Source: Euglena gracilis (lineage: Eukaryota). From it: a stretch of DNA of 64,000 bases. The stretch is from assembly GCA_039621445.1 (NCBI GenBank), contig CP154954.1, positions 27,516,123 through 27,580,122 of the forward strand, in the 5' to 3' direction. Both the position numbers and the translations under genes were made by a program. The notes below the pieces were generated by a model. It did not search any database. It saw nothing but the letters and a program-made list of their open reading frames with translations, and was not told the origin of the DNA. Shown here in pieces: positions 1 to 64,000 of the stretch (its first letter is position 1; every line of letters begins with the position of its first letter).

Positions 1-86
1 CGTCATCTGTTTGACAACCGGATTGTATGGCCCCACAACGACGCCAACCCCAGGGCGTCGTTGTGGGGCCATACAATGGGGAAGAG

Positions 87-463
87 GGGTCCACTCAGCC
101 AGCAGCTTTTTCCCAGCCCCGGACCCCTCTCCCCAACGTCCACGAGTTTCAATTGTTGTCCAGCTGCAGGAAGGGCGGCCGGACCGTAACAGATTTTTGG
201 TTTTCTGGGGGTGCAAAGATGGGCCAAAGATGGGCGAAATTGGGTCGGATTTTGGGCTGCCCAGGGCAAATTTCAAAAAACTGAGTTTTTTTTGCATAAC
301 TGGCAGATTTTTTTGAAGTTTTTGAAGTTTCGCTTTTTTTTTGCCACCCGGTTCGACCCTAACTGTGACTCAGTTCCAGCTGGGGGGCCCCTGTGGGGGG
401 GGGGGGTCAGCCAGCAGCCTTTTTCCAGCCAGCCCAAATTGTCCAGCCTTTGAGCTGGACCCC
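87..463. mobile_element. Dispersed MITE-like repeat family (GGGGTCCA..TGGACCCC ends; internal CAGCCAGCAGCCTTTTTCCAGC motif); related copies ~9430-9780 and ~14571-14965
   Basis: The same motifs and order recur at three loci, with short inverted termini. No clean TSD seen. Confidence 0.6.
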
Positions 464-504
464 CGCGTTGCCAAGCGACGCCCTGTCCAACGATGCCTCG
501 CCAC

Positions 505-3500
505 AGGGGGGTTCGCCCAGTTCCTCGCCGCGGTGTGGGAGCAACAGCAGCTGGTGGCCCAGGGCCGCAGCCCGGCAGTCCTCCTGGCCCCCGGCCACGC
601 CATTGCCTGGTCGGCGGGCCAAAGTGGCAGCACACCGGGAGAACGCACCAAATTCTGGCCGACACACCTTCAGGCCGCCCACGCATTGGGCTCCATTTGT
701 GTGTGGCAGTTGGTTGGTGGAATGCATTCAAACAAAAACGACAGGTGTCTCCCAGCATGCCCTCCCCAACGTCACATCCACCCGAAGCAGGCTGAATGAA
801 TTCACGCTTTCTCCTCGCCACAGTAATTGGCTTTCCCCCTGACGCACGGGTGCCATCGGAAAACCGCTTTGACATTTTGGTTCATGCAGCAGTTGCCTGT
901 GGTCTGAACTCAATCAGGAATTCTGTCAGGCAATTGTATGTCTGCGGAACGCTGCACACAATCGGGTTATGGACCGAGCAGTCTTTTCCCCATTCCTCTT
1001 CATTTCAACACATTTCTTCTTTTCAATTTTTGTGCAGTTGGTGTAATCCACCTACACACAGGGTTCGATATAAGGAGGGCGTACATGGTTTAGGTGGGGG
1101 GTGTCCCCCCCCACCCCCCCCTCCTGGCCTGGAGGGGGGGGCCTGGATCCCCGCCCCCCCCCCACTTGCCAGGGGGGTCCGGACCGGCCCCGGGGGGGGG
1201 GGGGGGTACCCGGGACCCCCCCAAAAAGGGTCAATTTTTTCCTCCGGCGCTTCGCGCCGGAGTTTTTGGTACTTTCTGCCATTGACCTGCTGAAAAACAT
1301 ATGTGCTGCTTGCGCTTTGATTTCGCTGGATGTCAAATTTTTGGCCCGGCGCTTTGCGCCGGGCCGAAAATCGGTCACCCGGACCGCGCCACTGTTTAGG
1401 TGGGGGGGGGGTGTCCCCCCCCTCCTGGCCCGCAGGGGGGGGGGGGTGTCCGGACCCCCCCACCTGTCCTTATATCGAACCCTGCCTCCACATCATTTGG
1501 TCCTCCGGGGCTAACTTACAGCAAGCCTCCACGCCCAGATTTTTTCCACAAGGGAAATTTTTTGGGGGGTGCATTTTTTCCTTTCCTCCAAAGTGAATGA
1601 GCGAATTCTGGGATGAGCACCCGCCATTGCCGTTAGTCGAAATTTGCGAGTGGAAATTAGTGGTCCAAGTTTGCCAGGGGAGGGGGCTGCTAGTTGGGCA
1701 AGATAATGGAGTTTTTTCCCCAGTTGGGGGGACCCCGAGACCCCGCAGGGAGGAGGGGGGGGGTCTAGCTAGCGGCTTTTTTCTTGTGGCCGGTGAAATG
1801 GCTACGTAGTGGACCCCCTGGGGTCTTTGAGCAAAGCCTGATGAGCACAAAAGCTGCCTGCACGGCCAGGTTCGCCCCCCAAATGCGTTACAGTGCAGTC
1901 TTTGTTGCTTTTTTGTTTGTCTTTGTGCCCTCCGACTCTTTGTTCCCTGACACGCACGCCTCGGCCCAGTGAGACACGGGAACGCCGCCCGTTCCCAAAG
2001 GACCGCTCGCCGCCGCGCTGCTTCGCCCTGCTGCAGCCCGCGGTGGCCCGGGTTGGCCGGTTCGACCCCAACTTCTACCCGGCATCCCAGGAGGGCCCCG
2101 GCCAGACCGTGTTTGCCCCCTGCCCCCCCCCCCCAACCTTCCCCGGGCCATGAGCACAGCGCCCCCCGCCCCGGCCCCCCCAGAAGGTCGCCCGCGGCCT
2201 GGGGCGGACTACTTGGTGCGCCTCAGCCGCGCCGGGCTGTGGCTGCGGACGGTCCCCGCCGTCCGGCTCCTCCCCGACGAGGAGGGCCCCAGCTGGTCGT
2301 TGGCCACCCCCGGTGTGTCCCCCCCCCAGCGGGGCTGCGTGAGGCGGCGTCATTGGAAGGTTGCTCAAGAATCTGTTCCCCTGCCCACACCCCCCGATGG
2401 CCCCACAAATGCCAGGCTGATGAGCTTTCATATAGCTTGCTTGGCTTTCGAAGAGCACAGGTTTGCACGACACATCTGAAGCGGAACGAAGCCATTGGTG
2501 ACCAAAGAAGGGGTTTCCGCGCATGAGGGGTGGGCGAAGCGGCCGTTCAGTGTCGATGGCAAGGGTGCCTCAGCCCTTTCCAGGCCAAACAAGGAGGGAG
2601 AAATAAATGGCAGCCCGAAACTACTGCCCCCCCCCCCCGGGGGCCCAGTACTTAATCCGGGGGGGGGGTAGTCAGACCCCCCCCGCCTGAAAGAAGGTGG
2701 ACCCCCCCGGGGTAAAGAAGAGGGACCCCCCCCCTCCTGCCCCGTTCCTCCGGGCAGGGGTTTTCCGTTTCCCCCCGCCCCCCCCCCACCCTGCCCTGTC
2801 TGTCCTGTCCGTCTGTCGGTCTTTTTTCCATCCGTCTGTCTGCCCCCCTGCTGCTCGCCCCGCCGGTTTCCCCCCGCGCACGACCCCGCGGTTGCCCGTG
2901 GGCAGGGCTGGATAGAGGTAAAGGGATAGAGGTAGAGGTAGAGGTGGAGGCCAGATAGGGGTGGAGGACTTTGACCTCTACCTCTCCCTCTATCCAGCCC
3001 TGCAGTGGGGCCATCCACCCGCGCGCGTCGCCGCCGCCCAGCGACCCCAGAAGAAAGGCGTGGGGCGACCAACACTAACGGATTCCCCCGGCCCCCCCGC
3101 GCGACAGCAGACAGGGGAGGGTAAAAGAAGATGGACCGGGGGGTTAACGAAGATGACCCCCCCCCCCCAGATTAAGTTCTGGGCCCCCCCAGGGGGGCCC
3201 AGTAGTTTCGGGCTGCCAAATAAATAAGCTCTGGCCGTGATTTTCTTTGATCAGGAGCTGACCCCCGAACATGGAATGGGAGGGCCATGGCATCGGCTGA
3301 GCAGTGGCATCGTTGCACTCCTCCCTCAAACCCTGCTGGAAACATTTCAAGGCGGGTTGCCTGCCCGAAAGAGGCGGCGTCCAGGGCGGACTCCGACCAC
3401 CACCACCAGTTTGCCTTCTTTGTCCCCGGGCACCCCCTTCCTCTCCTCAGCGGCGCGGCAGCACGCGGCGCGGCAGCAAGGGGGGCGGCCGTACTTCGCC

Positions 3501-5784
3501 CTGAAGTGGGGCCAGGCGGACACGGTCGGCGTGTTTGACGTGGCGGGTCACTGGAACCAGACCTGCGGACCAGCCGGGGACTGCGCGCCGGCCCTGCCAG
3601 TATTGTACCAATGTGCCGGGGGCCCTCTGGTTGCTGTGTTTTCTTCTCTTGTGTGCACCTGCTTCTGTGTGGTGCTGTTGTTCCTGTTAGTCATGTCCGT
3701 ATGTGTGTGTGTGTGTGTTTGCAGGTTGGACGTGTCCCAATGTGCCGTGTGTGGGCCAGTCCTGCCGCATACCATTCTTTTGCTCACTCTCTTTCACGTA
3801 TTGGCAGGAGCATGGGAGACCACGACAGCATTTTGCCATCCCCCCCCCGGGTGTGGTGGGCGTCGTGGGGGAGAGAGGGGCCTCGGGGCTCATCCCTTCA
3901 ACGACCCGGAGCTGCCCCTCTCCTTCGCCCCGGCGGACCCGGCCCTGCGCCGCTGCGTCCTGCACGGCGGGCAGCAGCCGTGCCGGTTCGACCGGCAGCT
4001 GCTGCCCCGCCCGTGCCAAGGGGGTGCTTCACCGGTTCAAATTCGTGCATGCAACCCCCAATGCATATGGTCACCTGGTCCTGTAAGAAGCGGTCATTTG
4101 TCATTTGTCCCTGAAGCTGGAAACCGGTTGTGGGTTCCCATTATGTTCCCCGGGATAGGTATTCGAGTGCGTCGGCCGGATTAGTGTCTACGGGTGTGAA
4201 AAAACATGCGGATGTCATAAAGCCTGCAAATTTTGAAGGAGTCTGGATGGGTGCTCTGGGACCCCAAATGTGGGAACCCCTGGGTACGGTAGCCCCTCTC
4301 CGTGTCATGAGTATGTGGTATGTTTGGGTGCAGTGTGTGTGTGTGTGTGCATATGTGTGTGTGTTGTGTTGTGTTGTGTTGTGTTGTGTTGTGTTGTGTT
4401 GTGTTGTGTTGTGTTGTGTTGTGTTGTGTTGTATTGTGTTGTGTTGTGTTATGTCTGTGTGTGCGAACGCTCCTCCTTCTCAGCTGAAACATGCCCTTGC
4501 CTCTGGCTACTACCACAGGGTTCATTTAACACATCGCGCTGGATGGAAGAACCTGGTTTGCTCCTTCCTCTCCCCGGTTCCCCAAGTCAGAAATCGAACC
4601 AACAGAAATGGTTGCAGTAACTTGGCCTTCCATTCTGCACAAATTGTCGCCATCGTGCGGAATATTTGAGGAAAAGAGTAGTAGGTAGAGGGGGGCAATC
4701 ACAAGCAAAGGAATTCTATTTGATTGCACATTGGATTTTATCGCTCCTGAAAAAAATGCCCGAATGAGAAGGAGCGATGAACCAGATTTTTTTTTCCAGG
4801 AAGGGGGGCAAGGCAGGCAGGCAGGGGGGGGGGGGGCTCCCAGGGTCAGGTCTTGGTGGGCAGTGCCGCAGCATTACCCGCTGCACTTGCTGCACAGCAC
4901 CTCCCTCCCAGCCGACGGCACTGGGGGCCCGAAAAAAAATGACTGTTTCAGCTGGGTCGGCCCCAGCCAGGACAAAAAGCCAATCCCTCATTCCGGAAGG
5001 GGGCTCTGGGCGGGCTTGCCATTGGAGGAGGTGACCAAGGTTTTAAGAAGAAGAAGCCAGGCTTGGATTTTTTTGTGATTCTCTTAATCAGCATTCCCTC
5101 TTTTTTCACCCCGTGTTTTTTTCAAACCACAATGGACCGTTCAATCAACATGGACAAAGGCCCGCCCGCATCCCCAGGGTATTGAGGAATAAGTGTTCTG
5201 CTAAATTATTGGAAAGTTTAAGCATCAAGACAAAGATGGACAGCTCTTTCAGACCGCCAAACCATTTTGACAAATGAAGGTTTCCAGGATTCCACAGGCG
5301 TGCTGTGAAAGAGGCGGAAGGCTCTTTCTCTCCCCAGACGAGCCGCCCAAGAAGTTCGTCTACCTGATCCAGGGCCCCAAGGTGCAGCCCATGCACCCCC
5401 CGATCTCCCCCAGCCCTCAGCGCGACATCATTTGGCTGACGTACGCCGACCGGTCCGGGGACATCTACCTGCCCAAGTCCACCTGGACGCAGGCGTGGCC
5501 CCTGTATGGGGATTGTGGTAATCCAAGGGGGAGTCCTGCACCTTCCCTGACCTTGGGGGGGGGGGCAGTGTTTGCTGCTCTGGGGATGCAGCAGAGCATC
5601 TGGGTCTGTTTCAGCATTACTGTTCAACAGAATCATTTCACCTGTGACCCCCCCCCCCAAACGACCGCCCTGGAGGTTTGCAGCAACCCCCACCCCAAAA
5701 GACCCGAGGCTTAGGTAGGGTGGGAATCGGTTTGTGTGCGCATGCACCCATGTGTGTGTGTGTGTGTGTGTGTGCGTGCGTGTG

Positions 5785-5844
<60 letters not shown>

Positions 5845-8800
5845 TACGTGTGTGTGTGTGTGTGTGTGTATGTGTGTGCGCGCGCGCGCGTGCGTGCGTG
5901 CTGCGTGCGTGCGTGCGTGCGTGCGCGCGCGCGCGGCGCGCGCGCGTGTGTGTGTGTTCCTTTCCCATTTGGTGCAGGGCCGGAACCGGCTGTTGGACGA
6001 GGCCATGCGGCGGTCGGTGCGGATGCCGCAGGGGGGCTACCTCTACTACGTCTTCATGGACTACGACGTCATCATCAACCTGCGCCAGGACCGGGAGCTG
6101 TGGTACCGCTCCACCCAGCCCCGCTCGTCCCCCGCCTGTCAGGTTTTTTTGGGGGCTTGTCGCTGGAGGTGCTGGTACCGGGGACACGCCCCCACAAAAT
6201 GCCGCCATTTTAAACCCTGCCCCCCCCCCCCGGATTTTGGAAGGGTTTATGTCAAATCCTGCCCAGCTGCCTCCCCCCCTTGTCCTTGACACGCCTTGTC
6301 CATGACACACCTGTGCCAACCGCACTTTTCCTGACCTCAAAATGTTTTATAGGCGTTTAGTGCGCATGACACAGCGTGTCCATTTCACACCCCCCGTGTC
6401 AATCGCACTTTCCCCGTTCTTTGGCGAATGGGCACCCGGCCATTTTTGGGTGATCAGCACTCTCCCTCGGACCGCTTGGGGGTGGGGAAGATCAGTGCTG
6501 GGGCCGACCTCCCGGACGACGTGTACGAGCGGTTCGAGATGTTCCTCACCGACTGGGAGCCCGCAGTGGGGACGGTGCCCGAAGGAGCGCCACCCAAGGG
6601 CAGCCTCTGTTGGCCCCAGCAAATTTGGTAGCCGGACATTTCGCCGGTGGAGCCTCCATGGACATTTGGAGCCTCCGTGCAGTCTCGTGAACTTCCTCCA
6701 GGCCTCAAATATTGTTCAGAACCTATGCGTTTTTTTTTGTGATTTCCCAACGGGGAGTATTTTTTGGATATTGAACGGTATTTGGTTCGGGTTTCATTGA
6801 GCCCTTCCCCCATGGCCGTCTGTTACGCCTGTGCAGGGTACTCAGCAAGCCCAAAGGGTCGCCCCATCCGGCTAAAAATATGGGGGGAATCCGCAAGTTA
6901 TGAGGATCCCCACAAGTTGATTGACTCTTTGGGTTATCTGGCAAAACCCACAGGGGGTGATTTTTCACAAGTAGAGTGAAATACATTTTTTTATTATTAT
7001 CATCCTGTGATGAATACCGAGGCTTCGTGAAAACTCCATTGAGCCTGGGTACCTGCAGCCTCCGCACAACAGGGTGGGTAATGGAGCTTCCGCAGGGCCT
7101 GCTGGAGCCTCCTCTTCATCCACCGCAAAAGCTGTGCGGAAACTTCTTGTCTGATGCAGAATGGCATGCGTATGTATCTATTTTTGTATGTTGTATGAGC
7201 TTGTGTGCGCCTGCGGTTGGCCAAGGTCGGTACTTGGTTGGTGTCACTTCTGGTGTGGCATTGGGGGTGGGGGCATTGGAGAGTGGACAGCCCACAAAGC
7301 AACTGGACCCTGATCTTTTCCTGGAACATTTTTGTATGAGGGAGCAGAGCTGACAGGGCCCTCCTTCGCCTGTGGCATTTCGCTGGACCCTTGCAGACCG
7401 CACCACAGTCCCATCCATCATAACAACGACGCGCTGTTCTCTGGTGTGTCTGTATTTGCATGTGTTTGCAGTGGATTTCTCTGCTGAAAAGCACGCTGCC
7501 CAGGGTTTGATGTCAAGAGGGTGTCACAGTTAGAGGTGGAGCTCCCCTCCCTCCTTGACCCCCCATACCTCCCAAGGAGGTTCCAGCCCAGGACCTCCCC
7601 CAAACAGGTCGAAAATTTCCTTCCATGAGTTTTGTGCTGAAATCGTTGGGCAAAATTTGTCAAGTTTTTGCCCCCCAAAAGTGCCTAAAATGGCATTTTG
7701 GGTCGACTTTGGGAGGCAAAATTTTTTGGCCCGCAGCTTCCCACCAGGCCAAAATGGCCCTCTTCCTGTGTTTAGGTGGGAGTGTCCCCCTTGGGGTTGG
7801 CACGGGTGGGGGGTCCGGACCCCCCACCTGCCATTGTATCGAGCCCTGCTGTGCCCCCCTTCTCCTTTTCCTCAATGTTTCATCCATGGTAATGAAACAA
7901 CTTGTCTCTGAGATTAAAGCTGTCATTCAGGTTTTCAGGTGGTCTTCGAGGAGATGCCCCCCACCCACATTATCATTGCGCTTCCATTCCCATACGCCCC
8001 CACGCAGCCCACCACCGGGAAACACTCTCCTTTGGCCTGCCGTACATCGGCGACCTGGCCCAGGCTGCGATCGGAGACGGGCAGCAAAGTTAGGGCTTGC
8101 CCGGCTGAATTGTATCCTTGCTGCCATCCCATCCCATCCCCCGACCCACACCGTCGTCCTGCCATCAACTTGCCCGAGTCTCTCTCTGAAAGGCAGTCAA
8201 ATGAGCCCCTTTCCAGACCAGGATTCTGCTTGGGGTTAGTAGTACCCCCCGGGGGGAGGGGCTTGACTGCACCCCCCCCCCCAATACAAGCAACCCCCTG
8301 CTACCAGAAACCTCCAAATTTAAGCAACTCTTTGGCCGATTTTCGGCCGACACCCAAATATAAGCAACCCCCAAATATCAGCAACCCCTGCCCGGATGAT
8401 ATGAAGGTGGTTTAAATCAAAACAGCAAAAAAAAAGCACGGCACAGATCAGCAAATTTTAAATTTATGCAACCCCCAAATGAAAGCAACCCCTGGAGCTG
8501 ATCTCGTAAACCCAAATATAAGCAACCGGTTGCTCACATTTGGGGGAGGGGTTGCTCCAAAGTTTTCCAGGGAATCCAACTGCCCCCCCCCCCGGGGGGG
8601 CTGGCTTGTGAAAAATTGTTCCAGACCGGCACAAAGCGCTGAAAAATTTTATGGACCCCCAGAACCTGCCGAAGATGCCCATTTTTGGCAATTTTTGGGA
8701 TTCTTGTGGAACAGAATCATGCAAACACATTAAAACCCTCGTTTCCGCCTCGGCGCGCAGCGCTGGGCGATTTTTTCCCATTGGGGGACCCCGGAACCCC

Positions 8801-10925
8801 TCCCGGGGGGGGGGGGGGGGGGGGCCAGGGGTTTTTTTCAAGTGGCTGGTAAAATGCTTGGCTACTGCGCCATTTTGATACCAGCCAACGGCCCTGTCCA
8901 TCGCGGCCTACGGGGGACTGCTACTCGTGGTACTACTCCCAGCACATCATGAACTCCCTCAACGCCATGCTGCACAACACGCACCGGGTGCAGTTTAACG
9001 CGATGGAGGCCCACAATGCCGAGCACGCCGCCTATGTCCGGGAAATGATGTATCCACTCCCCCCATGTCTTGTCGTGTGGTGCCGCTGGATGGTGGGTGA
9101 GAGACACAAAGAAATGTTTGTCGCTGAGCTTCCTCATCAGAAATCCTTGTCGAATCACCAGTTTTAAGCTTTGCTGTAGCCAATCACAACGATCTTTGCA
9201 CACACATGCACCGCTGTCCCCGTTCTCCGTCACAGGTGGTTGCGGCCGTCCTGCTTCGCCCTCACCAGCACCCTTCCCACATCCCCACTGCACAACACGC
9301 TGACAGTCGACCCCAACCCGCTGCGGATCCCACCGCCAGCTTGATTGCGGGGCGTTGTGGAGGGGGTGTGGGCAGTCGGGTCGGGGTACAGGGGTTGCTC
9401 AAGAAGATTTGACCCCCCCCCCCCCAGGCGGGTCCAGTCAGCCAGCAGCCTTTTTCCAGCCACGGATCTCCCATTTGAACGAGTTATGCATTTATTTCCA
9501 GCCGCCCTTTGGGCGGCCGGACGGTATCGGCTAACAGGGGTGCAAACGTTGACCGAAAAATGGGCCGAGAATGGGCAAAAATGGGTCGGAAAAGGTGGTT
9601 AGGGCAAGTTCGGGCCAAAGCATCGATTTTTTTTAACATAATTGGCAGTTTTTTGGACATTTTTGCAGTTTCGTTTTTTGGTGCCCGGTTCAACCGCGGG
9701 CCGGGCCCAGTTCCACCCGGGTGACCCTGTGGTGGGTCAGCCAGCAGCCTTTTTCCAGCCTGCCCAAGTTTTCCACATTGATGCATTTTACATTGGTGGC
9801 GCCAGTCTTTTGAGGGGGGCCACCTGCTTGTCTTGATTCATTGCTGAGCGAAATGGCCGGTGGGGGCCACCGTGCCGTTCCCCCTCTCATGTGTGCGGTG
9901 GCCGCCGCCCCCCGTCGTTCACCTCGGGGGAGCCGGCGCGGCGGGACGGCGCCTCCTACGTGGTGCCCCTCGCCTTCCTGCGGCGGCACTTCAACGCGTC
10001 GCACTCCATCGTCCGGCGGGCGCTAGCGTTTCGGTGCGCTGTGCCCGCTGCGATGGCCCGAACCCAGGCATGCGCATGCTGCCGTCCAGGCAAATTGTCC
10101 GGACACTGCATCAGAACATCCACAGAGACTAGAGAGAGAATTAAGTCATGAATGAGTCAAGTCACCCCCCGGGCATGAGTGTCATGAACCATTTTCAGAA
10201 GAAGCATGACTGCCTACATGCTTTTCGCACCAGACCACCGGTGCCCCTCTGGGCCAGCCCGCTGTGCCGTGCTCAGGCAGCGCCGGCTGGTGCAGCACGT
10301 CCTCAGCGCGGCGCAGCACTTCTCCCCGGGGGAGTACACCCCGGACCACCGCACCTGTGCCCAGGCAAGGGAGCCATCAATGTTGCAATGGGGCCAACGC
10401 CCCGCAGTGGCTTCCTTGCAAGAGCAGCATGTTCGAGTTGGCAGCATACCATCACTTAGTCGCTGGCCGACCCCCTGGGGTGCGCGGTGTTTTTTTTTCC
10501 AGTGAGTGACGGACTGTTTTTTTTTTAATATGGCCTGACCCCCCCCCCCCCAAAGAGGGAGGTTTGCAAACAAGCGCTCAAGCGACCCAGCGCTGGCGCT
10601 GAAGGTGCCAGAGAAAATTTTGGTTTTTTTTTAACGTTTGTGGTCCATTTTCCCTTGGATTCCAGTGGCCGACCCCCCACCCCGGGGTGGTGACTGACTG
10701 GTTTTTGGAAGAGTGGAAATGACCCCACTCCACCCCCCAGGTGGTTGGTTACAGTTGTGTTGTTGGCAGCCGGGCATCCAGCCAGACAGTCAGACGAGGG
10801 AAAGGGCGGTTCGGGGTGAGGCGTCCAGGCCCGGGCCTGCCCGCACCGCTGCCGGGCCGCTGGACCGCCGGTGCTTCAGCGAGGCCTGCCCCCCGGCGCT
10901 GCTGATCAGCTGCCCCGCCGCCTGA
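505..10925 (+). CDS. Multi-exon host gene (5' end probably outside window); uncharacterised protein with a GT-A-like (glycosyltransferase-type) C-terminal region
   Basis: GC3-rich exons join in frame: ...[20 protein letters not shown]...[11 protein letters not shown]...[25 protein letters not shown]...[38 protein letters not shown]...[15 protein letters not shown]...CPAA* (stop 10923-10925). There is a DxD-like motif after a hydrophobic strand. Function is an inference. Confidence 0.7.
1059..1484. mobile_element. hAT-type MITE (diverged relative at ~7501-7848)
   Basis: Perfect 18-bp TIR CAGGGTTCGATATAAGGA/TCCTTATATCGAACCCTG; 8-bp TSD cctacaca/cctccaca. Confidence 0.85.
2609..3217. mobile_element. 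MITE
   Basis: 18-bp TIR GGCAGCCCGAAACTACTG/CAGTAGTTTCGGGCTGCC; perfect 8-bp TSD aaataaat. Confidence 0.85.
4355..4450. repeat. (GTGTT)n microsatellite
   Basis: Direct reading; a second longer tract lies at ~15760-15930. Confidence 0.95.
5493..5977 (+). other. GC-AG spliceosomal-type intron
   Basis: acgcag|GCgtgg ... ggtgcAG|ggccgg joins TWTQ|GRNRL in frame. Confidence 0.7.
5750..5957. repeat. (TG)n/(TGCG)n/(CG)n microsatellite
   Basis: Direct reading. Confidence 0.95.
6113..6505 (+). other. Non-conventional (euglenid-type) intron
   Basis: accCAGc ... gCTGgggcc; CAG at +4, CTG at -8; joins WYRS|DLPDD in frame. Confidence 0.75.
8058..8915 (+). other. Non-conventional intron
   Basis: gccCAGGCTGCGAT pairs with ATCGCGGCCTAcgggg; joins [16 protein letters not shown] in frame. 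Confidence 0.75.
10359..10844 (+). other. Non-conventional intron
   Basis: gccCAGGC ... GCCTGcccgc; joins DHRTC|TAAGPL, the last exon ending at the stop. Confidence 0.75.
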
Positions 10926-11933
10926 CCCGCCGCGCGCCACCGGGGCCACCTCCGTTCAGTGCCGCTGCCCCCTGCACCCCAGTGCCACCTCGCGAGTGCA
11001 TTCCCTGAACTTGGCCTTTTTGTGTTGTCCGTCAGAGCCGCAGAAAGAAACGCCGGGCTCCTTAAGGGGCGGTGGTAAGGTAGGGTACAGCTGTCGGTCG
11101 TGGCCAGGCTGTTGTTTGAGGGTTCGCAGCACCCCCGGGGGGGGGGGGGCTGGACTGCTGGTTGTCCAAGTTTTTTGGCTAGTGGAAATATTTGTGGGCC
11201 CCCCTACTGGGGGGGGGGGTTGTTGCTAGTGGTTTGTTCCAGTGTCTAGCAAAATGGCTGGCCAGTGGACCCCCTGTTGCTGGCCTATCGAGTTCCCTGG
11301 AAGTTCAGCCCTTCCTGCTTTGCCCCTCCAAAGCAGGGGGGAAAACACAAATGCGAATTTTTTGCATTTTTTGCGTTTTTTGATTTTGGCAAAATTTTCG
11401 TTTTTTTTTTTTTGCGCTTTGTGTGTGTGTGTGTTTTTGGCGATTTTTGGATTTTTGTTGGAAAATTTTTGACAATGAAAAACGTCTTCGTTTTGGCCCC
11501 GATTTTCTCCGAAAGCCAGAAATTTTGTCAATTTTTTTGTCACTTTTGCATTTTTGGTCAACAAAATGCCTTATGTTATTAAAATGAAAAATTATCCCCA
11601 GCATGGCCAAATTTTTTTTAATTCCTCTCCAGTGGAAAAAAATTGTACATCCCGGGGGAGCTCCTAAAGATTTTATATGCAATTTGTTTTTATTTGATTT
11701 TATATGCAAATGGGGTTGCGCTTGTAGCGGACCGCCGCCTTCGGTGGCAGGGGGTGTGCTTTTATTTGGACCGTGCGCTTTGTAGCAGCCCCACACTTCC
11801 ATTAAGGGGGGATTTTCAGAGGGACGGGAATACAGTTAACTGGACCCCCTCATCGACTTGTCACCGTTCGCAGGGCCCCTGTGTGCCTGCCCAGCCCGGA
11901 ATTGCGGTTGCCTGTGCTTCCAGCGCCTCAGCT

Positions 11934-13837
11934 ATGCAGGCGTACTCCTGTCAGCCTTGCAACGTTGCCTTCGCCACGGAGCAAGGTGTGGCATTGTGTA
12001 CTTCTTCCCAATAGCCCGTTTAGAGAAATGCAGTCTGAGATCGCTCTTGGACAGGATGGACCCGACACCTTGCCTCCGGCCAACGCCATTTCGAGACCTC
12101 GGTTCACCCTGATGGCTCTGGCTTGTGGGAGCTCAAAACTCTGGGTCCCATAAAATTTGGAATCTTGCTGACGAACTGGCCTACTTCACAAAAGAGAAAC
12201 ACCAAATGTGTTTTTCTCCCACCAAATGTGCAGGTCAGTGTTCAAGCATCTACAAACCCTCCGGGCGAGATTGGAGAGGTGAAAATTGACACGTCGTTTT
12301 GTGGATCACAAGGATGTTTGACAGGCAGCGTAGGAAGCTGTGCACAAAGTGTTTTTTCAATTTAATACACAGTTTACCCATGCACCATGGCGTTCACTCA
12401 TGCACAATGGCATTTGGAAAGGGATGGGGTAAGGCCAACGTGCACACAAAAGGGTATGCGGGACAAAATGGGTGATGTGTTTGCCCATGGGCAACAGCAT
12501 ATAACCCTGGAAGCCTTGCCTTGCATGCGCAAAGGGGTTTTGTTTGGGGGAGTGGGGTGGGGGTGGGGGCCGCCCCCCCGCCACCAAAACAACTGGCAAC
12601 GTTCCTCCCCTGCTGCAAACATCATGAACTATTTTGAACTGTTATGCCGTCCCCTGTTTTGTGCCCCAGACATCAGTCCCAGCTCAATCCAAGCAGCACT
12701 CCACTGCACTCCTCATGCAAAATGGCCTGCCACAAAATGGATTCCCTGAGGTTCCGGGGAGCGTCCCCGGAGCCTGGTTCCTTGCGGCCGCAGGGAGCCT
12801 CCCCGCAGATCCCCGGTGCCTCCTCCGGTCACCACCTCGGCAGGATTCCATTTCCGCGGTGGACCTTGACACTGTCCCCGGCCTTTTGCATTGTGCCCAC
12901 CCCACCTGCCATCACCTCTACCCCAGGCTGGCAGCAGCACCTCCTCAGCGCGCAGCACCTGGCCGTGGTCCAGGCCCTGCTGGGTGTGCCCCTCCCCCCC
13001 CCCAGCCATTTTCCGGTGCAGCTGGCGGGGCCGCCGGTTTCCACTGCTTGCCACTGGTCTGCGGCCTGGTCTGGCCTGCCAGTGGTTGTCCCTCTCCACT
13101 CCCCTGGGCACAGGGCAGTCCAGAAGGGACGGGAGGGGTCTTCCTCTTAAGGACCCTACATAAAAAGTGTTCAAAAAATTCAAAAAATGAGCCTTTTTGG
13201 ATTTATTCTCACCGAAAAATCAGGGAGTTTTTGACCGATTTCGGCCTGGTATCCGGCCTTTACCAGCCCGCAAAACCGAAAAATTTCTGGGCCCTCTTCA
13301 GTATCGAGGTAGGAGGGGGGGGGGGTCCGACCCCCCCCCCCCCTCACCCCCCGTGTTGCCCCCTCTCCCCCTGTGTTGGGAGGGGTCCGGACCCCCCTCA
13401 AGGCTTCCCATCCATCCCTGGTCCCTGTGGATTTCTCATTGAACGTGCTGGGACGGGCCGTGTTTTTTTTTTTTTTTTTTTTTTTTTTGTTTTTTTTTTT
13501 TTTTTTCCCTTTCCTCGTGAAGGATCGCCCTGGCATCCGCAACCTGTCCCTTCTCCGCAGGGGGGAGCGTCGCCCCCATCTCGAGCATGCTGTACAGCGC
13601 CGGGGCGGCCAGGGGGCTTCCGGCGCCTCAAGGCCAGTGCTCTGGCAGAGATGGCCCGACCGGAAGAGGCGGCCCCCTGGGAAATGACAGATGCGTCCCA
13701 GTACCAGTTGCAGCAACAGCAGCAGCAGCAACTTCAGCAGATTCAGCTGCACCAGCAGCAGCAAGAGTTGTTGCATCAGCAGAGGTGCACGCACGTGCGG
13801 GCGCGGGCGTGTGTGTGCGTTGTGTGTGTGTGGGTAT

Positions 13838-13879
<42 letters not shown>

Positions 13880-16800
13880 GTATGTGTGTTGTGTGTGTGC
13901 ACGCGCGGACGTGTGTGCTTGGGTGATCTGTGGAAGGGTTGCCCAGTGATGGGTTGGTATGTTGGTTTTTGTTTGGGCCCTCCTGCAACCATTTGATATG
14001 TTTTCTTTGCAATTGATTCACAGAGGTTATACCTGTTGGAGGAGCTGGTTTGCACACAGCGTTAAGAAAAGTGGATTGCAGGGTGATGGTTCCCGCTGTT
14101 TGCCCGTCCTTCACAGCCTGCTGTCCCAGGCGGCCTCGTCATCGGTCTTGTCCCCCAATCAGTTTCAGGTGCTCTCCATCAAAGAATGGGAAAGTTCCAG
14201 ACATGTGGTGTTGAGGTCACAGCACCAGCGACTTCCACAGCCCTCCAAATCCCCGCTGGAATACACTTGCGGTGCTCAATCCACTTGGAGGTTCGGCAAG
14301 CCAGTTACCTTGCCCCTCCTCAAATGCGACCTTGAGTCTATTTTGGGTCAATTGCTGAAAATCTCTCCGGGGGATCTGTATTGGAATTTTTGGGGGGTCA
14401 GTGAAGAGTTTGCGTGCCTTTAGAATGGTTTTCATGAAAAATGCAGTACCCACATGCCATTTGCCGATGCTTGGGGAAGTAGCTTTTCTCAGCCATATGG
14501 GCGAAACGACCCATGCCTTATCATGGCGAACTTGGAAGGGTGTAGCTCAAGAAAATTTTGCCCCACCCCCAGGGTCCAGTCAGCCAGCAGCCTTTTTCCA
14601 GCTAGCAGCTTTTTTCCAGCTGGGGACCCCCCCCATCAACGAGTTTTATTCATTTCCAGCCTTCTTTCCGGCCTTCCCTTCGGGCGGCCGGACGGTAACG
14701 GGTTTTTCGCTTTCAGGTGTTGAAAAATGGGCCAGAAATGGGCGAAAATGGGCCGGAAAAGGGCTGGTCAAGGCAAATTGTGGGTCAAAGGTCGATTTTT
14801 TTTTGCATAATTGGCAGTTTTTTGGGCATTTTTTTTGTGATTTCGATTTTTGGCACCTAGTTCAACGCTGGGTTGGGCCCAGCTCCAGCCCAGGACCCCT
14901 GGGGGGGGGGGGGCAGCCTTTTCCAGCCAGCCCACAGTTTCCAACCCCTGAGCTGGACCCCCGGGGGTAAAAAAAAAAGCCCTGCTTGGAAGACAACCCA
15001 TTTTCTGCTCAGGAAAGGTTTTGACTGGCACATCCATCTCTGTTCCACTATTCTGTGTGATACTTTTTTGCAATTTTTGAGATCTTTGGTCGGATGACAA
15101 AACCTTGCTCAGAAGCAGGGTTCAATGGGGATTTTCAGATATTATTATCAAAACACGTGCTGCACATGTGTGTTTTTCGAGGGTCCGTGTTGCATCCCCC
15201 TCTGCATAATGTCATTGCACAAGGACCCAACAAACAGAAAAGTCAGTGAAGGAGAGTCAGTATGGATTTTATAGGAGCCAGAAATCTGAAGCAGACCTTT
15301 TGGAACCATTTTTCGGAAGCCATGCTGTACGATTCCCGTGCAAACTTTTGGGGTGGATTTAAGTTCACTGGCCGAGTTGCACAGGGCAGAGATAAGCCCC
15401 CCCCCCGGTAATACATATCACCCACCAGAAACTCATCATCATTGATTGTGGGAACACGTGACGAGGTCTTTCGCCTTGGGATGAGAATGGGTCATTCTGG
15501 CTGTTCATCCCCGTGTGGATGGAGGGGAGTCGGGTGTCCTTGGCAACGTTTTCATGCGACTCAGACCCAGGACTGGCTTTCTCTTTGTTTCGTTCTCTCC
15601 CCTCCCAGGCTCTGCAGTTGGCACAGTTGGCTTCGAACAGCCTGAACGCTCAGGATCCGATGCGGTCCACTGTGCAGCAAATGCAGAAGTTGCAGGTGTG
15701 TGCTCCAGCAGCCTTTTTTTTTTTTACGCCAAGAGCGGTGTGTCCTGTTGGCAATGCGTGTGTGTGTTGTGTTGTGTTGTGTTGTGTTGTGTTGTGTCGT
15801 GTCGTGTCGTGTCGTGTCGTGTTGTGTTGTGTTGTGTTGTGTTGTGTTGTGTTGTGTTGTGTTGTGTTGTGTTGTGTTGTGTTGTGTTGTGTTGTGTTGT
15901 GTTGTGTTGTGTTGTGTTGTGTTGTGTTGTGTGTGTGTGTTGTGTTGTGTGGGTGTGTGTGTGTGCTGTGTGTGGGTGTGTGTTGTGTGTCTCCGCACGC
16001 GCCATGTGGGTGGGTGGGTGGGTGGGTGGGTGGGTGGGTGGGTGTGGTTGTGTGTGTGGACCAGGGGGGGGGGAAAACGCAAATGCGTTTTTTTTGCGGT
16101 TTTTTTGCGTTTTTCAATTTTCGGAAAATTTGCGTTTTTTGCGTTTTTTTGCGTTTTTTTGCGTTTTTCAATTTTCGGAAAATTTGCGTTTTTTGCATTT
16201 TTTTGCGTTTTTTTGCGTTTTTTTTTGCAATTTTTTTGCAATTTTTTTTGCGTTTTTTATTTTTACATTTTTTTTTGATTTTTGCGCCTCCAAATTATTG
16301 TATGCATCGCCTTGCTCACATTTCATATGCTTTTATTTACCACCATGCACCAGCTATGCTATTTTAGACGTGCGCTGTGGTAGTGAGTGAACTAATTGTT
16401 TGTGTCCTCCACACAGCCGGGTCTTTGATACTTTCTTCCCAATGCTGTGTGGAGGAATGAGCTACTTATGAGGGTTGTTCTTTGCTTTAATGCAGGGACA
16501 CCATGGAATCTGAACATGAAGTTGATGCTCTGGCGTTGGCAACTGCAGATGGAGCTTCTGAAGTTGAAATGGACGTGGATGATCAAGATGCAAATGAAAG
16601 CCATAACAAGAAACGCAAATTCAATTATGGAGCCAAGACCAGTGATTTCTTTCGTTGGTGACATCAGGGTGAGTTGTGCTTGAAACAGGTTTCAACCCGT
16701 GCCAAAAAGGATGCAATTCTCATTTGACGGCATGCATACATGAACTCAACTCCTTCATTTGTCAAGCGCGCGTGGCTGCCAACCTCCCCAGGTGCTTTAA

Positions 16801-19800
16801 AAAAAATTTCTGGTCAAGACAACACCGGCTTCGAGGGTCAAGCAATTCCCTTTGGGCACTTTTGAAGTCCGTGGTGATGCGATGTGGTGTTGCGCTTGTC
16901 AGAAGCCTGTTGACCATGACCAGGGGTAACTAGTGAAAAAATTGAAATTTGTGGTTTTTCAGAGACTTGTTCCCCTGCTGGCACACGGAAATGCTCTGCA
17001 CAGCAGCATTTGCAGAAGAAGTTACACAAGGACAATTTAAGAAGGTCTTCCAGAACGATCACCACAGTGGCCACGACAGTGGATGTGTCGCAACCATAGA
17101 TTCATTTAACCCCTGTGTGACCCCTCCCCCCGGGACATCCTGGGGGGGGGGTTTCGGGAGTGGGTGGGTGGGTTGGGGCCTCAGGAAATCCACCCCAGGG
17201 GGGGTCCACCGCCCCAAAACCCACCCAAAATCAAGCCAAATCCGGCCAAACACCCAAAAATTATCTCTCCGGGGGGTCACTGAGTGAATCTATGGTCGCA
17301 ACCAGCATCTCAAGTATCAACATCCACCGCATCATATGTTGTGCCAATTGCACCCGAGCGTGCGAAGGTGTGGCTTTCACCATTGAACTTAACAACCACA
17401 TATTTGTTTGGTTTGATCAGGTTCAAAGGGATCTCAAAGAGATGATGTCTGTGCAAGAGCACATCCAAGATGCAAGGGATGTCCTTTGTGCTGCATTCCT
17501 CGCTGCAGGTTTGTGAAAAAATCATTATCTTGTGCCTTTCTTGACACTGCTTAGGCATCCCATTGGAGAAGATTGAGCACCCAAGCATTCAAGGGTTCCT
17601 GCACAAAACATCAAAATTCTTCGGCTGCTACCCAAAAGGAGCGAAGGAGATGCATGCATGTGTCGATCGAGTTTACAAGGTAAGTTGTTTTGTCGTGAGT
17701 GCCCATGACATGCATGCTTGTGTTGCTCGAGTTTGTAACGTAAGTCGCTTTGTCATGATGGCTCAAGGCTTTCTTGTTGTTGGAGTGCACATCTTTTTCC
17801 TCGCTTGGGTGGTTGATGTCTATGTTTTCGCAGAGACATTTCAAAGAAATACGGCGACTCCTCTACGAGCACGACGTTGCTATCAGCTTTGACGAGACCA
17901 CGGACAGTCGCGGCAGATCCGTTCTCCACATAGTGGTGTTCAGTGCGGAGAAGACCCTCCTCACAGACGTCGTGTACCTGCAATGTTTCGGACCATACAT
18001 CTCTCTAAGGTTTTGCGAACCCCCCCCCCGGGGGGGGGGCTGCTGCAGCCAGCCCCGATTTGGGCCCAGCCCAGCCGCAGCAGCACCCCCCCCTGGGGGG
18101 GGGTGCTGCTAGCCCAGCTAGCCAGCCCCTTTTTGGGGGTCCAGCCCAAAATTTTTCGGCGCAAAGCGCCGAAAAATTTTGAAGAAATGTGTTCAAAAAG
18201 TGGCCAAAAATGGGGTTTGGGGGGCGTTTGGGGCATTTTTGGGGGGGGGTTCAGATGCATCATTTTTTCAAAACTGTGTTTTGCAGGTCATTTTTGGGCA
18301 TTTTTCCGATTTCAGTCCAACCCAAATTTCTAGCTAGCCCAAATTTCTAGCCCTAGCCCAGCAACCACCCCCCCCGGGGTCCTTAAAGAGATGTATGTTT
18401 CGGACCTAACGACGGTGCGGAACACCGAGAGGTTGCAAGGGTGGTCAACGAGAGCCTTGCAAAAACAGGCATTTTGCCTGAGAGACTTAAGTTTGTTGTA
18501 ATCGACGAGGGCAGTGTGATTTGCATACCGTCCCTTCCGTTGTTCGCTTTTTTGTTAACGATTTGGCAATATAGATCTTTCTTGTAATAAAAAAATGGTT
18601 GTATGCATTTCAGTGATGGTATGTGTGCGGTGGCTGCTTTCGAGAATGTTCTAACCACTTTGTTCCCCTCTGTACAATTACACCTCCAGGATAGCGCTTT
18701 GCTCTAAGCACAATCCTGCCGTTGTGTGTGTTGCCCATAAGCTGCATGGTGTGGGCCAGGAAGTCTGCAAATTTGGGTTTGATGACGTTGATTTTCTTTT
18801 CCAGTTTCCAAGTGTTCTACATCCAAAGAAACATGCTTCCACACGTCGCAGGTGGTTTCAAACTCTAAAGGAATTGAACAAGGACCTCTCTTTACCACCA
18901 AAAGTTGGAACTACACGATGGAATTCTTGGAGGGATGCTTCGGATTGGTACTGCTTTCATTTGACTGTTGTGAAAAAGTTCCTTGTTGCTGAATGTGAGC
19001 GAAACCCTTGGAAAGGAAAAGAAGGCACAATTCCACCTGTGAGGGAAAGAATCCTGAAGCTGCTTTCAGAAAGGTTCACCGGCACAGCCATTCGCATTGC
19101 TTTTTTGGCCGATCATTTGGATATGGTGGGTCACGTTCTGAACGATTTTCAAGGGAAGTCACCAGGGGAGGTTGCGTTTGTTTATGACAAGGTGATGGAG
19201 CTGAGGTCTTATTTGCAGGATTTATCGATGGACAGTTGCATGTTTACACCACGGGTTGAGAGCTTGTTTCAGAAATTGAAGGACCAAAAACCCATGCGTT
19301 CCATGCTGAGTCAAGCTGCAACTAGGGGTTACAAGTACCTTGATGTCGTGATGCGTCGGCACCCTAAACAATGGCAATTTTACAAGGAGGTTCGTGTGCT
19401 CAATCCAAGTAATTTGCCATCACTCCTTCCTTCGGCTTCAGAATATCCCACTTTAGGACTTCCGCTCACAAGGATTTTGCAGCCGAGTGGGGAAAATATT
19501 GTCGCGTGGAACGCATCTATCCCTCCAACCCCGAAGAGCTGATGGCGTTTTGGTCAAGACACCAAGGTGTTTTGGCCGAAACTGCCAAGCTGCTTCTAAG
19601 TGTTCCAGTCACCTCTGCTGATGTGGATGCCATGCTTTTCTTTATTTTGGTGCAAATTAGTTTGCATTATTGCTTAATGGTCAAATTCCGACTCATCATT
19701 TGCCGCGACGGGAATCATCGATCAAAATCATTTGCTTCTGTTCCACTTTTGGTGTCGCCTTTCAAAGACTGGCATGCACCCACGCTCCTTCAGTCTGGCT

Positions 19801-22043
19801 GGTGTCATTGACACCAAACTCCGCCATTCTCTCCCCGATGATTCCCGTCGTGCCACGTGCATGTTGATGTTCAATGGTGACATTGAAGGACGATTCTAGT
19901 CACCCGAACTCAGCGTGTCACACTCCCCAAATGCGATTGCATTTCTGCTCTTTGTGCCTCGAAGCTCTGGTGAGGCCCCTTTGACACAAAAGACGTGTTA
20001 TTTCATTACCTTCGGCCTTCATGTTACCACAAAGGCAAGGGAATCCTTTTCATCCCAATTTGCGTTTTTTTGCGTTTTTTTGCGTTTTTTTGCGTTTTTT
20101 TTGCGTCGCGTTTTTTGAGGTGCCCTGTTGCGTTTCCCCTCCCCCCCTGGTGTGGGCATGGTCCGGCACCATCTGCTGCCTGCCGACCGGCGCCGGAACG
20201 TCAGTGTTCAAACAGCAGCATTTGCAAGGAAGGGTGGGCAACCGACATGTGAATTACTGGTTGCCATGGTGTCCGTTGATGACATGCTCCGTGGGCACAG
20301 CTCGCCCCCCAAAAGACGAATGAGGCTATGCTCGATGTCCCACTATCGGGATCCGTTTCAGAAACATTTTTCTTTTGTCAATCCACTTTTTTCGTGAAGT
20401 GATAAATATTTTGTGGCCACGTTTCCAAACAACAGCCAAAGGAGAGCTGCTCTTGCTTAAATGAAAGCCATCAAGAAATGGACTTCAGATGTCATCAAGG
20501 CTATAGCATTACTAAACAGCCAAATTATAAAACTAATTTCCGTTATTGAATAATGTGTTGTTTAAAGGAATTATTTGGGTCTAGCACTGTGGAAACCGCC
20601 ACCCCCAATTGCCCTTCCCCGCTACCCCACAGCAAGCCGCACAGGCGCAACAGAGGGCGGCGCGGCTCCTGGACCTCCGGCAGCAGGTGTGTGTGTCGTG
20701 AGCACCGCGGTGGCCCACTGCATCGTATGCCACGCCGATGAGCCCGTGGCCACGTGAGCCCAACCATGGGCCTCTGGCCGTGGGTGTCACTGCTCTTCCG
20801 GCGCAGGGGCCCCTGAGTGGCGGCGGCCTGGACCAGCTCAGCCTTCTGCAGGTTGTTGTGTGTGCGTGCGTGTGTTGTGTTGTGTTATGTTGTGTTGTGT
20901 GTGTGTGTGTGTGTGTGTGTGGTGTTGTGTTGTGTGTGTGTGTGTGTGGGTGTGGGTGTGCGTGCGTGTGTGTGTGTGTGTGTGTGTGTGCATGTGTGTG
21001 GGTGGGTGGGTGGGTGGGTGTGGCGCCCTGACACGCCCACGTTGCTCTGCGATGCCTTGTGGACGGGGCGGGAGGGGTTTCATCATGGATCAGGGTGGGT
21101 CTAGACCAGTTTTTTGGGGGGGATTTGAACGGAGCTCAAATGATCTATTTGTGCTTTCGAACTGATGGGACGGAAGGTGCCTCATTTTGGTCCCAAGTGC
21201 AGGGGTATTTTTTTTGCTCGTTCGAGACTCGATTTTTGTGTATCGGTCGGCATTGCCCCCTCAGTTGGCTTGGATGGGTGCCGTTAAAAATATTCAGGTT
21301 CATTATTTGTTTGTTTGATTTGGCGGCGCCGCAGGGCTTCCCGGGTGGCCTCGGACTGGGCCAGGACAGCATCCTGGGCAGTGCGCCAGGCAGCAGTCTC
21401 AGCCTGCTGAGCCAGCCGGTGTGTGCACCGTGTGCATGTGTGCGGTGCGGTGCGGTGTTAGTGTGGAGCATTTCAATCACCTTGCGGTTGCAGACATCTG
21501 GGCAAACCGCTGAATGCCCTCCAATTGCATTATGAGACGGTTGACTTTTATTTGTCGGGACAAAAGGTTGCTCACCGAGGCCGGTGGATAAATTGAGGCC
21601 CACAAGGGACGGGGTTATTTTTTTTGTTTTGGACCGCTCCTTAGGGACCCCCCTTGGGCCTGAGGGCCGCCGCTTCTGCCGTGTCAAAATTACAAAGTCG
21701 AAAGCACATTTTTTTTTGATGATTTGGGTGGATGGACAATCCAAGGATGCCAGAAAGCATCACCCCTTAAATTGATCCGGTTTTGCCAACATAAGTTATA
21801 TATACATAACATACATACATACATACATACATACATACATACATACATACATACGTACGTACGTACATACATACATACATACATACATACATACATACAT
21901 ACATACATACATACATGCATACATACATACATACATACATACATACATACATACATACATACATACATACATACATACATACATACATACATACATACAT
22001 ACATACATACATACATACATACATACATACATACATACATACA

Positions 22044-22076
<33 letters not shown>

Positions 22077-25000
22077 TTATATATTTGGCCATTTTTCTCT
22101 GTGGGTTTTTCATCGAATGCGTTGGGATGGGACCACCATAAGTTGAACCAAGATAGGGTTCAACAGCAATGAAGATACATTTTTTTGGGGGGAAATGTAG
22201 TATGTAGTGCTGTAATTTGTGATTTTGACGTGGCTTTGACATTTAATATCAATAATGTATTCCAAATGATAAAAAAGTGCGCCACCCCCTGTGAAGGGCG
22301 CCCCCCCCCACAAATTTAAACCCCCAGGAGGTTTGGTATTCCCACCCAAATATAAGCCCCCCCCAAAACCCCGAAGTGGAAGTGCCACAAGTGGAAGTGC
22401 CATACTGCACACCGTGGCAGTCGGGGCACGAGCACACCGATTGGAGTATGATCGGGTTGCTGCAGTGGGTGCCCCAGTCTCCTGCAATGCCTAAACCCCC
22501 ATTTAAGTGCGTGGTGTCCAAATTGTACGCAGTCCCCAAATAAGTGTCACACCCCCGAGGGCCCGAGGGCACAGTCCAATATGCACATCCCGTGCACTCA
22601 ATTGGGGGGTTCACCCGACGCTGGGTCGCCACCGAGGGCCGAGCCAGGGGAGGTCGTGGTTGAGGGTTTCGAGGCATTGCCCCCCCTGCACAACAAATGC
22701 AATGTATGCCACCCGCAGCAGCCCCGCCCAGTGCTGCTGCCCAGGGGGGGTACCCGCCTTTAACTGCACCTGTCTATTTTGGACAAAAAAATTCACTCTT
22801 TTTGGGAAAGTCGGAGGTACAAAACGGAATTTGGGATAAAATTGGTATTTGAATGTAGTTGAAGTTTATGGGCCTCTCAGAAACGTTTGCTTTCTCCAAT
22901 AATACCCCCCCCCTGTGAGGGTCTTGAAATCCTGCCCAAGTATGCAAGTCTAAAGCAGGGGGGTTTCTTTATACCTGGGGGTGGTTTGCATGGGTTTGTG
23001 AACCGGCCCTCGTCATAGCTCCTTTTGGCTGGATGGACTGCACCCCCGTTTTTCTGACTGGTGGTGGCGGGGGGGGGGAGGGCGGCGTCGCTGTTCTGTT
23101 CTGTTCTCATGTCCGTCCCCCGCAGTTGTTCAGCGTCGGGGCCGGGGCGGCCTCCCCGGGGCGGCGCTCGGCGGGCGGGCGGCTGGGCGACCGGCAGCCC
23201 GTGTCGAAGTTCACGGTGGGCGCCCCCCCCCCCTCCGTTGCTGTCGCGGCAGCAACCGTGCGCCCCTTGCGTCCCACCCTCACCCCCGCCGGCATTCCAA
23301 CAGCGACGTACCCGTCCTCCGCTTTTGAGGGCAATACTTCGTCCTCCAAGAGATGGTTTACAGGCTGGTTTCGCAATTTCAGGTTGTACTGGAAAGTGAG
23401 CAGAGTTGGGCATTCCTTGCAATGCTTCAACCAACACGACAGGATAATACCTTTTTTGAAACTGTGAACGGTTCAGATGCAGGGTGGCACGCAGTGCTGC
23501 CACGGTTGGGGAATGGTTCTTTCATGAGAGCATGGACCCTGCAGGGTGGTGTGCAGGGGGGGGGGGGGTGGAGGGGGCACCTGAAGGATTTCTTCTCATC
23601 TGTCCTATCTGTCCTGGGGATCCAGGGACACCTCCCCCCGACCTGAATGCCCCCAGCGTGGGGTCATGGATGGGGAGCCTGAGGCCCCCCTGCCTCGTCC
23701 GTCCGCTTCGAGGGCGGCCATCGCCCCCCCCCCCCCCCGCAGGTGGTGAAGAAGCCCGACTCCGGCCGTTCACAGCCTTCGCGGCAGTTCCCCAGCAACC
23801 GGGACCTCGGTGTGCCCCCCCCCCAACTGGCCAGCGGTGGGGAAGATGTCTGCGCCAAAGAGTCCCGTTTTGTGCCGCGTTGCGCCGTACCCCCGGCGCT
23901 GCGTCCCGGGGTTCGGCCCGTGTGCCCCGGGTGGCGGCTGTGGCCACTACTGTCAGAGACCGGGCGGTGGGAGTCGGGCCGGCCACTCTGCCGTGTCCCA
24001 GGGCCGCCCGACGAGCCGGGCTGCTGCCGGAACTGCGGCGAGAAGGGCCACGGGCTGCGGGACTGCCCCCGGGAGCTGTCCTGCGCCAACTGCGGGCGTG
24101 CGCAGCCCCCTGTTGGCTGTCAGGGGGGACGTTGGGGAACGCAGGGCCCAAATAAAACAACCACAGGAATCCCCTCCAAATCATACGCCAAAGTTTATTA
24201 TTTGGGCTTCCGAGGACAGCACCTGAGGGCAGGGCTGAACAGGAATTTTGGAAACCCTGCGGGTGGGGGATCGACCCTGGCTTGTTTTTAACTCGGAAGA
24301 TTCGGGGGGGATGGGTCCGGACCGGACCCCCCAGCCCCGGTCTCGGCTCAGTCAGCCCAGCCGGGGTGGGTATTTTCCGAAGCTCTGGATTTTTTTTGGG
24401 GAAATGTTTTCACACCGCCCGATTTTTTGGGGGGACCCACCCGCTAAATCACCACACCCGGAGGAGGAATTTCTTCCAACACTGAACGAAAAATTGAATT
24501 AATTTTTTTTAAAAAAAAATACCTGAAATTTGGGAACCAGGAAGGGATGGTTGAACCAGATGGTCGACCATCTCTGTTTTAAGCCCCCAGGGCCCAGCTT
24601 TAAGCCCCACCCACCCAGCCTGGTGTGCCCCCGCAGGGGGGGGGGCTCAATGGGAATCCCCGAAACTCTATGGGTGGTCCGGTGGGGGCGTCCGCCCACA
24701 CCCCCACCCATCTCGATGATTGATTCATTCGTTAAGTGACCATCAGTAATTAATCAGTGAAGAATTAGTTCCATGCAGAAATGCACCAACAGCACGCGTT
24801 TGCTTGACGGCCACGGGTGGCTGGAAACAAAGGGCATACCCACCATGTGTGCCGGGATGGTGGTATGTCGTTCCCACATCCCGTCCATACTCTTTTTTTG
24901 AAGAAACAGTGTCAATGTGCATGCGTCATTCCTGACTGATAGCAACTGGTTTCTTTTAATTGGGTTTCTGAATATTGGCCTGGGGAGTTGTATTTGGGTT

Positions 25001-28000
25001 GGCTTTATTGGAACGCGGCTTCCATTCCAACGACAAACAATCAAAGGCCCTTCAGGGCATTTAATCAGGGGCTGCTTGGATCTGGGTGTCGGGCCAAAAT
25101 CAGCCAAAGGTTTATTTGCGGGGTGCTTGGAACGACGAGCTGCGGAATCGATCGGCTGGTGCTGTGAGAAGGATGGCAGCACAACCCACCTCTCACCGCC
25201 CCACATTTCTTGTTTTCCGGCCAACACTCCGGTAAAGCCCATTCCGCTGGACAGGTTCCTGCCCAGTGTGTATTTCTGTGGTATCATTGGGAGGGGTTGA
25301 AGGGGAACGAACGCCCCCTGCCCTTCCCAGGGCGAGCGTCCTCCCCCTCGCGGGGGCCGAGCAGTGACGGGCCGTGCCGGAACTGCGGCAGCATCGACCA
25401 CGGCCTGCGCGACCAGGGCCGGACGGGAATCCCCAAAACCCGCTGCGGGCGGTTGGTTGAGTGGGGCATCTCTTTTTTCCAGGGGGCCGCCTTTTTTTGG
25501 GGCAAGTTTTCCTTCGGCGCAAAGGCACTTTCCCTTGCGCAGTGCCATCCTGACTCCCGGGGGGGGGGGTCACCCCCAGGGCTGTACCGGAATCCCCGCA
25601 ACCCCATGGGTGGTGGGTGGGGGGTCCGACCAGCCCCCCCCCCCGGCCTTCCTGTACAGCCTGGTCACCTCCCCCACCAGACTTCAACTGCCGCCCTGTG
25701 GGAGACTGCCCCCGGGAGATCTTCTGCACGCGCTGCCGGCGGACCGGGCACACCCGCCACGTGTGCAAGGAGCCGCTGGAGAGCGACGGTGTGCCCCGCG
25801 AGCCGCACGGCCGCCCACGGGGCATGGCTGGAGCATTTTTTTTTCAGTTTTAGTTTTAGGGTGGCCCTCCTCAAATAAACCCCCCGGTATCATATTTCGT
25901 GGGATTTCAACACCCTGAGGGGGGCTTTATATTTGGGGTATTTTATGTTTGGGCAGGAAAATCAAACTTCGTGACCGAAGCGTGCGTGCAATTTCGCACC
26001 CCATTTTGATCAAATTTCATTTAGGCGGCCGGATTTGCACTTAAGCTTTTTATGTTGATTTGCGCACTTGCGCAAATGCACAATTTTTTTGATTCTCTTT
26101 TGATTTGGCTGTATGACCCCGGGGGGTTTGAAAACACGTTGACAAGAGAGTGCAAAAAATGAGCGAAATTCTGATTTTGGCGGTGTGACCCCTGGGACTT
26201 TGGCAAAAAATGGTGTTTTGGGGGTGTCTGAAAATGGACTTTGTACGTTGAAACCTCCGGGACCTTGCCGGCCAAAAGGGAAAAAAAACGCAAAAAACCA
26301 GCACAGGAACGGGACCTTTACTGCCCTTGTTTCTCCTTTCGGCTGTGTCCCCGGGTGTACCCGAACTGCCGGCGGTGTGCGTCCTGGGTGTTTGCCGGAC
26401 TGCGTTGCTTGCAGCGCCTTGTTGTGGTGTTTTTGGCGTGTTTGTTAAAGCGCGGGGAGGAAGTGACGGCGGGTGTGGGTGTGGTGTGATCAAGCGGGAA
26501 GGAGGGACGCAGTGAGAGGAAGGCAGGTGCGGGTTGTTGGGCAAGGGAAGCACAGAGGGGAAGAAATTGGGTCCGCAGGGAATGAAGGGGGACAGGTGTC
26601 CCCAACCCGGCTTATACCCGGGATCCGCACAACCAGTTTTGTGGCTGAGAACCCAGCAGAAGAAGCCCAACACTGGAAGGACAAAATTGTGTTTATTTGC
26701 GCAAATGCGCGCACCAACATGTTTATGTTTATTTGTGCAATTGCGCAAATAAACATAAACGTGTCCTTCAAGGATTAGGCTTTAGTACCCATGAACCGAC
26801 GCCGTCGAAAAGCGGCGTGACAAAGGAACCGTGAGTGCGCAGACCACCGGGCCGTCCAGTTGGTGGGTTTGTCACACTGTTTGTCGACGGCGCAAGCTAA
26901 TGGGCGCAAATGCGCGCACAAACAAAAATTATGTTTGTACACACATTTGCACAAATGCGCACATAAACATGTTCTTTGTTTATTTGCGCAAATGCGCAAT
27001 TAACAAAGAAGAACGGTGTGACGGAAACACAACTGTCAAACACCAGTCTCACCCTCTGCCCTCTTCGCGTCACTTGGTAAGTGACATGCACACCAAACTA
27101 CTCCCCTCCAACACAGGGTTGAAATAGTTCATAAATTCCGTGGGCCAGGGCACAGGGTCCAGGAATTTCGTAAAATTTGCGCATTTGCGCAAATGCACAA
27201 ATTCTGAAGAAAAACCCTTAAGTTCGAATCCGGCCGCCTAAGTTTCACCATTTTTTTTGTGCTGAAATACAGCTTATGACCATTTTTTGGAAAAAGTGTC
27301 AAAATTGTGGCCGAATGCTGTCACAAAATGATGAAATTATTGGATTTTTCCGTCCGGGGGTTTTACATTTGGGTGGAATTTCAAGGCCCCAGAGGGGGTT
27401 ATATTTGGGGGGGGGTTATCCAGGTTTGCTTGTGAGGCCCAGTTCCAGGTGGGGGACCACTATGGGGGGGGTCAGCCAGCAGCCTTTTCCCAGCCGTCTC
27501 AAAATTTCTATCCTCTGAGTTGAACCCGTCCGAGTGGGTCGTTAAGGGATTCCCTGGTCCCCACCCTCCCCTCCTTCCACACAGAGTCGCCCTTCGGGGG
27601 CTCAGGCGCCAAGCGCAGCGCCTCCCAGAGCACCCCCTTCGACCACGTCTCCGGCGACACGTTCGGGCGGCCAAAGGGGGAGGGCGGCGAGGCCGGGGAG
27701 CGGCGGGCGGACGGCCCCAGCAACGCGGCCGCCTCCGCACAGAGCCCGCCATCCGACGCCTTTAGGGTCAGCGGTGGTGGGGGTCTGGGGTCGGCGCTGC
27801 CGCCAGATACACAACACCCGGTGCATGGGTGCACGGGTGTCTAGATGTATGGGCGTATGGGGTCTCCGACCTGGAGCTGGGAGTGGGGGCTGTGGGCTCA
27901 TTCACACAGACAATTCTCTCTCCACTTTGCACGGTTGTGTCCGTCGGACCCCCCATGTGGCATGCCGTGCTGTGCCGTTGGCATGGGCCGGGGACCCCCC

Positions 28001-30286
28001 CCCCCGCAAATGGCGGCCCTGCGCCCCCGCCATGCCGTTTGGGCCTTCGGCGCAGTCCACGGATGCGACTGCCACCGCGGGCACCGCCGCACCGTTCGGC
28101 TCCAACATCGTGATGCCCGCCCCAGGGTGGCCCGGCATTTCTCAGATTGCACACTTAAGCTATTTTTTGGTCGATTTGCGCATTTTCGCAAACCGACCAA
28201 AAACCATTTTGAGCGTCGGCGTTACAAGGGGTGAGAGCGAGAGGGAGCAGGGTTGGACAAAATATGAGCGGATTGTCATTTTTGGCCCTGGCTCTCCCGG
28301 GAATTACGTGTTTTATTGCTGTTTTTTTTGGGGGGGGGTCGGAATTACACAAAAACCCCCGGACCTATCCCCCAAAGTGAAAAAAACACTGACAAAAGCA
28401 CCAACACCCCGGTACCGCCTCCCCCCATTCCCTGTGTGACAACTGCCAGCGCGAGGTGGTGCTCTGGAGGTGGGTTGCAGGTCCACCCCTTTGTGCTTTT
28501 TTAAGTCAGTTTTGCTGCACATTGTGGAGATTTTGGAAGTTGGTTACGAAAGGAGTGGGAGTCCACATGCCACATAAACAATGTATTTGGAGCTGGAAAA
28601 TGAGTGTGGCAACACTGTGGTATTACCCCCTTTGTATTTCTGTGATTCTGGACCCCTGTTGAATGCTGGTATATTTGGGCAGTTGGTGTGTGCAATTGCG
28701 CACATTAACCATTTAAATGGTTGTTTTTCACAATTGTGGGCACCAACCAAAACTATTTTTTTCATTTTGAGGCCTTGGCAACAGGGCTTTCTGAGACAAG
28801 AAAATAATCGAAACAGGAGGAGAGCAGATTGTTGAGGTGTTGTGCTCAAAGTGGTGGTGTTGTAAGGTGTGTCTGAGAAGATCAAATAAAGTGTGTGAGT
28901 GTGTTGCATTTTTGGGCCCCTTGAACACAGGGATTTCCAAGTCAGCAGACACATCTATCTTCAGCCAATAAATTGTGCCTCGTTTTTGGACTAAATACTG
29001 GGGGTGAAGGGCACTTCTAAACTTAGCTTTTCCTGATAAAACCTGAAAACGTTCTTTCCTTTGAGGTTTCAGGGGCTAAGAAATAGTTTTTCGCAGTTTC
29101 AATTGCCAATGCCCAAATTCGGGCCCGCAGGCTGTCCTTTAGTTGTGTTTATCTCGCACTTAAGGATTTCCAAACTGCAGTGGTGCCACGCCCTCTAAAT
29201 GGCATGTGTATTAATTTTCACAAGTGGTTGTTGCGCGCAGATGCGCAAACCGACCAGAAGCTCTGCTTTTGCATTTGCACAAACCAACCATTTGTACAAT
29301 TTTGTAAACATAGCACACATTGGCACACATTGCGCTTTTCACAGTTGCGCAAACGGTTGGTGTGCGCATTTGCACACACCGTCCACCACTATCTCACAGC
29401 CAAGTTTCAGGGTATTCCTTCAGGCTTAGGCACACCTCACCAAATCGTTCAGTCAATATCCTAAGTTACATGAGACAGCCATCTCACCTGCTGGGCGTTG
29501 TGTATACCATATGCTGTGTTGGCACCTGCTCTCAGGCACCCTATTTGCCAAAGTCCCTGCTTCCACTTCCGCGTTCTGGGGCACCACATCACATCCTGCT
29601 ACATTTTTGGGTTTTTGACGGGTCATATCTTGTCGTTTTCGTAAAAAAAAATGTCGATGTGCACATTTGTGCACATCGACAAAGAAAATAAGCTGAAGTG
29701 CGAGATGTGCCGCCTAAGCATTTGGACCCGGGGGGAGGGCATGTGGCACCAACCAAAGATGATGCGCGCGCGCACACAACGCGTGTGTACACAAGGGATC
29801 CTTTTTATTTCGGGACCCCGCAGACAGTTGCACGGAACCAGCAAGCGATGGCCGGTTTCCCCCCAGGACCCCAAGACCCCACCCCGCTGGGCCCATCCTT
29901 CATCGTCACCCGAGGGAGTTCGCCAGCATCCCCAAAGGGTCGCTTCGAGGCTGCTCACAAGCATTCCTCAACGGTAGCCGGAGGCCGCCCCCCCCCGCCC
30001 CGCCGGCAAAAGGATGGCACGGGCCCCGGCCGCCGTGGGCCCCACCCTCTTCCCGTTCGGCAACAAGACCGCCAACGACACGTTCTCCTTCGGCCTCACC
30101 GACCCGGACCAGCGGCCGGAGCCCGCCGAGGCCGAGCCCAGCCCCGCCCGGCCGGAGCCGGCGCCGGAGGGCCCGGGGGCGGCGGGGGCGGCGGCGGACG
30201 GGGAGGCGGCGCGGCCGCGGGGGGAGGGCGTGGACCTGGACGCAGAGCTGGCGAGGTTCAAGGCGGTGTGGAACGCGGCCCCCTGA
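11934..30286 (+). CDS. Multi-exon host gene: N-terminal U1/zf-met-like C2H2 finger, Gln-rich region, several CCHC zinc knuckles (probable RNA-binding protein)
   Basis: MQAYSCQPCNVAFATEQ|GWQQHLLSAQH across GT-AG intron 11986-12926; polyQ exon ~13640-13783; CRNCGEKGHGLRDC (~24025), CRNCGSIDHGLR|DC and CTRCRRTGHTRHVC (25375-25770); terminal exon ...DAELARFKAVWNAAP* at 30286. That all exons belong to one gene is an inference. Confidence 0.65.
17095..17294. mobile_element. 200-bp MITE nested in a transposase exon
   Basis: TIR CATAGATTCA/TGAATCTATG; perfect 8-bp TSD gtcgcaac; removing it plus one TSD restores ...TVDVSQPASQVST. Confidence 0.9.
17994..18397. mobile_element. 404-bp MITE nested in a transposase exon
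   Basis: TIR CATACATCTCTCTAAGG/CCTTAAAGAGATGTATG; perfect 8-bp TSD tttcggac; removing it plus one TSD restores VYLQCFGPNDGAEHREV. Confidence 0.9.
21810..22072. repeat. (ATAC)n microsatellite
   Basis: Direct reading. Confidence 0.95.
25411..25703 (+). other. Non-conventional intron splitting a CCHC knuckle
   Basis: gacCAGGGC ... GCCCTGtggga; removal completes C-x2-C-x4-H-x4-C (CRNCGSIDHGLR|DC), parallel to the unsplit CRNCGEKGHGLRDC upstream. Confidence 0.85.
26024..27238. mobile_element. Non-autonomous TA-flanked TIR element (short member of the 33571-49968 family), apparently nested in an older repeat (~25877-27420)
   Basis: tTA|GGCGGCCGGATTTGCACTTAAG ... CTTAAGTTCGAATCCGGCCGCC|TAa; many TTGCGCAA palindromes. 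A degenerate third copy ends at ~29714. Confidence 0.8.
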
Positions 30287-30341
30287 CGGCCTGTCCGGTG
30301 GTCCGCCTCCAATCTGGATGGAACCCCCAAACACTTTGGAC

Positions 30342-30808
30342 CAGGGGTTTTCTTAAGCTGGAGGGTACCCCTCGGGGGGGGGTCCAGCCAGCCAGCAGCT
30401 CAAATCCAGCCAGCAGCCCAAATTCGGGCTGGGAGCCCGGGTCGAGTGAAATAAAGTCGGGTCCAGCCCGCCCGGAGGCCGGGCCAGCCGGCCGCAGGCC
30501 GGCCAGCAAACTGGGCTGCCCAGCTCACCTATGCCTGCATTTTTTCCCCTCACCACAGCTTCCCAATCACAGCCCCCCAGCCTTGACCTAGCTCCATCCA
30601 TCAAAATGTCGAAAATGGCAAAAATGCTTTAGAAAATTTTGGTTTTCATCGACCCAGCCCAGCCCAGCCCAGCCCCAACCCCAGACCCCCCCCTCCCCCC
30701 CCCCTATATCCCCGGGGGGGTGGTCCAGCCAGCAGCTCATTTCCAGCCAGCAGCCTTTTTGCCAGCCGGAGACTGGACCCCCCCGGGGGGTCTTTAAGAA
30801 AACCCCTT
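30342..30808. mobile_element. hAT-type MITE just downstream of the zinc-finger gene stop
   Basis: TIR CAGGGGTTTTCTTAA/TTAAGAAAACCCCTT; perfect 8-bp TSD ctttggac; internal CAGCCAGCAGC motifs shared with the 17994 element. Confidence 0.85.
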
Positions 30809-31752
30809 CTTTGGACGCTCTCCCACCAGTGGGAGCAAATGTTTTATCCCCCAAACAGGCAGGCCCTCCCCCCTGCTCTTGGGTGGGGTCCACCATCGTG
30901 GCTTCCGAGGCGGGACGCCGGCACTGTTGCTCCTTCTGTGTGTGTCTCACTTGTACTATTCGGTCCCCTTCGCCGCCCATGCCCACCTGTCGCGTTTCAT
31001 TCATAGCGTCAAACGGCCAGTGGGCTTGTCCCCTGAACCACTCGCATCCACTGCTCTGGGACCCCCTGGGTCCCAGAGCCGTCAGAGAGTGTCAGAGAGT
31101 GGGACGGGGTCGGTGGATTTTTGGACTGGTTCCAATCTGGCCCAGTGGTTGGTTTGATGGCTGAACTCTGGATCCGCGCAGTTGGCCGCCGCCCAAAAAC
31201 AAGCCCTTTACCCATGTCCCTGTCTCTACTGCATTGATGGCGCATTCCACAATTAATGAAAAATGGTTTGAGATGCACAAATGCATTTGACGGAAGTCCG
31301 CTTGGTGACTGAACTGCCTGTCATCCACCCGCCCGAGCGCCTGCACTTCTTTCTTCAGTATGCCTGCGACGCCCGAACCCGAACTCTCTGTCCAGTTCAC
31401 AGCACATTCGCCCCTCCACTCGCACTCCGCCACCCCTCGCCAACAGACACGAGGCAACGGACACGGCGCCACCTCGATTTCACAGCACAACCGGGGGATT
31501 GCCAAGGGGGGTTGCATTGTGGTCTCTCAAGAAGGGCAGGGAGAGAGATGGCTTCCCAACCCTCCCAGATAATTGCGTAATTGGATGGTACAGGCAACTC
31601 ATATATCTGGTTTTGTGGTTGAGTTCCCTCAGCAGAATAGCAAATTGTTTCAATGTGAATTTGCCAATGAAGTTGTAGTTCAAGCTCAGAGGTGCTGGGA
31701 GGGCGGTCATGCATACAGCCCCTTGACACTCTTGTGTTTATTCTGTCTTCTC

Positions 31753-32272
31753 CAGGGGGGGGGGAATAATTGATATCCGCAATTTTTCCGCAATTTCCGC
31801 AATTTTCCACAATTTCCGCAATTTTCCGCAATTTTCCGCAATTTTTCCGCAATTTCCGAAATTTTTCCGCAATTTTTCACCATTTTTTTGAAGAATTTTT
31901 TTCTCCACCACCGAAGATGGAAGATGCAATGAGTTCAATCCATTCTTCAAATGGATCAACAGGTGTGCTATTGTGTTTTGTTGTTCCCCCCCCAGTTTAC
32001 CAATTTTTCTCACAGGTGCACCACTGGTCACAGGATTGGGTGCGTCCCACCTGTGCAAAGAACATCAAGCGTTTTGATTTGTGCTCGCCTGCATCGACGT
32101 GGGTGTTGCGGTGTTCTGAACCTCACAATTGAAAATTTTCTAAGTCCCCCCAAGCAGAAATGTGTATACCCGATATCAATTTTTCCGCAATTTTTTCCGC
32201 AATTTCCGCAATTTTTCCGCAATTTTTCCGCAATTTTTCCGAAGGCCTCCGATATCAATTATTCCCCCCCTG
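31753..32272. mobile_element. MITE with 6-bp TSD
   Basis: TIR CAGGGGGGGGGAATAATTGATATC/GATATCAATTATTCCCCCCCTG; cttctc on both sides; subterminal CCGCAATTT repeats. Confidence 0.85.
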
Positions 32273-33039
32273 CTTCTCAAATTTTGGATTTATGGATTTA
32301 TTCTCCAGATAAAAAGCCAGGGTGAGCAGGAAACCTGGCTATCTACCTGGGGTGGGGGACGGCGAGCGCTGCCCACCACCTTTTTCTATTTTCAACATGT
32401 ATTATTTTCCAGCTGAAATTCTCCTGTGGTGAACCCTCCTTTTGCGTGGGGGGCACCACGTTTTAGATCCAGCGCAATACCAGCCAAGGGACCAGTTGCC
32501 AGGTCTCTCTCTCCGTCTGGTCTTTCCGACTCTGCGCCCATACCCCTGGACACCACAGACTTTTACAGGGGGGCATACAATGCAGGGGGGGGGGCTGGGG
32601 TCAACCCCACTCGGGAATGGGAGGCAGCCAAACAAACAAATGTGGATAACGTTTTGCTATCAAAGCCATATCTCTGTTTCTTTGACCAGGAACCTTTACT
32701 ACCCAACTGTTTTTGTTACATTCCAAAAGTGTTACCCCTGTGGCACATTTGGAGGCAACGAGAATGAGAATCGAGGCTCCCGGGACAGCCTGCCATGGGT
32801 CGAAACGGGACGACGGTTTGGTTTGCCTTCGGAACGGAAAGCGCCCACCCACCCAATTGGCTGGCCTGCCCCGGGTATGGTCCTGGCACCACTGCATCCT
32901 CAGATATCCCTATTTTTGGCGGTGGCCCCGATTCCGTTGCCTGGACTGCCCCAACCAACGTTGACGGTCTGCTCTGCGCCGCCAGGGGGGTCGGAGCTCT
33001 TCCCCCGCCCCATGTTGCCCCACACCCTCTTCCCGGGGT

Positions 33040-35943
33040 GATGGCCGCGCCGCCGGGTTCTCTGGACGCCTTCCGGCAGGACCTCTTCGCGTTGCGGCGG
33101 CCGGATCCATGTGAGACTGGCCAGGCAGTTGGTCTCCCGGTGTCAATTGGATGCGATTCGGTTTCGTGCTCCCGTTCAAACACTCACAAACGTTTAACGC
33201 AAACGCACACAAGCATCCATCTGCTCAATGTGCTATCAAAATATTATCCCCTTTGTCCGTTATTTTTTTTGTCTGGGGTTTGGGCGATATGTGAATGCTT
33301 TTCTACCCAAGGCTTGTCCCTTCTTTGAATGCGAATCCCCAACTTTGTTTGCCCTGATGATTTACCACATTTGGCTGATCTTTGGCCTTCCAGGAGGTTC
33401 AGCTTGCATGTTCTTTCAAATTTTTGTTCCCAGATTTGGCCCCCTGGGTTCGCAGCAAATCCTGTCATGTCCAACCCGGCCCGGCCCAAAACATGCTTAT
33501 CCCCACGCATGGGGAGGCTCAGGAAACCTCATCTTGGGCGTTTGGGAATTTGCTTTTCTGTTCCCTCTTAGGCGGCCTAATTCGCACTTAAGGATTTAAC
33601 TTTTTATTTGCGCATATGCGCAAATCCCCAGGTTTTTTGATTCCGGCGGGGAAGGTCCAGGGGGTGGAGAGACACGTCGAAAAGCAAGGGCACAAACGGA
33701 GCGATTTTTTGGTTTTGGCGGAGCAACCTCTGGGACTTTGGCCAAAAATGGTGTTTTTTTGGGTGTCCGAAGAGTTTATTTTGGGCCAAACCCCCGGGAC
33801 CCTGCCCGCCCAAACGGAAAAAAATCAAAAAAAGCACCTGGGGACCGGGACCCTGCCCGCCCCTGTGGTGACGCGGAGCCTTTTTTGGGGAAGTGAACTC
33901 GCCGGCAGTGTGTTCCCTCCCGGTGCCTCGGAGTGTGTGTGTCTACTTTTACCTTGGGGACTTGTGAACTTTTGATTGGTAAAGAAAGCAGCGGAAAGGG
34001 TGACAGGGCTTTGGGAGGGGTGCGGGTTGATGGTTCCGGTGTGCAGGGGGTAGGGGGAGGAGGGGTCCAGGGTGCAGGGGTGTGACGGTGCAGAGGGTGT
34101 GCAGGGGTGGTGTGCGGCGGGCAGGGCGGTAGGGGTGAGACGCCCGCAGGGGTTGTCAGTGGGGGCCTGGTTGCCAGTGTGTGGTGACTTGCGTGTGTGC
34201 AACCCAGGACTTTGACCTCGGTGTTTTTGTGAGGCACCAAAACATATGCTTGATGTTGATGCGCGCAATTGCGCAAATAAAACGTACGGTGGTGTGCGTG
34301 CCAGGGTGTGAGAGGGGTGCCGGTGGAAGAACCAGACGATTGAAAGAGCTGGGGACGAGCAGACCACACAGAAAACAAAAAACTGAACCAGGCAAACAAA
34401 CCCCCGGCGGGCGGTGGACACGCTGGCCGCCCGGGGCTGAACACGAGGAGGGGCCGCCCCGCATTCCGCCCGCGCGCTGGTTGTCAGTGGGGGGTGGCGC
34501 TTGGAGAAGGGGTTAGGTTTTTTTTTGTGACACGGGTGAGAGGGGCAGCACGGCACGAGAGGGGGGCTGCAGGGTCACGAGAGGGGGTGTGTCACACCAA
34601 CCCAAAAAAAAAAACAAGTCCACCCCCCGGCAGGGTAGAGGGCTTGGGGATGACGGTCAGCAGGGGGGCGGTGTACACGGACACCACGGCGGTGGGGCAC
34701 TGTCTCCCAGCTGGCAGGCAAATGACAAAACAACAAAGTGTGCGTTTTACTTGCGCAATTGCGCGCATCAACACCACTGATAAATTTTTTTGTTTGAAAC
34801 AAAAATTCTGAGAGGGGACAGACCATAGCCAAGAGGGGACTGAGAGGGGGAAACAATTGTAACAGAAACATTTGCGCAAATGCGCACATCAAATGTGTTT
34901 TGAAAATAAAAAAGAGATGATGAGTACAGAATGGAGTGGGGAAGAGAACGTTAACAAAAGGCAGGAGCTGAGACAGGCCCACAGCCAGTCTCACTTATTG
35001 TGCTTGGAGAGCCGCTTGGCCAGGCTCTCCGAGGCGGCCGCCGGCTTGGCGCCGGGCTTGGGCAGCCCGCGGCGGACGGTGCTCCGGGGCGCCGCAGGCG
35101 GGGCGGTAGGAGGCGGTGGCGGTGCCGGGGCCTCCTCCTCCTCCTCGGACTCCGCCTCCTCGGACTCCGCCTCCTGTGGCGGGGCCGGTGCTGAGGCCGC
35201 CGCTGCCTGCGACGACGCTGCCTCCGCCGCCACCCTGGCCTTGGACGCCTCGATGATGTGCTTCATCGCCGGGTACTTCTTGGGGTCGAGGAGGTGGTAC
35301 GACTTGGGGCCCTTCAGGGCCTCCCCCGGGCCTGGGGGACGGATCAGCCCCGCCGCCTTCCACCGGGTGTCCTCCTTGCCTCCTTTGCCCTTGCCCTTGT
35401 CCGTCAGCGGGGCTACCACCGCTCGACGGTGCCCTATCCTCTGTGGGATGAGGTGGTAACCACTTTGTGGTGAACGGGTGCACAGCCGGTAGCGTTGTAT
35501 CTTTACCTGTCCTGCCTGTTCCTTCTTATCCCTCCCCCTTCTCGCTCCGGAACGGCCCTTGGTGCTTGAGAAGTGTCCCAAGGTTTTGGGTGGAAAATGG
35601 AGTGTCTGGCTCTTTCCCATATTGAATCTTTTGGTTGGACACGTTGAGGAATGATTGCTGCCAATCTTTCTATGTGTGCCATACGCGGGATGTGCCTATT
35701 CTTGGCAGAACATATGAACTCCTGTAAGCCTAGTTGTGATAGCCATGTACGTATTGATTGCCAATCACAAAAACAAAACAAAACAAAAAACTTTTTTGAC
35801 AAATGATATTAACATGTCTGGTTATTGGAAAACACACACAAAAGAAACAAGCCGATAGTCCCATTGGTTATTTGTGCATGGTACGAGAAGCATGGGTTGT
35901 GACGTGTGAGTGTGTGTGTGCGCATGTATGTGTACTATTTTAT

Positions 35944-35995
<52 letters not shown>

Positions 35996-38900
35996 TACAT
36001 ATATTGATTTTTTTTTCCTCACTTCCAAAGTGAATGCCTTTTTTTTTTTTTTTTTTCCCTTCCCATCTCAAAATGACGTTGGAAGATGGTTAACCCAAGG
36101 GAATGTGTATGACCATCTTCATTTACGTATGTTTGGGCTTGCCAAATCTTGAAAAGGAAAACATAAGAGGATGTCTTTCTCCATTTTCTATGTCCAGCTT
36201 GCTTATTTTTTATTTTATCTTATATTGGTTTTCTTATTTTATATTTTTTTTTATTTTCTTTCCCCATTCGTGTTTTCTCTGTCCATTCCCTTTCCCCATC
36301 GGAGCATTCACATGTGTTGCAGCCACTGTTCACACGTTTATGTTTCGGCATCTTCACAGTTCTTCCCGACAGCTTGATGGCCCACTTCACGGCATTGTCG
36401 CTGGAGGAGCAAGCCTTGGCGGCTTCCCCAAAGACCGCCTTCCCGATTATGTCAGTGGGGAAAGCACCGGACACCAACGAAGTAGTGGTGTCAGCTCGCA
36501 TCTATTCCTCAAAAAAGGAAGTGCACCGTATTCCAGCTTCATCGGGACCATGCCTCTCCTCAGTAAATGACCTCTGCATTGGCCCTCCCTCTCCATTTCA
36601 CTCAGAAACACACTCTATCTCATATTCATATTCACACTCACACATGCGCGCCTCTCCATCTCTCTCTCTATCTCTTATCTCTTCTTCTGGTTTCCATGTG
36701 TTCTCCCGCTTTTTTTTTTTTTTGCATTTTTTAGTAGGGACTCACTCCACGGTTGGGCACAAAAAAAAAACCCCAAAAAAATCCCTCCGACGTTGTGCAA
36801 TAAGTTTTTTTGGGGGGGTTGTTGTTGTTGTTGTTGTGTTATTTAACAAATGATAAATTATTATTTATTGTAATAATAATAATAATATTATTATTATATA
36901 TAATAACAATAATATTTTATAATATAATTATAATAATATCATTATATTACAATATTTATATACATTTTTTATATAATGTTTTTTTGTTATATATTATTTA
37001 TATATTATTATTATTAGATATATTAGGTTATTATTAATTTTAAATATAATAATAATTACAGGTTTCCGCAGGGGCTGTTTCCCCCCCCTTGATATGTCGA
37101 CAGAAGGGAACCCTGCCCCCTGGTAAGGCAACCATCTACAAGTGGCTCTCACCAGCATGATGACCAACACACCCTGCTAGATGAAAAAGTTATGAGCTGT
37201 GCTCACGAGGTAGACCGGAATGATTTTCTTTTTCCTCCCCGCTGAGAGTTGATGTATGGGCCGATTACTTAGCTCTTCAGTCTTTGGGTGCCCATGATCA
37301 CTGGCGCTTTACCAGCAACCAGCATGGCCACTCTCCGTAAGGGGTTTGCCAGCTCTGGGAGTGGAAGTCTTGGAGCGATGTACTTGCTATACTCCTGATG
37401 CACTACTCCAGCCAACGGTGGGATGAAGAGAAAAAACTGGTTTTTCAGGCTGAGGTTTGCTGATGAGTCTCCCGACGTCGAAAGTGGCCAATACACATGT
37501 TTGCCTGAGTTACCATTGTTCTGTTTTATTCCCTCCCCCCCCTAAGCTTGAATGTATTTCGTACATAGGTTATGTATGTAGTGTGGGATTGTTTTTGTTT
37601 TGTTATCTTGTTTGCTTGTATGTTCCCCGTTTTTTCCCCTTGAGGACAACAAAAGCCATCCCATTTCCAAAAAAAAACCGGAAACCAAACGAGCTTGTCC
37701 AATCGCATTTCTGGTCTCCCACAAATTTCTTTTTCCAATGTTTTGTGTTGTCTCTCAACACAAGGTGAGCTTCATATACAATAATAATTAGTTGTTGTTC
37801 TTTTTCCATCAATGCATATATAAAATTTATTGTTACTAGCAGTATCATTAGGTTTAGTATTATCTTTGTATTCCTCATACTGATTATTTATGATCGTATT
37901 TGCAGTTTTTATTCTACAGTTCTTCAACACCACACAGTTACATATTTTGAGCTCAATCTAGATTGTGTCAATCTAGAGAGTTTTTCTCTGCCTGCATCCT
38001 CCTCTTTCTGGTTTTCTTTTCCTTTTTTCTTTGTTTTTTTTTTTTTTCAACGAATGAAGTTTTCGATGGGTTTAGTCAAACATTTGGCAAAAATACCTGC
38101 TGAATCTGCCCCATGAACAATTTATGAAACTGATTTTGAATGACAGTGGCAAGGAGAAAGAGAAAGACAAAGATCGACCGAAGACCAAACTTTTGATGCT
38201 GATCATATGGTATGCGGTGTACAGTTGGGTATCCAGATCATTGAACAAGCAACCGGTGTATGGGTTGAAGATCTCTGAAGATGAGAGTGTTCCAGATTCT
38301 CCTTTGAGCCCTGAGGATTGGGCCAAGCTCGTCAAGGCTGTGGTTCAGCAAGTCAAGGCTCCGCCAGATTGTCCAGGGGTGCTCTCTCATTTTTTGGTTG
38401 GAAGGGTTCGTTTGATTATTGTTTTAGTTTTTTTTAAAAAAAAGAAAAACCAAATCGATTTTTTTTTTATTGCCTGCGTTGTTTCAGCAAAAACCTGACA
38501 CTAGGGGGGTCCCCCCCTACTTCCCATACCTTCTCCTCTTTTCCCGAGCATTTAATTGGGGACTCAACGACCAGATTGATTCAGGTGGTGGGTGCCTCAG
38601 GTTGTGTTTGCCATAAAATGTTTTTTTCCCCGTGATCAGAGAGAATATGTCTGTTCCTGGGAGAAGGTGATGAAGCCGCAAGATAGATCATCCATTTCTG
38701 CGGTGGCTTCGGGTTCCTCTTGGCGGTCGCTTCTGCTTCCCTCGAGTCCCGCTCTGTCTAGTTCTTGTCTTGTTTTTTGCGTTTTTTTGGTCACACTCTA
38801 ATGTTTGATACAGTTATGTTGTGGTGGTGGGAACCATTAAGTTTATCACGTTTGTCTGCTGAGAGGAAAAGCATACCAAAACACAAGAAGTAATGAAGAT

Positions 38901-41900
38901 GAGAGCCACTTATAGGTGTAAAATAGCAAAGAGCTTGTCTACAGACTTGCCCCTTTGCTAGAGTTGCTAGAGATGGCTAGAGAGTTACTGGAATTTGCAT
39001 GTTTTTGTTTATTCTTTCTACTCTATGAGTGCATTCGGTTTGCCATCGTTTAGTAGGATTATTGTGGGGGTACTGCACTTTTTCTTTTTGGGAGCTTGAC
39101 AGCATTTGGCATTCAAGTTTCATGTGTGTCCACTATGGACACAATTTTAGAGGAGGTCTTGTTTTTACCTGACATCATTGTACCTCAAGCCAGTGCGGCA
39201 TTGAGAGAGCTTCTCATCGAACATCAAGCCGGATCCTCGAACCTGCGCGCTCTTGATGGCATCCGCCTTCCGCAACAACTTCAGATCGCGCTTCGACAAG
39301 TGTGGTCCAAGGTCACCACCAGCCAACGTTTGGCGCTGCTTGGTCCATACAATTTTGTTCTTCTTCTATCGGTTTATTTTCTTTTATTATTTATTTTTGT
39401 TTCCCTTTTTGTTATCTTTTAAAGGACATAATCCCCGTATCATCTCTGTTTCATGAAAGTGTGGTTGTTGCAGAGCCAGTGAATTTATCCCAACATACGG
39501 TTCATCAAATATTGATCAGGTCTCTTTCGGGGGGGGGCACACATATACCCGGACTGCCCATTGTCTTTTTTTTTTAATTATTCATTGTGGAAGTGAGGAT
39601 AGTTAGCACAGTTGTGCAGTGGAATCAATGCAAAGGCTGAATGTTGGAACTCTTATGGTTTCAAGACATACCGATTAAGCATGGGATTCAAAACAAAATG
39701 GCATGTTATGGACCCCTGCAGGAATGGAGCACGGCATGTACGCAACTGGCCCCAGTGGGGGTGTCCTCTCAAGACCAACAGGCCGTGCTCAAGTCCCTCC
39801 AAGGCTATCTGGCACAATTATCTCATTCCACCAATTTCATCAACCTGGTGTACTCCATTTTATTTGCGGCTCCGTCGTTCAGATTTCTTCGGATTCTTCT
39901 GTTAAAAATTTATCACTTGCAAGTTTTATTATATGGCATCCAAAAACAAAACCCAAGAAAGGTATTTTGCGGTTTTGCTTTTGGGAAGGGCAGGATACAA
40001 TAATTGAGTGTGTAAAGTAAAGTAGTCGAGGTGGTGCAGGTTGAGCTTTTAAGAAAATATTTTTCGTTTTTTACCGTTAATAGGCTGTTTGAAAAAGAAA
40101 ATATTTTTCGTGTTTTACCGTTAATAGGCTGTTTGAATCCTTTCCTTTGCCACCTTACAAAGGTTTGTCGGTCCAGAGTGGGTGTAGTTTAGGGTCAAGG
40201 GCAGTGTGATGATCATTTATTTGGTTTTTTTTTGTATATTGGTTTTCTTTTGTTTGTTTCTTTTTTTTTTTCTATTGGGTTGTTGGTTTTGTTTTTTTGT
40301 TCCTGTGGCAACCTGGTTCCCAACATGGGACCTCGGTGGGCTGCACTCTGTTGTTGATCTTCCGACGCTTCGGGCTGCTTTACTGGGCCTGGTCAGAGGG
40401 ATTTCCTCAAAAACCCAATTAAAAGCCTTCCAAAGGCTTGTGGAGGAGCATCTTAGGAAGCAACTTCCCTCTACGTCTGCAGACCACAGCGTTCAGGCTT
40501 TATGTTAGGTCAATTTTAAGTTTCTGTTTGTTTGTTGTGTTTTCCCCCTCCCCCCCCATTTACGTTGTTCTTATTTTCTATTGTTTTCGTTGGAGGATAA
40601 AAGGAATGAATGGGTCATATTCTTATGTGCTCATTCGCAATTTTTTGTGGTTATTGTTGGTTTTTTTTTGTTTCATTTTGATTCTTGTTTTCCCCCTCCT
40701 AATTTATTATAATGGAGCCTGCTGAAGACCTGGATTGGTTTCTGCAAGGTGAGCCCACAACCCCTGTCCCATCTGCCCCATCCTCCTCGACTCTCACGGG
40801 AGCTACAGAGGGTCCTCGTGTTGCTCCCACCGAAGGACAGGAGCGTCCCAAGCCCTCATGGACCGTCAGACCGCTGGAAGAGCAGCAGGGCTCCGTGGTC
40901 CGTGTTTTGAATTTATCTCGTCAGTTCAGTCCCATGGCGTACACAGAAGCTTTGAGGGAGGTTTTGGATTCTATGGATGTGGTCACACCAATGAACGTTG
41001 ATCGTGGTTTTTGTCACGTCACGATTCCATGTTATAAATATCGTGAGTTATTTCGGACTTCGGACATGGCGGAAGTGAAGTTGGCTTCTGGGTTATCTTT
41101 CAGAATCCGTGGGCGCACTCCAGAAGGGGAACCTTACATCGATTTTCGGAGTTCCGCCGCGAAAAGACCCAGGATCGAGGCCGGATCCCGTCCAATTCTC
41201 TCGCCCACTTCGTCAACACCAGTACTAGCACGTGTTGGTGTGCATCCCATCCCGAGTCCCCCTCCGACTCCGCCGTCATTCTCACGTTCCACGGTTGACT
41301 CTTTCGCGAGTTCGCCTTTCGCCAAATTACCAGCCTCTTTGGATGATATCATGCCGGTTTTCACACATTATGCTCCTGATGTTGGTCGTTTCTACAATTG
41401 GTTGTGGATCCCTCCTCTTCCTCCGGCAGCCTACATCCCCCAGGATTTCCTTCGTCTTTTTGGCCCCGCCATAATCAGCACAAATAATCAGGTCAAAGTT
41501 GATTTCCTCAAAGAAATAGTGCAGAGATTGGATTGTGTGGACAACCATGGTTTCTATTTTGAAAAGACATGCGATGCCAAGGGATGTTGGAATTGCGGGT
41601 CTGTTTTTTTCGGCTGATAGTTTGTGTCCGGGCTGTTTGAGTATTTTGTTTTTCTATATTCCGTGCGACACACAAACAACATCCTTAATTGGGTGATGTG
41701 GATGGGTCGGATGCTTTGAAATTCATCCTCAAAGGGCTGCAACAGATCTCAGCCACTTGGTCCACCATGTTGTCGTCGGTGGCGAGCAAATGGGCTAAAG
41801 TTCTCCTTAGCAGGCCTCGCCTTCTGTCGACGGGTGGGGTCTACGTGTCCCCTCCTATCATCAATGATGATGCCTTTTTGGTGTTCTTTTCGATTCCCAA

Positions 41901-44900
41901 GGTTATGCCTCCTCCTCCCAATTTTCCCATCCCTCCCCTGATCAATGAGGAAGTGCGGTGCATATACTCTTCTTTGTGCTCACAATGTGGAAGGCCCAAG
42001 GCAGAAAACATCAAAATTCTGACAAACACACTGCCTTTTTTTGTCAAGAGTGCGTTGTGCATCCGTTTGGATAAGGGACAAACTTCTGCCAACAAAGTTT
42101 TTGCTCAACAGTCTCGTTGGAATCCTTATGGTCTTCCCCTGGAATTTGTGTTACCAGTCACTCCTCGTTTTTTGTTTGACTGCACCCCGGAACAGCCACC
42201 GCACCATGATCTAAGGTTTTGGGTGAAGGAATTGGATGCAAAACTGCCCCCGCTTGTTGATGTCACCAATACTCGAAATCCTGGTTGTTGGAGGATCATG
42301 GATTTGAATTGTGGGGGTGGTTCCTCGCTACCTGCGGTTTGTGATTTGATGTCACTTTTGGATCCAGACTTCATTTTTCTTCAGGAATTGTGGGAGACCG
42401 ACCCTCGGGACGAGATTGCTTTTCGCCGATATGTTATATTCCTCAGTGCATTCCGTGATCGTGGTCAAGGCTTGTGTATTATGGTGCATCGAAGAGTGTT
42501 GTGTCCCAATTCTGCATCGCGATCCTCCCCTATGATTCTCCATGATTGTAGATCTTGGTTAGCTCTGGGGTTTCACGTGGGTTCTTCATCTTTCCTTTTG
42601 ATCAATGTGCATCTTGACCCTTCTTTCAACATGAAACAAAAGGTGGAGGAAATGCATTTGATGGGTACTTTGATTCATAAGTCCAAAGCAGGCTGTCTGG
42701 TGGCGGGTGATTTCAACATACACCGGACAGCACATACGTTGATGGAACACTCCACACGTGCTTTCGGTGTCCCGGGTTTGAGGATACCGTATCCTATGGG
42801 GCTCCACACAAATCACACACGAGCAGGTAATCGGCTTTCCGACACAGAGATTGATTATATATATGCGAGTGATTTTTTCCCCCTCAAGTGGCATGGCCTA
42901 ATTCCGGGTCCGTCTTCCCATGATTGTGTGGTTAACGACCTCATTATACCACATGTTTTTTCTAATTCTCCTTCCTGGAAGAGGTATCAGTTTGCTAATG
43001 TCCCCGCTTCAAAAATTCAACAGGTGGCAATACTTTTGTCATTTTTCTGGTTTTGGTTGCGTGGTCAAGGTGCACATCCCAATTTGTGGCTCCGTGTTTA
43101 CTGGTTTTTGGCTGATAGAGTTTTTGCTCCCTATGATCAACACTCCTCGGCTAAGTCTCTCATACAATTGGGGTTGGCATGTGCCGACCGCCGCTCGAGT
43201 GATCTTCTCATGCAATGGCGGAGCAAATGTGTGGAGCATCGTTTTTTGGCTGGTTTGCAACTCAGCCATGAAGTCGCTTTGCAAATCAGCCCAACCTCCT
43301 TAACAACAAAATTGATCAACACATGTTCCAAAAAGCCGGGGCCGTATCCCAAATTAGCTTCTGGCCGGGGGGAGGATGGGCAAACTGGCAAGACTTCGGA
43401 AGAGGAAATCATCAGTCAATTTAAAATGTATCATGCCAATCGGGGTTTATCCATGAATGTGGGTCATTTGTATGCAGACCTTGATGTGGTATCAAATCTT
43501 CCACAGGATGATCCCTCTTTCTTTCATCTATTTGAGGCCCGCCGTGAAGGGTTATGGAACAATGATCTCATGAGTCGGCGCCTGCATCTTTTTGCTCGGC
43601 CAATGCGACGCTTTGATTCCATCCGAGGCATCACAGAGTCTCTGCGTTGCGGAGGTTCCAATGCCACTTCATTGGATTCGCTCCCCATGGCAGTTCTACA
43701 GCACTTTACCTTGGCAGGCATGGTGGCTTTGAGCCATTATGTGTTTCTTCTACGGGGTCTCCCAAAGGCTCTGAGCAATGAAGTCATTCAATTGGCCATT
43801 CCCAAGGGTGGTCCACAACATTTGTTCACTTCCTATCGGCCCATCAAACTCGGATCCGCCATAAACCGTGTGGAGGCTGGGTCAGTTCATTTAGAGGCAA
43901 GTTTTCGCGCTGAAATGGATGGTTCTTTCACATCCAACCTCTACTCTTATCGGAAGGAAGTGACTCCTTTTATGCTTGCCTTTGCATTAAGGTCCACAAT
44001 TTTGCTGTGTTTGAAGGAAACATCAGAGGCCCACATTTTGGATGGTGATGAATCGGGAGCTTTTGATACTCCTGTTCGGGAGGATTTGGCATTGTTGGAT
44101 CATATGTGGAAAGGCCAATGTGCTTTTGGTAGTTGGGCTCATCGATTTTACGCCACCCAGAGAATTCGCCTTCTAACACATGAGGGTTTGACACAACCGA
44201 TGAAGACAGGGGATGGCCTGTCACAAGGTTGCAAATTTGCCCCGACCGCTTACAACCTAATTGGCGTTGGGAGGAACATAACCTTCATGAAATCATTTCA
44301 AAGTACGTTGTGTCACAACGGCTTACCCCTATGTGAATTTATCTATAGTGACGATCGCCGATGGGTCAGCCCCTGTGCGAATGATTTGGCTATTGCGGCA
44401 CGAGTTGCGAATGCTATCTCACAGGAAGCGTGTGCAATCAATAACTTGCAAAAATTGAAGTATGTTGCTTTGAAACGTGTGCTGATGGTTCCATTTGTAC
44501 TTTTCGATCCGAAGTTGCCATCAATGATCAGTGGGTGCAGTCTGTGTGTGAAGTTCCTTTGATGGTGGGGTTATCAATGCAACCTGGTGCTATAAATCCT
44601 TCCCTACTCCCCAGAATCAAAATTCGCTTACAAAAATTGCGGCAATTCATAAAGAAGTTGAATCCAAATTTCCTGTTGACTTTACGTTGTACAATAGCGT
44701 ATGCGATATCAATACTGGATTATTCCTCCCGGGGCTGTTTTGTTACATCATCAATTTTGATGAAAGTACAACCTTTCCTTAATCAAGTAATACGTGCATG
44801 CCTTTCCTTCCCCCCAGACACCCCCATTTCACTGATGACTCTCCCCATAGCACATTTTGGTTGGGGCTTTCCAAATGTGACTCATCGAGCCCGACTCCAA

Positions 44901-47697
44901 TTTATTTTGGGTTACTTCGAAGCAATCGATGGTAGGAACAATTTGTGTAGATTCGTGATGCGTCAATCTAGGGATGACTCCGGTGTGCAGAGTGACTATG
45001 CTTTGATTCGTTCTTTATTTACCCAATATGATCTCTCCGAGGTTGTTCCAGCCTCATTTTTTTCCCCATGCCTACCCAGCCTTTGCCTTTCACTTCAGCA
45101 TGCCTCCGTACTATATATCACAACGGATGCTTCGCTAGTCTCTCTGCAGGATGGTGTGTTCGATCTTCAACGAGCGGGTTTGGGTGTTGTCATCACGGAT
45201 GGCATTGTTTATCAAGAGATCTCGTGGGGGTTCTGTTCTGTGGCAGCTTGTTCCACTGATCTGGAATGGATGGGGAAGCTTTTGGCAGTTTGGCTGGTGC
45301 GCTTCTTCCGGGGCAAGATAGTACTGTTGTGGTGTGACAACTCATCCGTACAACTTTGCAACTTCACACAATGGGTGAAAGTCTCTCCTTGGGTGGACCG
45401 TTGGGCAAAGATGATTTTGGGTTTGCCGGTTTGGGATCATATCACGGAGGGGTGGCTTCAGGCGGAACACGATTCACTCTCTCAAGGATTGGCATGTTCG
45501 TGGCAGAAACGGGCAGATTATTTGGCTGGTTGGGGCTCAACTCATGTGGAATCGGCTGGTTTCCCTTTGGCTGATATGCTCTCTTCTCTGGAGGACCCCC
45601 CCTTTCCTTTGTTTTGGATGGAAGGCTTGATCGTTTCCTTGAAGAGATTTGTGACCAAGCTCTACGAACTGTGCACTTTCCGTGATTCAGTCGCTTTCGC
45701 CACCCTGAATGCTGGTGCCTTTTGTCGTCTGACTTGGAAAAAGTTGGTTTTATCAAGTGATGTTCCATTGGTCATGCACAAAGTGGCAGCCTACCTGCGT
45801 GCTGTGCCCTTTTTGTCTCGGAGTGCTCATTACAATGTGGAATGTCGGTTTTGTCATGCCGAGGTCGGTTTTTTGCCCAGGCACATTGTTGGATGTGTGG
45901 GATTGTATGAAGTATTGATCAAGGCTTTCTCGGAGGTCCTGCAAACAGTATCAACAGGTTCACTGGGTTCAATACTGGAAAGGTCGGACTTGGCTGCGGT
46001 TCTGCAATCTCAAAATGAGAGGTGGGTCATTGCACTTCTTCCTGAAGAAAACGTCGTCCGTGTGCGTCATTTTTTTGAGCAAAAAGGTTTCCTTTTGCTG
46101 TGTGTTACATGGTCGGGCCTCATCAGTGTACCACATCGATTGAGTATGCTTTTCTCCACAAGTGTTCGTTTGGAATTGTGTGCCATAGTATTACGGACAT
46201 TATCAGCTGCCCCACGAGGATTCTTCACAACATCAGATATCGACATTCCACCGCACACCAATTTTCGGGGTTTGGTGGGTTGGTCAAGCAACGACGCACG
46301 TGGGTGCCAACCGTCTTTCCGGGTCCAACGAAGGCTCGCATGGATCTTGCACAATTTGGAGGGTGGTCGTTTGTGTTCTTCTCGTTCCTTGTCGGTATAC
46401 CTCCCCCCCCGATGTTTGCATCCACCTGACCTATTTGATGTAAGGGTTTTTGCTTGTGATGTTAACCATTGTTTTGTCATCTCTAACCATCCTGGGAGAG
46501 GCCCTGCATGCGTGCTGTGTGATTGCCACATAACAGCTCCCTCGTATTGGCATCTCCATCGCTCCTATTCCGAAGGTGCGCTGTACATCTCAGCAGACTT
46601 CTGCTCATCGCCCCTCTAACCTCCAACACAACGCTTCGATCAGGGTGCTCCACTTCATGTGTTCTTGTGTATGTCTGTAGCTCATGTATCCTCTTCCCCC
46701 CCTATTCATCTACCATCGCTATGTCAAGCACCAAGGGCATGCGCACTTGCTCATTAACCTCTGCCATGGTGTGCTATACACACTGCGATGTACCGTACGG
46801 CGATGTACCCTCTGCAATGCGATTTTATGGATTGCATCGTTTTGGTTGGTGCTGCCCTCTTTCCACCCTGGTTCGACGTGAGTGGTTGTGATGTTTGGGT
46901 TGACTCTTTTCGCTCTCATTTGGTAGGGCTGTGTTTGGGCTCGAGTTGTTTGTGCTGCCCCCTTCCCGCTCTCGTCCGGTAGGGCTGAGCGTGTGCTTGT
47001 TTCGTTCGTGCTGCCCCCTTCCCGCTCTCGTCCGGTAGGGCTGAGCGTGTGCTGGTGTTGTTCGTGCTGCCTCCTTCCCGCTCTCGTCCGGTAGGGCTGA
47101 GCGTGTGCTTGTGTTGTTCGTGCTGCCCCCTTCCCGCTCTCGTCCGGTAGGGCTGAGCGTGTGCTTGTGTTGTTCGTGCTGCCCCCTTCCCGCTCTCGTC
47201 CGGTAGGGCTGAGCGTGTGCTTGTGTTGTTCGTGCTGCCCCCTTCCCGCTCTCGTCCGGTAGGGCTGAGCGTGTGCTGGTGTTGTTCGTGCTGCCTCCTT
47301 CCTGCTCTCGTCCGGTAGGGCCGAGCGTGTGCTTGTGTTGTTCGTGCTGCCCCCTTCCCGCTCTCGTTCGGTAGGGCTGAATTGTTATTTTATTTTATTT
47401 TAATTTAATTTATTTTTCATTTTCCTTCCTTCCCGCAATAAATGCTAAATAAGCCCCTTTCGCGTTGCCTGTACTCGCCCAGGCTCACCAAACCAAACCA
47501 AAAAAAAAACCCTTGCCCTTGCCCTTGCCCTCCCCCTTGCTTTCCCCCTGTCTCTCCTTCCCCTTCTGGGGCTCCGGCTTCCGGTACCCGGGGGTGATCT
47601 CCTCGATGGTGTCCTCCTCCTCTTCCTCTTCTCCCTGCTGCACTGGTGGGACTGCGGGAGCTTCGCTGGCGACTGCAGAGGAGGTGTCCGAGCTGTC

Positions 47698-47729
<32 letters not shown>

Positions 47730-50700
47730 CCTCCTCCACCTCCTCCTCCTCCGGGTGACGGCTGGGCTGGGCCACCGGTGGCGGCACGATGACGGGGCTG
47801 GCCCCCTCGGGCTGACTGGCGGGTGGGGTCAGCTCTGGGGTCTCCCGGCCGGGGGCGGTCATCTCCACGTCACCTTCCTCTGGGCTGTCCACCGCCTCGG
47901 TCTCCTCCCGTCGGGCCTTGCGGGCTGGGGGCCTGCTGGGCTTCTTCTCCGGCTCCTTCTTCTGGCGCTTCTTCTTCCGGTCACCCCCACCCTTCTGGCG
48001 CTCCTCCAGCTTCTGCAGGCGGCGCTGCTCCTGCCGAATCTTGGTCTGGCGGCGCCGCTCCTCGGCCTCCTTGGCCCGTCGCCCCGCCTCCTCAGCGGCC
48101 AGGCGGAGCTTGTCCTGGAGGGCGGCGTTCTCCAGGGGGACCCAGAGGGCGTCCCCCCCTTCCAGGGCGACCAGCAGGAGGGGCAGCATGGTGGAGGCGA
48201 CGGGCCGGGGCAGGGTCACCGTGTTGGCCACGGTCTGGGTGACGTCTTCCAGGCTACTGGCCGAGTCCTCCACCACCACCAGCACCTCGGGGGCCCGCTG
48301 CCGCCGCCACTGCCGGTTCCACATCGGCTCCTCCGGCAGGATGCCGCTGGGCCGCAGCAGTCGGCTGGCCGCCCGGTGCCTCGCCAGCGGCGCCTCGTGC
48401 TCCTCCGCCACCACCCGCTGCGCCGCGCGCGGGCAGGCGTGCTGCCGCAGCGCCCGGTACACCGCCCAGGCGTCCTTGAGCAGCAGCTCGATCCGCGGCC
48501 GCCGCGGCTCCCAGGCCAGCTCCTCCAGCAGCGCCGCGCCGCCCTCCGTCCGCAGCGGCACCCGGGTGTGGGCCACCTGTACCACCAGGGTCTGCAGCGG
48601 GTGGCCGCGCTGCACCACCACCGCCACGAACTCCTCGTAGGTGGCGGCGAAGTGGGCCTTCACCAGCTGGCCCAGCAGCTTCCCGGACTCCGCGGCCAGG
48701 GCGGTCTCCTCGCTTTAGCCCTCGTAGCCACGGCGACGGGAGTGGGTGCTGCTGGCCTGGGAGGACTCCATTCAGTCCACCCCAGGTCTGGCGACACACC
48801 TTACACCAACCCACTATTCCGTCAACGTCACACCGGCCACTCTCACCATTCAGAATGCATCGCACAAACACACATTTACACACTTCACATCCACACCTCT
48901 GTAAGTCATTTCTTCTCTTCAGAGACGTTTTGATGCGCGCAATTGTGCAAGTCAACAAGGAAACAGACACGCACCAATTCACAGCTATACCCTGCCTGGT
49001 CATCCGCCATGTACGTTAGCTCCAGACAGGGAACAGCAATCAAGTATCACCATAAGGCCTTAACCACCCTGCACTTCACGCACACACTCTCAAATTGGTT
49101 GTCAGCATGACATCTCAGAAGTTACAACATCTCCAGCATTCATACAAATCAGACCCCCTTTCGCTCCACTAAGTAACCGATAACGTCCAAAGTGTTTCAT
49201 TGGTCACACAACACCCACTGGGTAGCTTCGCAACAAAAAGCAACAAATTGTGCGCGCAATTGCGCAAGTAAAACAGGAACACTTTTCATCACTGACACAA
49301 ATCTGGAGTGTCACAACCCCCCTCTCAGCAACTCAATCCATAATTGAGGACACAATCGTTTGATGCGCGCAATTGCGCAAGTGTGCAATGCGCCATAAGT
49401 AAAATTCTGTTGAACACCAATTAGAAGGTTCCAATTCACCGGGCATTTCTTCACCCTTGTTCAAGACAGGCGGTGTCACACCCCTCTTCGGGCACACTCA
49501 ATTCCATCGTACTTCGCAATTGGTGGCACCCAACACACCCGCGCAACAATTCTCAAATGCATTGAGGGTGTCCAGTTTCATCGCCAGCCAAACCATGGAT
49601 ATCCACAGGACACATTTGCACCGTCCAAAACTCAAAAACTGTGCGCCGCCAGATCTGGCCAGGTGCTTGCCGCGGGCAGCTGTGGGGTAGAAGTGGGTGT
49701 GGGTGGGTGCCCCGCGGGCAGCGTGAAAGAAAGCAGCTGCGGAGAGGGGGAGGTACAGAATTTCACGCGTCCGTCCGGTCGCGAAGTCCAGTTAGGACTT
49801 TGTATTTGAAGGGGTTCGAATTGCCCAGCCCTAACGAGTTCCGGGCGCGATCACAAAAATTTTTTCCGGCGGACAGGGTACAGGGTCCCAGGGGTTACAA
49901 AAAAATGGTACATTTGCGCAATTGCGCAAATGTCAAAGGAAAAACCCTTAAGTGCGAATTCGGCCGCCTAAGTCCCTCCAAACGAAACCAGCACGCACAG
50001 ACGATGAGCACCTGTGCTCGCCGTCTGTGCGCTCATCGGCTGTGCGCGCCTGTTAGATTTTTTTTGTTCATCAACACATCTCATTTACATGTGCCGTGAT
50101 TCAGATGGTTGGGACCTCCTGCCATCCCAGCCAGGCTGTATTTTAGTCGGGTGTCGACCCCACCCCCGGGGGGGGGGTGCCTGCCTGACCAGGCACTCCA
50201 AGGCACTCCAAATCCGAACCCCCGGGGGGGGGGGTCGGACACACGGTCAAAAGTGCCCTAGCACAGACCCGCCGCCGAAGTCGCCAGGGAGCCAAAAATG
50301 GCCTATTTTCAAAGGAATGTGCCTGGGTGCTGGCCGAAATCCGACCCCCTCGCAGGGGGGGGGGTAGTGCCTGCCTGGGCAGGCACTCATAGGCACGCTG
50401 GACCCCCCCCTCCCCCCAGGGTTGGAAAAATACGGCCTGATCCCGGCAGGCAGGTGGGACCCCCAACAGGCTGAATTTTGAGGTCCCCCAGGGGGGGTAG
50501 GCATTCCAAAGCACCCAGATCTGCACCTGGGAGGGGGGGGTTGGGCTTATGGCCAGAAGTGACTGGGCACACAGTCAAGGCAATTCCAGAAGAGTCCATT
50601 TCTGGCACTTTTTTGGGCCACAACCAGGCAGGCCCCGACCCCACCCCAGGGGGAGAGGTGCAGAAGGGTGTCTGCCTGTCCCGGCACTCCCGGGCACGCG

Positions 50701-53157
50701 GGGGGGGGGTCACCTCCAGCCTTGGCCCCCGCCTCCTTTCCCAACCCCCGCGACGGTCTGCCGCCATCATCCGGGTCGCCAAGGCCGGCGGGGCGCTGGC
50801 CCCGCAGTGGGCCGGGGAGGTGGTGGCCCTCGTGGAGGAGTGCATCCGCGGGGCCCCCACCCCCCTGGCGCGCCTGGCGGCCTGGTGTGTGCCCTCAGGT
50901 GCTCCTGCGTGTCCACCGTGTGTCCTGCCATTTGCACTGCAGCAAAGCCTATTTGAGGTGGGTGGCTGTTTTTAATTTGTCAGGTACAACAAACATAAAC
51001 ATTAAAACAAAAAACATTATCATTCGAGCCAATGCGGGGAAACCCCAAAATGGAAGCCTGCTAATTGTGTTCATTTGGCCTGTACAGCGCCAAATTCCAA
51101 TGTTAATTTGAAGCTTTACAGAGTATTTTGTCCAATATGGAAGAATAACTGTGACAACAGAAGCACCAGACCATTTTCTAGGATTTTGTGACCCTGGATC
51201 TTTACCCTGAATATTTCTGTGAAAATGGACAATAATCCATGTGGGAGTTTTGATTATGCCACAAGGTATGAAGGTCTCAGAATTGCATTTTTTCGGAATC
51301 TCTCGGATGTTCCCAGCCATCTAAGTTTGGACCGAGGTGTCCCCAATGGCAGAATCCCATCAAGAACAATGCAATTTTATGAAATTTTTTCGCAAATCTT
51401 CGCTTGGGTGGGGCTTCCCCTATCAATTCCCTTACTCCTTACGGTAACCTCAAATTCCCCTCGCACTTATGCATCCAGAACGTCGGGGCAACATTTTGTG
51501 TGGGAACACCAAACCAGGGCGGTGGGGTCTACCCGGGGGCTCAATGGGGCTGCCTCCCCCCATCAGGATCCTGCTGGACACCCTCGTTGTGCACACCCAC
51601 CCCGTCTACGCCTCCCTCTTCGCCCCCGGCCTGGAGGCCAGGCCCGGCTCCAGGGGGAGGGGGTGGACAAGGGCGGACAACAGTGGGGAGGGGGGCGTGG
51701 TGGGTGCCATCGCCCGTGCCTGCCAGCAGCGCTGGCCTGCTCCTGTCTGCGGCCGTGGGCGAAGTACGCGGACCTTTACCACTCATGCTCGGGGCCCTCC
51801 TCCCAGTCCAGTTTTGGCACGTGTCTGGTCTGGGGCACCCCGGGGGCAATTATGGCAGGGGGGGGGGTTCTTATGGATTTGCTCATCCACATCAATGATG
51901 GGCAAGCAAGCGAGCTTTTGAGGAATTCCAAAGTTCCATTTTGGGCCCTAGGCGGCAACTGTGATGGGACGGGAAGGAGGTTGGCCCCTTGAGCCCCCCC
52001 CCCCCTCTCGGCGAGGCCCTCGGCCGCGGTGCGTGGAGCCGCGCTGGGTGCAGGTGCTTTCCCTCACCACCCTCGCCAACATCGAAAGCACGGTGGCGGC
52101 CGCCGAGCAGCCGGTGCCCCCCCCCGCCTCACCCGTTCACATCCCGTCCGTGCGCGGCAGCTGTATGCCTTTGGGGGTCCACGGTCAACCTGAATGGGTG
52201 GCCGGGGACACTGGACGCAGGAGCGTCCGTGCCACATACCCTTTCGCCGTGTGGCAGGTGGCAGCGCAGGAGAGAACACACTCCACCCGCCACGACGAAG
52301 CGGCAATCATGATCTCGACCACAACACCTTTTTGGGGGGAGGGTCAGAATCAATTGCATCGGCAACAGCCATCTCCCCCCAAGCACGGATAAGTGATGTG
52401 GTAAGGATGATAATAAGTATGTGATGAGGAAGATGTGTCTAGCACAACCCCTGCCCGGCACAAAGGATATGCATAGTTAGCTCCCCCCCCCATTCCCTTG
52501 ATTTCCGTGGTTTTCCCAGCAAAATGAACCGCATGTGGACCGAAGTTGGGTGAGGGTGAGGGTTTGGGTTGGGGTTGAGAAGAATTTGGAATTTGAAGAT
52601 TTTTTACCCCAACCGCACCCAATGGGAAACCTGGAATGAGGTGGAAGAAGTCTGCAGCCAGACCCCCAGGGGTGCCTGCAGGGCGACAAAGGCTGTGTGC
52701 AGCATCGGACTCGGATTCAGACTCTGGGGATCACGGCGCATCCCGTGCCTCCATCGATACGTTCCTTCGGCAGCATTCTCAGGCGTGTCCTGTATAAGTC
52801 CGTGCCATCCACCAAATCCAAAAAAATGGTATTTAGGTATCAAAGCACTAAACCACTCATGCGGACGCATGTGAATCTCTGTCTTGTTGACCTGTGTGCC
52901 TGTGAGCCTTGAGCTGTGTGCACGAGTGCTCTGCGGCTGCTGAACAGTGCCCAACCGGCACACCTCAGCCTTTTCTTGCCGTGCCTACATCCCTCTCTTC
53001 CTCCCAACAGCAACCGGCATCTCGAACACAGCCCGTGCGACCCATCCCCATCATGGTGCTGGATGACGACGACGAGGACCCCCTGGCTCCATCCTCCCCA
53101 GCGATTTACTCCCCTGTTGAGCCTGCTGAGGAAGGGCGATGGTCGCCCATCTTCGAG
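33040..53157 (+). CDS. Multi-exon host gene with an N-terminal CID (RNA Pol II CTD-interacting)-like domain; 3' end not determined
   Basis: Exons MAAPPGSLDAFRQDLFALRR (33040), SAAIIRVAKAGG...AGEVVALVEECIRGAPTPLARLAAW (~50755), ILLDTLVVHTHPVYASLFAPGLEA (~51565) resemble the helix pattern of Pcf11/Nrd1/SCAF CID domains. Further exons lie at ~52053 and ~53025. Confidence 0.55.
34991..35573 (-). CDS. 3' part of the cargo gene of the TIR element (Lys/Gly, acidic, Pro-rich low-complexity protein)
   Basis: GC3-rich ORF ...KGKGKGGKEDTRW...EAESEEEEE...LSKHNK*; same strand and composition as 47485-48663. Confidence 0.55.
39135..41617 (+). CDS. Retroelement ORF1 (predicted spliced, at least ~516 aa; RRM-like segment and Cys-rich C-terminus)
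   Basis: 301-aa ORF 40712-41617 (VVRVLNLS..RGFCHVTI; CDAKGCWNC) extended upstream through exons 39135-39342, 39716-39987, 40311-40490 by terminal-pairing introns. Confidence 0.55.
41689..46619 (+). CDS. Retroelement ORF2: apurinic-like endonuclease + reverse transcriptase + RNase H + C-terminal Cys/His motif; one -1 frameshift near 44465-44540
   Basis: APE: DLNCGG, FLQE, NVHLDP, AGDFN, IDYI, SSHD. RT: SYRPIKL, DESGAFD, GLSQGCKFAP, YSDD, NNLQK. RNase H: YITTDAS, LEW, WCDNSS, RADYLA. C-terminal CRFCH..RHIVGC. Confidence 0.92.
46952..47380 (+). repeat. 56-bp tandem repeat, ~7.7 copies, in the retroelement 3' region
   Basis: Unit GTGCTGCCCCCTTCCCGCTCTCGTCCGGTAGGGCTGAGCGTGTGCTTGTGTTGTTC starting 46952, 47008, 47064 ... 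47344. Confidence 0.95.
47485..48710 (-). CDS. 5' part of the cargo gene of the TIR element; unknown protein with coiled-coil, NLS-like KKKRQKK and Ser/Glu-rich tract
   Basis: 392-aa GC3-rich ORF; probable GT donor at 47510 after KGKGKG; no transposase motif recognised. Confidence 0.6.
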
Positions 53158-53515
53158 GTGCAGGAAGCCGCGCTGGGTGTGTTGTGTGATGGTGTTACTG
53201 TGTGGTGTGTGTTTGTTTTGTTTGGTGTGTGTGGGCATGTGTGTGGGTATCATATGCATGAGTGTACGTGTGTGGGTATTGCATGCATGAGTGTATGCGT
53301 GCGGGTAGGTGGGTGGGTGGTGGCCTGTAAATTCTTTCTGTCCCCGTTGATTATTTTTTAAAAAATTATACATCTGCCCAGCCTGAGAAAACATTTTGTA
53401 TATCGATACTCCCACTGCTGCAAGCAACCCAGGCGGCGACGACAATGCAAGAATTTTTTTCCTGGTGAGGAGGAGCATGGGTGGTCGCCCATGTCCAAAG
53501 CACTGGGAGCTGAGC

Positions 53516-53559
<44 letters not shown>

Positions 53560-54133
53560 GGTCAGGTCTTTGCTTAAGGAGTTGCAAACCCTGAGAAGCT
53601 GGGTTGTAGCAAGTCCAAAGCTGGGCAGTGCAATTTCTAGTGGAAACTCTTGCAACCCCATTTTGCGGAATGGTTTTCCCAGTTTCGCACCAGCTGATCA
53701 CAGAAACCTGGCATTTTTGGAACAAGATTAGCAAAAAAAAAAGGTTAAAACCCGTTTTCAGATCGGTGCGAAGTGCCAGATATATTTTTTTCCAACCGGA
53801 AGACCCCAGGGCTGTCCAAACCCTATGAATGGTGGAACCCGGATCTCCTGTCAGATTCCACTTCTGGCAGCTTTTTGGCCACCTTTAATGGAGCGTTGGC
53901 AGTCAAATAAAGCGCAAAAAGCCACCTTTACATGAAAATGTTTCATACTTTCCACTGCGCTTTTTCACGGAAATTCCGGAATATTCTGGATATTCTGACA
54001 ATTTCTATTCCAGTTTATTTCCGGTTTATATATAAAACATATATATATATACATATATATACATATATATATATATATATATCTTTACTTGGACCCCCCG
54101 GGGGGGCAAGTAAAGTCTAGCTGCCATATATAT

Positions 54134-54186
<53 letters not shown>

Positions 54187-54189
<3 letters not shown>

Positions 54190-54687
54190 GGGGGGGGGGA
54201 AAAATGCGTTTCGCATTTTTTCGCATTTTTTTGCATTTTTGGTGCATTTTTTCAAATTTTTAAAAAATGCGCAGTTTTGCGCATTTTTCGCATTTTTTGC
54301 GCATTTTTTCGTTTTTTTCAGCACATTTTTTGCTTTTTGGCACATTTTTCGTGATTTTCCAAAATTTTCGCATTTTTGACCATTTTTGCAATTTTTTGCA
54401 AAATTTTGAAATTTTTGACTTTTGTTGAATCGTACTTTTTTTTTATTATTCTACTTATTTTCTTCAACTTTTTTGCCTTTTTTGCATGTTTTTGGGTTAT
54501 TTTTGCATTTTCGTGATTTTTGCGCATTTTTTTCTCGGATTTTGCACATTTTTGCGCATTTTTTTCCAAAAATGCGCATTTTTTGCGCATATTTTTTTGC
54601 GCATTTTTGCGCATTTTTTGCGCATTTTTGCGCATTTTTGCGCATTTTTTTCCGAGGCCGGGCGAGCGCATTCCCCCCCCCCCCCTG
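54187..54687. mobile_element. Non-autonomous hAT-like element inserted in a (TA)n/(GA)n microsatellite field (54028-54985)
   Basis: TIR CAGGGGG..AAAAATGCG / CGCATTCCC..CCTG and TTTTTGCGCA repeats resembling the ends of 16062-20149. A similar left end is at ~11334. Confidence 0.75.
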
Positions 54688-54987
54688 TATAGAGAGAGAG
54701 AGAGAGAGATATATAGAGAGATATATATATATATATATATATATAGATATACTATCTATATCTCTCTCGTATATAGATCTATATATCTATATAGATCTCT
54801 ATATCTCTAGATCTCTCTCTATATATATATATATATACTCTTATATATATATATATATCTCTATATATATATATATAATATAGATTCTATTATATATATC
54901 TCTCTCCTATAGATCTCTCTATATCTCTCTCTCATATCTCTCTCTCTACTCTCTCTCTCTCTCTCTCTATCTCTCTCATATATATTA

Positions 54988-57900
54988 TCTGTTGGTTGCA
55001 CGAAATGAGCAGATTTAGATGGGTGCATTCGACCATTCCGGGGGACATTTACCAGGTCAGCCCAGGTTACCATGTAAAAATGGACCAAATTGGGCCTTAC
55101 TCCGAGTAACCGAATGGGTGTTCCAGGAGGCCTCCAAAGTCAGGGGACCCGTTGGTTTCATGATTGTCGTGGTTTAATGGTAAGAAAAACATGCAGCGAG
55201 CGGGATGGTTGCAAGAAATGAGCAGATTTAGATGGGTGCATTCGACCATTCCGGGGGACATTTACCAGGTCAGCCCAGGTTACCATGTAAAAATGGACCA
55301 AATTGGGCCTTACTCCGAGTAACCGAATGGGTGTTCCAGGAGGCCTCCAAAGTCAGGGGACCCGTTGGTTTCATGATTGTCGTGGTTTAATGGTAAGAAA
55401 AACATGCAGCCGGAAGGTTGGTTGCAAGAAATGAGCTGATTTTAGATGGGTGCATTCGACCATTCCGGGGGACATTTACCAGGTCAGCCCAGGTTACCAT
55501 GTAAAAATGGACCAAATTGGGCCTTACTCCGAGTAACCGAATGGGTGTTCCAGGAGGCCTCCAAAGTCAGGGGACCCGTTGGTTTCATGATTGTCGTGGT
55601 TTAATGGTAAGAAAAACATGCAGCCGGAAGGTTGGTTGCAAGAAATGAGCAGATTTAGATGGGTGCATTCGACCATTCCGGGGGACATTTACCAGGTCAG
55701 CCCAGGTTACCATGTAAAAATGGACCAAATTGGGCCTTACTCCGAGTAACCGAATGGGTGTTCCAGGAGGCCTCCAAAGTCAGGGGACCCGTTGGTTTCA
55801 TGATTGTCGTGGTTTAATGGTAAGAAAAACATGCAGCGGGAAGGTTGGTTGCAAGAAATGAGCAGATTTAGATGGGTGCATTCGACCATTCCGGGGGACA
55901 TTTACCAGGTCAGCCCAGGTTACCATGTAAAAATGGACCAAATTGGGCCTTACTCCGAGTAACCGAATGGGTGTTCCAGGAGGCCTCCAAAGTCAGGGGA
56001 CCCGTTGGTTTCATGATTGTCGTGGTTTAATGGTAAGAAAAACATGCAGCGGGAATGTTGGTTGCAAGAAATGAGCAGATTTAGATGGGTGCATTCGACC
56101 ATTCCGGGGGACATTTACCAGGTCAGCCCAGGTTACCATGTAAAAATGGACCAAATTGGGCCTTACTCCGAGTAACCGAATGGGTGTTCCAGGAGGCCTC
56201 CAAAGTCAGGGGACCCGTTGGTTTCATGATTGTCGTGGTTTAATGGTAAAAATAAATAGGCAGCAGGGAAGGTTGGTTGCAAGAAATGAGCAGATTTAGA
56301 TGGGTGCATTCGACCATTCCGGGGGACATTTACCAGGTCAGCCCAGGTTACCATGTAAAAATGGACCAAATTGGGCCTTACTCCGAGTAACCGAATGGGT
56401 GTTCCAGGAGGCCTCCAAAGTCAGGGGACCCGTTGGTTTCATGATTGTCGTGGTTTAATGGTAAAATAAAATAGGCAGCAGGGAAGGTTGGTTGCAAGAA
56501 ATGAGCAGATTTAGATGGGTGCATTCGACCATTCCGGGGCACATTTACCAGGTCAGCCCAGGTTACCATGTAAAAATGGACCAAATTGGGCCTTACTCCG
56601 AGTAACCGAATGGGTGTTCCAGGAGGCCTCCAAAGTCAGGGGACCCGTTGGTTTCATGATTGTCGTGGTTTAATGGTAAGAAAAACATGCAGCGGGGCAT
56701 GTTGGTTGCAAGAAATGAGCACATTTAGATGGGTGCATTCGACCATTCCGGGGGACATTTACCAGGTCAGCCCAGGTTACCATGTAAAAATGGACCAAAT
56801 TGGGCCTTACTCCGAGTAACCGAATGGGTGTTCCAGGAGGCCTCCAAAGTCAGGGGACCCGTTGGTTTCATGATTGTCGTGGTTTAATGGTAAGAAAAAC
56901 ATGCAGCCGGAAGGTTGGTTGCAAGAAATGAGCAGATTTAGATGGGTGCATTCGACCATTCCGGGGGACATTTACCAGGTCAGCCCAGGTTACCATGTAA
57001 AAATGGACCAAATTGGGCCTTACTCCGAGTAACCGAATGGGTGTTCCAGGAGGCCTCCAAAGTCAGGGGACCCGTTGGTTTCATGATTGTCGTGGTTTAA
57101 TGGTAAGAAAAACATGCATCCGGAAGGTTGGTTGCAAGAAATGAGCAGATTTAGATGGGTGCATTCGACCATTCCGGGGGACATTTACCAGGTCAGCCCA
57201 GGTTACCATGTAAAAATGGACCAAATTGGGCCTTACTCCGAGTAACCGAATGGGTGTTCCAGGAGGCCTCCAAAGTCAGGGGACCCGTTGGTTTCATGAT
57301 TGTCGTGGTTTAATGGTAAGAAAAACATGCAGCGGGAATGGTTGGTTGCAAGAAATGAGCAGATTTAGATGGGTGCATTCGACCATTCCGGGGGACATTT
57401 ACCAGGTCAGCCCAGGTTACCATGTAAAAATGGACCAAATTGGGCCTTACTCCGAGTAACCGAATGGGTGTTCCAGGAGGCCTCCAAAGTCAGGGGACCC
57501 GTTGGTTTCATGATTGTCGTGGTTTAATGGTAAGAAAAACATGCAGCCGGAAGGTTGGTTGCAAGAAATGAGCAGATTTAGATGGGTGCATTCGACCATT
57601 CCGGGGGACATTTACCAGGTCAGCCCAGGTTACCATGTAAAAATGGACCAAATTGGGCCTTACTCCGAGTAACCGAATGGGTGTTCCAGGAGGCCTCCAA
57701 AGTCAGGGGACCCGTTGGTTTCATGATTGTCGTGGTTTAATGGTAAGAAAAACATGCAGCAGGAATGTTGGTTGCAAGAAATGAGCAGATTTAGATGGGT
57801 GCATTCGACCATTCCGGGGGACATTTACCAGGTCAGCCCAGGTTACCATGTAAAAATGGACCAAATTGGGCCTTACTCCGAGTAACCGAATGGGTGTTCC

Positions 57901-60900
57901 AGGAGGCCTCCAAAGTCAGGGGACCCGTTGGTTTCATGATTGTCGTGGTTTAATGGTAGAAAAAACATGCAGCCGGAAGGTTGGTTGCAAGAAATGAGCA
58001 GATTTAGATGGGTGCATTCGACCATTCCGGGGGACATTTACCAGGTCAGCCCAGGTTACCATGTAAAAATGGACCAAATTGGGCCTTACTCCGAGTAACC
58101 GAATGGGTGTTCCAGGAGGCCTCCAAAGTCAGGGGACCCGTTGGTTTCATGATTGTCGTGGTTTAATGGTAAGAAAAACATGCAGCCGGAAGGTTGGTTG
58201 CAAGAAATGAGCAGATTTAGATGGGTGCATTCGACCATTCCGGGGGACATTTACCAGGTCAGCCCAGGTTACCATGTAAAAATGGACCAAATTGGGCCTT
58301 ACTCCGAGTAACCGAATGGGTGTTCCAGGAGGCCTCCAAAGTCAGGGGACCCGTTGGTTTCATGATTGTCGTGGTTTAATGGTAAGAAAAACATGCAGCC
58401 GGAAGGTTGGTTGCAAGAAATGAGCAGATTTAGATGGGTGCATTCGACCATTCCGGGGGACATTTACCAGGTCAGCCCAGGTTACCATGTAAAAATGGAC
58501 CAAATTGGGCCTTACTCCGAGTAACCGAATGGGTGTTCCAGGAGGCCTCCAAAGTCAGGGGACCCGTTGGTTTCATGATTGTCGTGGTTTAATGGTAAGA
58601 AAAACATGCATCCGGAAGGTTGGTTGCAAGAAATGAGCAGATTTAGATGGGTGCATTCGACCATTCCGGGGGACATTTACCAGGTCAGCCCAGGTTACCA
58701 TGTAAAAATGGACCAAATTGGGCCTTACTCCGAGTAACCGAATGGGTGTTCCAGGAGGCCTCCAAAGTCAGGGGACCCGTTGGTTTCATGATTGTCGTGG
58801 TTTAATGGTAAGAAAAACATGCAGTGAATGTTGGTTGCAAGAAATGAGCAGATTTAGATGGGTGCATTCGACCATTCCGGGGGACATTTACCAGGTCAGC
58901 CCAGGTTACCATGTAAAAATGGACCAAATTGGGCCTTACTCCGAGTAACCGAATGGGTGTTCCAGGAGGCCTCCAAAGTCAGGGGACCCGTTGGTTTCAT
59001 GATTGTCGTGGTTTAATGGTAAGAAAAACATGCAGCGGGAAGGTTGGTTGCAAGAAATGAGCAGATTTAGATGGGTGCATTCGACCATTCCGGGGGACAT
59101 TTACCAGGTCAGCCCAGGTTACCATGTAAAAATGGACCAAATTGGGCCTTACTCCGAGTACCGAATGGGTGTTCCAGGAGGCCTCCAAAGTCAGGGGACC
59201 CGTTGGTTTCATGATTGTCGTGGTTTAATGGTAAGAAAAACATGCAGCCGGAAGGTTGGTTGCAAGAAATGAGCACATTTAGATGGGTGCATTCGACCAT
59301 TCCGGGGGACATTTACCAGGTCAGCCCAGGTTACCATGTAAAAATGGACCAAATTGGGCCTTACTCCGAGTAACCGAATGGGTGTTCCAGGAGGCCTCCA
59401 AAGTCAGGGGACCCGTTGGTTTCATGATTGTCGTGGTTTAATGGTAAGAAAAACATGCAGCGTGAAGGTTGGTTGCAAGAAATGAGCAGATTTAGATGGG
59501 TGCATTCGACCATTCCGGGGGACATTTACCAGGTCAGCCCAGGTTACCATGTAAAAATGGACCAAATTGGGCCTTACTCCGAGTTACCGAATGGGTGTTC
59601 CAGGAGGCCTCCAAAGTCAGGGGACCCGTTGGTTTCATGATTGTCGTGGTTTAATGGTAAGAAAAACATGCATCCGGAAGGTTGGTTGCAAGAAATGAGC
59701 AGATTTAGATGGGTGCATTCGACCATTCCGGGGGACATTTACCAGGTCAGCCCAGGTTACCATGTAAAAATGGACCAAATTGGGCCTTACTCCGAGTAAC
59801 CGAATGGGTGTTCCAGGAGGCCTCCAAAGTCAGGGGACCCGTTGGTTTCATGATTGTCGTGGTTTAATGGTAAGAAAAACATGCAGCGGGAAGGTTGGTT
59901 GCAAGAAATGAGCACATTTAGATGGGTGCATTCGACCATTCCGGGGGACATTTACCAGGTCAGCCCAGGTTACCATGTAAAAATGGACCAAATTGGGCCT
60001 TACTCCGAGTAACCGAATGGGTGTTCCAGGAGGCCTCCAAAGTCAGGGGACCCGTTGGTTTCATGATTGTCGTGGTTTAATGGTAAGAAAAACATGCAGC
60101 CGGAATGTTGGTTGCAAGAAATGAGCAGATTTAGATGGGTGCATTCGACCATTCCGGGGGACATTTACCAGGTCAGCCCAGGTTACCATGTAAAAATGGA
60201 CCAAATTGGGCCTTACTCCGAGTAACCGAATGGGTGTTCCAGGAGGCCTCCAAAGTCAGGGGACCCGTTGGTTTCATGATTGTCGTGGTTTAATGGTAAG
60301 AAAAACATGCAGCGGGAATGTTGGTTGCAAGAAATGAGCACATTTAGATGGGTGCATTCGACCATTCCGGGGGACATTTACCAGGTCAGCCCAGGTTACC
60401 ATGTAAAAATGGACCAAATTGGGCCTTACTCCGAGTTACCGAATGGGTGTTCCAGGAGGCCTCCAAAGTCAGGGGACCCGTTGGTTTCATGATTGTCGTG
60501 GTTTAATGGTAAGAAAAACATGCAGCGGGAATGTTGGTTGCAAGAAATGAGCAGATTTAGATGGGTGCATTCGACCATTCCGGGGGACATTTACCAGGTC
60601 AGCCCAGGTTACCATGTAAAAATGGACCAAATTGGGCCTTACTCCGAGTTACCGAATGGGTGTTCCAGGAGGCCTCCAAAGTCAGGGGACCCGTTGGTTT
60701 CATGATTGTCGTGGTTTAATGGTAAGAAAAACATGCATCCGGAAGGTTGGTTGCAAGAAATGAGCACATTTAGATGGGTGCATTCGACCATTCCGGGGGA
60801 CATTTACCAGGTCCGCCTACTCCGAGAAACCGATTGGTGTTCCAGGAGGCCTCCAAAGTCAGGGGACCCGTTGGTTTCATGATTGTCGTGGTTTAATGGT

Positions 60901-63900
60901 AAGAAAAACATGCGTGAATGTTGGTTGCAAGAAATGAGCAGATTTAGATGGGTGCATTCGACCATTCCGGGGGACATTTACCAGGTCAGCCCAGGTTACC
61001 ATGTAAAAATGGACCAAATTGGGCCTTACTCCGAGTTACCGAATGGGTGTTCCAGGAGGCCTCCAAAGTCAGGGGACCCGTTGGTTTCATGATTGTCGTG
61101 GTTTAATGGTAAGAAAAACATGCAGCGGGAAGGTTGGTTGCAAGAAATGAGCAGATTTAGATGGGTGCATTCGACCATTCCGGGGGACATTTACCAGGTC
61201 AGCCCAGGTTACCATGTAAAAATGGACCAAATTGGGCCTTACTCCGAGTAACCGAATGGGTGTTCCAGGAGGCCTCCAAAGTCAGGGGACCCGTTGGTTT
61301 CATGATTGTCGTGGTTTAATGGTAAGAAAAACATGCAGCCGGAAGGTTGGTTGCAAGAAATGAGCAGATTTAGATGGGTGCATTCGACCATTCCGGGGGA
61401 CATTTACCAGGTCAGCCCAGGTTACCATGTAAAAATGGACCAAATTGGGCCTTACTCCGAGTTACCGAATGGGTGTTCCAGGAGGCCTCCAAAGTCAGGG
61501 GACCGTTGGTTTCATGATTGTCGTGGTTTAATGGTAAGAAAAAAATGCAGCGGGAAGGTTGGTTGCAAGAAATGAGCAGATTTAGATGGGTGCATTCGAC
61601 CATTCCGGGGGACATTTACCAGGTCAGCCCAGGTTACCATGTAAAAATGGACCAAATTGGGCCTTACTCCGAGTTACCTAATGGGTGTTCCAGGAGGCCT
61701 CCAAAGTCAGGGGACCCGTTGGTTTCATGATTGTCGTGGATTAATGGTAAGAAAAACAGACAGCTGGGCCTGCCTTAGCTTGGCCGTGGGCATCGCTTAT
61801 AGGACCGACCTCTCGGACACCCAGCCCATCAGGAGCAGCCAGAACGTTGGTTGCAAGAAATGAGCAGATTTAGATGGGTGCATTCGACCATTCCGGGGGA
61901 CATTTACCAGGTCAGCCCAGGTTACCATGTAAAAATGGACCAAATTGGGCCTTACTCCGAGTTACCGAATGGGTGTTCCAGGAGGCCTCCAAAGTCAGGG
62001 GACCCGTTGGTTTCATGATTGTCGTGGTTTAATGGTAAGAAAAACATGCAGCCGGAAGGTTGGTTGCAAAAAATGAGCACATTTAGATGGGTGCATTCGA
62101 CCATTCCGGGGGACATTTACCAGGTCAGCCCAGGTTACCATGTAAAAATGGACCAAATTGGGCCTTACTCCGAGTTAAGGAATGGGTGTTCCAGGAGGCC
62201 TCCAAAGTCAGGGGACCCGTTGGTTTCATGATTGTCGTGGTTTAATGGTAAGAAAACATGCAGCGGGAATGTTGGTTGCAAGAAATGAGCACATTTAGAT
62301 GGGTGCATTCGACCATTCCGGGGGACATTTACCAGGTCAGCCCAGGTTACCATGTAAAAATGGACCAAATTGGGCCTTACTCCGAGTAACCGAATGGGTG
62401 TTCCAGGAGGCCTCCAAAGTCAGGGGACCCGTTGGTTTCATGATTGTCGTGGTTTAATGGTAAGAAAAACATGCAGCGGGAATGTTGGTTGCAAGAAATG
62501 AGCACATTTCGATGGGTGCATTCGACCATTCCGGGGGACATTTACCAGGTCAGCCCAGGTTACCACGTAAAAATGGACCAAATTGGGCCTTACTCCGAGT
62601 AACCGAATGGGTGTTCCAGGAGGCCTCCAAAGTCAGGGGACCCGTTGGTTTCATGATTGTCGTGGTTTAATGGTAAGAAAGACATGCAGCCGGAAGGTTG
62701 GTTGCAAGAAATGAGCAGATTTAGATGGGTGCATTCGACCATTCCGGGGGACATTTACCAGGTCAGCCCAGGTTACCATGTAAAAATGGACCAAATTGGG
62801 CCTTACTCCGAGTTACCTAATGGGTGTTCCAGGAGGCCTCCAAAGTCAGGGGACCCGTTGGTTTCATGATTGTCGTGGTTTAATGGTAAGAAAAACATGC
62901 AGCGGGAATGTTGGTTGCAAGAAATGAGCACATTTCGATGGGTGCATTCGACCATTCCGGGGGACATTTACCAGGTCAGCCCAGGTTACCACGTAAAAAT
63001 GGACCAAATTGGGCCTTACTCCGAGTAACCGAATGGGTGTTCCAGGAGGCCTCCAAAGTCAGGGGACCCGTTGGTTTCATGATTGTCGTGGTTTAATGGT
63101 AAGAAAGACATGCAGCCGGAAGGTTGGTTGCAAGAAATGAGCAGATTTAGATGGGTGCATTCGACCATTCCGGGGGACATTTACCAGGTCAGCCCAGGTT
63201 ACCATGTAAAAATGGACCAAATTGGGCCTTACTCCGAGTTACCTAATGGGTGTTCCAGGAGGCCTCCAAAGTCAGGGGACCCATTGGTTTCATGATTGTT
63301 GTGGTTTAATGGTAAGAAAAACATGCAGCGGGAATGTCGGTTGCAAGAAATGAGCAGATTTAGATGGGTGCATTCGACCATTCCGGGTGACATTTACCAG
63401 GTCAGCCCAGGTTACCATGTAAAAATGGACCAAATTGGGCCTTACTCCGAGTAACCGAATGGGTGTTCCAGGAGGCCTCCAAAGTCAGGGGACCCGTTGG
63501 TTTCATGATCGTCGTGGTTTAATGGTAAGAAAAACATGCAGCCGGAAGGTTGGTTGCAAGAAATGAGCAGATTTAGATGGGTGCATTCGACCATTCCGGG
63601 GGACATTTACCAGGTCAGCCCAGGTTACCATGTAAAAATGGACCAAATTGGGCCTTACTCCGAGTTACCGAATGGGTGTTCCAGGAGGCCTCCAAAGTCA
63701 GGGGACCCGTTGGTTTCATGATCGTCGTGGATTAATGGTAAGAAAAACATGCAGCCGGAAGGTTGGTTGCAAGAAATGAGCAGATTTAGATGGGTGCATG
63801 CGACCATTCCGGGGGACATTTACCAGGTCATCCCAGGTTACCATGTAAAAATGGACCAAATTGGGCCTTACTCCGAGTAACCGAATGGGTGTTCCAGGAG

Positions 63901-64000
63901 GCCTCCAAAGTCAGGGGACCCGTTGGTTTCATGATCGTCGTGGTTTAATTGTAAGAGAAACATGCAGCCGGAAGGTTGGTTGCAAGAAATGAGCAGATTT
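54988..64000. repeat. 213-bp tandem satellite, ~42 highly similar copies, running off the window end
   Basis: CCGAATGGGTG at 55110, 55323, and onward at ~213-bp spacing; one copy has a ~37-bp deletion (~60813), one a 76-bp insert (61759). Confidence 0.97.

Follow-up and report, generated by a model that had tools for sequence, protein, structure and literature searches.

According to the main text of PMC12501133, euglenid non-conventional introns follow a genetically tested splicing code, N3-CDG...CH'G-N5-6|R, with spacers of 3 and 5 nt (5-6 nt being tolerated at the 3' side). Splicing was abolished by single substitutions within either triplet, CAG or CTG, and synthetic introns of 50 bp were spliced with only CAG/CTG, the spacers, a 12-bp complementary stretch and a purine at the exon start. 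The same text places 38.8% of natural non-conventional introns outside the code and reports that in E. agilis 71.8% of introns are non-conventional and 84.4% of introns carry direct repeats at their junctions. The main text of PMC4770533 describes other complementary triplets in 22 of 55 natural non-conventional introns. It also describes gapC intron 4, a strain-specific and recently gained intron with eight-nucleotide direct repeats, which its authors take as a mark of double-strand-break repair.

A MITE origin of these introns has been proposed since 2014 in general terms, with no transposon superfamily named, as the initial annotation of the DNA studied here had noted. The main texts of PMC12501133, PMC3935182 and PMC4770533 state neither the hAT superfamily nor an 8-bp arithmetic, and hAT elements or 8-bp duplications tied to the 3 + 5 spacers were not found in the main texts searched. 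An 8-nt signal is likewise not reported in the main text of the survey of 649,158 E. agilis junctions.

In this study, a MITE in a 64-kb stretch of Euglena gracilis DNA (the window) is examined. The initial annotation had presented it as a ready-made non-conventional intron, its spacers of 3 and 5 nt adding up to the 8-bp TSD of a hAT insertion. We will argue that the locus is quite probably an ordinary nested MITE insertion into a dead hAT copy within a conventional host intron, and not an intron of its own.

Host introns around the locus

Two host introns frame the discussion:

15696-20632, plus strand: conventional GT..AG host intron of 4,937 nt that holds the whole hAT element (RNA joints)
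21423-23129, plus strand: non-conventional host intron that slides by 3 nt (RNA-supported)

The first is defined by 11 RNA reads of run X21 and one X15 contig that join 20630 onward to an exact match of 15663-15692; its GT..AG register was taken from the sequence. Intron 20687-20806 is also conventional GT..AG on RNA evidence, and intron 20851-21334 is probably conventional, judging by its sequence. For the non-conventional intron, loose ends at 21422 (six X21 reads, five X24 reads and one X15 contig) match 23130-23159 exactly. Its junction repeat is only 3 nt, and CAG/CTG at +4/-8 is absent in all four possible registers. The initial annotation had described host introns here as carrying CAG at +4..+6 and CTG at -8..-6; within 15990-21790, the part of the window covered by RNA and DNA read placement, that rule does not hold for the two RNA-verified GT..AG introns or for 21423-23129. 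A Pfam search of ten large ORFs of the window identified only a LINE endonuclease and a composition ranking of its ORFs gave transposon proteins only, so further host introns were not definable by homology.

The hAT element and its transposase

16062-20149, plus strand: defective hAT element of autonomous size, 4,088 nt, ends CAGGGGG..CCCCCTG (TIR 11/14, TSD 7/8)
17095-17294, plus strand: nested MITE of 200 nt, CAT..ATG ends, TSD GTCGCAAC (TIR 12/14, TSD 8/8)
17825-17992, plus strand: transposase piece left of the focal MITE, ..DETTDSRG..VYLQCFG (homology to P0001)
18408-18515, plus strand: transposase piece right of the focal MITE, NDGAEHREVA..VIDEGS (homology to P0001)
18655-19811, plus strand: remaining transposase gene, frameshifted near 19463 in the window copy (ORFs, P0001 homology)

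The hAT element is flanked by the TSD GTGTGGAC/GTGTGGGC (7/8) and holds two nested MITEs, at 17095-17294 and 17994-18397. In DNA run X2 the depth is raised over the element and drops to ~130 from 20258; the same run has an empty site for the shorter MITE, in which a joint from 17086 to 17295 skips 208 nt. The transposase pieces on both sides of the longer MITE match the database homologue P0001. The left piece is 47% identical to P0001 residues 316-368 (E 1e-14) and has a DUF659 match at 16.4 bits, under the cut-off, and the right piece is 61% identical to residues 370-405 (E 1e-13). The two alignments are separated by a single residue, that of the split codon. Further downstream, ORF 18655-19542 matches P0001 with E 1.5e-46, and ORF 19413-19811 has a weak Dimer_Tnp_hAT match (12.1 bits, cut-off 21.4). 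Other hAT copies have 4 extra letters behind 19463, in all of the X15 depth and about one third of the X2 depth, which by frame arithmetic would join these two ORFs. The window copy, with its frameshift near 19463 and a second nested MITE, is dead.

P0001 has 469 relatives at E<=1e-3. Ten long ones, chosen among the 150 listed, were scanned, and nine have Dimer_Tnp_hAT above the Pfam cut-off (41-51 bits against 21.4). Through these relatives the window transposase may be assigned to hAT by transitive homology, and the initial annotation's view that the local elements are of hAT type is upheld by the P0001 match, the domain in the relatives and the 8-bp TSDs. The hAT consensus has short TIRs beginning CAG and a target preference nTnnnnAn; the TIR of the element starts CAGGGGG, and T at position 2 together with A at position 7 is found in four of six local TSDs. 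A PDB sequence search with P0001 returned N-terminal zinc-finger matches and no transposase structure.

Anatomy of the focal MITE

17986-17993, no strand: left TSD copy TTTCGGAC (sequence)
17994-18397, plus strand: focal MITE of 404 nt, CAT..ATG ends (TIR 16/17)
18398-18405, no strand: right TSD copy TTTCGGAC (sequence)

The focal element is small, has TIRs and a TSD, and occurs at high copy number, as is typical of a MITE. Its 17-nt TIR, CATACATCTCT[C/T]TAAGG, matches at 16 of 17 positions, and the 8-bp TSD that the initial annotation had placed here, TTTCGGAC, is perfect (8/8); G/C-homopolymer palindromes are present within. In RNA reads that stem from other MITE copies, the loose part begins precisely at 17993/17994 and 18397, and the termini are therefore fixed. 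The exact direct repeat around the element is 12 nt long (17983-17994 and 18395-18406, spacing 412), exceeding the TSD because the ends of the MITE extend it, and any 412-nt deletion that starts between 17983 and 17995 therefore gives an identical product. In X2 the summed contig depth over the MITE is 355,000-1,000,000, compared to 107-150 in the unique stretch 20258-21615, a sum that is thousands of times the unique flank and is not a copy number. The family is very abundant, of hAT type and putatively non-coding. A scan of metagenomes for the 17-nt TIR yielded 29 loci; against these, BLAST of the MITE found only three matches, 21-25 nt long and located at the seed, which were read as chance hits. 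Rfam at the gathering threshold had no match in the whole window.

Removal of 412 nt restores the transposase frame (..VYLQCFG-P-NDGAEH..) colinear with P0001, and the claim that excision would rebuild VYLQCFGPNDG is confirmed by the single residue between the flanking alignments. The arithmetic of the claim is also correct: 3 nt, the element and 5 nt equal the element plus one 8-bp TSD, and this geometry is that of the published 3-nt and 5-nt spacers around CAG/CTG in the main text of PMC12501133.

Is the focal MITE spliced?

The arithmetic raises the possibility that the MITE is excised from the transposase RNA as a non-conventional intron, 17991-18402, restoring the frame, which we consider very unlikely. 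This reading gains from the colinearity with P0001 after excision, from the purine at 18403, a G, with which the downstream exon would start, and from a predicted centroid fold in which the TIRs are paired and 3 nt and 5 nt are left free. The triplets of this intron, however, would be CAT and ATG at +4..+6 and -8..-6, outside CDG/CH'G as given in the main text of PMC12501133. Natural introns with other triplets exist, and such ends may still be compatible with splicing.

The sole MITE-less molecule is an X15 contig (record 2), from an RNA run, which covers 17185-17982 and then 18395-18770 with exactly 412 nt missing. This contig retains the adjacent putative intron 18519-18615 and at 17482, 17516 and 18571 has the same letters as DNA run X2 (100% there); a neighbouring X15 contig has the 4 extra letters at 19463 (100%). 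Taken together, these features point to another hAT copy or allele, and the contig probably derives from one rather than from splicing. X2 differs from the window at 7 fixed positions between 20258 and 21528 in the unique stretch, so the three letters it has in common with the contig may mark the strain and not a paralogue. If the 56 joints beyond those listed included no X2 DNA that skips the 412 nt, the contig would resemble a spliced product more closely.

The raw RNA runs X21 and X24 (~5-6% of each) have zero depth at 17348-17929, just upstream of the MITE, and no read in them was seen to bridge the MITE-less junction. The RNA test is weak, as expression of the hAT copy is very low and no more than this share of each run was sampled. 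In the same runs 20 reads pass from the MITE ends into unrelated flanks (4 + 6 in X21, 6 + 4 in X24), so other copies of the family are present unspliced in RNA. Excision would in any case not rescue the window copy of the transposase, which is frameshifted. This MITE copy shows no sign of being spliced, and with its CAT..ATG ends it does not serve as the example for which it had been put forward.

The preferred explanation for the locus is the nested insertion. A hAT-type MITE would have transposed into the transposase frame of the hAT element 16062-20149, duplicating the 8-bp target TTTCGGAC. Since that copy lies inside a conventional GT-AG host intron, ordinary splicing of 15696-20632 would leave none of this region in the host mRNA, and the focal MITE is most probably not spliced out as an intron in its own right. 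The host-exon setting implied earlier is thus replaced by a broken transposon inside a conventional intron. What is shown here is the anatomy, a kinship with hAT by transitive homology, the host intron and, on paper, the geometry. The earlier observation stands in its anatomy and arithmetic and is not confirmed in its rule for host introns, and the earlier interpretation stands in hAT type and geometry and is not supported in its focal example.

Other local elements and the origin of non-conventional introns

Further elements with 8-bp duplications lie elsewhere in the window:

1059-1484, plus strand: CAGG..CCTG MITE of 426 nt, TSD CCTACACA/CCTCCACA (TIR 14/14, TSD 7/8)
30342-30808, plus strand: MITE of 467 nt, CAG..CTT ends, TSD CTTTGGAC (TIR 13/14, TSD 8/8)
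50132-50439, plus strand: CAGG..CCTG MITE of 308 nt, TSD ATCCCAGC/ATCCCGGC (TIR 12/14, TSD 7/8)

All five elements that the initial annotation had listed are real; 30342-30808 ends in CTT, the TSDs of 1059-1484 and 16062-20149 match at 7 of 8 positions, and 50132-50439 is a sixth element. At least one element with an 8-bp TSD, 2609-3217, has GG..CC ends, outside the scheme of CAG..CTG or CAT..ATG ends. Three elements (1059-1484, 16062-20149 and 50132-50439) combine CAGG..CCTG ends with 8-bp duplications and on paper have CDG and CH'G at the published positions, and all four local CAG-type elements start CAGG. In a predicted fold of 1056-1489 the stem is closed by CAG:CTG, with 3 nt unpaired at the 5' side and 5 nt at the 3' side. 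The six local TSDs have a purine at position 6 in all cases, C at position 8 in five and a pyrimidine at position 5 in three.

TSDs at these ends exceed chance. Among 230 CAG..CTG pairs whose stem matches at 7/9 or better, three carry a TSD of 7/8 or better, compared to ~0.09 expected from binomial arithmetic and 1 in an offset-9 control; among 113 CAT..ATG pairs, two carry an 8/8 TSD (~0.002 expected; control 0). Scans by TIR alone were dominated by chance pairs (1,580 at >=12/14). A search for 7/8 TSDs that allowed loose TIRs found 10 cases at the true offset and 3-9 at shifted ones, and by itself is no evidence. Nothing convincing came, in this G/C-rich DNA, from checking whether ORFs continue across the other elements once these are excised scarlessly.

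A CAG..CTG element with its 8-bp duplication has the layout of the published code (3 nt, CAG...CTG, 5 nt, purine), and its removal would hypothetically be scarless; provided that its TSD has a purine at position 6, such a MITE has on paper everything published as sufficient for splicing. It is conceivable, if somewhat short of an even chance, that most non-conventional introns are the fossils of hAT-type MITEs ending in CAG(G)..(C)CTG. In that case the 3 + 5 spacers would be the 8-bp TSD, and exonic insertions would therefore be removed scarlessly and tolerated. This reading is compatible with the nested insertion preferred for the locus. In its strongest form, which we offer tentatively, the 3/5-nt ruler is tuned to the TSD of CAGG..CCTG hAT MITEs, exonic insertions with a purine as the sixth target base are erased exactly, and the Y|R mirror at the junctions of these fossils reflects the two target copies. 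The published spacers, the minimal 50-bp introns and the junction repeats of E. agilis (main text of PMC12501133) favor a fossil origin, as do the eight-nucleotide repeats of gapC intron 4 (main text of PMC4770533), the purine and C preferences of the local TSDs, the CAGG starts and the extreme abundance of the local MITE family. However, splicing was seen for no MITE in the region with RNA (15990-21790), and the RNA-verified intron 21423-23129 has neither CAG/CTG nor a repeat beyond 3 nt. Six TSDs are a small sample with a pyrimidine at position 5 in only half, 8-bp TSDs are not exclusive to hAT, the main text of PMC12501133 allows 5-6 nt in the 3' spacer, and the main text of the 649,158-junction survey reports no 8-nt signal.

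It is also possible, though rather unlikely, that 3 + 5 = 8 is a coincidence, that the junction repeats come from another process, such as double-strand-break repair, or from constraints of the splicing machinery, and that intron origin has nothing to do with the local MITEs. The interpretation given for gapC intron 4 in the main text of PMC4770533 agrees with this, as does the absence of MITE features from intron 21423-23129; TSD lengths take few values, so that agreement in length by itself is not unusual. A coincidence accounts poorly for the joint match with the local hAT-type elements, which includes CAG(G)/(C)CTG, the total of 8, the mirrored Y|R and C at exon +3 (main text of PMC4770533).

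The idea that such MITEs may serve as ready-made introns holds arithmetically and agrees with published work; the 3 + 5 = 8-bp hAT version is plausible, testable and apparently unpublished. If it is true, it explains frequent, harmless intron gain and the mirrored junction preferences, and the question becomes a genome-wide count on existing data. Taken by itself, the focal copy has no special importance and is a nested transposon insertion of an ordinary kind.

Comparison with known systems

The focal MITE shares with euglenid non-conventional introns a stem closed by a C-A-x/x-T-G triplet pair and overhangs of 3 nt at the 5' side and 5 nt at the 3' side. According to the main texts of PMC12501133, PMC3935182 and PMC4770533, it also shares with them a purine at the start of the downstream exon and direct repeats at the junctions. 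Unlike these introns, it has CAT..ATG ends, lies outside a host exon and was not seen to be removed from RNA.

Introner elements, which are MITE-like and become spliceosomal introns, resemble the proposal in having TIRs and TSDs and in that the duplicated target is partly removed and the exon restored; they use the spliceosome, GT/GC-AG sites and short TSDs, 3 nt in Micromonas (PMC11282704). The removal proposed here would differ in using the non-spliceosomal euglenid pathway and an 8-bp TSD.

Compared to hAT transposons and MITEs of the Ac/Ds type, the local family is G/C-rich and not AT-rich, and the focal family has CAT..ATG ends. In maize, Ds has reportedly acted as a de novo intron. The local elements have in common with the Ac/Ds type the 8-bp TSD, short TIRs that start with CAG, high-copy deletion derivatives and, here in the relatives of the transposase, the dimerisation domain.

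The Focal MITE and the Interrupted Gene

The object at 17994-18397 is an ordinary nested hAT-type MITE; the transposon that carries it is dead and is itself contained in a conventional intron. It is 404 nt long, has terminal inverted repeats (CATACATCTCT[C/T]TAAGG) that match at 16 of 17 positions and has the perfect 8-bp direct repeat TTTCGGAC on both sides; an 8-bp TSD had been described here in the initial annotation. G- and C-homopolymer palindromes are found within the element and coding sequence is not obvious. The exact direct repeat around it is 12 nt (spacing 412) because the element's own ends lengthen the 8-bp repeat, and therefore 17991-18402, the intron that had been proposed, is one of 13 equivalent deletions. 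The termini are fixed independently by RNA reads of other copies, which diverge to unrelated sequence exactly at 17993/17994 and 18397. The family is clearly very abundant, as the summed contig depth in the DNA run X2 (which is not a copy number) is 355,000-1,000,000 over the MITE versus 107-150 in the unique stretch 20258-21615.

Removal of 412 nt gives the reading ..VYLQCFG-P-NDGAEHREVA.., and the earlier claim that VYLQCFGPNDG is restored was borne out by alignment to the longer database protein P0001 (667 aa), which ORF 18655-19542 (295 residues) matches with 42% identity (E 1.5e-46). Residues 316-368 of P0001 align to the left flank of the MITE and residues 370-405 to the right flank, and what separates the two is one residue, that of the codon which the insertion splits. 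It follows from this colinearity that the insertion is exact and that the uninterrupted form is ancestral. The transposase pieces in the window score below threshold on Pfam (DUF659, 16.4 bits; Dimer_Tnp_hAT, 12.1 bits). A search of 1.84 billion representatives with P0001 gave 469 relatives at E<=1e-3, and ten long ones chosen among the 150 listed were scanned. Because Dimer_Tnp_hAT was found in nine of these ten (41-51 bits, cut-off 21.4), the interrupted gene is assigned, by transitive homology, as a putative hAT transposase. A putative 97-nt intron in the gene (18519-18615), suggested solely by homology to P0001, has a 5-nt repeat (GTGAT) at both flanks and no GT-AG register.

The hAT Element

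The transposase gene is contained in a larger element that carries a second nested MITE:

16062-20149, hAT element, 4,088 nt, CAGGGGG.. inverted ends (11/14), CAGG..CCTG termini, 8-bp TSD GTGTGGAC/GTGTGGGC (7/8)
17095-17294, second nested MITE, TSD GTCGCAAC (8/8)

This copy is damaged in three ways: by the MITE at 17095-17294, by the focal MITE and by four letters missing behind 19463. The four extra letters are carried by all of the depth in X15 (the RNA-run contigs) and by roughly one third of the depth in X2; by frame arithmetic, they would fuse ORF 18655-19542 with ORF 19413-19811. X2 depth is elevated over the whole element and is down to about 130 from 20258.

X2 also contains an empty site for the 200-nt MITE at 17086-17295, which skips 208 nt (200 + 8) at a depth similar to that of unique sequence. 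Contigs of the same run with the joints 16214-20097 and 16106-20096 are internal-deletion derivatives of the element. Depth is very high over the terminal part of the element (16184-16377), which would be expected of a source of MITEs. A 501-nt element at 54187-54687, within a (TA)n tract, has the same CAGGGGGGGG ends as the hAT element and a TSD of 6/8.

Other repeats in the window include a 213-nt satellite at 54991-64000 (about 42 copies, 91% matches) that reaches the window end with constantly positive GC skew. A LINE-like retroelement at 40703-46619 (+) has ORFs of 304, 957 and 724 aa, the second with an Exo_endo_phos endonuclease domain (E 8e-10). A tandem array at 46911-47380 (56-nt unit, 8.4 copies) adjoins the LINE and a 409-aa minus-strand ORF, 47488-48714.

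Host Introns and Transcripts

The hAT element is enclosed by a conventional host intron, 15696-20632, since 11 reads of the raw RNA run X21 and one X15 contig that run from 20630 onward start with a 30-letter stretch identical to 15663-15692, and with the CAG shared at the junction the register is GT..AG. The conventional intron 20687-20806 shows as a joint in 9 reads of X21, 3 reads of the raw RNA run X24 and 1 contig of X15 but not among the joints listed for X2, a pattern that shows X15 to behave like RNA. By its sequence, a third intron (20851-21334) is probably conventional too. Reads stopping at 21422 go on with letters matching 23130-23159, which gives a 1,707-nt intron (21423-23129) that is not GT..AG in any of the four registers open to it, and therefore non-conventional introns occur in Euglena gracilis here. 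The initial annotation had attributed CAG at +4..+6 and CTG at -8..-6 to such introns in the window; in this one, the only one verified by RNA, neither motif is present in any of the four registers, so the attribution is not confirmed. No 8-nt repeat was found at this intron, which contains an (ATAC)n array. A small share (0.10) of the sequence words in 13001-23000 recurs in a leaf-litter metatranscriptome (X20).

No sign of splicing of the focal MITE was found in RNA at the locus (X15, X21, X24). Depth at 17348-17929 is zero in both X21 and X24, and the flank upstream of the MITE is thus unexpressed in the sampled 5-6% of each run. X15 record 2 (1,174 nt, depth 9.85) spans 17185-17982 and then 18395-18770, and so lacks exactly the 412 nt. 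This record keeps 18519-18615, the stretch suggested as an intron by homology, and has at 17482, 17516 and 18571 the letters found at 100% in X2, while the X15 contig at 19463 bears the four extra letters; by these features the record is more likely to stem from a different copy or allele of the hAT element than from splicing. X2 departs from the window in unique sequence too, and the letters common to X15 and X2 could reflect strain differences instead of marking copies. A further 56 joints lie beyond those listed, and the form that skips 412 nt may be among them in X2 DNA. In 20 RNA reads the ends of the MITE extend into other flanks. Unspliced RNA of other copies of the family thus exists, but this proves little because pre-mRNA would look the same.

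Spacers and Target Site Duplications

The arithmetic behind the proposal that hAT-type MITEs become scarless non-conventional introns is correct, as 3 nt and 5 nt added to an element with CAG/CTG ends give the same length as the element with one copy of an 8-bp duplication. Additional elements in the window bear on it:

1059-1484, CAGG..CCTG element, 8-bp TSD (7/8)
50132-50439, CAGG..CCTG element, 8-bp TSD (7/8)
30342-30808, CAG..CTT element, TSD 8/8
2609-3217, 609-nt element, perfect 12-nt TIR GGCAGCCCGAAA, TSD AAATAAAT (8/8), GG..CC ends

Most local elements had been described as ending in CAG..CTG or CAT..ATG with 8-bp TSDs; those starting at 1059, 16062, 17095 and 17994 have such ends, and 30342-30808 and 2609-3217 have others. 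In the window, a TSD of at least 7/8 was found in 3 of 230 CAG..CTG pairs with a stem of at least 7/9 (about 0.09 expected by our own arithmetic; 1 in the offset control) and a TSD of 8/8 in 2 of 113 CAT..ATG pairs (control 0). These counts exceed chance. When 1056-1489 is folded, CAG:CTG closes the stem and exactly 3 and 5 nt stay unpaired, partly by construction. The proposal is coherent; however, the sample is small (six local TSDs), splicing was seen for no MITE here, and 2609-3217 has an 8-bp TSD but GG..CC ends, so that applying the 3 + 5 spacing to its internal CAG/CTG would not be scarless. It is testable at low cost, and the window itself is no test of it.

Comparison with Published Non-conventional Introns

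A MITE origin of non-conventional introns was proposed in PMC3935182 and is repeated in PMC12501133, and the review PMC11282704 mentions TSD-like junction repeats. Neither in the text of these papers nor in full-text searches, which did not extend to most subscription journals, were the 3 + 5 spacers found to be linked to hAT transposons or to a duplication of 8 bp; none of the papers that the searches retrieved, the review among them, makes the link. No 8-nt signal was found in the text of a published survey of 649,158 junctions; figures and supplements may already show one. The 3 + 5 hypothesis is thus apparently unpublished.

Published junction data fit it. According to PMC4770533, a purine preference at intron +1 (51/55) is mirrored at exon +1 (55/55) and a pyrimidine preference at exon -1 (49/55) is mirrored at intron -1 (49/55); the third exon position favours C, and +7/-9 is G/C in 31/55 introns. 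Among the local TSDs, all six have a purine at position 6 and five have C at position 8, but only three have a pyrimidine at position 5. Direct repeats of eight nucleotides are reported for a gapC intron that is strain-specific and recently gained, and the authors of PMC4770533 attribute them to double-strand-break repair; junction repeats occur in 84.4% of introns in E. agilis (PMC12501133).

The splicing code in PMC12501133 is 5'-N3-CDG ... CH'G-N5-6 | R-exon, with a strictly 3-nt donor spacer; splicing is lost on single substitutions in CAG or CTG, 50-bp synthetic introns with only the code features are spliced, and 61.2% of annotated non-conventional introns fit. The CAT..ATG ends of the focal MITE fall outside this code. 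Other complementary triplets occur naturally, however, in 22/55 introns in PMC4770533, so splicing of the focal MITE is conceivable, though unlikely.

Follow-up and report, generated by a model that had tools for sequence, protein, structure and literature searches.

LINEs copy themselves via RNA, so that an efficiently spliced intron should vanish from daughter copies, and introns are normally absent from them. Penelope-like elements, which carry a GIY-YIG endonuclease and a telomerase-like reverse transcriptase, form a different class of retroelement. These elements keep introns in their genomic copies (PMC4209133), but the introns are spliceosomal, whereas the locus described here combines an APE endonuclease with interruptions that appear to be of the euglenid nonconventional type. 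The RNA of human LINE-1 also undergoes splicing, which yields SpIREs (PMC5860796), but splicing of LINE-1 deletes needed sequence and leaves defective copies, whereas here it would be required for the full ORF1. Euglenid nonconventional introns are known from tubA/tubB, hsp90 and gapC and genome-wide in Euglena agilis and E. gracilis, and their excision typically yields circular intron RNA. Knock-in mutagenesis and synthetic introns served to establish their code, 5'-N3CDG-/-CH'GN5-6|R (PMC12501133), and the E. gracilis consensus places CAGG at +4..+7 and CCTG at -9..-6 (PMC11170887). We found no description of introns in euglenid LINEs in the literature searched, though the supplementary intron catalogues of PMC12501133 and PMC11170887 might list some.

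The element analyzed here lies on the plus strand of a 64,000-nt window (the whole stretch of DNA examined, in whose positions all coordinates are given). Judged from its sequence, the locus is probably a nearly intact APE LINE copy in which euglenid nonconventional introns interrupt ORF1 in its N-terminal coding region. Two of the spacers in ORF1, predicted introns 2 (39988-40310) and 3 (40491-40726), resemble described nonconventional introns in the pairing of CAG (+4..+6) with CTG (-8..-6), set off by spacers of 3 nt on the 5' side and 5 nt on the 3' side; a purine opens the next exon, the pairing reaches past the core motif, and the introns themselves begin with a purine and lack GT-AG borders. 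As both spacers match the code of PMC12501133 and the consensus of PMC11170887, we counted this agreement in favor of the nonconventional-intron reading. They differ from the known examples, which reside in host genes, in being predicted introns that lie inside a retrotransposon ORF1 and are T-rich, with a GC content of 0.35. The surrounding genome is of the right, euglenid-type kind for such introns, as marked by an excess of long CAG...CTG helices: the plus strand of the window holds 20 pairs with helices of at least 12 bp, compared with about 7 in shuffles, and perfect CAGG...CCTG repeats reach 18 bp. The strongest inverted repeats of this type elsewhere in the window, which are candidates, mostly enclose sequence with a GC content of 0.53-0.72.

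The original prediction of a non-LTR retrotransposon was borne out by a Pfam APE match and by collinearity of ORF2 with two relatives, and we conclude that the element is an APE LINE with a probable reverse transcriptase (RT). One of these relatives, P0001, is a single ORF of 905 aa, and the other, P0007, is a 2007-aa fused ORF1-ORF2 protein from an ENA contig of 6887 nt. The first frame of ORF2 (ORF2a, 41689..44562) encodes the APE endonuclease and the putative RT, and the second (ORF2b, 44445..46619) the C-terminal part of the RT, an RNase H-like stretch recognized by eye and a Cys-rich C-terminus. The endonuclease matches PF03372 (Exo_endo_phos) at E 8e-10 and 39.3 bits (cut-off 24.5) over ORF2 residues 207-408, N-terminal to the RT, and P0007 likewise carries a Pfam APE domain; a Pfam search of ORF2a and ORF2b showed this domain instead of a GIY-YIG endonuclease C-terminal to the RT, which was absent. 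Pfam RVT_1 matches ORF2 weakly (E 0.02, 15 bits, under the cut-off of 29.6), the RT-like motifs YRPIKL, DGDESGAFD and YSDD were found by eye, and a profile of P0001 and ORF2b matches PDB 8gh6_A, a 'Reverse transcriptase-like protein', at E 3.4e-4 via a stretch (29-185) that comes from the RT part of P0001; ORF2a matched no PDB sequence. Self-BLAST of 38500-47000 against the window returned a 56-bp tandem array alone, without LTRs.

Because ORF2 runs without a stop through 1681 codons (957 + 724) with one frame break, the copy appears young. The two frames join only over this break, at about 44473-44484, to either side of which the relatives align: residues 1-186 of P0001 with the first frame and 191-903 with the second, and residues 533-1380 and 1402-1993 of P0007, respectively. 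In P0007 a single ORF spans both parts; in the element studied here ORF1 ends with a stop and the frame changes, with frame offsets relative to P0007 at the ORF1/ORF2 boundary, and these offsets together with the ORF2 break mean that the copy may be dead or that the assembly may contain indels. A possible 3' end lies downstream of ORF2 at 46911..47425, where there are a tandem array (56 bp x 8.4, TRF) and an AT-rich tail. No target-site duplication was found between the element flanks, which share exact words of at most 10 nt, and self-BLAST revealed no second copy within the window. A word-based protein search with ORF2 returned P0001 as the sole relative, and no relatives were found in metagenome contigs, viral contigs or prokaryote genome contigs. 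An Rfam scan across the window gave 0 matches, and Pfam searches of 10 long ORFs elsewhere in the window and of the islands upstream of ORF1 yielded no match that passed the cut-offs.

The main body of ORF1 (exon 4, 40727..41617, stop at 41615-41617) opens with DLDWFLQ and contains a predicted RRM-like core, a Pro-rich linker and a C-terminal Cys motif. It has no Pfam match and, by profile search, no match among PDB sequences, and its core is assigned as RRM-like from structure prediction: an AlphaFold2 model gives residues 61-146 a pLDDT of 94-98 and a beta-alpha-beta arrangement, and nearly all Foldseek PDB matches listed for the core are RRMs, with a best E of 0.058 and best target TM-scores of 0.57-0.67. 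This would liken the protein to the L1-type ORF1p with an RRM, a likeness that consists of the beta-alpha-beta core at 61-146 and of best PDB matches to RRMs at Foldseek E values of 0.058 or more. The N-terminal region ahead of the core is probably helical. Exhaustive HMMER searches identified five real relatives; word-based protein searches found none with ORF1 itself and P0006 only with an ORF1 profile, and an ESM Atlas search with P0004, a transcript-derived Euglena gracilis protein (EG_transcript_2000, EukProt), gave no usable match. P0004 and P0007 match the element in ORF1 architecture, in which a helical unit ending ...SK-x-QL... precedes the DWFL motif and a Pro-rich linker and RRM-like core come next, and the ORF2 part of P0007 is collinear with ORF2 in the window. 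Both are only 27-34% identical to the element, and their coding sequence, unlike that of the element, is uninterrupted at the position of intron 3.

ORF1 certainly contains one intron-like interruption, predicted to be of the nonconventional type, at 40491-40726. This spacer, intron 3, is 236 nt long and reads GTT-CAGGCTTTAT...ATGGAGCCTG-CTGAA|G, which fits the pattern N3-CAG...CTG-N5|purine, with the downstream exon beginning with G at 40727. Its ends form a helix of 10 contiguous bp, including 2 G-U pairs, and an in-frame, code-compliant pair with a helix of at least 10 bp at the boundary between exon 3 and ORF1 occurred in a fraction of 0.0004 of 5000 dinucleotide shuffles; the helix does not appear in the RNAfold MFE structure of the isolated region. 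Homology extends across the proposed join, as the alignment score of P0007 is 69 for the spliced sequence compared with 53 and 29 for the separate pieces, and that of P0004 is 86 compared with 65 and 40. In tblastn, P0004 residues 25-83 match 40329-40517 and residues 76-244 match 40715-41170, collinearly and with the spacer between them. The junction originally proposed here, TSADHS|DLDWFLQ, has thus held up, with both relatives aligning straight over it and with the code and the 10-bp helix in agreement, and the interruption of the ORF1 coding sequence at this point by at least one putative nonconventional intron is well supported. The ATG at 40712 that begins the 301-aa ORF sits within the 3' arm of intron 3 and would therefore be usable on unspliced RNA alone. 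As AG is absent from 40603 to 40715, the acceptor site following the pyrimidine tract, whether for conventional or for trans-splicing, would be at 40716-17, and its use would likewise remove this ATG.

Directly upstream, exon 3 (candidate; 40311..40490) spans 60 codons and would encode an N-terminal helical unit of ORF1p (TWFPTW...SKTQLKAF...STSADHS). Its island is homologous to the segment directly before the DWFL motif in both P0004 and P0007: the tblastn match of P0004 residues 25-83 at 40329-40517 has E 0.002, the Smith-Waterman score against the P0004 N-terminus is 63, which 0 of 2000 shuffles reached, and exon 3 ranks first for that N-terminus among 1539 window ORF peptides (E 0.0013). 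Very probably, as far as its acceptor end indicates, a second ORF1 intron ends at 40310. The spacer as originally placed, 39988..40310, begins with GGG-CAGG and ends with CCTG-TGGCA|A, which matches N3-CAG...CTG-N5|R as well as CAGG/CCTG, the consensus in E. gracilis; its acceptor end is well formed, with the exon at 40311 starting with A as the code expects, and RNAfold pairs its two ends in the MFE structure and in the centroid structure alike. The donor is ambiguous between 39988, 39716 and others. From 39988 the contiguous helix is only 5 bp, a length common by chance, and the 15 compliant pairs observed for this spacer compare with a mean of 14.7 in shuffles. With an intron start at 39716 the helix would be 11 bp long, a length that a fraction of 0.0135 of 2000 shuffles equalled or surpassed, and in a ranking of 1100 donor positions by duplex energy 39716 stands 15th and 39988 stands 421st.

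Further upstream, a third ORF1 intron is possibly present. Candidate exon 1 (39135..39342) begins with the ATG at 39135, has its 3' end at 39316, 39332, 39341 or 39342, and is the sole open frame of its stretch (GC 0.52). Its similarity to the P0004 N-terminus (score 39) has a shuffle p of 0.0085 before correction and is not significant afterwards, and in a window-wide phmmer search it ranked 4th of 1539 ORF peptides with a nonsignificant E of 1.5. The spacer that follows was originally placed at 39343..39715 and has a perfect 8-bp inverted repeat at its ends, GGTCCATA / TATGGACC. Its terminal fold is -7.7 kcal/mol (-10.4 with an intron start at 39342), energies that place it roughly among the top 1-5% when 3000 random pairs of positions are compared. 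This placing does not comply with the code, since it has CAT/ATG at its core where CAG/CTG is expected and C (39716) as the first base of the exon that follows; code-compliant alternatives are 39317-39645 and 39333-39727. The middle coding-like island (39646..39987) is uncertain in extent and frame. Its best-looking frame is +2, from about 39646 or 39716 to 39847, which has the best codon score and whose peptide (QEWSTACTQLA) resembles the P0006 N-terminus with a shuffle p of 0.003, or 0.06 after correction for 21 tests. The frame first assigned to this exon was not supported, as it shows no similarity to the relatives and its codon score is below that of the +2 frame. Composition changes within the island, from a GC content of 0.55 over 39716-39847 to AT-rich sequence over 39850-39987. 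Overall, the similarities of exons 1 and 2 to the relatives are weak, and none is significant after correction. A permissive enumeration of donors and acceptors for the middle exon produced hundreds of solutions and was set aside as uninformative, and small GT-AG introns can be drawn on paper to bring the +2 frame into register with the originally proposed donor, but none was convincing. More coding-like islands occur farther upstream (38076-38400), and the low-GC block begins near 36.0 kb.

For the three-intron model as a whole, the end motifs of the spacers were recovered at all six positions (GGTCCATA at 39342 and TATGGACC at 39707, CAGGATACAA at 39991 and TTGTTCCTG at 40297, CAGGCTTTAT at 40494 and ATGGAGCCTG at 40712); the spacers are indeed T-rich, with T at 0.38-0.49, GC at 0.35-0.38 and stops in all three frames, compared with a GC content of 0.45-0.55 in the islands; and joining 39135-39342, 39716-39987, 40311-40490 and 40727-41617 does give 1551 nt, or 516 aa, without an internal stop. 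The placing of every spacer by a +4/-8 rule applies to 39988-40310 and 40491-40726 (CAG/CTG) but not to 39343-39715 (CAT/ATG), and the claim that nonconventional introns split ORF1 is upheld by code, helix and homology across the join for intron 3 but not for intron 1 as placed, with the donor of intron 2 ambiguous. As many as 48 signature-compliant models with three or fewer introns enter ORF1 in frame, and all four of the named exon models tested are open, so an open frame alone is weak proof and exons 1 and 2 are underdetermined. Terminal-pairing energies of the spacers lie between -7.1 and -10.7 kcal/mol, where the 5% quantile of the null is -7.0, and CAG...CTG helices of 10-11 pairs occur in shuffles about 0.7 times per kb per strand when position and frame are ignored. 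A log-odds scan of codon usage, for which ORF1 and ORF2 served as training sequences, was rejected as a discriminator, because the T-rich spacers score as high as known coding sequence. The spacers resemble one another in their T-tracts only, as do DNA alignments of the three exon-plus-intron units, and low shuffle p-values for the latter were discarded as an artefact of mononucleotide shuffling.

Under the interpretation we propose, the nonconventional-intron machinery would pair CAG at +4..+6 with CTG at -8..-6 on the transcript and excise the spacer, and excision of intron 3 would join ...STSADHS to DLDWFLQ. The mature mRNA would then encode a long ORF1p with at least one N-terminal helical 'WF...SKxQL' unit, an RRM-like RNA-binding core and a C-terminal Cys motif. 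We infer that the ORF1 spacers would be spliced in vivo and that exons 1 and 2 would belong to the same ORF as exons 3 and 4. The introns were presumably inherited from the source element, since ORF2 is nearly undecayed and three recent insertions confined to the first 1.6 kb are unlikely. More tentatively, and with confidence short of even, we suggest that this LINE family keeps heritable nonconventional introns in ORF1, with unspliced RNA serving as the TPRT template, and perhaps also yielding a short ORF1p that starts at ATG 40712 within the intron, and spliced RNA giving the full ORF1p with its N-terminal helical units.

It is somewhat unlikely that, of the parts upstream of exon 4, ORF1 takes in exon 3 and intron 3 alone, with the islands at 39135-39342 and 39646-39987 being 5' UTR, remnants of another element or host exons. 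The start codon would then come from elsewhere, for example from ATG 40209 via the T-tract or from a short upstream exon, and a one-intron model from ATG 40209 is indeed open. The relatives are uninformative farther upstream (P0004 begins 7 residues before the first DWF, and P0007 inside the unit), the exon 1 and 2 similarities lose significance on correction, further coding-like islands lie at 38076-38400, and the low-GC block starts near 36.0 kb; yet the 40311 acceptor is an exact match to the code, the T-tract just upstream of it would encode poly-Phe/Leu, the exon 1 ATG follows a pyrimidine tract and AGs, and the upstream islands share with exon 3 and P0004 a loose 'WF...D-I/L-P...SS-K/Q-x-Q' pattern. 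By comparison, we hold it very improbable that ORF1 is simply the 301-aa ORF from ATG 40712, preceded by nothing more than a common non-coding 5' UTR. Many alternative models are open, helices of this length are common if position is ignored and the codon scan is uninformative, all as chance would have it, but chance does not readily account for homology of exon 3 to the N-termini of the relatives (0/2000 shuffles, top of 1539 ORFs) or for an intron-3 configuration as rare as a fraction of 0.0004 of 5000 shuffles.

Two further explanations accept the interruptions but deny that they are inherited through RNA. Insertions specific to this copy, in which MITE-like or nonconventional-intron-like sequences entered an element whose source ORF1 was uninterrupted and are perhaps spliced without being a family trait, would need no unspliced-template mechanism, and we regard them as unlikely. 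Such introns are thought to be MITE-like in origin, and gains within single species are described (PMC4770533, PMC11282704, PMC12501133), P0007 and P0004 are contiguous at the junction, and one or more frame breaks disable the copy. Against this, three spacers fall within about 0.6 kb of coding sequence and none within the other roughly 5.9 kb of ORF1/ORF2 collinear with P0007; an ORF2 stop-free over 1681 codons leaves little time for three intron gains; and none of the spacers recurs elsewhere in the window, resembles another beyond T-tracts or, by eye, shows a clear target-site duplication at its junctions. LINE proteins act preferentially on their own mRNA, and this cis-preference would suit a long-lived, host-like source gene whose spliced mRNA is reverse-transcribed into intron-less daughters, so that introns never pass via RNA. 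The existence of the intron-less P0007 (6887-nt contig) and the failure to find a second intron-bearing copy within the window are also in keeping with such a gene, but P0007, at about 28-34% identity, represents another family and not a daughter, and the ORF2 frame break would be odd in a maintained source gene, so that we consider this explanation quite improbable.

If inheritance of nonconventional introns within the family is correct, this would be the first LINE shown to retain introns through retrotransposition and the first known retroelement dependent on the euglenid nonconventional splicing machinery. A LINE that needs splicing for its complete first gene would pose the puzzle of how template RNA is separated from messenger RNA. 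The case would also bear on where euglenid nonconventional introns come from, mobile elements being their suspected ancestors, as their presence within a mobile element would mean that they are not confined to host genes, and LINE copies would offer many dated, parallel cases for measuring intron gain, loss and evolution. Parts of the region 38900-42400 are contained in 20 of 24 listed sequencing runs, with shares of 0.49-0.57 in DNA-type runs, 0.18-0.29 in runs guessed to be RNA and 0.12 in one leaf-litter metatranscriptome; these figures are shares of sampled words only, with no bearing on copy number, expression or habitat.

The plus-strand segment at 39.1-47.4 kb of the window is a non-LTR retrotransposon, as the original prediction proposed: its first long frame contains an APE endonuclease domain (PF03372, E 8e-10, Pfam), and the window contains no LTRs and no further copy of the element. 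On this strand, a 301-aa ORF1 frame extends from ATG 40712 to a stop at 41615-17, and ORF2 starts 72 nt after that stop with a 957-aa frame (41689-44562), overlapped by a second frame of 724 aa (44445-46619). The RVT_1 match in the 957-aa frame is weak and under cut-off (E 0.02, Pfam), RT motifs are recognisable there by eye, and a profile combining the second frame with P0001, a 905-aa ORF2 relative, matched PDB 8gh6_A, a “Reverse transcriptase-like protein”, via the RT part of P0001 (E 3.4e-4). A 56-bp tandem array of 8.4 copies (46911-47425), 290 nt past the ORF2 stop and followed by an AT-rich, TTATT-like tail, possibly represents the LINE 3' end; flank comparison found no target-site duplication for the LINE. 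The surrounding low-GC block (36000-47000, GC 0.36-0.50 versus 0.55-0.68 in its flanks) has its start about 3 kb before ATG 39135; further coding-like islands inside it, such as 38076-38400, gave no Pfam match. LINE content of E. gracilis is given as 1.49% in PMC11252322.

A word-based search returned no ORF1 relatives, and an exhaustive HMMER search with ORF1 returned six proteins. Five are true relatives: P0002 (55% identity), P0004 (244 aa, EukProt Euglena_gracilis EG_transcript_2000), P0005, P0006 (a cluster-mate of P0008) and P0007, a 2007-aa protein in which one ORF spans ORF1, endonuclease, RT and a C-terminal part. The sixth, P0003, was rejected as a spurious match involving repetitive sequence. 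The closest named relative of ORF1 is a Euglena gracilis transcript product, one sign that the genome is of euglenid type. AlphaFold2, run on a 7-sequence alignment, modelled ORF1 residues 61-146 with pLDDT 94-98 and the rest at low confidence (mean 59.9). Nearly all PDB matches of this model in Foldseek were RRM domains, at weak scores (best E 0.058, TM on target at most 0.67). L1-type LINE ORF1 proteins have an N-terminal helical region upstream of the RRM.

We find solid support for one nonconventional-type (NC) intron in this ORF1 and regard a second as probable, the splicing itself being predicted from sequence. The well-supported case is 40491-40726, the third of three spacers previously proposed to split ORF1. 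P0004 is collinear with the locus in two pieces: its residues 25-83 match 40329-40517 (E 0.002), and its residues 76-244 match 40715-41170 (E 4e-14). Relatives align across the predicted join, with P0004 scoring 86 against the spliced product (separate pieces 65 and 40) and P0007 scoring 69 (53 and 29). The peptide of the upstream exon 3 scored 63 against the P0004 N-terminus, a value reached by 0 of 2000 shuffles, and gave p 0.035 against the P0007 N-terminus; among 1539 stop-to-stop ORF peptides from the window, the exon-3 ORF was the best match to the P0004 N-terminus (E 0.0013, runner-up E 0.5). The intron, GTT-CAGGCTTTAT...ATGGAGCCTG-CTGAA|G, agrees at its ends with the Euglena code N3-CAG...CTG-N5|R, R being a purine that opens the next exon (PMC12501133), and with CAGG/CCTG (PMC11170887), rules for NC introns also covered in PMC4770533, PMC11282704 and PMC3935182. 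Its terminal helix comprises 10 pairs including 2 G-U, an in-frame compliant equivalent occurring in a fraction of 0.0004 of 5000 shuffles; the helix is unused in the RNAfold MFE of the region folded in isolation. A GT(40491)...AG(40716-17) intron would also be in frame with a similar score, but its donor GTTCA is far from GTGTG, the conventional donor of E. gracilis, and the terminal pairing energy of its ends is 0.

For the spacers as a set, the observations behind the original prediction are confirmed and its interpretation is partly supported. All of the end motifs that it quoted are present at the positions given, and the three spacers (39343-39715, 39988-40310 and 40491-40726) are T-rich (T 0.38-0.49, GC 0.35-0.38) with stops in every frame, the islands having GC 0.45-0.55. 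The proposed four-exon join does yield 1551 nt and 516 aa lacking internal stops. The open frame alone is little proof, however, because many alternative models are equally open: 48 different in-frame models with at most three introns obey the published Euglena code, all four named exon models (516, 484, 469 and 440 aa) are open, and loosening the rules gives hundreds of solutions.

At intron 2 (39988-40310), the acceptor CCTG-TGGCA|A at 40311 obeys the code, lies downstream of a T-tract and is closely followed by “TWF”, which aligns with “DWF” near the P0004 start. The proposed donor, 39987|GGG-CAGG, is code-compliant with a purine first base, and the intron ends pair in both MFE and centroid structures, but its contiguous helix has only 5 bp, and by duplex energy this donor stands 421st among 1100 positions. 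An alternative donor, 39715|CTG-CAGGAATGGAG, forms 11 pairs (equalled or surpassed in a fraction of 0.0135 of 2000 shuffles regardless of frame) and stands 15th of the 1100; it has a pyrimidine first base and would place the GC-rich middle island inside the intron. Intron 1 as proposed (39343-39715) has a perfect 8-bp inverted repeat with good terminal energy, but its CAT/ATG core in place of CAG/CTG and the C that begins the following exon break the code. Compliant alternatives are 39317-39645, whose donor gives the best duplex with that acceptor, and 39333-39727. The reading frame assigned to the middle exon is not supported: similarity tests against relatives show nothing for it, and the island reads best in the +2 frame, which has the highest codon score. 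In that frame, its peptide resembles P0006 (QEWSTACTQLA / YKWFLHCTQLAN; p 0.003 raw, about 0.06 after 21 tests). Exons 1 and 2 showed no significant pairwise similarity to the relatives. A MAFFT alignment suggests a loose “WF ... D-I/L-P ... SS-K/Q-x-Q-L” pattern common to exons 1 and 3, the +2-frame island and the P0004 unit.

ORF2 is otherwise stop-free over 1681 codons, and the copy is therefore young. Its frame changes between 44473 and 44484, not at a homopolymer, where P0001 and P0007 are uninterrupted; this reflects a disabling mutation or else an indel in the assembly. The stop of ORF1 comes after a T7 run (41604-41610) where P0007 is a single ORF; the +1 frame past T7 prolongs a Cys motif, “SADSLCPGCLS”, similar to “SAQCLVCPACGKS” of P0007 (41596-41700), and a second shift relative to P0007 occurs near 41689-41693. 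All three shifts may be genuine mutations or reflect indels in the assembly, and, given the fused ORF1/ORF2 of P0007, the two-ORF layout of this copy may be secondary. All three spacers lie within the initial 0.6 kb of coding sequence, with none in the remaining 5.9 kb collinear with P0007; such clustering in a young copy makes recent random insertion unlikely, so that inheritance from the source element rather than gain by this copy is somewhat favoured. Inherited spacers would imply copying from unspliced RNA, DNA-level copying or a long-lived source locus. Because ATG 40712 of the 301-aa ORF sits within the 3' arm of intron 3 (ATGGAGCCTG, 40712-40721) and is lost on splicing, unspliced RNA could still give a short ORF1p, which might reconcile template and messenger roles. 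Penelope-like elements are considered exceptional in carrying spliceosomal introns (PMC4209133), splicing of L1 RNA and SpIREs are described in PMC5860796, and our search of article texts and abstracts found no report of introns in euglenid LINEs.

A second sign of a euglenid-type genome is an excess of long CAG...CTG helices across the window: plus-strand helices of at least 12 bp number 20 pairs, versus about 7 expected from dinucleotide shuffles. The strongest of these helices are perfect CAGG...CCTG inverted repeats, 13-18 bp long and located in GC-rich sequence. CAG(G)...(C)CTG repeats of this length with perfect or nearly perfect arms (1059/1484, 2611/3215, 2903/3002, 1433/2739 and 54187/54687), mostly in GC-rich sequence and with arms 100-1300 nt apart, are candidate host-gene NC introns or MITE-like elements. 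A GC-rich 409-aa minus-strand ORF (47485-48714), which is acidic and Ser-rich in its N-terminal part and has no Pfam match, is probably a host exon adjoining the element. Inspection by eye shows a stretch of about 45 nt directly repeated inside spacer 2 (40053-40140, aaaatatttttcg...ggctgtttgaa, twice), and a 213-bp satellite (42 copies, 91% match) occupies 54991-64000, reaching the window end with steady GC of 0.48-0.50 and GC skew of about +0.19.
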